A DNA stretch of 44,278 bases from Dimargaris cristalligena. Taxonomy: Eukaryota. Under the pieces are notes generated by a model. The model saw nothing but the letters and a program-made list of their open reading frames with translations, had not been told where the DNA came from and searched no databases. The stretch covers positions 1 through 44,278 of the forward strand of contig ML002309.1 in the NCBI GenBank assembly GCA_003614675.1, given 5' to 3'. Made by a program: the position numbers and the translations under genes. Below, one piece after another: positions 1 through 44,278 of this stretch. The stretch's first letter is position 1. The number at the start of each line of letters is the position of its first letter.

Positions 1-501
1 AAAGAATGGGTTAAAAGGAAAGGGAAAAAAACTGGATATACCAGATAAAAAAGCCGCTTCATACCTTATATATAAATATAATAATCAAATAGTAATAATT
101 CATACCTGTGGCAATCAAGGGGACACTCCACCTTGCCACACCAGTTATATATGCATGGGGGACTACTCCAAGGGAGGCCCTGAGGGGAAACTACATAACT
201 AAGCTAATAATAGGGAGGGCCGGGTGGTCCTCATAGGAGCGGAGGCTTCCATGGGAACTGGAAGACACTAAGATTACCTAGGAGTGAGTAGTGCAAACTC
301 TGGGAGGGTCCAGCCTAGGAGAGGATATATATGATGTCCGGCCCATTAGGACTGGGGGTACAATATGGCACTATATGGCCCGTTAGGATAGCAATCATTT
401 AGCGGACAATTAGGTCAGATTAGGAGGGGCAACAAGTTAAATAACTCATGAAGATACCCTACTTCCATTAATATTTCCAGCCTTTAAACCTAGTACGGAC
501 A
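1..501. repeat. Possible end of a CpG-depleted repeat (LTR- or transposon-like), truncated by the window edge
   Basis: Only about 7 CpG counted by eye in 500 bp of moderately GC-rich DNA, with many TpA/TAG. The segment ends in ...GTACGGACA (TGT... on the minus strand), resembling an LTR terminus. No coding signal and no second copy in the window. Confidence 0.25.
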
Positions 502-687
502 TTTTATGAGTCTTAAAGCTATATTATCCCAGTAAAATGGAATGCTTAAATGCCCTTGCAATCAACCACTTGCTTATGGGACCAGCTGGTATGATGTTTC
601 ATGGTGAGAGCCAGGCAGTAGTGTGACAAGACTCTTTGGATTAAATACAGTATACTAAGTTCATTTTTCGCATGTATATGTACCAGT

Positions 688-1745
688 CTGGTTGACTCTT
701 TCCTTTGAAAAGTTGTCAAACTCTATTCTGCCGTACATATATACTATGCATGCAATCTACTTTATGAGGCCATTCGGGCCACTTCCGGGGGGCTACTATT
801 AAGCCACTGTCCGTAAAAATCCAGGCCAAGCACAAGTCAACTTTAGAACACCTCATACCAATGACAATACCACAAATAGTATTTTTGTCTGTTGAGGTTA
901 TATAAATATGACTGTCCTCGATATCAATCGGAGTACTAGGCCAAGTGTCCCCAGACGGCTATTGTAAGTAACGGACAATACCATACCTGACCGCAATCGA
1001 CACTCCCCGTTTATCAGACGACAAATTTATTATGTACATTCGTTCTAGACCTCGCTAAATTAATATATTGGGATTATTTTTACGCTCCCGTTCAATATAG
1101 CTCTGCCAGTCGTTTTTAATCGTGAGCCCTTCGGACTAGTAAGGTATGGGCATCGAAACCTCTAAACCAAGGTTTTTGCAAATGCATCAGAACTAGCCCG
1201 TTTAAATCATTCTTATAGCTTATTTCCGGCGAGAATACAAACCCACGCGCAACACACATTATTTAATACGCCTGAACTAATTTGTCTTCTGCAGCCATAG
1301 CCAACAAAGGGACTTAAGCCAGCGTAGTAATGAACTGCAGTTTAAAGTGACCAGTTCCGTCATTTTGACCTGATCCTAGTTACAGGCAGTGAACTCCAGC
1401 CTTGCAGCCATTCGGACCTCTCCTCACGGATAGTTTGGCTCAGACCGCTAACTACTAAAGGGCCCATTGGCCCTACTTGGCATATACGGGCGTTTACCGA
1501 GCCAACTCATGTTATTCCCTACCATGTCAGGTTACGACGCACCTCAAGGCTCCTAGTGAAATAGTCAAAACCACTACATTTGTTGAACAGCGTATCCTCG
1601 GTAGTGACTAGTGGATCCAAGTGAGACGGGCCAATGTTAATCAGTGCGTTCTCTCCATAGAAAATCGCCTGATCATCTAATAAACCGTTAGTCCTAAATT
1701 GAGCCTCGCCTGTATTTATACAGTGCTGAGTGACACCCCCTTCAC
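688..1745 (-). pseudogene. Decayed gene remnant, paralog A of the 4752-5590 segment
   Basis: Colinear nucleotide similarity to 4752-5590, e.g. TTAAGCCACTGTCCGT..AAATCCAGGCCAAGC and TTTAAAGTGA..AGTTCC.TCATTTTGACCTGA. Shared minus-strand peptides (QFRTNG..FYGENAL, QVKM.EL.TL, SPEI.YKN.LN, LGLDF.GQWLNSSP) are interrupted by stops and frameshifts. Confidence 0.6.
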
Positions 1746-2235
1746 AGTACCAGGCTTGGGTAGCTGCCAAACCGCTTTGGCTTCTTTCTCAGACTGCTTT
1801 GAGGCCACAATGACGGGACCCACCTTGCCATATTTAGGGGTGCTCGAGAATTCAGACTGGCTGGTTGTGAGGGCGCTGGAACTCATGGTGGATGCTGAGA
1901 AGAATCTCAGGAAATATATACTGCCGATTGTCGAGGTATTTGGATTTAGCAGTGAACATGATAATGTATTTATTTAAAAATAAAAATAAAATCAGAAAAT
2001 ATGGACTTCAATGAGTAAACAATTGTCAGTTATCCTTCGCGGGATTCTAGCGTATTGCAAATGCCAATTCGAATAAGTCAGAAATGACAATTACGTTGTA
2101 AGGTTAAATACAAAAGGATGAGAAGCAAAGCTACCACATATGTCTATTGGATCTACATCAACGATAAAATAAATTATAAGTCATTAATCGCAGCAATGTT
2201 ATAAATGGAATCCGGCATAATAGACGTTGGCAGGA

Positions 2236-2797
2236 TCAAAGCATGCCAAGTATAGAACCGATGAATAAGCCACGGGCGGGACGTGGTATCAGTCGCTGAT
2301 AAACAGGCATGGTGTGCTGGATGGCACTACATATACTCAATTCCAAACAGTTCCCCTTGCCTAAACGTCTATATATGGTTGAGATTCGGACCAACTGTAT
2401 AAGGGTATCATCCTTGCTGGTAAGACGAAATAGGCGGGTGATTAAATTATAATTAGTAATATGTGCCTCATCGAACAGATTTTTCATTATACAACCTAGT
2501 TGAACCCCTCCCATATTGATATCACCCCTCGTGTTCCCTTTTGAAAACTTTCTAGTCGAGGCGACTCCCGCGGCTGCGTTGAAGAGAAAGCCTGTCCTGT
2601 AGATTTTGATAAGGAACTAATGCATAGAGATTGTCCATCGAAGCAGCCATTTCTCCCATGAAACCAGGGATTAGCTCCAATCGAGTAATAGGTAGTTCAT
2701 CAATGGACGACAAAGCCGTACGGGTGGAGACTAACAGCCGATAGGATGATCGGGTGGGAAAAGCAGTCGGGGCAGGATTAGTGGAATGGGAAACCAT
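2236..2797 (-). pseudogene. Possible fragmented hypothetical gene (two protein-like ORFs in different frames)
   Basis: ORFs 2552-2797 and 2236-2514 have globular, helical-looking composition and lie 37 bp apart on the same strand. No family recognised. Confidence 0.25.
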
Positions 2798-3580
2798 CTC
2801 AACTAGATTTGTGCAGTTGCTCCTTTTCGAAAGCCAGCTGGGCGGATATCGCGTAAAATGAGGGATATTTGATTCATGTTATCCTATTGTTACGATCAGT
2901 CCGAGTGGGACTAGGACCTGCCATGGCAACCATGTAGGGTTTCGAGTGGGATGATGACTAGGCATGCAGAATTAGATATAAAGTTTAAAATAGTATTTTA
3001 ATAAGACATAAGGTTTGCCGGGTGATGTAAATCTATATCTAATTTATACCTTGGACTAATCAATGTAATAATGAGGCCGATAGCCGCTCCTCGTCCTTTG
3101 GGCGTTGCATTTATGCTGAGAGAATCAGGTGATCTCGACGTCACTAGTAGGGTCGATTTCTCCCCATGGTTGCACTATGTGCCTAACCCCTACCAGTCGC
3201 AGTATTTTCTAAATAGGTGGGCGATCTGGGGTAATTGATCGCCAAAGTTGATCCTATAATTTAATGAAGTCGGGCGTAACTGCACGAAGAACCAATTGGG
3301 CCGCCAGTTAACAAAGTACCCGATTTACCCCACCAACGACTAACCTATGTACATGGCTTTGGTGAGATGGGGCCAGGTTATATTCGAGGATATCGAGATG
3401 GGCGCTAAAACTAGGGAGTGGCTTTGGATGCCCTACGTAAGTCATGCCGGAAACGATTTTCATATTGGGGATAGGACTGGGCGATTAACTAGGGTAATCC
3501 CGGCTTTCATACCTATTGCACATCCCTAAATTCCGATACTCCAAGACTCAACAGCAGGCCACAATAGGTTATTTGGGGGG

Positions 3581-3587
3581 TATATAA
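3581..3587 (+). promoter_or_regulatory. TATA box of the secreted-protein gene
   Basis: TATATAA about 190 bp upstream of the ATG at 3773, followed by a pyrimidine-rich leader. Confidence 0.45.
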
Positions 3588-3772
3588 CCAGGCCTGTCCT
3601 CCTCTGTTTAGTTACATCGCATCCAGTGGTACACCTATCATTCCAGCGCTCCCTTGTCCCTCACTCCCCCCCTCTCCCGACCATACTATTCACTTCGGCC
3701 ATAATTTAATTAACGACCACTCTGGTATTCTCATTCCAGTCTTTCTTTCAAGGCCATAGTCTCTTTTTAATC

Positions 3773-4192
3773 ATGAAGTTCAACCTGTCCTTTTTCATCA
3801 TCACTATCCTAGCCCCTACCCTTGGGTCAGCCGCACCAGTGGCCCCCGAAGTTCCCCAAAATCCCTCTGAACTGCTCAAACGTACGCCCGTCGCCTTCCA
3901 TCCCTGCGATCTAGCCCCATCGCAGGTTCCACTAAGTCGCCGAAAGCATTCCAACCACTCCCGCGAACATCGCCATCATTCAGTTCCATTAATCGACTCT
4001 GACCAATACAACCGCTTGTCTAGGCGGACTCCGTCTCCAGTGCCCCTTTCGAAACAGCCCCAACATAAAAATGCCAGCGTAAGCAAAGGAACCAACCGTA
4101 GCTCTGCTCACACAAAAGGAATTCCGAAGAAAAACTCGCACGTTAGCATATTAGTATACAATTCACCAGTTCCTTTCACAGTCCAATTTTAG
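3773..4192 (+). CDS. Small secreted protein, putative Kex2-processed peptide precursor (139 aa)
   Basis: Signal peptide MKFNLSFFIITILAPTLGSA followed by APV. Dibasic sites LLKR, LSRR, LSRR. Upstream TATA box. Confidence 0.75.
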   Translation: MKFNLSFFIITILAPTLGSAAPVAPEVPQNPSELLKRTPVAFHPCDLAPSQVPLSRRKHSNHSREHRHHSVPLIDSDQYNRLSRRTPSPVPLSKQPQHKNASVSKGTNRSSAHTKGIPKKNSHVSILVYNSPVPFTVQF

Positions 4193-4751
4193 TCTACGGA
4201 ACCAGGTTGATTGATAACCTCCACGCTTTAATGTACTGAAATCCTACCGAACCCGCTCTCGTCCTTGTCTTGTTGAGATGAGTGTCCAAAGTCTATTTTA
4301 CTTTGCCGTTAGTTGACATACACATTCCTAGCCTACTGTTATATGCCCCCTACTACATTGCTTATAGTATTTTTGACAGCTCTTTTTTTGCCTGTAAACA
4401 TCCTCTGTACAAGTTATTATTTCCACCACTGCTTATTAATGATGGCAGATAATTTCACAATTAGAATTGAATAAAAACCCAATTTCACGAACGATTGTCC
4501 ATTAAATTACTCATGAATATGCTCTGATTTCACCATTAAAACCGGTCTTTAAACCCCCCGTTGATAAACGCCATGGGCCCCACAGTTATTGAATCCGAGT
4601 GAAATGGCACAGTTAAATGACTATATAGTCGAATATCTGACTATGGGGCCCACGGGTACCTCATCCCCTTGAGAGGGCCAGAAAAGAATATGAGTAGTCC
4701 CTTCGAATCTAACCTTTTTAATCAAATCCATTCGAGGCTTATTTATGTAGC

Positions 4752-5590
4752 CTGGTTGGGTATTTTTCTCGTTGAGTTGTTTGGCTCTATTCTGCTGTAT
4801 ATGTAGACTGCGCGGAATCTACCTTGCAAGACCTTTAGGGACAATCTTTGGGGGCTGCTGTTAAGCCACTGTCCGTGGAAATCCAGGCCAAGCGCGAGCC
4901 TACGTCGGATTACCGCATACCACGGAGAATACTCCACGGACTATTTTTGCCCCATGGGTTTATACATATATGCATGAGTGTCCTCGTTATTATCAGGATA
5001 CTAAACCGGGCTTTCCTAAATGGTACTTATTAGTACCGAACAATGCCGGATCTGGTCTTAATTGATACTCCCCATTTATCGAACATCGACTTTAACCACG
5101 TGCCAATATTCCCTCGAGATCAAGCTAAAGTAGTATATTGGGGTCTTTTGTTATCTCGTTCAATCCAGCCCAGTCAGTTGTCACTAATTGTGCGCCCCTG
5201 GGACTGGCATGGTACCCACATCGCAACCACTGTGCTAGTAGTATTAGCTAATCATTTTTGAATCAGTCTGTTTAATTCATTCTTGTAAGCTATTTCCGGA
5301 GATGGTGTATTTGAATGAGCCATGCGCCCAAACTGCGTCTGCTTCTTTGGCCATAGGTAGCAGAGGGATTCAAGCTGGTGTACTAGTAGGCTGTGCTTTA
5401 AAGTGATGAGTTCCATCATTTTGACCTGAAGTCACCCACAGTCAGTGAGCATTAGTCTTGTAACCTTACCAGCCTCTCCTCGAGGACTGTATAGGCCAGG
5501 GCGTTTTCTCTGTAAAAAACACCTAAACGTTTGCTCGGCCTTTAGTCCCGAATTGACCTTTGTTTATATTTCCCCGACTGTGTGGACACT
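4752..5590 (-). pseudogene. Decayed gene remnant, paralog B of the 688-1745 segment
   Basis: Same homology blocks as paralog A. Lacks roughly 200 bp that are present in A (about 1430-1645). Contains internal stops. Confidence 0.6.
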
Positions 5591-6053
5591 GAGGCGGTGT
5601 ATTATTATCCTATGGGTATATTGGGTATCATTTTCTGTCCTTCGTGCTTTTTAAGCAAGGCCGGCCTAGGTTTTAATATGGGCCATAGTCTAGTCGGACA
5701 CCACAGCCAAAAGAATTTTCAGTCAATTTAGAACGAGAAATCCCCAATAATGGCAGATTGGCATATATCCGACCACTCCCTGAAAAAGCCGAGCGGGATT
5801 TTTCCAGAGAAGGAGTAGCTGGATATATCAGCTATTATATGGAACCGATAACGCCCTTTCCAACTTTATGGTGTTGGATATCCGTATTATAGTATTTCTG
5901 CCCTTACTTCCAGTTTAAACTTCGACCATGGGTTGTTGCCCTTTAGTCTGGGGACATGCCAAAGTTAACGGAGCGTGCGCGCCACTCCTTGTTTTTCATT
6001 TGCCCTTCTCCCCACTTCCTTATTGACTTCACCTTACTACTTTCTCTTACTAC

Positions 6054-7589
6054 ATGGACGGCTTGTTCCAATTCCGGGTTCATTTCGTGCAATGGCCTGT
6101 CCTCAGGCCCTCCCAACCACCCGCCCGCTTGGAAGTCACCGGCTGGCTGGGCGACCAGTCTCAACGAAGCCAATGCGGGTACTCTCACATGCCCGCATCA
6201 CCCATGTCCCACTGGAGAGCCCCAGTCTCTCCGGGTGCCCCACCTCCGCACTGGTGCTGGTCCCTATGTTTAAATCGGGACCACCTCCATCTACCCCACC
6301 CTTTCCTCCGCATCGACATTAGTCGGGTTCCGAATCTACCCCATACGGATGTGGACCTATCTATTTCGCCCCACATTGAATCGGACCCCCGCACAGTGTG
6401 GTCACCTAAGCCAGCCGAACCGCCCTCTACGATAATGGCGAGTCTCCAGCTGGACCTCCGGGAACTCAGCGGACCCTTCCGAGACCACCGGGTGATCTGG
6501 CGACTAGCGGATAGTATGTCCCCGGGAGCGGAGGCCAACCACTTCCGACGGGATATCCTGGAACTGGCGCTATCGCTTGAACCCATGCTGGATCGAGAGA
6601 GGGATTATCATCCCCATAGACCTATGCCCATTTCCACACCAGGCAGTTACGCCAGTTCTAGTCAAACGGAGCCATTGCCAACGCCCCGCCAACTAACCCC
6701 GCGGCCTTGTTCGGATAGCCACCATCCCCTCCTCGATATCTATATTCACATCCACGCCTTGGCCCTGCGCATTTCGCCGGTTCGGGCGGTCTACATTCGT
6801 TATCAACACCCTATGCTCGGCGTATCCGTTCCCATTATTACGTTCCCACCCATTGACATGGTCGAGACGCCGGCACCGGTGCACGGACGAATTAATAGGA
6901 GCGGCCATAACAACCAAGGACCAACCGCCATACCGGCTACCATCATCGCCAATGGTAGTCGGACTTTTGCCTCTGGCCTGGACCATCTCCAATTAATAAC
7001 CCAATGGAAACGGACTCCTTTGAAATTCCAAGTGTATTCGAAGCCGACCCCCACGGAACACCGGTATATCGGCTATGTTCGGATCCGCTACCCCGCCCGC
7101 CCCTCTACCAAGCGCTTACCGGCCCGGGAAGGCAACTCAGGGACGGGTGACCTCCCGGGGTACGCTAACCTACGTAGCCGCAAGGAAATGGCCTTCCACT
7201 CTTATCCGGTCATTGGTTGTACCGTTGGTCCCGACGGCCAGCGCCAAACTCTGGTGGTCGGCCAACTAACGCTGGGTCTGAAAATCACCGAGTCGGACCC
7301 TATTCCGTCCACCCCATCGCTTCCAATATCAATAGTTAATTCCGGCGGTACATTGACTCGATTGGCCCCTTCGAACGGGGATGTCAGCCCCCCATCGTCC
7401 ACCGACTGTGAAATCTCGGCGGCAAGTCAGTACACCCGGGTACTGACCGATCACCTCGCCCGAGTGGTAGAATTGGAGCAGGCATATCAGACTACACTTG
7501 GTCAATACACCGGCTACGAGACCACGGATCAAATGACCCGGGGGACTATATCGGCTAATGAAAGGCGTATCCGCGACTGCCGGATGTAA
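6054..7589 (+). CDS. Two-C2-domain protein resembling the N-terminal half of centriolar C2CD3 (511 aa)
   Basis: Long GC-rich ORF. Beta-rich block 1 runs FQFRVHFVQW...VTGWLGD...LELALSLEP. Block 2 runs LDIYIHIH...VYIRYQHP...ITQWKRTPLKFQVYSK...IGYVRI...GQLTLGLKI. Short helical C-terminus. The CDS itself is well supported; the family call rests on recalled motifs. Confidence 0.55.
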   Translation: MDGLFQFRVHFVQWPVLRPSQPPARLEVTGWLGDQSQRSQCGYSHMPASPMSHWRAPVSPGAPPPHWCWSLCLNRDHLHLPHPFLRIDISRVPNLPHTDVDLSISPHIESDPRTVWSPKPAEPPSTIMASLQLDLRELSGPFRDHRVIWRLADSMSPGAEANHFRRDILELALSLEPMLDRERDYHPHRPMPISTPGSYASSSQTEPLPTPRQLTPRPCSDSHHPLLDIYIHIHALALRISPVRAVYIRYQHPMLGVSVPIITFPPIDMVETPAPVHGRINRSGHNNQGPTAIPATIIANGSRTFASGLDHLQLITQWKRTPLKFQVYSKPTPTEHRYIGYVRIRYPARPSTKRLPAREGNSGTGDLPGYANLRSRKEMAFHSYPVIGCTVGPDGQRQTLVVGQLTLGLKITESDPIPSTPSLPISIVNSGGTLTRLAPSNGDVSPPSSTDCEISAASQYTRVLTDHLARVVELEQAYQTTLGQYTGYETTDQMTRGTISANERRIRDCRM

Positions 7590-7737
7590 TGCTAAAGGCG
7601 CCTATGGTCGTGGTGAGGGACTGTTTATATCAGGCAGTATTTATCCTATCTGTATCGTTAATTTCATATACGCATCGCCCGGATTCTAGTATTAAATTTC
7701 GACCTGCTGGTCCAGGAAGAATCGTGTGCTCTAGCAT

Positions 7738-7777
<40 letters not shown>
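7738..7777. repeat. Compound (CA)n(TA)n microsatellite
   Basis: Read directly from the sequence. Confidence 0.95.
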
Positions 7778-8220
7778 CTAATATTTACACTGTACTTAAA
7801 TAAATCAACAGTCTTATATCAAAATCGATATGGCTTAGGTTGGTCCGCTTTTATTACGATGTTGGTTTCAATTTGGTTTGCTTCTCTCAGAGTGAGGCTG
7901 GCGACCATATTGGAAGGATGGGTGGTAGTTTTGCATGGTAGAATGATAGAATTGGGATCAATGAGTGAACGTGAATGCCGCCCATTAATAAGTGTATTAT
8001 TATTTTTTTGAAAAATATTTTGGTATATAATTATAAATAAAAATTAAGTCGAATGTTTAGGAGGGTGAGTTTTTTTATCAGCTAGGCGGTTAAGAGAATT
8101 ATAAGCGTGGAAATGAGCAGCGAGCAACTAATGAGGACCATACACTGGCTCAGCAAAATCTACGTTTGTAGGTGCCTCTGCGTTCCTGAGGGTAGGGAAT
8201 GAAATGACAAGCCCTTCTAA

Positions 8221-8898
8221 TTACTGGTAGGTGTTAAACAGGACTTGACTAGCGACATTGTCGGCTATTTCCTCGCTGGCCAGGTATTTAATGATCGCCA
8301 AGGCGAACTGGAAAGCGGTGTGGGGACCCCGACTGGTGATCAAATTACCGTCCACCACCACGGCCTTGTCGTCGCAGTACTTGTACAGGCCGTCGAACTC
8401 TGATTTCAAGCTGGGGTAGCTAGTGAGGCACAAGGGGCCTCTTGTTGCTTCATCTCCCGTCGTCTGCGCCGATGAAGACCGGCCGGCGGAGTCTAACCCG
8501 ATGCCCGCAGCCTTAATGATAGTGGGGGCGGCACAAATGGCCGCCACCAACTTGCCCTGGTCGTAGTACGATTTCAGCAAACTCGTCGCAGTGCGGTTGG
8601 CACAGAAGGCCTGGGCGCCTTTCAAGCCACCCGGCATGATAATGGCATCGAAGCGGTCCATTTCGGCGGTGGGGGCGTGGCCACGGGGACTGGCGTTGGG
8701 GTTGGGGTGGGACTGGTCCAGGATTTGGTCCGGGGTCAGTTGGACCCCGCTGGTCAACTCAACGACGTCACGGCCCTTGAGGCCCATGGCACCTAGCGTG
8801 ACATTTAAACCAGCGCGGCGGAGTAGGTCGACGGTGGTGACGGTTTCGATGGCTTCGGTCCCGTGGGTGACGAGGACGAGGGCTTTAGCAATAGACAT
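8221..8898 (-). CDS. DJ-1/PfpI family protein (DJ-1/YajL-type deglycase/glyoxalase), 225 aa
   Basis: KALVLVTHGTEAIETVTTVDLLRRAG (catalytic Glu), DAIIMPGG, AAICAAP (catalytic Cys), VVVDGNLITSRGP. The first in-frame ATG is at 8898; the ORF-track start at 8955 is non-ATG. Confidence 0.95.
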   Translation of the reverse strand: MSIAKALVLVTHGTEAIETVTTVDLLRRAGLNVTLGAMGLKGRDVVELTSGVQLTPDQILDQSHPNPNASPRGHAPTAEMDRFDAIIMPGGLKGAQAFCANRTATSLLKSYYDQGKLVAAICAAPTIIKAAGIGLDSAGRSSSAQTTGDEATRGPLCLTSYPSLKSEFDGLYKYCDDKAVVVDGNLITSRGPHTAFQFALAIIKYLASEEIADNVASQVLFNTYQ

Positions 8899-9870
8899 GA
8901 TGGTGGCGGGGGAGGGAGGAGGAGAAGGAGGGTACAAAGGTGGGGCGAGTGGCACAAAACTCGGGAAAGAGGTAGGAAGGCGGGGGTGACAAGTGGTGTA
9001 CGTAGAATAAGGTTGTAGAATATAAGACAGTCGAAACCGGTGGGGAATAGGACTCGGGGGAAGGTTGGGGCGGGGCTTTTATAGCTTCATTGTCTCTCTC
9101 TCTCTCTCTCTTGCCCAGATGTTCCTCCCCACAGTACTCTATGGTCTTTGGATGGAAGCTCTCTCCCAACATCAGCAACCCCGGGATATTCCCCTGGATA
9201 TATCAAACCCGGTTGGTTTACCCTGTACCCGGTTTATCCCATGCGACGTCAGCTCCCTGCTTCGTCTGCCGCCTTTCAGAGCGGTATATTCTCATGTGAG
9301 GCCTCTAACCTACACAGATTCACCGCCTACCAGAATGGCCATAGTCAACACTCAACCCATCCCCCCTTCCAGACCCTGGTATACTCCCCCACAACATATT
9401 CCTCTTTTAGGATATATTATTACATGGCACAGCCAACTGCGCCCCAGCACAGTTCGATATTAAGGCAGTTTTGATTTGATCCTGCCTGAGGATGTTTAAT
9501 AGGTTTATCTCGACAGCATTAATAGCCGAAATAGGGCTGCACAGAAGGCAGCGTCCAAGTACTGGGGCTGGGTAAAATATGTAGGAGTGCGGTGCGTTGA
9601 GGGGATACTTTCCCACTCTATTTCTGTAGATACTTGCATGTTCGAGAACCACCGTGGCCATCTCTGGTAATGAATTGGTCCCCGGAAGGATAGTAAGACG
9701 CCTCCCTTCTTCTCAGTTCCCTTCTATTCCTGCATCTTGTAGGGTTACGGTTGTCGCTTTCCCTTTTTGTCTCTGTCATCGTAAATATATATTTATATAT
9801 AAAACAAATGAATCAAACCGTATCCTTAGCCAAGACGTCGGTGCCGGAAGGACCTGTCACCACGGGGTGC

Positions 9871-11633
9871 CTACAGATCGATGGTATTGGCTGTCGGGGG
9901 GATTAACGATTTCGCATTGGCCACGATCGTCATATTAGGAGCATAGAGGTTGATAGACTCGGGGTAAAAGTCCTCAGAGGGAATCAAATCCTTGCCCAGT
10001 CCCCCGGCCATGGTGTTCGCCGAGGCGGCCAAGTCATTGTCTAGTATTCCCGTGGCTGCAGAGGCAGCGGCAGCTACCGCCATTTCGGTCGTGGAGGGAT
10101 TGTAACTGCTGTTGTAGGTTTGTTCATGGAGATACCACCGGCCTTCCCGAGTGATACACCCAGCGGGTAGAGGGTCCTGGGTGTCCGTGCCCGGCGGACA
10201 GAGACTGAATGTGATGGCGATGGCATAACTCCGTTTGTCGTTGACCCGACAGTGCATACTACCCACCAGCGCCTGCTGGATGTTAACCGCCAGCGGTTCC
10301 TTCAGCACACACCGAACCTGCTGCCAGCGGGACTGGTCGACATCCCAACGGTCGTGGACTGGGAGGCCCGGGGATGAGTGGCCGCAAAAGGCTGGAAATG
10401 GAGGTCGAACCATCCGGCCACTCCGTGCACGATTCCGGTATACCGGCAGGTCCAGGCAAACGGAACGGTAAAGTCCTTCAGTTCGTCGACCGTGACCGTG
10501 GCGAAATCGACAGTATAGCCGTGCGGGGCGGGACTCGCCAAGAGCGAGCGGGGATCGAAGTAACCCACCACCGGCATACGAAAGTATTCGCCCAGGGCGG
10601 TCCCGAACAGCGGAGACTGATCAACCCCGGCTGTTCCCAGAACCGCACCTTGGTCATGGTTTCGGTCCATAGGGCATTGTCCGTGAAGGGCGCCAAATGA
10701 ATCGTCCCATGCGACGGTAAAATCACCCCGCCGGGCTTGAGGTACCGGTCGCGCGCCAGAACAAAGGATTCCAACTTCCGCTCATGCACCAGCAACACCC
10801 CAATGGGCTCGGAAATAATCACGTCCACCTGCGGGATGCAGATGTGCGGGTCCTCCATTCAGGCATTAACCACCTCCACTTGGTTGTGCAGCCAGGGGTT
10901 GCGGGGTTGGGCATTGCGACGGGGGTCGGCCGCTTCGAGAACGGTACGGATGTTTTGGGCCATGTCCGAGGCTTCGACGGCGTATACTTTGGCAGCACCC
11001 GCCTGGACGGCAAAGTACGAGAGAATACCTGATCCAGCACCCACATCGAGGACCTTCTGGTCGTGGAATACGGCGGTGCTGTTCAGTAGGATGGCCTCGT
11101 GGTAGGTAGCGGCACGTACGTAGTCCTGTAGCATATTTTGCTGTATTTATTTTTATATCCAAAAAGAGTAATATCCGAGGGTTCGGCAGATGGGATGACC
11201 ATGAGGGGGGCGCATGTGGTTATAAAGGTTAGCAAATATTTCCTAGAGGTGGCATATTAATCCATAATACTTATCATGAATAAACTTATGAACGCGCTGG
11301 CACTGAGATTCAACATACCATGGACACTGTCCAAACTTCTGGACGGGTACCAGAGTATGCCCTTTGCCCCACACAGCCCAGCCCCACCTGCCCTTAGATT
11401 CTTCGATCGGGACTAGTGTCCGGCAATCAACCCCGCTACGGGTTTCCTTCCCGCTAACCATGTCCACATGCAAAAAATAAAGCACCTACCTGATGTTGAA
11501 GCTGACCGTAATACTGAAAGTAGGCGGGGCCCCGGGGACTTTCCAATTCGCCCTCCTCGGCCATGATGGGATTCTGCTTCGACTCCTTCGCCTGGGCCGG
11601 AGGGGTGGAGGTGGGCTGTGCTGCGTTGGTCAT
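9871..11633 (-). pseudogene. CARM1: Disabled CARM1/PRMT4-like protein arginine methyltransferase; exon 1 11633-11490, intron 11489-11141 (GTAGGT...ACAG), exon 2 11140-9871
   Basis: The spliced junction gives [20 protein letters not shown] (CARM1 signature), followed by [41 protein letters not shown] and WQQVRC. In-frame TGA at 10859-10861; frameshifts at about 10628 and 10327. Confidence 0.88.
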
Positions 11634-14577
11634 CGTGTAGTGGTAATTAAAAAGTGCCAAAAAACGGGCTGGGGTGAAATGTCGATTAGTAATAGAATAG
11701 AGATAATTATAAATAAATACTAAGGAGAATAGAAATAGGAAATCAACTACGCTGAAGGGGATGTTTCGGCCCCGGATATGCGGTCCTCAGAATCCGGTAG
11801 TGAGTAAAATAAAAAATAAGCAGCCAAAAATGTAAGATTCCCTCTTTATATAAAACCGGAAGGGGGCAAAAGACGAGGGGGGTCAATACTGGTAATAGAA
11901 TACGAGGGTGGCAATAATGGCCGTTGAACCAGGGATATGTTTAGCGTGGAAGCCTATAATAGATTGATATAAGATAGTCTAACATTTGCAAGCGAACCTT
12001 TGCGCATTTATATACTTCTAGTAAATACCATGTTCCACCCAAATTTATTACAACGGAACAGGGGACCCATCTAGACCAGGATGGCCGCGACTACCATTGC
12101 CAAAGCAGATATTTTCTGTACTACCGTATCTCTTCACCGCATATCCGCCCAATCCGCTGTCTGTATTCTTCCATTAAGAATAACCGGAAAGTGGCCAATA
12201 CATAATACCCTAAACCCCCATTAATTCAGAACGCTAAGCGATTGTCGGCAACGCTGGTGACAGCAAGGACAGTGGTATTGACTCTCCCATCCCCTTCACG
12301 GGCTATCCCCGCCCTCCGTTTGGCAATTTCGTGGCCGTAGGATATACCTACAGTCACCGTTTCCGTTCTGGCTGACAAAGAGTAGCGGGGGTTCATGGAC
12401 TATTCCAAACCACCTCACTGCCGCCTTGAAAACCAGTAGCAGTCGGCACAACCCACCGCTATACAATCTTCCGCCTATCCCAACCGGGACCACAGGTAGC
12501 TATGCAGGTCCTAAATCCTATGCACTAGTTTGCCCCCCCCCCTTCAAGCGCCATGGCTTTGATACTCCAAGAGATTCGACTTGAGCTGATCCAAGAAAAG
12601 GCAATCGTGTCTTCTCAGACCGATATTTGACCAAAATGATGGCGAAGATGAGAGAAACATAAAGAGAGAGAGCAAGAAATGAGAAACGGGAGAGGTGGTT
12701 GAAATGGGCCACTCTTTATCGAATTATCTGGCACTCAGTACTCATGATTAAGAACATAGTCTATGGAAGATATGGATATTTTGCCAATGTCTCTGTCCGA
12801 CTCAAGGAATCCAGCCAGTCTCAATATTAGGGAGGCATTGTGTGACGGCTAACCATGTCCATGCACCCAATAATCAGCATTTTAGCCATCCTCACATAGC
12901 CCGGCCCCATTAACTTTACCTCCCAAGGTACATGATTATAAGCCGATTTTTAAAATTAATCGAATTCCAAGTATGATTCGTTGCTTAGCGCAGAAACATT
13001 GGGGATTTACTACAGTAATTAATTTCCTTATTCAAACAAACCACAATTATCCGCGGAAACCATCCTATCCATAGCTGAAGCCATATATATTCCCCCCCCG
13101 CCAAACCGACTATTTAGCAATACCCGTCCAATACCCATTATTTATTTTTCAGTAACTTCCATTTTCACTATCAAACGGTGAAAGGGCTGGCCGGCTCTTC
13201 CTTATTGTCCAACTGCATCAAGCCGCCCCTTTCCGGGCCATTTAACCCAAATGGCCCAACCAGTTTGGAGGAAAACATATCCGTCTGTATGGTTCCTATC
13301 GTTTTATTTGTTTGTTGTACCCCATTAGTCCTACAAACTTTTTCCAGGGCCGTAGTTATCCAACCAGCTGATATCTATATCTATTCTTTTCCTTTCCGAG
13401 GGTTTTTTTTCTACACTTGCCAATACCCTCCGACAATATCCCGTTCTTCCAACGTATTTCCCGGTCCGCCGGCGAAAATTCCGATATATTTATAATTGGC
13501 CCCGACCATCCAGCGATGGATGCGAACCCACCCCCCGTGGAGATTTTCGACTTTTCGAGACAGTACCGAGCATCATTCTAACCCTTCCAAGTTTATTTAG
13601 CCCCACCACTACTAATATAATGCCCGAGTTAAGTATGCGAACTTTTAGCGGCGATCAGGCAAAGGCCTTTTTATTTTTCGAGGGGTGGGTTATAGTGTTT
13701 CATTATTGGTATTTTTTTGGCCACTCCCAGCCCTAAAAAAAATAATTATAATAAAAAAACCCCCATTGATCCGTAGATCGACAATAATGTGGTAGACATT
13801 ATAGCTTCCCCTTACCCTATATATTTCGTCAGCCATTGGATAGGTTCAATCCCGATGATCTCCCTTCCTGTCCCTACCCTTCCCGCCCCCTCACTACATC
13901 TCGTTATGGTATATAAGCTCTTCCAGATACATCAACCGCCGCCCTCAATAATCGACAGTGCCAAGGTGGATCGGTTACTCTATATGGATATACACACTCG
14001 CCAATTGTCCTCGATATCTAATGAATAGACGGATCGATTCGCCCCGTACACCCTTAAATCAAATCTCGAGGGTTCTTGAGTACAGTCGTCTGGGAATAGC
14101 CATAGCTAAACCCCTATTAGGCAAGCTTAAATAAATTGGAGAAGAGAGGAGGGCATCTCTTTTACAGCTGCCCGAATAAACATATTGGGAGGTAATGCCG
14201 TAATTCGTTATTAGAAAGATTTAAGGGGCGTTTATTTTATAACATTTAGAAGTCGACAATCAACCATAAAGGGTTAGAGGGGGAAAGGGATAAATGTAAA
14301 GAAGAGCCAGAACAGACCACTGAATGTTTTTTGCTTTTCTGTTAGGGTTAATATTGTATAGGCCACTATACCACTGTCAGTCGGGGAAATAGGATATACA
14401 CCCCTGTCAATTCAGATCCCAAAACAACCTGCAAATCGGCAATTTAACATCGACCTCCACTAAGGAAAGTACTGTATAGAAAAAAAAACAGCACCAAAAC
14501 AGTTATCAGACGCCGATATTTTGTTTGTTTTGTTTTCTTTTAAGAAAGAGGAATAAGAAATGCCGGATTCAATCAGT

Positions 14578-17022
14578 TTAGTGTAGGGTTTGGGGACGAT
14601 GAAAGTAGTGCGGTTCGGAAGCCCCGTGGTTAATCCGCGTAACCTCCGACGACTCGGCGGCCAGGTTAAGCAAAGCAGGTGGGTGGCTGCTTGGCCAGTC
14701 GGAGAAATCCAAAGGCAATTGGGGAGACACAGGGGTGGATCGGGCGGTTACGAAGGAAGGCAAGTGGTGGGCACTGGCATCCATTCCGGGAAAGGCGGCC
14801 AGCGAAGTCGGGGGGAAGGACGGCGGCGGCAGATGAGTCGAGGATAGCAGTGGGCTAACGGACATCGCGACTTGTTCAGACGTAGTTCGCTGATGCAGCG
14901 GACGCTGAATGGCTGGAGGTGCAAACGGGGAGGTGTCGTAGAGCGAGTGGCGGGAGGCCATACCCGGTCGACCACCCTGGGGAGCGGCACCGAACCCCGG
15001 GGGAGGCCGGCGACAGACCCGCTGCAACTGCTGCTGCTGATTCTGTTGGCGTTGGGACTTGAGAAAATCTAGGCTCACTTGCCAGTGCGGGTCAAAGGGC
15101 GAATACCAGCGGGATCGGTTATTCATGGCAGCCGTGGGGGTGTGGGTGGACGGAGTCCCGGCAGGATGACGGATAGGTCCAGCGGGAGCCCGTCGTGGGG
15201 CAACCGGACTTAAGGCCGAGGCAGGTCGAGAAGGGATCAGGTCGGGTGACACACCAGCGGAGCGGGAAATGGGCTCAATCAGCTGGGTATTCGAAAAACT
15301 GGTCAGATCGGGCGTAGAGCGCATGGGAGTAGTAGTAAACGATGACGCCAGCGAGGATGGGGGAAAGAACGATGGCTGCAACGTGTAGCGGAATTGGGCA
15401 ATGGGCTGATCCAGGGGCTGGGAATTCACAGTCAACTCAGCTACGGGGGGCGGGGGATTTTTCCATGTGTCAGGGGCGCCGCCGGGCAGAAGGTCGTCGG
15501 CTTCGGGTGACGGGTAGCCGGGAGGAGACGCTAAACGGGACTTGCTCGGACCAGAGGCCATCGTTGGGCCCGGAGTCTGAGTAACAATCGAGGCAAGAGA
15601 AGCGGGTTTAGACATAGGCGGTGAAGAGCTATGGTGCTTGGGGGGGACTGGAGAACTGGACTGGGTGGCTGGGTGGGCGGGGGACGACACGGAAGAGTTG
15701 CCGACATCGGCGGGGGCGGTGGAAGCTCGGTAAGAGCGGATTGAGGACAAGTTCGGGGAAGAAGCAGGTACCGATGGGGTAGGGGTGGGCATAGACTGAC
15801 AGGAGGTTGGAACGGCATGGGTATCCACGACAGGGTTCGCCGTGGTCGTTGGCGCAACTACTTGGTTACGCCGCTGACTGCGTTTCCGAGATTTGCCCTT
15901 TTTGGATATCGGCGCGGTGGGAGTCACAGGGTGCGATTGGGAACATGGCAGCGATTTAACCTGCGGCGTGTCCCTGGCCAAGGCTGGGATAACGTTCGCA
16001 GCGGCGGGCAGTGTTAGTGATTCAGTCGCAATCGTATCATCAGCTGAGGGGCATTCTTCCGGGCTTTGGCTGAGCTTACAGTGATCCGCCAGCGGTTTAG
16101 TTACGGGGTCAATAGTATCACTTTGGGTATCCCGAACAGTGGTGACTGGTTTAGGTGACACGGACGGGCCGGTTGGTAAAGAGGGAGAGGGGCCAGATGT
16201 TGGTGCTGATCCGGCAAATGGGCGCGTGACCAGCGGTTCCTGAAGGCCTATTGGGCTGCCTGACCTTACCCAAAGGGCTGCGGGCGGATAAGTCGGCGAT
16301 ACCGGAGAGGAGAGGGGCTGGCAAAGGTGAGGGGGGGCGGCGAATGCTGGGATAATTTCATCGTGATCATGCTCGGATTTGGCAGTAGCCGCGGATATTG
16401 GTGGTGGTGGCTGCGGTGGCGTGTCGGTTGAAGAAGAAAATGGACTGCTGGATTCGGTGGAGGTGGATCTCCCGGGAAAGTCGTTGGCGGACTCGGGCCG
16501 TTCTTCGACATTGGGACAATCGGGGGTGTTGGCCTCCTGTTTCTCGACCCAGTTGGGTTCTTCGGAAGACGACTCCATAATACCAGAGTTGGCAGCCGCT
16601 TCGGTGTCCTCCGCCCCGGCCGAATCCTGTCCCTCCAACCGTCTAGCTAGGAGACCATTGAGTAAAGCCTGCCAAAGCGACTGGTCGGAAAATAGGATAT
16701 CGGTACAGTAGGCCAAGTGGGACCGCCTGGTGGGCAACCGGTGGGTGCGAACGACCACTTTCGTAAGGATCGACCAACTGCGTAAAAGTATCAGGCCCAG
16801 CAGCAGCAGCAAGGACCCCACCATCAGAGCGGAAGCCATGGGCGGAGCGGTGATGAAGTGGTAAATATAACTGGTGGTAAGCATACTAAACAAGAAAAGC
16901 AAAAAAGTAAAGTCGAGGGGCTCAGCGACGGTGGTGGGGTTCTCAGTGAGTGGGGTTGGAGATAACGCCAGGTGGTGGTGGTCCCCCTCGCGCAACTGAT
17001 TCGATAGCGACAGGGCTACCAT
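14578..17022 (-). CDS. Hypothetical protein with two N-terminal transmembrane segments and a long Pro/Ser/Thr-rich disordered tail
   Basis: ORF of over 800 codons with GC-rich coding composition. Hydrophobic segments FTFLLFLFSMLTTSYIYHFI and ALMVGSLLLLLGLILL, basic patch KKGKSRKRSQRR, aromatic island RWYSPF. First ATG at 17022; the true 5' end is uncertain. Confidence 0.8.
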   Translation of the reverse strand: MVALSLSNQLREGDHHHLALSPTPLTENPTTVAEPLDFTFLLFLFSMLTTSYIYHFITAPPMASALMVGSLLLLLGLILLRSWSILTKVVVRTHRLPTRRSHLAYCTDILFSDQSLWQALLNGLLARRLEGQDSAGAEDTEAAANSGIMESSSEEPNWVEKQEANTPDCPNVEERPESANDFPGRSTSTESSSPFSSSTDTPPQPPPPISAATAKSEHDHDEIIPAFAAPPHLCQPLSSPVSPTYPPAALWVRSGSPIGLQEPLVTRPFAGSAPTSGPSPSLPTGPSVSPKPVTTVRDTQSDTIDPVTKPLADHCKLSQSPEECPSADDTIATESLTLPAAANVIPALARDTPQVKSLPCSQSHPVTPTAPISKKGKSRKRSQRRNQVVAPTTTANPVVDTHAVPTSCQSMPTPTPSVPASSPNLSSIRSYRASTAPADVGNSSVSSPAHPATQSSSPVPPKHHSSSPPMSKPASLASIVTQTPGPTMASGPSKSRLASPPGYPSPEADDLLPGGAPDTWKNPPPPVAELTVNSQPLDQPIAQFRYTLQPSFFPPSSLASSFTTTPMRSTPDLTSFSNTQLIEPISRSAGVSPDLIPSRPASALSPVAPRRAPAGPIRHPAGTPSTHTPTAAMNNRSRWYSPFDPHWQVSLDFLKSQRQQNQQQQLQRVCRRPPPGFGAAPQGGRPGMASRHSLYDTSPFAPPAIQRPLHQRTTSEQVAMSVSPLLSSTHLPPPSFPPTSLAAFPGMDASAHHLPSFVTARSTPVSPQLPLDFSDWPSSHPPALLNLAAESSEVTRINHGASEPHYFHRPQTLH

Positions 17023-17498
17023 AAGCCAGGGACGTACGCCGGTGAGGTCCACACCGCAGGGTGCATAGACAGCCAGGTAAAAGGTAGTTTGGGGGGCTTA
17101 GTAATAGGAAAAGGTAGAGTACCCTCTAGCGGAGGAAGCAACCCAAGCAAGACTAAAATACGAGAAGGAGGGGGGAATCGGGGCAATGAAAAGGGGACCC
17201 GTGGGCGACGGCGAGCGTCAGTCGGCTCAACGTCCAAATAAAGGGTATCCACACAAGGACACTATCCCGGAAATAATTATATAGAACCGATAAAACGAGC
17301 GGACGAGGAAAGTGGAGTCGGAATGACGGGGTAGCTAGACAGTAGAGACAAGCGGGGAGGGAATTACAAAAAGGTTGGGAAAAGAAAGAAGTGTATAAAA
17401 CAACGGTGAGTTTTTTAAATAAGCAATAAAGCCCATCGACACCACTAAAAAGAGTCAACGAGGCTCATAGTGCGGCGTTTGGGCTGCTTTGGCAATGC

Positions 17499-17534
<36 letters not shown>

Positions 17535-17838
17535 GTGGTGGTCGTAACAGTGTTGAGCCAAAAAAAACAAGGCCAAAGTTGGGTGGGCCTGTGTGGTTGG
17601 GAGGAGTGAGTGAGAGAGATTACGAGACAGACAGGCCCAGCACAGCGGCACTATATCAGGCCAGGCCAGGGGTGAAGGGAGGAGATTCGAGGAGGAAATG
17701 GTAGTGGGTGGAAAAGAAGAGAGAGAGGGAGAGAAGCCCCGCAACGGAGAGTGACGACGCATACACCGCATTGGCAATCCAGGGCAGCCAACGCCTTGGG
17801 GATGACGCATTCACACCCAATCCACTAATGCCATTCGC

Positions 17839-17871
<33 letters not shown>

Positions 17872-17878
17872 CTCTCTC
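17839..17878. repeat. (CT)n microsatellite
   Basis: Read directly; a (GTGTAT)-type repeat also lies at about 17499-17536. Confidence 0.9.
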
Positions 17879-19110
17879 CTCTCCGCACCACTACCATAAT
17901 ATACCTTCAACACTGTCGCTCCAACCCAGCTTCAAAAGCGCAGACATACACCCTCCCAGAAAAAGAGCCATCTTTTACACCTACAACTGCAGACTGTCTT
18001 GCTATGACAGCCTTAAATCCACAGTTTATAGGGGGGCTATGGGCACGGTGCATTAATGTATATATACGCATTGACACACCCATGGCTATCCCCTCCCATC
18101 CGGCTATCAAGCCAAGGCCATCTCCACTTCGGTGGTCATCAGACCCACGCCAATTTCTGCACACACATAAGCCCGGCCGTTAATCCTCGCATAAAGACTT
18201 ACCTAATGGGATGTGGTTGGGAACGACGGGCACGGCAAGTTAAACGCAGTCACCGGGACGATGGGAACGGGTTGCGAAGAAAGGGCGGGTGTGTGAGCGA
18301 ACCGGCACAGGGTCGGAAACAGAAACGCTCTTGGACTGGGAAACAGCGTAAGGGAGAAACTGAACTAATAATCCGGGCAAGGCTAAGTAGCGGAAGAAGA
18401 CACGGCGGATACACAGTCAATCAAACAGCAAGGTAAGGAGCAAGTCCAGAGGTTAAATAATCGGCTACACGGTTATAGAGACAGGGGGAACGCCAGCTAG
18501 ATGGCCGAAGGAGGCGCAGGCGTGCATAAGAATAGTCACTCGGAATGGAAGCCTGGTACACAGCTGCGTGCAAAAAACTAGGCGTATATATTGGCCGTAA
18601 TTCGGGAGGTAGAATGCGATAATTAAACTATAATAAAAGAGCGTAGGCCGGTATATAAATGAGAGCGATGGATGCTTGGTGCCATGCGCATATCAATATA
18701 TTTACACGGTATCAAGGGAGCAGGCTCCCAGAGAAAAATAGTGGATGCCCAAGAAATCGGGATCCGAAACACTAACAAGGGAGGATGGGAAAAGATGAGC
18801 GGGAGGATGAACTATCCGAGATTGTCCATATCTTTGTGATGCTGATATCCAATACTAAAGTGAAGCTACTTTGGCAGCAGGTATATGAATGCTACGGTAA
18901 ATGTATATACTATTAACAATTCAAATGTGGGCATGGGAGATGGCACTAAGCCAGTAAGTGAGTATGGCAGTGAAGGGAAATAAAATCATAAGGAGGAAAG
19001 GGGGTGTATGTATAAATAGAGCAATACAGTGTAGGTACCGTCGAGGAAAACAAAAATGCACGGAAACTAGATGAAAAAAAGGAGTACCGTGCAAAGTCAA
19101 TGACCGTTAT

Positions 19111-21153
19111 TTATATACATAGTCGAGGTACACCCGATTCACTGTACTTACCAATCGATTTAGTTGTAAAGACCTTTTGTGTTGGGTGAGAACGGTAGGT
19201 TATAGGCGTATTAAATCCACTGAGGCATCTGTAAGTAAAAGTAGCTATTAAAACCCAACCCCCCAATGATTGGGTTACATTGAATATGTGACAATAGACG
19301 AAAAATAATATTGTAGTAAAATCCGCCAGCGAGGTTAGTTTCAAATATGCGCGGTAGAGAGCCGAATCCAGAGATGTGGCGATATGAATATTATCCGTAA
19401 CCGGTCCTGGGCATTTCCTACTTGTGATGCGGGCTCCTCTATACTGCTTAGACAAAGAGCAGGGGCGAAAGGGCAGAGTGTCTGTGTATGGGAATGGTTG
19501 CACCAAATGTAACTTGAATCAACCAGCTAATCCAACGGAAAACGGAAGGAAAATGTGAAAAATAGGCTAGTGCGTAGCGATAACACGTGTACTCTTCCCT
19601 CTCCCGCTACTCTCTCTCTCTCTCTCTCTCTTATATATATCGGATAAGGGATAATGAAGCAAGGGAGGCTAAGGTAGCCAGAAGCCGAATGGTGAATTTC
19701 TAGTTGGCGATTCGGAATAATGATATAAAGTATACGGCGGCAGTGGCTATATTCAACCATGCGAGGTCGCTGCGCGACTATCCCACCTGCGCAACTTCAT
19801 AGAACCTCTTTCCTTAAAAAAAACAACAGACAATAAAAGAAGAGAAATGGGCACCCCCTAGAATATACCAAGCCGGTGAAGCAGGAACTGTATCCTCCAT
19901 ATTAAACGGCACGGACCCATTGGCATGCAATAGCCAAAATAAATAGAGATTTTTACCGGTGCGAGGAAAGGGGCCGGTACTAAAGTCCTATTGGGTAAAT
20001 GTAATGGATTGTACTACTCGTTGGGGTACACAGTCTCGAAGAGTCTGCACTGAACGTGAAGCCGACTTGCGAAATGCGGGCGGGTATAGGAGATGTAGGC
20101 TTACCTAGGGACAACGGCAGCACTGGCTAAACGCCGGGGATATTTATATAAAGCGATTGTATATAAATGTCGCAAAAATACAACAGGTCGAAAAAGTAGA
20201 CCAGCCCGTAGCTAAAAGACGGGTAAGGGTTTTATCGGATTGCTAATAATTAATGAATAGTCTCGCCAAAGGTATATAGAAACATACAAAAAAAAATGAT
20301 TACAGAAAATATGGATGATATTGGCTCAATGTTAGTCTAGAGTTGAAGGGGGGAGGGTGTGAGGTAAAGGAGAGGGTGGGCTGGTCAGTGGTTATATAAT
20401 TTATCTTATACAGATAGTGTGGACTTGTAGATTAAGGGCTGAAGAAAGATTGCCTCACTATTTGCCACCCGTGGATAGGGTACATTTAAGGGGACGAGGC
20501 TTAGTTAGAGGGAGCGAAGGTGATAAAACTGGAGAAAGGTACAGTGGATAGGGAGCGAGTACAAGCACCGGGTCTCTCTCCCATTTAGTTGAAAACGATT
20601 CCTTGGGGGGGGGGACATTTAAACTAGCGGTAGCCCAGCCCATAGTGGCTGCTCTTTCAAAGACAATGGGCACCATTATAGTCGGCCTATTGAACCATCG
20701 GAGAGGAAGATCGGGACTTACCTAGGGCGGTCCTAATAATTTCCTTTCGCCAAGTTGCGAAGTACAGGGACTCCTCCCCCCCTTTCCCTTCTCCCCCTCC
20801 CTAACTACCGTAACCGCTCGCCAATACGGCGACCACTGCCTTAATTACTATGGTTCTCCCCTCTCCCCCACCGGTTTCATTGGAGGGAGAATCGGGGCAA
20901 AGGAGGAGTAAATAGGCGTGGGCTTAGAATTGGGACTATTATTATATCGGCCCCTGCGGGTACCAGACTAGATACCCGTTTCGGTAGATCGAAGCCAATT
21001 CGCATTGCCCGCATTAGGGCGTGCTCTCTCGAATACTCCTTTTTCGCCTACTCTACAACTCAACCTACCTTTACAAGTGTCTGTCTGATTATAATAGCCC
21101 TCCGCCAATGCCCCATAAATAATGTCTGTGGTCGTGCCGTTAATGTTAGTCAT
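19111..21153 (-). pseudogene. Possible decayed multi-exon, multi-pass membrane protein (receptor-like)
   Basis: ATG at 21153 in ACCATG context encodes MTNINGTTT...YYNQTDTCK, followed by a GTAGGT donor at 21068. Downstream hydrophobic frames contain stops at about 20330-20110 and 19765-19640. ORF 19111-19506 has two TM-like segments. Confidence 0.35.
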
Positions 21154-21723
21154 GGTAGTGGTATTTTGTATATGGAAAAGCACATGTAAAAATAACTGCG
21201 AGGAGGGGGGGCTATCTCCAAATAGGGGGGGATTGCAAAATAAAGGCGAATGGTTCATGGTTGGACAATCTTCGATTATCACCAAGAAGAACAAGGCCAT
21301 GCCCTGATCCAATCGGCCAGCGGAATGGCCATAGGTGATGGTTAAAAGCCAATGGTTAGAATTTTAGCTAGTTACAAGTAAAACCGTTCTATTTTTAGTC
21401 TCGGGTAAATGTGGTAGCCTATTGAGGGTGAGGAGTATGTACACATTAGTAAAGGCATAGGGCCGCTGAACTGACCATGTTGTGCAACTTGACCCGTCAC
21501 CAAGACTAAGTAACCGGCAGACGGTGATATATACATTTATATTTACTTACAAGGTATTAGGCGTTTTTCGGGAGGCATTGCTAACGGGCCGTTGTATAAC
21601 CTACACGGTAGAAGTCGATATCCAATATGCACATGTATCATAAATACACCAACTTATAAGAAAACATTAATGAGCTGTCAGGCTCTTACTCGGCCCATCT
21701 AAATAACCTGCAGCCATTTTGAA

Positions 21724-22397
21724 TTAACAGATGCATACAACGAGTGGGCCGCTGGGTCGATAGTATGGCATATGTGCATAGAGCGACGATGCCTCGTTTG
21801 GTATAAACACGGGTTTGGAGGGAAGCATATCATCCCTCATGTCCTTTATATTGAACGGGTGGTGCATGGGTAGCGTCTCACATCGCATTGACTTATTGAC
21901 TAAAACATTGTCTGTCTGGTAAATGCATGTCATTAAACCTGTTGATGTGGTGAAGCAAAAGTGTTACGGGGGCTTTGTCGAATACAAGGGCGTTTTAGTC
22001 GATAATTAGGTAAGAGATGGGTGTTGGTACTTGTAGAACTGTTTTAGGGCACATTTTAATGGCCACGTATTTGTCGATGTATAGTATACCACGAGTGCCC
22101 AACCTCCTGCTGTTTGTAGTTAAACCATACCACATAACGGCATCGTAAATGGGGAATGAATGTCGGATTGATGTAATACTGTTTATTGGTATATTTCCCG
22201 GAAACCGGGTGTCGCCCATACGGAGGGAATACCAAGCGACGTGGCAACAGCCGAGCTGGACGGCTGTTCCCGTTAACTTGCCCCCCTACTTTAACTGACT
22301 TAAACGTTGGTTGAGCATATCCATTGAACCCCGGGATTTCTATTTCTACTGTACGTGGGCCTTTACCCAACTCCCCGGAGTGTATACCATTCCGCAA
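21724..22397 (-). pseudogene. Degenerate coding remnant, weakly adenylation (AMP-binding/NRPS A) domain-like
   Basis: Three consecutive minus-strand ORFs with eroded look-alikes of A-domain motifs in the expected order. Confidence 0.22.
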
Positions 22398-23284
22398 ATG
22401 GCACGGGCAGTTCCCTAAGTGGGATATCCCCGGTTCTTCCGGTAGCCATTCTGGGCTTATATTGGCTTCATTTTTCCACTCATTGGTATATCCTCGTAAA
22501 CGTGAATCCTATCCATTCTTTACTAGCGGGCATACCTATTTTCATCCAGTTTTGTTTTTCTAGCATTGCGTACATGCTACCATTGGTTTTGGCCATTACC
22601 ACGCCTTCACGAATACCCTATCCTCAGTGGGGTTCTTGGCCATCCGGAAGACCGGTGGATCGTGTCGCTTAGATGTCACTCCCTCCCCCATAGTCCATAC
22701 CACCAACTGCCCTAACCGGAATAATTCTCCGCGACTTGACCAGTAGTGTACTTTGTTTCCATAGCAAATGCAAGTTGAAGGTGGGCTTGTCCCATCGGAT
22801 CACATCCCATTTCAATTACTGGGTTCATGGACGGTGCCCTAATTTATCAAGTTTATTAGATGTTAGATGCTCGTAAATATTTACCGAGTGCACTTGATTA
22901 GAGTTAGCTTGTGTTACTAAGCTATTTTAGCCACGCCAAATGGAGTGTATGGAGGCGCCTATTCGCGACTAAAGAGAACGCATCTAGCCTTAGCATTTCT
23001 CAATATATTATGTAGTGACTTTATATAGTGAAATGTTATAAGTAAAGGACATATTCCATGTTTGGACTGTTGGTAAAGTAGGAAAGGCAGGACAGGATAA
23101 TATGTGTAGGTGAAATTGATTGTAAACTGATTCCTAGCCAATCGGACTGCTTCTCCAGTCTCCGCAAACGAATCTATGGTAAAACAGTCTGATTGGGCCG
23201 TTCTCCTACGTGTAACCGATAAAGTTAATTGACGTAGTATATGCCTCTCTCTATGTATGCGGAGGGGCGCATATACACATATAT

Positions 23285-23848
23285 TCACCAATAATGGTGG
23301 GAGCTGCTGCTCCCCTTCTCTTCCTCTTCTTCCTCTTCTTCTTCTCCCTCTTCGTCTTCGCCTGCGCTGATTCCTAAAGCCGTTTGCCCCGCGTCCTCGT
23401 CTTCCGAAGGCGGGTCCAAAAGCCCTTCTAAATTGGCAAACGTGCATATTCCATCATACTCGCTAAACTCGCTGCCTATATCCTCCGCCAGTTCCTTCAA
23501 CGAGTCGGGCTCGAATTTCTCCACCAGTCGGTTGATACCCGCTTCGTCGTCACACACGAACACCGCGATGCCCGAAACGTCCTTGCCCAAGTCCCGGATC
23601 TTGCTCATGGCTATGGGAATGGTCGTTTGGGCGCCCTCTTTGATGGTCTCCAGGTGCGCCTCGGCCGGGTCGCCTTGGAACTGGTAGAGGCACACGGCCA
23701 TGTTGGATTTGGTGAACCGGATATTGTGATGGTCGTCGTTGTGGTAGACGGTGATGGTGTCCAGGTCGTACCCCACGTGGGCACGGAGGGTGAAGGCCAT
23801 GGCCTCAATGATGGCGTTTGCCTTGGCTGGTTTCTTACCCTTGTACAT
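23285..23848 (-). CDS. Hypothetical 187-aa protein with an alpha/beta core and a poly-Glu acidic tail
   Basis: Strong GC3 coding bias begins near the ATG at 23848 (MYKGKKP). The upstream part of the ORF-track entry is low-complexity leader. TATA-like TTTTATAAAA at about 24310. Confidence 0.75.
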   Translation of the reverse strand: MYKGKKPAKANAIIEAMAFTLRAHVGYDLDTITVYHNDDHHNIRFTKSNMAVCLYQFQGDPAEAHLETIKEGAQTTIPIAMSKIRDLGKDVSGIAVFVCDDEAGINRLVEKFEPDSLKELAEDIGSEFSEYDGICTFANLEGLLDPPSEDEDAGQTALGISAGEDEEGEEEEEEEEEKGSSSSHHYW

Positions 23849-26623
23849 TGGGCTTAATTGATCTCCGTTGGGATATCTTGCTTGCAGCGTGGGACGGGGT
23901 GGGAAGGGATGGGTAAAAATGATACCAATATAGCGGGCGGGATGGATGCTGGTCAGAAAGACTAGGGGTAAGTGGTAGAGAGGGTGATGGGGGGTAGTCG
24001 GGGAGGGGGGGGGCTGTGCGCTGAGGAATAGCACGAATTGGGAGGTAGGTAAGTGCTTGGGTATGGAGGTGGGATTTACGATGATATAGGAGCAATTGAA
24101 GGGTACTAGCAATGGGGTTTAGATAAGATTATGGCTATGGAATCGGGTATATTTGGCTGGTTTAGAATAAGAAGGTAGGTAGATGAAGCGGGTTGGAATA
24201 TAATGAGATCACCGGAAAGTTAAAGTGGAATATCAACTGGGAAGCGAGTTACATATAAACAATTGGAAGGTAAACTGTGATTCTAAGAAGAGGCGGGGAC
24301 CTACCCGGTTTTTATAAAAATCCGTGCGGGTGGGCTATTTTTGCCTGGGTGTAGTTCGGTGTACATGTCGTGATTTCCACGGGACTATAGGAATATTAGC
24401 GGTTATAAAGAAGCCAGGCCGGAAGTGTGGATAAACCTATTGAATCGATAAACAGCGTGACACCATGGCCAGGGGGAATGTAAAGGAAAAAACAACGAGG
24501 TTTAGAAAGAGGAGCCAAGTACAAAAGAAGAATATTTCTCATCCACATTCTCCCACCCATTCACGGTACCTCGGTCTAGAGTCCGAGTTAGGAAACCTAA
24601 CCAAGCTAGTGGACCTAGTATTGCCTAAATTAAGAACCCGGGCGAATGAACGCGGCGGCCGTACCCTACAACCTTAAGCCTAAGAATCTCCCTCGTCCTG
24701 TATCACACAACCTCCTTCCATTCCCTGAATGTGTCCAATTTCCCGCCCATTCATTCCCCCCTTTGGGTCTCAGGCGAGACCGTCATAATGGGGCTGGGCA
24801 AACTATACCCCAAGGTACGATGATACTACTACTACTACTACTAATGTATCCATCTATTTATCTAAGGATACCCATGATGTGGTCAATGGAGGGATAAGGA
24901 GCCGCTCTCGGGTTCATTAAGATGGTCAACTAGGTAGGTAGGTAGGCCGTTCCAGATCAAGTCACTTGAAACGGGAACAAACAATGTGGGTCATTCTGCA
25001 GACCTCCTCGGCTAAAACCCTTTCCCTTTATTTTTTTATCCCCCACAACAACACGCGCACAGCCCATTGGTTTCATTATTAATGGCCGGAATTATTGCCG
25101 TACGAGGGTCAGCAGCCAAGTTTAATTTTTTTTAAGGCGGGAGTGGTTGGATTATAATGGATAATCACGCTTCCTCAACCCAACGCTGCCTGAATTATAA
25201 AAATTATAGGCAGAGGCCCCAGAGGCTTGTACTCCCCATGAGAGTAGACAATGGTCGCGGCAACAAGCTGACAAGCACTGCGTCCCAATCGGGCCAACGG
25301 GGGACGTTACCTTAAGGGTGGTAGGACAAGTGTGAATTTAGGGGGGTATGGCGAGGGTAGGTAATGTAATGTATGGACATCGTCAGTCCGATGCATAAGA
25401 ATATAATTATTATGCACACATAATACATGGTGTCATTAACTTATTCCTCCTTTTTTTTATTTTTACGTTCGGTATTTGGCCACAGGTCATCCAGGAATGG
25501 AGCATTGCTAACCGGGACCTGTAGCCATGCCAGCAGTGGATAACCTATTCAAGAGGAAAGAGGGGGGTAGGCCAGTATACTACAGGGAGCGGATCAGCCA
25601 GTTGTGGGTGCAATTCTGCTGCCTCTCACCCCCATATCCCTTGGAATGGCTGGGGTAGTTTAACATTGGGCATTAAATCTTGCGAATTATTAAGGAATCA
25701 TCCCGATGTAGTGTGTAGTAGCCCTTGTATTACTGTGATTATTACTTTTTTATTTTCTATTGGCCCGTCTTGCCAATACCCGAATTGGGGCATTTTAAAT
25801 TAGGATATATTTGCCCATCTGAAACACCGGGGATGGAATGGAGGAGGTAGTTTAGGTCAGTTACTCACCCTGAAAGGTTTTCCGGGGGTACTTTGGGGTT
25901 GATCAGCCCGCTGAATGGAGCATAGTGATCCCCCCCCGCTTGTTAGGGATAGCAATTACCAAAATGATTATATTGCATTCCGCCCGGTTTTTACCAACGG
26001 AGCTTCCTGGAACTTAGCAAGTGGTTCCTGCTGAAAGACCACAATCTCCTTTACGCACTTTTCCGACCAGCCCCTTTGATACAATGGCTTTATACAAGCA
26101 TGCCAAAGTCCTCCTGATTACCCTAAAGGTCTCCATTAAACTATCTGATAATTTATATATATAAAATAGGAATCCCGGAATGTAGCGGCATACGTATATA
26201 CATCTATGCAAAAATATGGAATAACAACGCACCACCCCATGGCTAGTTGATAAACAATATGTATAGGGGCCGGGATCTTACGGCTGATCCCTGTGGCGGG
26301 AAAAACGGATAATAAGGATAAAAGGGAGATAATAAACAAATGCGATTGTAATTGGATACTCGGGTGGTGTGGGTGGGAGAATAGTAAAGGGGCCCTCATT
26401 AACAACTAGTAATTAGTTGTTATACAGTTGGGTGTGAATAGTAGAGGTGGAAGTGGTTTAGTCGATATTCTTACCCCAGTATATTTTGGGAAAAGACTAC
26501 TGATAGGCCCCCGTGACATCATCACCAGTCCAACAAGAAAGGCCCAGGGGCAAGGTGAAGTGAACATTAAAAAAGGGTACGTCTTGCTAACCAATTGCAG
26601 AATGGCTAAGTACATCCGAGTAG

Positions 26624-27910
26624 TTAGGTGCGCCGTATCCGATACTGGTAGCGGCGGAATTGGTGGAGTAGGAACGTATTGATGGTCTTGGATAGTTTAA
26701 AAATGGGTAGGCGGTCGGGTAAGAACCGCACCTGGATCGTTGGATCCGACCGGCGGGGCAGCGGTCGGGCGATGTTGGCCATAATAATGTACATTGGAAA
26801 TAAAAAGGCAAACACCCCGGCACTCACGAACTGGGTGGAAAAAAACGTACACAATGTACATGGTAGTCCGAATCCCAGGAAGTAGGCCCAATGGCCCTCC
26901 AAATAATCCAACCGTTTCTCGAACGACCAATTCTTGTTGATCCACTGGTATTCGAAACAGTAAAAGGCGTATATCCAGCAGAAGTAGATAAACGAGGCCA
27001 CGGGGCCCACCCAGGGGATGAGATAAATGAGGCTGGCCCACACCACATAAGTAAAGAAGAGTAGGATGCGGTAGATTTCGCTGGCGATGCTTTGGAGAAG
27101 CCCGGAGTAGGTAATGGGTTGGTGGGTGGGCTCGCCGCCGCGCATACTGTACACACGGTCGGCAATTTCCTGGTACCAAATGGCATTGAGCAGAAAACTA
27201 AGGCAGTATACGGGGTACAGCCAAAAAGCATTATAGGCAAACGCAATGGTATAGGCCAAAATCTCCAGGGCCCAGCGGTGGGAAGGTAGCGACGTGGGGG
27301 ATGTTGCCGCATTACCCGATGCTAATAACGGGGAGGACGACCAAGGGGTGGTGGTGGTCACCAAGGTGGATTCCATCGAGCCAGGGGAGACTAAATTAGC
27401 CACGTATTCCGCGACATGCAGCAGATACCAGTTGAGCCTTAGCAGTACCACTTGGTAGAATAGGATACTTCCGAGGAAGAGAATCCCGTTTAAAAACACG
27501 CATTTAAGCACCCGCTGCTGGATCGTTTTGGACCCGTACACCACAATAAGACTGGTCGGCCAGGCCGAGGCATCCTTGACGCCGGCCCACACGAACCAGA
27601 GCTGCTGGCGTATATAGTCCGCCAGGGACCGGGCGTAGGACTGCGGTGGTGATGTAGAGGACGCCGGGTGGGATTTAGCCTTGTTGGCGTGGGTCTTCTC
27701 GTGGGGGAAGGACGACGGTCGCCGAGGGGGTTTAGCATGGGCTATGGAGTCGAAGTCGGAGGAGCTGATGGAGCCGGGGCCAGCGCACCGGGGCGGTTGG
27801 TAGGGAAGGGGCTGGGAGCGGGGCCCGCCGTCAGGGTCACCACTACCACCGCTACTGCTGCTGCTGTTGTCGTTACCGCGACCCTGGGGATGGGCTGGGG
27901 ACCGGTGCAT
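26624..27910 (-). CDS. EI24: EI24 (etoposide-induced 2.4) family ER membrane autophagy protein, 428 aa
   Basis: KCVFLNGILFLGSI, FWLYPVYCLSFLLNAIWYQEIAD, YAFYCFEYQW, RLDYLEGHWAYFLGFGLP and FAFLFPMYIIMA are EI24 motifs. The ATG at 27910 lies downstream of the microsatellite. Confidence 0.93.
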   Translation of the reverse strand: MHRSPAHPQGRGNDNSSSSSGGSGDPDGGPRSQPLPYQPPRCAGPGSISSSDFDSIAHAKPPRRPSSFPHEKTHANKAKSHPASSTSPPQSYARSLADYIRQQLWFVWAGVKDASAWPTSLIVVYGSKTIQQRVLKCVFLNGILFLGSILFYQVVLLRLNWYLLHVAEYVANLVSPGSMESTLVTTTTPWSSSPLLASGNAATSPTSLPSHRWALEILAYTIAFAYNAFWLYPVYCLSFLLNAIWYQEIADRVYSMRGGEPTHQPITYSGLLQSIASEIYRILLFFTYVVWASLIYLIPWVGPVASFIYFCWIYAFYCFEYQWINKNWSFEKRLDYLEGHWAYFLGFGLPCTLCTFFSTQFVSAGVFAFLFPMYIIMANIARPLPRRSDPTIQVRFLPDRLPIFKLSKTINTFLLHQFRRYQYRIRRT

Positions 27911-27941
27911 TGGGTCTGCTTTGCTTTGAGGAGAGTCCAAT

Positions 27942-27943
<2 letters not shown>

Positions 27944-28000
<57 letters not shown>

Positions 28001-28017
28001 TGTGTGTGTGTGTGTGT
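27944..28017. repeat. Long compound (GA)n(GT)n microsatellite just upstream of the EI24 start
   Basis: Read directly from the sequence. Confidence 0.97.
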
Positions 28018-29258
28018 TGCCAATGGGAGCAAGGAATGGGCCGACCAGGGCCACAACGCGGTTGATAAACAGTGCGATACTGCGGAACTGGAGAGGGACT
28101 GGACTTTCTCTAGCCAAGGTAACACAGGGCGATTTTGGAAGCGCGGGTCGTGGAATGGGCGAGTCAATGGGACCTTGGATGCGTAAGGGATGAAAAGAGG
28201 GGAGTCGCTTTGTCTTTAGGAATGCACTGGGCGCCGCCGTGTCGGTTCCTTCTACTGGCTATGGGAGAGGTGTTGTGTCAGGTGTATACAGGTGCGGGCT
28301 TAGAGGCTCCCGGGGATCGAGTGACGAGCGTGAATGTACAAAATAAACGGGTTCAAGTGAATGAGACGGTGGTGAAAAGAGAAGAGACCACTTGGTAGCC
28401 AGGCAATAGCAGTAGTGTTAATATCGGCAGTATCGTTCTCTCGGCGATACTAAACAGTCGACAGTCCAAGTGGTTCGTATTATTCCAATTAAACGTGGCC
28501 CACCCAATGTTAGATATAATTGATTAGAAATGTAAAATAATGGCAGCAGCAACAAACGAAGGCATTGGTGAGTTTGAGGAGAGGGAGGATGCTTTAATAG
28601 TGGGTGGTGTTAATAATAAAGAATGGTATTGGCAACTCATATATACACACATTCTCTCTCATAAAGAACAGGCTGCTTATATTTGGCTGCTTACTCAAAC
28701 ACGGAGGGATTCTTTCCGCTAGGGCCATCGCTGGTGATGATGGTGCATGTTAGTGCCGTGCGGGTCGTCAGCCTCCCCATCAGCTGATTGCCGCAATGTT
28801 GTTTGAAAAGTATCAAGGGATGTGCACTCAAAGGGACATCTTTACGCAATCTTGGCTGGTGCTTGCCCACCCGGCGCAGGGTGGTAAGCAGTAGTTATTA
28901 TCGCTTGTTGGCAGGCTCCGTATCGAGGAGACTGAGTTATCCCTTTGGACTATAGATCCACGGGTCTCTTGGTTAATAGGGCCAATACGAAGTAAAAACA
29001 TTAGAAATTGCTTAGATTGATTTATCCATGTATATTCCGTAGCACATTAATAGCGGTGGCACCAGTGTGTTATCGTTAACTACCTTTTTCTTTGCCGCAG
29101 GAGAAAGATGCACCCTATTTTCTATCCAATACTTCACCCACCTAGCTAATGGGCTCAACCCATGGCTTACTATTCCCGTTTCGAAGGGCCTCATTCCCTT
29201 TCCGTATTACCCTCTTTACCATCAAACGGCTACTAAAAATAGTATTCCCTCAATGTAA

Positions 29259-31453
29259 ATGGAAGTGCTTTCGTCCCCCGCCACTCCTACCGAAGCCGAG
29301 TCCCCCGATTCCGACCAGTCGGGCCCCGCCGACTTCGTTATTTTGACTTCGTCGCCGCCAACCTCGCCCGAACTTCCCCATTGGACTTCAGTATCACCAC
29401 CAGCCACCCCTGCGCTTAATTCTGCTAGCACCCCTCGGCTGATCCGGACAACGACGACCAATAGTGCGGCCACCCCCACAATTACCTCTACACGCCGGCT
29501 TTTGCATTCTCCCAGCGGCTCTCTTCTACTCCGCTCACCCTCTGCCCCGGCGACTACCAATAGACCCCGCCCTGCGCCGGGCAATGGTGCCTTATTTCCC
29601 TTTGCCCAGCCAGACCCTAGCCCTCGCGATACCGCCATCGATGAAAACAGCGGTGGCCCCTCCGTGCCTATCGTAAGCGATTACTTCCGGTCATCGGCCG
29701 CCCTTGGCGTTGCCCCGCCCTCTCCCCGCCAACAATCCCAGGATGACGACTTCCAAATCATCATTAAACGCCCCCGGTTACTTCCTCCGGCCCATCCCAC
29801 TTCGGATGGCCAAGGGTCGTCGTCGACCGATTCAGCAGGTCCCTCCACCTCGCTAGGTGATAATGGGGGCCGGTCCGAAGCCGACGCCGACGACGATTTA
29901 ACGGCCACTCCCTGCATCATTTGCTTCGATCCCATGACCACCGCCGGCCGCCACCGTATCGTTTCTCTCCGTTGTGGACATCTCTTCGGACGGGGCTGTA
30001 TTTTACAATGGCTTAATCCGCGTATACGACCGAAATGCCCCGGTACCCAACAGCGGAGCTGTCCGCAATGCAAGCAGCCCGCCAATGCCAAGCATATTCA
30101 CCCCATTTTTGCCAAACGGGTCGTCCCCGCTGATACTAGCGAGTTGGAGGCGATGCAGGCCAAAATCCACGAGGCCAATCAGCGGTGTATCCGGGCGGAA
30201 AGTGAGCTGGAGCAGGTGCAGCTGGCCCGGGATTTCCAAAAGAGTCAGGTCAGTGACCTGATGGTGCGACTCGAGTTTCTGCAGAGGCAAAACAATATTT
30301 TAAAGTCGGCTTTGGCTAGCCGGCCTAGCCTAGGACCTGGTCCAAGTATCACTCCCGGGGAGCGGCTGGGCCAATCCCCAACAAACGGGGAAATCCTGGA
30401 TCTAACCGGGGCGGTGTTGGACTTTGTGGGTTCCCCAGTTATTTCCCCGTCGTTAAAGGCCTCCTTAACCGAAACCATCATGATTTCCCGCCAAAAAAAC
30501 GCCTGCCGGATCATCGCTTACAACTCCTTTGATCAAAGCTTGCTAATTAGTACCCAGGCCCAGCAATTAGCACTGACCTCCATAAGTTCCACCACGTCCA
30601 CCGTGCCTACCCGTATTCCCTCCACGGGGTCCTCCCTGCCTTTCGGCGTTGTCCGGATATCCCTTCGCAATACCTCCCACCATGAATATTTAGGCATTCA
30701 TCATAAAGCGATCCGTGACATTGCCGTCTGCCCCTACGACGGCCAGCGGATTTTGACCACGGGTCTAGACCGGACCGCCGTAGTCTATTCCCTCGCCACA
30801 CGGACAGTCGTCCAGAGCTACCCCCTCGAAGCCCCCGGTTGGTCGTGTATGTGGCATCCGCGCTGCCCCCATTATTTCCTAGTGGGACTGGCCAATGGTT
30901 CAGTGGTACTCGTGGATATGCGCCGCACGACCCCGGCCGAGACTCAGGTCAGAATATTGGAACCCCCCGCCAGTCGCACCCCCATTCACTCGCTGACTAC
31001 CATCACCGGCACCTCCGATACCGCGGGCGATCCACCACTGCTGGTCGCGGGGGGCTCCGACTGGGTATTTCTAGTGCCCCTAACCACCGATAGTGACGGT
31101 AATCACAGCGGCGGGCCTCCGCCGAATAGTCCCGCTTTTCAACCGAACCTGATTCGCACACCAATGGGGTTTTCGGCTTACTGCGCCGTCTATGATCCTG
31201 AATCAGCCCGCCTTTTGATATCCTACCGCAATCCGCCCCGAAAACGCCTCGTTCACCACGTTTACCAGCCCTTGGCTAATCCGTCTCTCCCCGATTCGGA
31301 TCCCCCAACGGTCCTTCCGGAACACGATACTCCCGGTTGGAAATTATCTTTTGTTATCGAACTTTCCAGTGCCCAAATCGCCTTGGCTCGTACTACCCTG
31401 TTTACATATCCCCTTGCATCACCATTAGCGCCTTTACCAGTCCCGCCATTACT

Positions 31454-31484
<31 letters not shown>

Positions 31485-31820
31485 ACATCATCAACACCAC
31501 CGTCACCATCATCACCATCTCAACCTCCGGCACCTTGTTCACCCCCATCACCCTCGGCTTCAACCCCTGACAGGCTGGCGTTTCTAGCTTTAGGTGATTC
31601 TGCCACAGCCTCACTGGCCCTCTGGGAACTGGCCAACTCAAGAGAGAATTCCACGGACTCAGCGGGCCCTTGCCAACTGGATATAGAGCCCAATATAGCA
31701 TTAAACGAAGCCCCGGATCATTATCTGGATGTTAAGTTTTGCTCTCACCCCAGTTTTGGGCATTTGCTGGTCGGTTTATCCGATACCCAAGTCTGCTTGT
31801 ATCGACTGGAGTATGGCTAG
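29259..31820 (+). CDS. RFWD3: RFWD3-like RING finger / coiled-coil / WD40 E3 ubiquitin ligase (853 aa)
   Basis: CIICFDPMTTAGRHRIVSLRCGHLFGRGCILQWL...CPQC matches the RFWD3-type RING. Followed by a coiled coil and WD40 region (HHKAIRDIA, ILTTGLDRT, WSCMW, GLANGSVVLVDMR). Confidence 0.92.
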
Positions 31821-32315
31821 GTATCCAGCCAACCCCAGACCTTGGCCATTTACACCCTCGCTTATTCATAATTTTGTAAAAATATATTATTTGGGGCCTA
31901 TGATGTGTAGTATCCCGTTTTGTGAATTAATTTATAAAGAATTACTATAAGTAAGAATGTGATGTATAGGGGAGGTAATCCAAAAAGGTGAAATTGATAA
32001 AATGGTCAACAGTTTATAGTGGTGTGGCGTAAATGAGTAAGGGTCGGTTCAATGATCGATTACATTCTACGTTTTTATGCTATCTTTACCTAAGCGCACT
32101 AGAAGACCCTGGTAAATTGCCTGAGGAGGACCCCTCTATTTAGGTGGCTGAGTTTTAAACAGCTGTTAAATAACTGGAAGGCATTGAAACCGATGCGATT
32201 GTTTCAGTCGACAGCCTTGATGGCTGGTTGGCTTGTTGCTATTGGCCGAGCTAGGAGAACCCAGAGAACTGGTATTGTGGACTTTACCCAGCCTAAGCCC
32301 CAGCTAAACTCTTTC

Positions 32316-32342
32316 TATCTCTCTCTCTCTCTCTCTCTCTCT
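32316..32342. repeat. (CT)n microsatellite upstream of the kinase gene
   Basis: Read directly; a (CA)n run follows at about 32434-32452. Confidence 0.9.
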
Positions 32343-32631
32343 AGTGTTGGCTTAGCCCTTTAAGTGTTTTTAGTTCAGATAAGCCGGTCACAAATAATAT
32401 TTCCGTTTCGCCTCTCCCAAACCCATTTGTTATACACACACACACACATACACATCCACTTTACATCAGCGGTATCTACGTCCTTGGAATTCCATGTCAC
32501 TTTCCCTGTTACCATGCCCAATGATTAACCGTTTCTTCCACAATTTTATTGTACAACACGTTTCAATTCCATTAACAACCCTACTCCATACGGTTTCTTA
32601 CTAACTTGACCCTGTCGCGACTCTACGCCCT

Positions 32632-34923
32632 ATGTCTCAACCCCAGGACGACCATGACCCCACCCACCACCCGTCGAGTTCACCTCCCATTAACGAGCAG
32701 CAGGTGGTGCGCTACTCGTCCAACTGGACGGTTATCCTGCACCGACCCAGCCAAAACCAGGTCGTTCTCTACCATCCGGAACACAATCAAGTCGTCGTTC
32801 GACCGGCATCCCAGTCTGTATTATGGTCCAACCACGGCGCGGATGAGCTTACTCTAACTTCACCACCCCCTCTGGCGTCACCCCGGGCGTGTTTCTATTG
32901 TCACCGACCTTTTGATAACACCACTACAACCACTACTGCGTCCACCACCACCGCTGCTGCTGCCTCCTCCACAAACCCTTCCAATTCTTCGGTGGATCGA
33001 TCAAACTACCGTCGCTCGGCGGCTGGTGGGAGCTATATACCCAATTCTAGGCGCCTGGGTTCCTACTCCGTCACAGCATTACCGCCGTCATCATCATCAT
33101 CGACTACTACTACTGCTGCCGCTGCTACGATGGGGTCCTCTCCAGCACCGTCCGTTACTTCGCCCATGCTACCCTACATGGACCGCAATTATTTCAGATT
33201 ACTAAGCGCCTTGCCCTACAGTCGACGACCCGCCATCCATTCCACCCAGGAGCGAACCGAACCCATTGGGCGCCGTGCCTCCACGCCCATTCTGACGGCG
33301 GCGACCGAAGGTCCCATCTCGGAAATCTTACCTCAGCCACCTGGTGAGCCTTCGCCTGAATTACGGCCCTCGCTAGGTTCCACCCCATGGCCCCGGTCCG
33401 GTTCCGATGGCCCTGCCTCTACTCCTGGCCCCACTCCTGCCGCTGCCCCGCCCGCCGCGACCCATTTGTCCCCCGGCATCTTTAACCAGGGCTACTACCG
33501 CAACTTTTTTGTGGAAGAAAAAAAGCTAGGGCGGGGACTACGGGGCTCAGTATTCCTTTGCCAACACGTACTTGATAAAATCCCCCTAGGTCTCTACGCG
33601 GTCAAGAAAGTCGCGGTCGGCGACAATAAAGTCTGGTTGGAACGAATGCTACGGGAAGTGAAATTGCTGGAAACCCTGCGCCATCCCAATATCATCGATT
33701 ATAAGCACTCCTGGATCGAACTCGAACAGCTGACCCGGTTCGGCCCTAAAGTGCCCTGTCTGTTTATTCTGATGGATTGCGCCAACGGGGGTAATCTTGA
33801 GGAGTACATCGAGGGTTCGGCTGAACCGAATGGCTCGGAATCCGCGGTCCGGGCTGATGCCCAAGGTCGCCGGTCCCGCCGGGATCCGCAACCCCGCAGT
33901 GGCCGATCTTTAACTGGGGGTAATACGCCCGGTGGTGGTATTGGTACGGGTGGCGGCGGCCCCCCGGGTGACCACCTCCGGTCTTCCGATAGCGACGAAA
34001 CCAGTGGAGATCACCGGCGGAAGAATAGCATCGAAATCCAGAAAAATAAAATCCGGGCGGCCCGACTACGGCGACAGCGCTCCAAACAACCGGAGGAGCC
34101 TAACCTACCCTCCACCCCGTCATCGTCGACCGCTTCGCCCTCCCAGTCACCCCACACGAATGCCCAGTTACCGCCCACCCCTACGACCCCCACCGATCCC
34201 CGTCGACGGGTTCGACACCTCTCCCTTTTACAAATTTACACCATGTTCCACGACATATGCCAGGGTCTCCTCCATCTACACACACTGGGTATTATCCACC
34301 GGGACATTAAACCTCAGAACCTACTCCTACACTATTCCGATCATCTCCACCACCACCAACACCAACACCACCGGCCCAGCGGCAAAGACCCGTCGGCGAT
34401 GCCCCGAGTCATCCTATCCGATTTCGGCGAATGCGAGGACATGTCCCATTTGGAACAGCGCGACCGAACGGGGGCTACCGGCACCCTGGAATACATGGCC
34501 CCGGAACTACTCCAGGTGGACCAGCGGGGCCGGTATTTGGATGCCTATTCCGTAAAGGCCGACGTCTGGTCGTTGGGTATGATCCTGTACTATCTGTGTT
34601 ACTCGAAACTGCCCTTCACCCAGATTGATAACGTCGATATTCTACGATCGGAAATTCTGGGGCTGCACGGCATCCAGATGCCCGCCGTGGAGAATCCGAA
34701 GGGAGGGCAGCCCGATGCTACTGCTACTGCTGCTGTCGTCGAGGAGGGACAGGTATCTATACCCCGGGTGGTTCATGAACTGATAACCACCATGTTAAAT
34801 CCTAACCCGGATAACCGGCCGAACGTCATTGATATTTTACAGTCCAGTCTTTGGCGAGATTTCTACCATCTCGTGGAGCCCGACTTTCTCGAATCCGCAC
34901 CCCATTCGCAGGTAAAGTGTTAA
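32632..34923 (+). CDS. IKS1: IKS1-family serine/threonine protein kinase (763 aa)
   Basis: FNQGYYRNFFVEEKKLGRG, LGLYAVKKVAVGD, HPNIIDYKHSWIE, FGPKVPCLFILM, HRDIKPQN, SDFGE, RTGATGTLEYMAPE. N-terminal VVLY and CxxCxRP motifs fit the IKS1 family. Confidence 0.9.
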   Translation: MSQPQDDHDPTHHPSSSPPINEQQVVRYSSNWTVILHRPSQNQVVLYHPEHNQVVVRPASQSVLWSNHGADELTLTSPPPLASPRACFYCHRPFDNTTTTTTASTTTAAAASSTNPSNSSVDRSNYRRSAAGGSYIPNSRRLGSYSVTALPPSSSSSTTTTAAAATMGSSPAPSVTSPMLPYMDRNYFRLLSALPYSRRPAIHSTQERTEPIGRRASTPILTAATEGPISEILPQPPGEPSPELRPSLGSTPWPRSGSDGPASTPGPTPAAAPPAATHLSPGIFNQGYYRNFFVEEKKLGRGLRGSVFLCQHVLDKIPLGLYAVKKVAVGDNKVWLERMLREVKLLETLRHPNIIDYKHSWIELEQLTRFGPKVPCLFILMDCANGGNLEEYIEGSAEPNGSESAVRADAQGRRSRRDPQPRSGRSLTGGNTPGGGIGTGGGGPPGDHLRSSDSDETSGDHRRKNSIEIQKNKIRAARLRRQRSKQPEEPNLPSTPSSSTASPSQSPHTNAQLPPTPTTPTDPRRRVRHLSLLQIYTMFHDICQGLLHLHTLGIIHRDIKPQNLLLHYSDHLHHHQHQHHRPSGKDPSAMPRVILSDFGECEDMSHLEQRDRTGATGTLEYMAPELLQVDQRGRYLDAYSVKADVWSLGMILYYLCYSKLPFTQIDNVDILRSEILGLHGIQMPAVENPKGGQPDATATAAVVEEGQVSIPRVVHELITTMLNPNPDNRPNVIDILQSSLWRDFYHLVEPDFLESAPHSQVKC

Positions 34924-35245
34924 TCTCCGCTCATTTTATGACGGCCGCCCTCTTGTATTGCGCTACTTAATGGCCATGCGGGTGGACCTATTAACTATTT
35001 TACTAATTGTAAAATTTACCCGGACTGTCTTCCAAGCCCCGAGACAAAATAGTTCGAAGATCAGCGGGCAGGTCATGCGACCTGTCACTACTTACACGTG
35101 CACCCCTTTACTATGGACTACCACTGTAATTCAACTCAGCCAATATTGCCTGTTTACTTACTAATTTAATATTAGTGTATATGTATACCATTGGCCCGAC
35201 CGTTAGTCCCATGTCGAAGGGTCCGGCCGAAACTTGTCCCCCAAT

Positions 35246-35827
35246 ATGCGCTACCCAAACGGCAGCCGACAGCCGGGTGGATCCCATAACACCCGGATAT
35301 CCGAACAGTCTGCTCACCGGCGGGCGCCAAGTAACCACCCGCAGTCGTTTCGGGCGACCAAATACCCGGGCAGCCCTAATCCCAAAACCAACACCAAAAG
35401 CACTTCCACTTCCACTACTGCTTCTACGTCGACGTCGACCACCACCACCACCCACGCCTGGCTGGAGTCTGCTTCTGCTTTCATCGGCCGTGATGAGGAG
35501 CGCGAGCGGTACACCGCAACGGCCGATGAGTTGAACCTAGATCACCCCGGCCCTTCTTGGGGGAGGCAAAAGGGCGGGACTGATCACTCCCAACAGTCCC
35601 GGTTTTTGGATTTAACCAATGGGCCATCATTGGTAGCGTCCCCTTCTCCTACTCCCCCACTGCCTACTTCCCCACCGTTGCAAATTGAGCCGCCCGAGTC
35701 GCCCCACCCGGTAGGCTCGATGCAGCTGTGGTTCAGTCGGATGGTCCGGGGGCTCCTGTTTCCGACCGAGCAATTGCTTTCCCCGCGAACCATCTACATG
35801 GTCAAAATCACCGCCCTAGTCGGCAAG
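35246..35827 (+). CDS. Probable first exon of a membrane protein gene whose downstream exons appear disrupted
   Basis: ATG at 35246; GC-rich low-complexity ORF ends in a hydrophobic stretch (IYMVKITALVGK) at an AAG|GTAGGA donor. Later hydrophobic exon-like pieces at about 36048-36139 and 36320-36605. Confidence 0.5.
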
Positions 35828-36706
35828 GTAGGATAGACAAACATAGCATCAATCACATCCACACACTCATCTTCTCTGTTATGACCCTCCCCCCCCCAAC
35901 ATTGCCACGTCTATACCACACATCCCCCCCCCCTTGGGCATATAACACACTTGGTCTACTCCCAATTTTAACAGCGACATGTCCCCAGGGACCTTTGTAT
36001 GGAATACATTATCCCCTATTGCCCTTCTTTCTACCAACCCTACTATAGATCGCTACCTGCCAATATCCCTGTTTCCCATTCTCTCCCCAGCCAACCATGT
36101 TTTATTCTGCACTTGGTCTGGCCCTCCTTGACCTGTTCAGGTAAGTCGTCCATCCGGGTACATTTTATTATTATTATTTTGCTTATATTGCATTATAAGT
36201 GATCTGTTATTGTATTACTTTACACATTCTACCATTACTTACAATACCCTTGTTCCCTTCCCCCGACTTTTTAGCTGTAGTCCTACGATGCTGACAATTT
36301 TTATTATTATTTTGCATCCATGCTATGCCCTGTACATGTGTGTTAATACGGTTCCCCGGATCCACGATTAACACGGGTAGCCCTTCGTTATTCGTAAGCC
36401 TTTTTCTCGCCATGCTGCACGGGATATGGCTCCAGGTGTGGCTGACATTCGACCGTGTATGTGTGGGGTAGTCGACCGACAACCATACCTGGCATTTTAG
36501 CGACGCATACGTCTGGGAGGGGGATGTCCCTCTATTTACGCGGTGGGAAATTATCATATCTGTTGGTCTAATATATGGTGAACTATACGGTCTGAAAACT
36601 CCATGAGTCGGCCCCGATTAACAAAAAATGACCGAGGCACCTATTTGCAACCTGGTGCTATTTTCTTTTATTCAGATCCCTTCTTCTCTGATACACACAC
36701 TCATAC

Positions 36707-36737
<31 letters not shown>

Positions 36738-39700
36738 TTATGCCTTGATGCAGATGGGAAACCGAATGGACCTAATTAAATGGATTTCCGGAATAACAAA
36801 ATGCCTGGTATGTATGGGCCACCGCTCGCCTCCTATGGTGCGTAAACGTGAACGATAAGGGAGGAGGGAAATATGCATGATTAACGCGGAGTAAACGAAG
36901 TCCATCGGATTTGCGGGAAACCCTGGGTATTTTGAGTATACGTGGCTGCACCAACTGTGAATTCCCTCCACAACTGGGAAGCGTACGCCGAAGGGTGGTG
37001 GCGAGCGGGGGAAAGGATTCTTAATCGTTATTGGACCCCCCCATCCTCCTCCACTTTTATATTTTTTGGCTAAAGGGTAGGATTATTAATATATGGACCT
37101 ATTTCTAACCGCCAATGCAGTAAGGCTGTTTACCACCGTACTATTTTACGCAACCACTATTATTCTAGATATTTATATTGGTATGTATGTGGATGGTAAA
37201 CAGTGGTATTCGTCAGGCTGACTACGTATGGGAATTTGGATAGGCCGGGGTGGGCTACGCCAAACTGTACATCGCACAGCATTGGGGTGATGGGCCAGGG
37301 GCAGGAAAGGCCAGGCAGGACTGGGAAAGATATGTATGTGGAATGGTGCGGCGTTGGATGAAAATTGTTGAGTTAGCCTGAAATAGGGACTGTTATTGTT
37401 GGTATTAGTTAGCCTGTAGCACATTTCTGGAAGGAAATAGATGGACGCTGCCTTTTTCCAAATCAGCGCCATCATCAACAATCCCAAGTGGGTCGGGGAA
37501 CTGGAGAGATTTAATTATTATTAGTGCTATGCTTACTATTATGACTAGTAAAAATAAGATACACCCACTTTTATTAAAATAATCCATCCACCATCTATGA
37601 ATAGGAGTGAATACACATGTACTTACACCATCCACCACGCATGCGGATGTGAATACGCATGCGTAAGGGGTCTACACTGACTGAACCAGGATGGGAATGC
37701 CAGTCACACTCCTATGTTATTCCCTTGGCTGAAATACTATTAATAATAATAGTAGTAGTGATGGATGGGTTACTCTCTACAAAACAACCCTACAGGCAAT
37801 CAGTCATTGGGCCGATTCGGAAAAGGGGTTGCATTCCTCTCGAAGTTCATCTGATTCGGATAATTTCAAATATGAATCAATGGATAGCTAAGTTCTGGTA
37901 TTACACGGCTCAAGGGTTAGGGTTCCCTCTCCGTTGCGTTGCGCAGTGTTAATCCTGCTAAGGAGTTTGCTTGATATGGGCTTGAAGAATAGATAAGTCA
38001 ACAGGCCTGCATCAAAGCTAGAATCAGATCGCTGCGGTACGGAAAAAAGTAAGCCGTTAAGATGAGGGACCACTTCCCTCCACCAAAGCCACAAATAGTT
38101 CATTGTTGACCCAGATGCACATGGAGGTGCGCCGTAAAAAAAGTAATGCCCAAGGTTATATCCGTTGGGTTTACAGGACTATTCGAAATATTCTCCAATG
38201 TATGTATTGCCAACACTTCCTATGCCTGTGTAGGAGAGGGTGCTTCCCTGCAATTTAAGGGATACGCTCAGTAGGGCTATGCCGGCGTAACTTGCACTGC
38301 TGTTTAGGTATCGTACTCTTTGTTGCATTCGAAATGTCCGCTAGTAATCCTACCAATATATATATGGGTGAAATTCAAACCAGCTGTACAAGGTTTTACA
38401 TAATACGTGTATGGGCGAATATATGTGAGAATAGCTTTTAACCAGTAATATTGGTCTCATCCAATGGATTTTTCACTATACAGCCTGAATGAACTTCTCC
38501 CATATGGATTGGTGTTATTATTACTATTACCAGATTTATTATTTGGAAAATTGGACGGGAAGATAGGCGCGAGGGGAATTGGAATCCCCATCAAAGCAGA
38601 AATAGTACGCTGACCGCCGTATAATGAACTAAATGGAGAAAAGGTCAGCCCATCCACCTGACTCTCCACCAACTGGCCACCACAATTCATAAAAAATGAT
38701 GATCATTATTGTTATTGTTAGCCGTAAAGTATTGCGGTTATCATCAGCCATAGCCCAGCGTCACCCACCCTTATTTTATCCGCCTGATCATGTTTCGAGT
38801 GCAGGTTGCAGATAATGTATTGCGCTGGGAGACCTGCTGATCCATCGATTGTACAGAAAGTCTAATGTTCAATGGCACGCCGGGTAAACAATCCGAGAAC
38901 AACCGTTTGGACAGCCGGCAACAGGAGCGGGAGGATGCGTGGGGTGCTTACCAAAGCCATTGCCACAAGGCTTTGAGTCGCAGGGCCACGCGGCCATTCT
39001 TTGGGGGGTGTACTCCACTAGCAGAATTTCCTAGAGTCTACCGAATCAGAAGGGATGCGTTGGGGAATCCAAAGTGGATCCCGTTCAGACTAAACTCAGC
39101 CAGGCATACTTGCGCATTAAGCGCCTTGCATTCTCCATGCCCCCCTATTTAATGGGTCGGTTAGGGGATGGAATAAATAACTAATAAATATATAGAGAGG
39201 TGCGGTCGATAGACTAAGCAGGTCAGAGTTGGGTTTGCCATTATTGTACAAGACCCGCGGTATTCTTTGCATGAACTCGGTGATGGTCGCATATGGACAC
39301 ATAGGTTGGCTGGCACGTATACCCCGTCTCTATGGGAGGGGGGGAATTGAGAGGCAGCCTGGTAGGAAGTTCTTGAGTCTAACTGGCACTGTTTTACCCT
39401 ACCGGCCTCTATCAACGGAACACAGGGAATTCTCCTATGCAGATACATGTAACATCCCCCTCCCCTTCTTTCTTGAAGGCGAGAACCCCACTTGCCTTGG
39501 GACTCGGTTGGCATTGTTGATGGGGGACTCCATGGCCTAATGAGTCACGCCGCGATGCACACCAATGGCGGTAGTAATAATAGTAATTGATGTAGAGATA
39601 GTTGTGACTTGGCAACTCCCTCTCATTCACCCTCTACATTTACCCCTATAGTTTATTATATATCTAGCACGCTGGTTGGGCTGCAACCCCGCTGCTTTTG

Positions 39701-42189
39701 ACCACACTCGGCACAGTCCTTGAAATGGTACACAAGATCGCCCGTGTTTCATTAAATGAGCAGTCACACTGGCATGCAAGTAAAGTGGTAGGGATTGGCA
39801 CTATTTATCTATGCCGCCTAGGAGAAAGGCGGGCCGCGGGAGTCACATACGTTGCTATAAAGGGGGGGAAGGCAAGGGCGAGGGTAGATGTCCCCCCCCT
39901 CATATTGTATTAATGAATGCTTACTAACCCTCTTTTCCCTTTCCTTCCTTTACTCCTCTTTCCTCGCCACGTTTCACTCGACCTAATCTAACCGTAGCCC
40001 GCCGACTTCCTCGATGGGCAGTTGGCCCAATTCTGAAATATAACCCGGTTTTATTAGCCCCATGGACTCCAAACTGCAAGCCCCGCTAACTTTGGGTGCG
40101 GGGGCGGATCCGAGGACTGGGACACCCTCATCATATGCCCACTTGGTCAAGGCAGACTAAGCGGGTGTTTACCTATTTTACTCCAAAGCCAGTGGCCGCC
40201 TTCGCCTCGTATTCCAGAAAATGAGGGGAGGGGGGTCTTAGAGCAGGCTATTCTGAGTTGAAATGGCAGCCAACATGCCGCCTGGCCATTGGCCAAGTAG
40301 CCCCTTATGGCCCTTTCTATAGGAAGGAATTAATCATCTGACCGAGAACGGGGGCCAAGGGCAGGTTAAAAATAGAAAAAACAGTCCTTCCCTCTCTGTC
40401 GTTTGCCTACTATGTCCCCCGAGAATGCTCACACCAGCAGCCCAAACTCTGGCAGATCGACTCGGCCTGATTCACCAAAATAAAGACTACCCAATTAACT
40501 GGTGAGGCTGCGGTCTTGTCATTCCCCCCATCACCTTGCCTTTTCGCTGTTGGGGGGGCATTGTCGATTACTGGACGGATAGGCCGAGCTCGGTTGACCC
40601 GATGACCGGCAATCTCTCTCTCTCTCTCTCCTTCTTCCATGGCCCACGGTGGAAAGGTCCGCCAATGCTGCCAAATATGAACCCAATTCCACACCTACCC
40701 AGGTTTCCCTGTCCGATATTTTGGGGGAAAGTATTGTAAGATGCTAGGGTAAAGGAACGAGGGGTATGCCGGGAAATCGATAAGAAGTATGGGTGAATGT
40801 GTTTCATTCTGAGCTCGTTGCATTAGTGTGGTCTTGGGACACATGCTACCGGAGACCATTCCCAGCGGAGTTGTCCCTATTTCCTGTGGTTATTATTGCT
40901 ATGGCCTAATATCTAGGAAAAATCACCTGGTCGTGCCCAGCCAGACCTAATTATTTATTATTTTTGGGCAATCATCCGAGACATTGCCTATTTCCCAAAA
41001 ATCTATATATGGAGTTGATCATAGTTTGCGCAAACCGGTTCATTTCCATGGACTGTTGCAAAGTAAAGGGAATCAGGGGGGGAGGGAGATACATGCTAGG
41101 GCAATCAGGCAGTTTTCGTATAAATCGGATAGGATCAATTGGTGTATAGAAAAACAAGGAGAGAGGGGTCTTCAATTTGCCGGCCCAAGAACGCCGAACA
41201 AGGCGCGGAAGGAGGGGCGCATACCAACGAAACACATCAGGCGAAACGAACCTCCCTTATTTCCCCGAGTTGCTTGCTGGTTTCGTTTGCCCCTCCTCCC
41301 TCCCTTGCGTTAGTCTTTACATACCACACCGCCACCGATGGACCGGCTCGTCCAAGGATCATCTGGTATGGCTAATTAGCGCGGTAGTACTAATCAGTCC
41401 TCAAGGGTCTCCCCTCAGTGTGTGGCCCATACATTATCTGCTTCCGGTTTCTTCCGTATCCCGTTGTGTGGTCCGAGGCACCACCGACCCCTTAAAATCT
41501 ACCTTCTACAGTGCCACACACACACCCCTTCCTCCCTGCTTTTCCAATCCTTTATTTATATAAAAAAATATGGATAATAAGTATCGAATACATTTGTATG
41601 TACCCCCCCTCCATATTCACTACTAATCCGACTAACCTACCCACCTATTTACTGGTGGGGAGGCGAGCTGCCCTTTGTTTAAAGGTATCCCAAATAAATC
41701 AACTTGCCCGACTGTCTGACGAGTAGGCTAAATCGTAGAGGATAACGGTATGGAGGGAGGTGATTCTTATCATGCACATGACCAGACCCGGGTCACTCAA
41801 ATAGAGACAGTCCTTTACCAATTTTCACTCGCGCATATCTGGATCTTCTATTATTAAAGTAAACCCTTTCTCTGGGCGATTGATTGGCTGTCTACCACCC
41901 CCAGCGCGGCCGTTCGTTTTTCCCTTTCCTCTCCAACTGAGTGGGTCGGAGTCCCCCCCCGCGCCGCATCACGGGATTCTAAGTGTAGTTTTAAACCGGA
42001 GAAGGTGCCGTGATGAATGTGTGTTGGCAGCCCCCGCCCAGATTCATCATCACGTTTACCTGTTTATATGACTAATGACGGGAGGAAGAGGGAAGGATGC
42101 AGGGCGGCCAAGTAAAGATACGAAGGGAGAGAGAGAGGGAGGGGGGCTGATGGGAGAAATTTGGAAACGGAAAGGGTAAAGGGAAGGCA

Positions 42190-42223
<34 letters not shown>
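42190..42223. repeat. (ATGGGT)5 hexanucleotide repeat
   Basis: Read directly from the sequence. Confidence 0.95.
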
Positions 42224-42288
42224 AGAAATATGGGGGGAGGGGCAATCCATTGCCTCGGATAAAATTTCGAAACGCACGAGGCGCACAG

Positions 42289-42372
42289 ATTGGCAGCTTC
42301 GCTGGGGAGACGGGGCTTATAGTATATAACCTGTTTCTCGCAAGGCCTCTCTCATCCACGGGGACTATAAAA
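42289..42372 (+). promoter_or_regulatory. Putative promoter (reverse CCAAT box plus TATAAAA) for a gene whose CDS probably lies beyond the window
   Basis: ATTGG at 42289 and TATAAAA at 42366, followed by an abrupt switch to a strongly C/T-rich plus strand typical of fungal 5' leaders. Confidence 0.35.
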
Positions 42373-44278
42373 GCCCCCACCGTCGCCCCCCTCACCACTT
42401 GGCTTCATTAATCGCTTGAGTTTCAACGTCGGATTAGCTTGGAATATATCGTCCACCTGGTCAGACATTTGCCGCTCCTTCTCTACTGCTCCCTCCCCTC
42501 CCTCCCTCCCTCGATATATTTCGTATCACTTCCTTCTTCGCAATCTCTTTATATCAGCCAGTGGCTTCATACCCCACACGCACACACCACCTCGCCTCCA
42601 TCTCCCAACTTTTATTCCGCCTGCCTCCCTCGCCCTATCCAATCTCGACTGAGCTGTCGTGTCCTCTCATTCCTCCACCTGTTTAGTGTAAGCCCCGTAA
42701 TTATGTTTCCTAGTTTCATTGCGCACTAGTGAAAGGGGCTAGTCCACGTAGCTCTCTAGCTACATCCATATAAGTCTAAACGCCATCGGGCTAGCTCTGG
42801 CTGGCTATGCGTACTCCGCGTGGGGCCGTACTAGTGGAACTATTGGTTCCAGTTGTACCACTTTATGCTCTAGTTGTCCAGTGTAACTGCTACTATAGGA
42901 TGTTTCTTGGGGGTTGTAGTCCCCTCGTTGGTCGAGGGCGTGCACCTCGCTACAACACCCCTTTTTCCTCAATCCCCCCCTTTATTTTTGGGTTGCCAGT
43001 CACATACTGCTATGGGAACGCCACACTTGCCTAATTTGGCAGTTTAGCGCATCCCATCAGGGTAATTTGCCGCTATTTCGGGGATACCATTTGGTTTGGT
43101 CCAAGTTCACACTTATTGATGGTTCGTTCACTACCGCCGACCAGCCTTCCTTACCCCGCGGACGAATAAGGCCTGCATGGGTGAATAACACTGCCATTCC
43201 GATTAGTATGCCTTATTAGACCACCTATTGACTGACCTATACCATATATTTCACTTCAACTATGATGTATCCCTTCACTAAACCACCACCACTCCCCTCG
43301 GGCATTATATTTTCAAATATAATATGATTCATTAGAACTACTTACTCCCTTCCCATCCCCGTAAACCAAATATACCGCCTATACTACCAGCATCCTGGGG
43401 TGAAACAATCATCGCAGCTGCGCCCAATTCCTTCCACCTCCGAACTTGAATATCATTTGACCCCGCACTTATAAAGTATATCACAGGGTTTTGGGACTGC
43501 GCCAGAAACCAGGATTATATTATCCCACTGACCAATAGCTCGGAACGTCACTGTGACTAAAGTGCGAGTCATATTATTATCCGATCTCTACCCACTGTCC
43601 GCTTCAATCCCCTCTCTCCCCAGTCTTCGGCCCTGGTGACCATTTTCAATAATTTTATATCATTCTCCCCTTTTGTTTCGCTCAGCTCGAATCGCATTTC
43701 CAGTCGCATTCCAGCCACTTCCTTTCAGTTGGTCGTATAAATCATCCCTTGGCCCCGTTCCCTTTTTTATATTTACAAACCTCTTAATCCTCCCCACATT
43801 ATTTTTGTATTCAATCCCTTTTTACTACGTTTTTTCCTGGCTACGGTGTTGTACCGGCGCCCCCATACTCTCTGTATTATTTTCTTGGTACGCGTGTTAC
43901 TTTGGAAACACCCGTCAGCTCCCTTGATTTAAACTGACGGCACTTTGCCCTTAGTGCGTAGGTCCTGCGAAGTAATATTTCGTTCTTGAGCATCAATCCG
44001 ATTGCTTATTCTTTATTCCCCATATTTGGCTTTTCCTTTTGATTTTTCCGCATTTTCCTTCTCTTCCCCCACCCCTCCCAACCTACTCCCCACATTCCTT
44101 CTTGCTCGTGGAGCCCCTGGCCATACTATCCTGCTTAGGGCCAATTTAATGTATCAACACGCCCTCAAAGGCTGCGTCCGTCCTCGTCTTACCCTTGTCA
44201 ACACGCTGCGCCGCCCCCAGTCGGCGTTGCGTGGCGTCTTCCGTAATTCCCCGTCTATTTGGACTCCTACTAGCAGCA

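What the first reader, a model, noticed from the sequence alone, without database searches (positions are those of the whole stretch)
6054..7589. Miniaturised C2CD3-like centriole protein in a probably non-flagellated fungus
Seen: an intact 511-aa ORF with two beta-rich domains (about 6054-6590 and 6730-7295) and a short helical tail. Recalled knowledge: the N-terminal C2 of vertebrate C2CD3 has the pattern L.V..V.W..KPP...VRWWGE...LQVSLALEP; here it is FRVHFVQW..RP..PP..VTGWLGD...LELALSLEP. The next C2CD3 domain has VEYHFP...IEHWW...LTFQIY.K.TP....IG.V...GPLKV; here it is IRYQHP...ITQWK..PLKFQVYSKPTP....IGYV...GQLTL. C2CD3 (about 2000+ aa; C. elegans SAS-1) is a distal-centriole protein generally confined to centriole-bearing lineages. 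Some zygomycete-grade fungi (Basidiobolus, Coemansia) have ring-shaped nucleus-associated organelles interpreted as centriole relics. Inference: this may be a retained structural component of such a vestigial centriole/spindle pole body, kept intact while neighbouring genes decay.
Basis: partly seen in the sequence, partly recalled or inferred. Interest (0 to 1): 0.8.

Follow-up and report, generated by a model that had tools for sequence, protein, structure and literature searches.

The report
Orphan two-C2-like-domain protein, weakly CEP120-like
A real but species-restricted gene of the non-flagellated fungus Dimargaris cristalligena encodes two beta-rich, C2-like domains whose only detectable resemblance is a borderline one to the centriole protein CEP120, not C2CD3, so a centriole relic is possible but unproven.

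Summary
The 511-codon ORF at 6054-7589 (+) is real. It is intact, far longer than chance allows, and has a coding signature in frame from about codon 76 onward. It is also intact in a second strain of Dimargaris cristalligena, a non-flagellated mycoparasite of the Kickxellomycota.

At sequence level it is an orphan. An exhaustive phmmer search of 1.84 billion representatives found only its own cluster. Pfam gives nothing above threshold, including C2_C2CD3_N, C2 and the Cep120 family DUF3668.

The only sequence lead is a borderline, collinear match of domain 2 to the third C2 domain (C2C) of CEP120 (PDB 6flk and 6ewp, E 0.013 and 0.033, 18.6 bits). Two control ORFs from the same window reached 14-15 bits, so this is only a little above noise.

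ESM Atlas leads point the same way. Feature neighbours are C2-type families, many of them ciliary. The two nearest structure clusters are CEP120 clusters, at TM 0.30-0.36.

Both AlphaFold single-sequence models failed (pLDDT 32-35), so the fold is untested.

The specific C2CD3 reading is not supported. I favour a strongly diverged, shortened CEP120-type C2 protein, at about 0.4. A lineage-specific beta-sandwich protein unrelated to centrioles is nearly as likely. The genome could not be surveyed for other centriole genes.

The parts
6054..7589 (+). Intact ORF of 511 codons plus stop. It is a predicted protein already present in public databases and is unnamed or 'hypothetical'.
   Evidence: One search finds the exact sequence in NCBI, UniRef and EukProt.
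5990..6053 (+). Pyrimidine-rich tract directly upstream of the first ATG. It may be a core promoter or 5' UTR; this is inference only.
   Evidence: Read directly from the sequence.
6204..6206 (+). Alternative start codon M51, used by the 461-aa public model of the other strain.
   Evidence: Codons 1-75 lack a coding signal.
6054..6590 (+). Domain 1 (aa 1-179), beta-rich and putatively C2-like.
   Evidence: DSSP strands in the low-confidence model. ESM Atlas on aa 1-200: feature neighbours are C2-type families at 0.90-0.94, and structure neighbours are C2 domains at TM 0.41-0.54. There were no Pfam or PDB sequence hits at E<=10.
6591..6716 (+). Pro/Ser/Thr-rich linker (aa 180-221) with no predicted secondary structure.
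   Evidence: Translation and model.
6717..7295 (+). Domain 2 (aa 222-414), beta-rich, with a borderline match to the CEP120 C2C domain.
   Evidence: 6flk_A at E 0.013 and 6ewp_A at E 0.033. Pfam MAP10_N at E 0.088-0.27 on aa 254-347, below its cut-off.
6717..6860 (+). Best-matching stretch (aa 222-269). It aligns to the first strands of CEP120 C2C (6flk_A chain residues 4-50 and 6ewp_A chain residues 19/20-67).
   Evidence: Alignments.
6990..7094 (+). Second, collinear but individually non-significant stretch (aa 313-347) aligned to CEP120 C2C chain residues 73-107.
   Evidence: domain 2 rows, scores -1.3 and -2.0 bits.
7422..7508 (+). Predicted C-terminal helix (aa 457-485).
   Evidence: DSSP on the low-confidence model. 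This is the region with the strongest codon-usage signal.

Best explanation
This is a genuine, fast-evolving protein-coding gene of Dimargaris cristalligena. It encodes two C2-like beta-sandwich modules joined by a Pro/Ser/Thr-rich linker, followed by one short helix. Its most likely origin is a strongly diverged and shortened descendant of the CEP120-type centriolar C2 proteins, not of C2CD3. By analogy with CEP120, whose C2 domains are thought to be protein-protein modules, it would act as a non-enzymatic scaffold at the spindle pole body or on microtubules. What is shown: the ORF, its coding signature, its presence in two strains and its orphan status. What is only indicated: C2-likeness and the CEP120 C2C resemblance. 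What is inferred: any scaffold role at the spindle pole.
For: 1. It is a real gene. The frame is 520 codons, against at most 251 in 100 shuffles. The ORF's frame scores +56 bits against -53 to -156 for the other five. It is intact in a second strain.
2. phmmer of domain 2 (aa 205-425) against 177,635 distinct PDB sequences returned only two hits at E<=10. Both are CEP120 C2C (6flk_A at E 0.013 and 18.6 bits; 6ewp_A at E 0.033), and no other C2 domain appeared. 6EWP is mouse CEP120 436-634, the C2C domain (passages of PMC5990496).
3. The match starts at the N-terminal boundary of the domain in both proteins, directly after a Pro-rich linker. A second collinear stretch follows. CEP120 also has a Pro-rich linker before C2C (PMC5990496).
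4. By a different method, the two nearest structure clusters to the ESM Atlas's own model are CEP120 clusters carrying DUF3668 (97% and 88% of members). They align at TM 0.30 and 0.36 by query over residues 105-451 and 14-463.
5. ESM feature neighbours of the whole protein and of aa 1-200 are almost all C2-type families: RPGR1_C, C2-C2_1, C2, NT-C2, Aida_C2 and C2_C2CD3_N, at 0.86-0.94.
6. The only Pfam trace is MAP10_N, from a microtubule-associated protein, at E 0.088-0.27 on the same region.
Against: 1. The sequence match is barely above noise. Two unrelated unknown ORFs of the same window gave best PDB hits of 14.2 bits (E 0.2) and 15.1 bits (E 0.18). With the whole protein as query, the CEP120 hit is only 15.2 bits (E 0.074).
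2. The Pfam Cep120 family DUF3668 (PF12416) and C2 (PF00168) do not match at E<=10.
3. Domain 1 has no PDB hit at E<=10.
4. phmmer of the whole protein against 1.84 billion representatives found 1 protein at E<=0.001, which is its own cluster. Word-indexed searches found 0 of 691 longer candidates and, apart from the other-strain copy, 0 of 1585 near-length candidates at E<=10. No orthologue is therefore visible even in other Kickxellomycota, which argues against strong conservation.
5. All Atlas scores are at lead level: TM below 0.5, model pLDDT 0.48, and features mostly at or below 0.94 with fewer than 170 shared features.
6. Both AlphaFold models failed (pLDDT 34.9 and 31.9), and Foldseek on the first gave no hit at E<=0.001.
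7. CEP120's long coiled coil is absent.
8. The two strains differ by 2 non-synonymous and 2 synonymous changes (pN/pS 0.34). That is too few to show constraint.
9. Centriole-biogenesis proteins have been reported as not found in fungal genomes other than chytrids (passages of PMC6559791).
Confidence: 0.4

Rival explanations
1. It is a lineage-specific beta-sandwich (possibly C2-like) protein with a function unrelated to centrioles or spindle poles, for example membrane or haustorium biology in this mycoparasite. The CEP120 resemblance would then be generic or chance.
For: It is an orphan in every large search. The CEP120 match is only 3-4 bits above control noise. No Pfam family passes threshold. 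Composition is unusual: Pro 11.5%, His 4.7%, Lys 1.4%. The top feature neighbour of aa 1-200 is the plant family DUF1005, at 0.94.
Against: A chance top hit would be unlikely to land on the same rare family, CEP120, that the Atlas structure search also ranks first and second. No generic C2 domain (synaptotagmin, PKC and similar) appears at E<=10, although there are many in the PDB. The match respects domain boundaries.
Confidence: 0.35
2. It is a miniaturised C2CD3 / SAS-1-like distal-centriole protein.
For: A cluster in which 91% of members carry C2_C2CD3_N is the third ESM feature neighbour of the whole protein, at 0.88.
Against: Pfam C2_C2CD3_N (PF25339) and C2 (PF00168) are absent at E<=10 on the whole protein and on the N-terminal pieces. 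No C2CD3 appears in the exhaustive phmmer search. That cluster is not among the listed feature neighbours when aa 1-200 is queried alone. PDB and Atlas structure leads point to CEP120 instead. The N-terminal motif lies in codons with no coding signal and outside the 461-aa public model.
Confidence: 0.05
3. The ORF is not a functional gene. It would be a young, decaying or fortuitously open frame that automatic annotation called a protein.
For: It has no homologues outside the species. Non-synonymous and synonymous differences between strains are equal in number (2 and 2). Differences are denser in the ORF (4 in 1536 bases) than in the 2.1 kb upstream (1 in 2135 bases). The first 75 codons have no coding signal. 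One run's contig carries an extra C in a C6 run at 7387.
Against: 520 stop-free codons have a chance probability of about 6e-8. There is a clear frame-specific codon-usage signal from codon 76 to the end. The frame is intact in two strains. The language model recognises domain-like features. The extra C lies in a homopolymer, occurs in one contig only, and comes from a run of the study that may be the source of the assembly, so it is probably an error.
Confidence: 0.15

Closest known systems
CEP120 (centrosomal protein of 120 kDa; Chlamydomonas Uni2 by recall), especially its third C2 domain, C2C (PDB 6EWP, 6FLK)
   Same: Both have tandem non-canonical C2-type beta-sandwiches, a Pro-rich unstructured linker directly before the C2C-like domain, and a helical C-terminus. 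Domain 2 aligns to the start of C2C at E 0.013-0.033, with a second collinear stretch. CEP120 clusters are the nearest Atlas structures.
   Different: The protein has 511 aa against about 986, two beta domains instead of three, and a ~30-residue helix instead of a coiled coil of several hundred residues. DUF3668 (PF12416) does not match. The similarity is not statistically secure (controls). The host has no flagellum or canonical centriole.
C2CD3 / C. elegans SAS-1
   Same: It is a centriolar protein built from C2-type domains. A cluster carrying C2_C2CD3_N is a weak feature neighbour at 0.88. In humans it is a binding partner of CEP120 (passages of PMC6465297).
   Different: There is no match to PF25339 or PF00168 at E<=10 and no reciprocal hit. 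By recall, C2CD3 is 2000+ aa with several canonical C2 domains.
MAP10 N-terminal domain (Pfam PF14924)
   Same: It is the only Pfam family that scores at all, on aa 254-347 against profile positions 7-94 of 144. A cluster in which 46% of members carry MAP10_N is also an Atlas neighbour by features (0.88) and by structure.
   Different: The score is 11.6-13.2 bits against a curated cut-off of 21.5 bits, at E 0.088-0.27. This does not qualify as membership.
Ciliary C2 families RPGRIP1 (C2-C2_1, RPGR1_C) and generic C2 (PF00168)
   Same: They are the nearest language-model feature neighbours of aa 1-200, at 0.90-0.93. Generic C2 domains are structure neighbours at TM 0.41-0.54.
   Different: There are no HMM matches. 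These are leads only, by the tool's own statement.

Membership tests
C2CD3 | N-terminal C2CD3-type C2 domain (Pfam PF25339, C2_C2CD3_N) | tested here: not met
   hmmscan against Pfam at E<=10 gave no hit for the whole protein, aa 1-200, aa 1-180, aa 76-180 or aa 51-511.
C2CD3 | Several canonical C2 domains (PF00168) in a protein of about 2000 aa (length by recall) | tested here: not met
   The protein has 511 aa and no PF00168 hit at E<=10.
C2CD3 | Sequence-detectable orthology (reciprocal best hits) | tested here: not met
   phmmer against 1.84 billion representatives found only its own cluster at E<=0.001. The reverse search could not be run because no C2CD3 sequence was available.
C2CD3 | Localisation to the distal centriole | not testable with these tools
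   This needs microscopy.
CEP120 | N-terminal C2A-C2B region (Pfam PF12416, DUF3668) | tested here: not met
   There was no hit at E<=10 on the whole protein or on any piece. Domain 1 has no PDB hit at E<=10, although CEP120 C2A and C2B structures are reported as deposited (PMC5990496).
CEP120 | Third C2 domain (C2C) | tested here: inconclusive
   6flk_A scored E 0.013 (18.6 bits) and 6ewp_A scored E 0.033. These were the only 2 hits among 177,635 distinct sequences, and they are collinear. Control ORFs reached 14.2 and 15.1 bits. Fold confirmation failed at pLDDT 31.9.
CEP120 | Pro-rich unstructured linker before C2C | tested here: met
   aa 180-221 is Pro/Ser/Thr-rich with no predicted secondary structure. 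The CEP120 feature comes from passages of PMC5990496. It is a weak, non-specific feature.
CEP120 | Long C-terminal coiled coil that includes the Talpid3- and C2CD3-binding regions (human aa 416-894 and 792-986) | tested here: not met
   Only one predicted helix, aa 457-485, precedes the stop at codon 512. The binding regions come from passages of PMC6465297.
CEP120 | Co-occurrence with the core centriole toolkit (SAS-6, SAS-4/CPAP, POC1, CEP135) in the genome | not testable with these tools
   No whole genome is held for this window.
C2 superfamily (eight-stranded beta-sandwich fold) | C2 fold of each domain | tested here: inconclusive
   The AlphaFold models are unusable (pLDDT 34.9 and 31.9). 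Foldseek gave no hit at E<=0.001. ESM Atlas leads favour C2.
MAP10_N (PF14924) | Score at or above Pfam's gathering cut-off of 21.5 bits | tested here: not met
   Scores were 11.6-13.2 bits.

The most novel reading that the evidence does not exclude
Dimargaris keeps a miniaturised CEP120-derived C2 protein as a structural part of a vestigial centriole-like ring in its spindle pole body. Electron microscopy reported such a ring, with nine microtubules, in the related Coemansia reversa, and its composition is described as unknown. This protein would be the first molecular component linking a zygomycete spindle pole body to the ancestral centriole.
Probability: 0.15. Interest if true: 0.8.

Novelty: new variant of a known kind. 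Interest (0 to 1): 0.4.

Why it matters
Passages of PMC6559791 report that proteins needed for centriole biogenesis were not found in fungal genomes other than chytrids. Passages of PMC6070874 describe a centriole-like ring with nine microtubules in the spindle pole body of Coemansia, a relative of Dimargaris, and say its molecular composition is not known.

If this gene is a real CEP120 descendant, the centriole-to-spindle-pole-body transition would have a testable molecular handle. It would also show that a centriole protein can survive loss of the flagellum in reduced form.

If the resemblance is generic, the gene is just one more fast-evolving orphan of a long-branch fungus.

My literature searches found no paper linking Dimargaris to centriole proteins. 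Two papers hold both 'Dimargaris' and 'centriole'. I opened one, PMC6899921, where the two words occur in unrelated passages. The other I judged only from its title, a classification revision. Searches gave nothing closer.

Tried and rejected
- Whole-genome survey for SAS-6, POC1, IFT and similar genes: impossible, because no genome is held.
- AlphaFold2 of the whole protein (pLDDT 34.9) and of domain 2 alone (pLDDT 31.9): both unusable. No alignment could be built, because the only homologue is 99.6% identical.
- Foldseek of the poor whole model against the PDB: no hit at E<=0.001. Generic beta-sandwiches came up, and 6ewp_C ranked 41 at E 0.55. This is meaningless.
- Word-indexed homologue searches: whole protein at near length, only the other-strain copy among 8000 scored candidates. 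Domain 2 against longer proteins, 0 of 691 candidates at E<=10. Domain 2 at near length, only the other-strain copy of 1585 candidates.
- Metagenome contig scan: 83 pattern matches, of which 0 were confirmed relatives.
- Internal duplication: BLASTP of domain 1 against domain 2 gave nothing better than E 23.
- C-terminal tail (aa 426-511): PDB best E 1.2. Pfam gave Glyco_hydro_72 at E 0.067, below its cut-off. Both are noise.
- Sequencing runs: 5 DNA runs from 2 studies hold the stretch, and no RNA holder is listed. Expression and the true start codon therefore remain open.
- Complex prediction with two copies of aa 440-511, testing tail self-association: no answer, score 0.02 against a mark of 0.32.
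- Earlier findings of this scan: nothing for this genome or sequence. The one CEP120 note concerns Naegleria and has no bearing here.
- Hodges et al. 2010 on centriole protein phylogeny is not held.
- Supplementary tables of the flagellar and centriole toolkit surveys (for example PMC8371127 and PMC6559791) and Figure S1 of PMC5990496 were not open to me. They may list Zoopagomycota species or the conserved C2C positions.

Full report
**Observation.** The window holds an uninterrupted ATG-to-stop ORF at 6054..7589 on the + strand, 511 aa long, inside a 520-codon stop-to-stop frame.
- This is not chance. In 100 shuffles of the window the longest open frame was 251 codons, and the composition-based probability of 520 stop-free codons is about 6e-8.
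- A codon-usage log-likelihood trained on five other long ORFs of the window gives +56 bits for the ORF's frame. The other five frames score between -53 and -156.
- The signal is absent in sliding windows over roughly the first 75 codons and clear from codon 76 to the end.
- DSSP on the AlphaFold model shows strands at aa 4-150 and 229-410 and one helix at 457-485. This agrees with 'two beta-rich domains and a helical tail', but at pLDDT 34.9 it is only indicative.

**Organism and surroundings.**
- A 461-aa 'hypothetical protein' of Dimargaris cristalligena matches aa 51-511 at 459 of 461 residues.
- The 511-aa sequence itself is already in NCBI, UniRef and EukProt.
- D. cristalligena belongs to Kickxellomycota, Dimargaritales. 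[quoted passage not shown]
- Downstream there is an (AC)n(AT)n microsatellite at 7738-7777, then a convergent, intact DJ-1/PfpI gene at E 3e-34.
- Further on lie EI24, an RFWD3-like RING-WD40 protein and a protein kinase.
- Upstream, 1-6000 is AT-richer (43-45% GC against 53%). It has no open frame longer than 160 codons and is partly repetitive.
- Nothing shows that neighbouring genes are 'decaying'.

**Homology searches.**
- Pfam gave 0 families at E<=10 for the whole protein.
- Across nine sub-pieces, the only Pfam rows were MAP10_N (PF14924) at E 0.088-0.27 (11.6-13.2 bits against a cut-off of 21.5) on aa 254-347, and a noise hit on the tail.
- C2_C2CD3_N, C2 and DUF3668 (Cep120) never appeared.
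- phmmer of the whole protein against 1,835,955,588 representatives found 1 protein at E<=0.001, which is its own cluster.
- Three word-indexed searches and a metagenome scan added nothing.
- The protein is therefore an orphan at sequence level, even relative to other Kickxellomycota.

**The CEP120 lead.**
- Against 177,635 distinct PDB sequences, the whole protein hits only two chains at E<=10. Both are Cep120: 6flk_A at E 0.074 and 6ewp_A at E 0.15.
- With domain 2 alone (aa 205-425), the same two chains are again the only hits, at E 0.013 (18.6 bits) and 0.033.
- 6EWP is mouse CEP120 436-634, the third C2 domain, C2C (passages of PMC5990496).
- The main stretch (aa 222-269) aligns to the first strands of C2C, beginning at the domain boundary in both proteins and directly after a Pro-rich linker. 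The same paper describes a Pro-rich linker before C2C in CEP120.
- A second, individually non-significant stretch (aa 313-347) is collinear.
- No other C2 domain of the PDB scores at E<=10, so the similarity is not generic C2 similarity.
- Domain 1 has no PDB hit at all.

**Controls.** Two unknown ORFs of the same window gave best PDB hits at 14.2 bits (E 0.2) and 15.1 bits (E 0.18) to evidently unrelated proteins. The CEP120 score therefore sits only 3-4 bits above the noise seen here. On sequence statistics alone it is not secure.

**Independent leads from the ESM Atlas.**
- For the whole protein, feature neighbours at 0.86-0.90 are DUF1005, CTSRT, a C2_C2CD3_N cluster (0.88), RPGR1_C, C2, MAP10_N, C2-C2_1, a cluster with no common family and NT-C2.
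- The two nearest structure clusters to the Atlas's own model (pLDDT 0.48) are CEP120 clusters, with DUF3668 in 97% and 88% of members. They score TM 0.30 and 0.36 by query, spanning residues 105-451 and 14-463.
- For aa 1-200 the feature neighbours score 0.90-0.94 and are again mostly C2-type. Structure neighbours are mainly C2 domains, at TM 0.41-0.54.
- By the tool's own statement these are leads, not tests.
- I weigh the convergence of phmmer and the structure search on the same rare family more than either score alone.

**Structure.** Both AlphaFold jobs ran without a usable alignment and failed: the whole protein at pLDDT 34.9 and domain 2 at 31.9. Foldseek on the first gave no hit at E<=0.001. 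The C2 fold is thus untested.

**Variation.**
- Contigs of a run from a second study (X5) differ from the window at four positions in the ORF. These are W54C and I148F (non-synonymous) and Q326Q and R374R (synonymous). There is one difference in the 2.1 kb upstream.
- pN/pS is 0.34 from 2 and 2 changes, which is uninformative.
- One contig of run X4 carries an extra C in a C6 run at 7387. This is probably a homopolymer error.

**Interpretation.** I read this as a real, fast-evolving gene encoding two C2-like beta-sandwich modules, a Pro/Ser/Thr linker and a short helix.
- The specific C2CD3 reading fails every test I could run.
- The nearest family is CEP120. Membership cannot be claimed, because DUF3668 and the long coiled coil are not met and C2C is inconclusive.
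- 'Works like' is inference. The authors of PMC5990496 consider CEP120's C2 domains to be probable protein-protein interaction modules. A reduced two-C2 protein could therefore act as a scaffold at the spindle pole body.
- A ring with nine microtubules has been reported in the spindle pole body of Coemansia reversa, with its composition described as unknown. This is McLaughlin et al. 2015 as cited in PMC6070874; I did not see the original.
- Chytrids have CEP120 (passages of bioRxiv 10.1101/2025.01.03.631223).
- Centriole-biogenesis proteins were reported as not found in other fungal genomes (passages of PMC6559791).

My odds:

| Reading | Odds |
|---|---|
| CEP120-derived relic | 0.40 |
| Unrelated lineage-specific beta-sandwich protein | 0.35 |
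| Non-functional ORF | 0.15 |
| C2CD3-like | 0.05 |

**Limits.**
- No genome was available for a centriole-toolkit survey.
- No RNA holder was listed.
- No C2CD3 or CEP120 sequences could be obtained for profile-profile tests.
- Supplements were closed.
- All papers were read as passages in 'find' mode or as search listings, not in full.

Noticed in passing
window 1-6000: An AT-richer (43-45% GC), ORF-poor stretch lies upstream of the gene. It holds multi-copy segments: contig depth of 740 against ~171 at 3000-3300, variant-rich patches at 3034-3143 and 3847-3917, and a 174-nt direct repeat at 737-910 and 4799-4972 (71% identical). Both runs also show a contig joint that skips 4893-5397. This is probably degraded repeats or transposon remnants.
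   Followed up: partly
window 3770-4192 (+): A small ORF whose product begins with a signal-peptide-like hydrophobic stretch (MKFNLSFFIITILAPTLGSAAP...) followed by a basic, Ser/Pro/His-rich tail. It has no Pfam hit and could be a small secreted protein of this mycoparasite.
   Followed up: partly
window 7738-7777: A compound microsatellite, (AC)10.5 then (AT)10, lies between the ORF's stop and the convergent DJ-1/PfpI gene. Logan contigs break there.
   Followed up: yes
window 7387: One contig of run X4 has an extra C in a run of six Cs at codon 445 of the ORF, which would shift the frame of the tail. It is absent from the other strain's contig (X5) and is probably a homopolymer error.
   Followed up: partly
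window 14578-17097 (-): An open frame of 839 codons with no Pfam family at E<=0.001. It is another unannotatable large protein in this window.
   Followed up: no
window 26624-34923: A run of ordinary, intact genes: an EI24-family membrane protein (-), an RFWD3-like RING plus WD40 E3 ligase (+) and a protein kinase (+).
   Followed up: partly
window 9871-10620 (-) and 35207-35836 (+): Two further ORFs, of 249 and 209 codons, have no Pfam family. They served as noise controls for the PDB search. Their best hits were a NOL1/NOP2/sun family protein (E 0.2), followed by CARM1 chains at E about 0.3, and BCL-2-like protein 10 (E 0.18), all presumably chance.
   Followed up: partly
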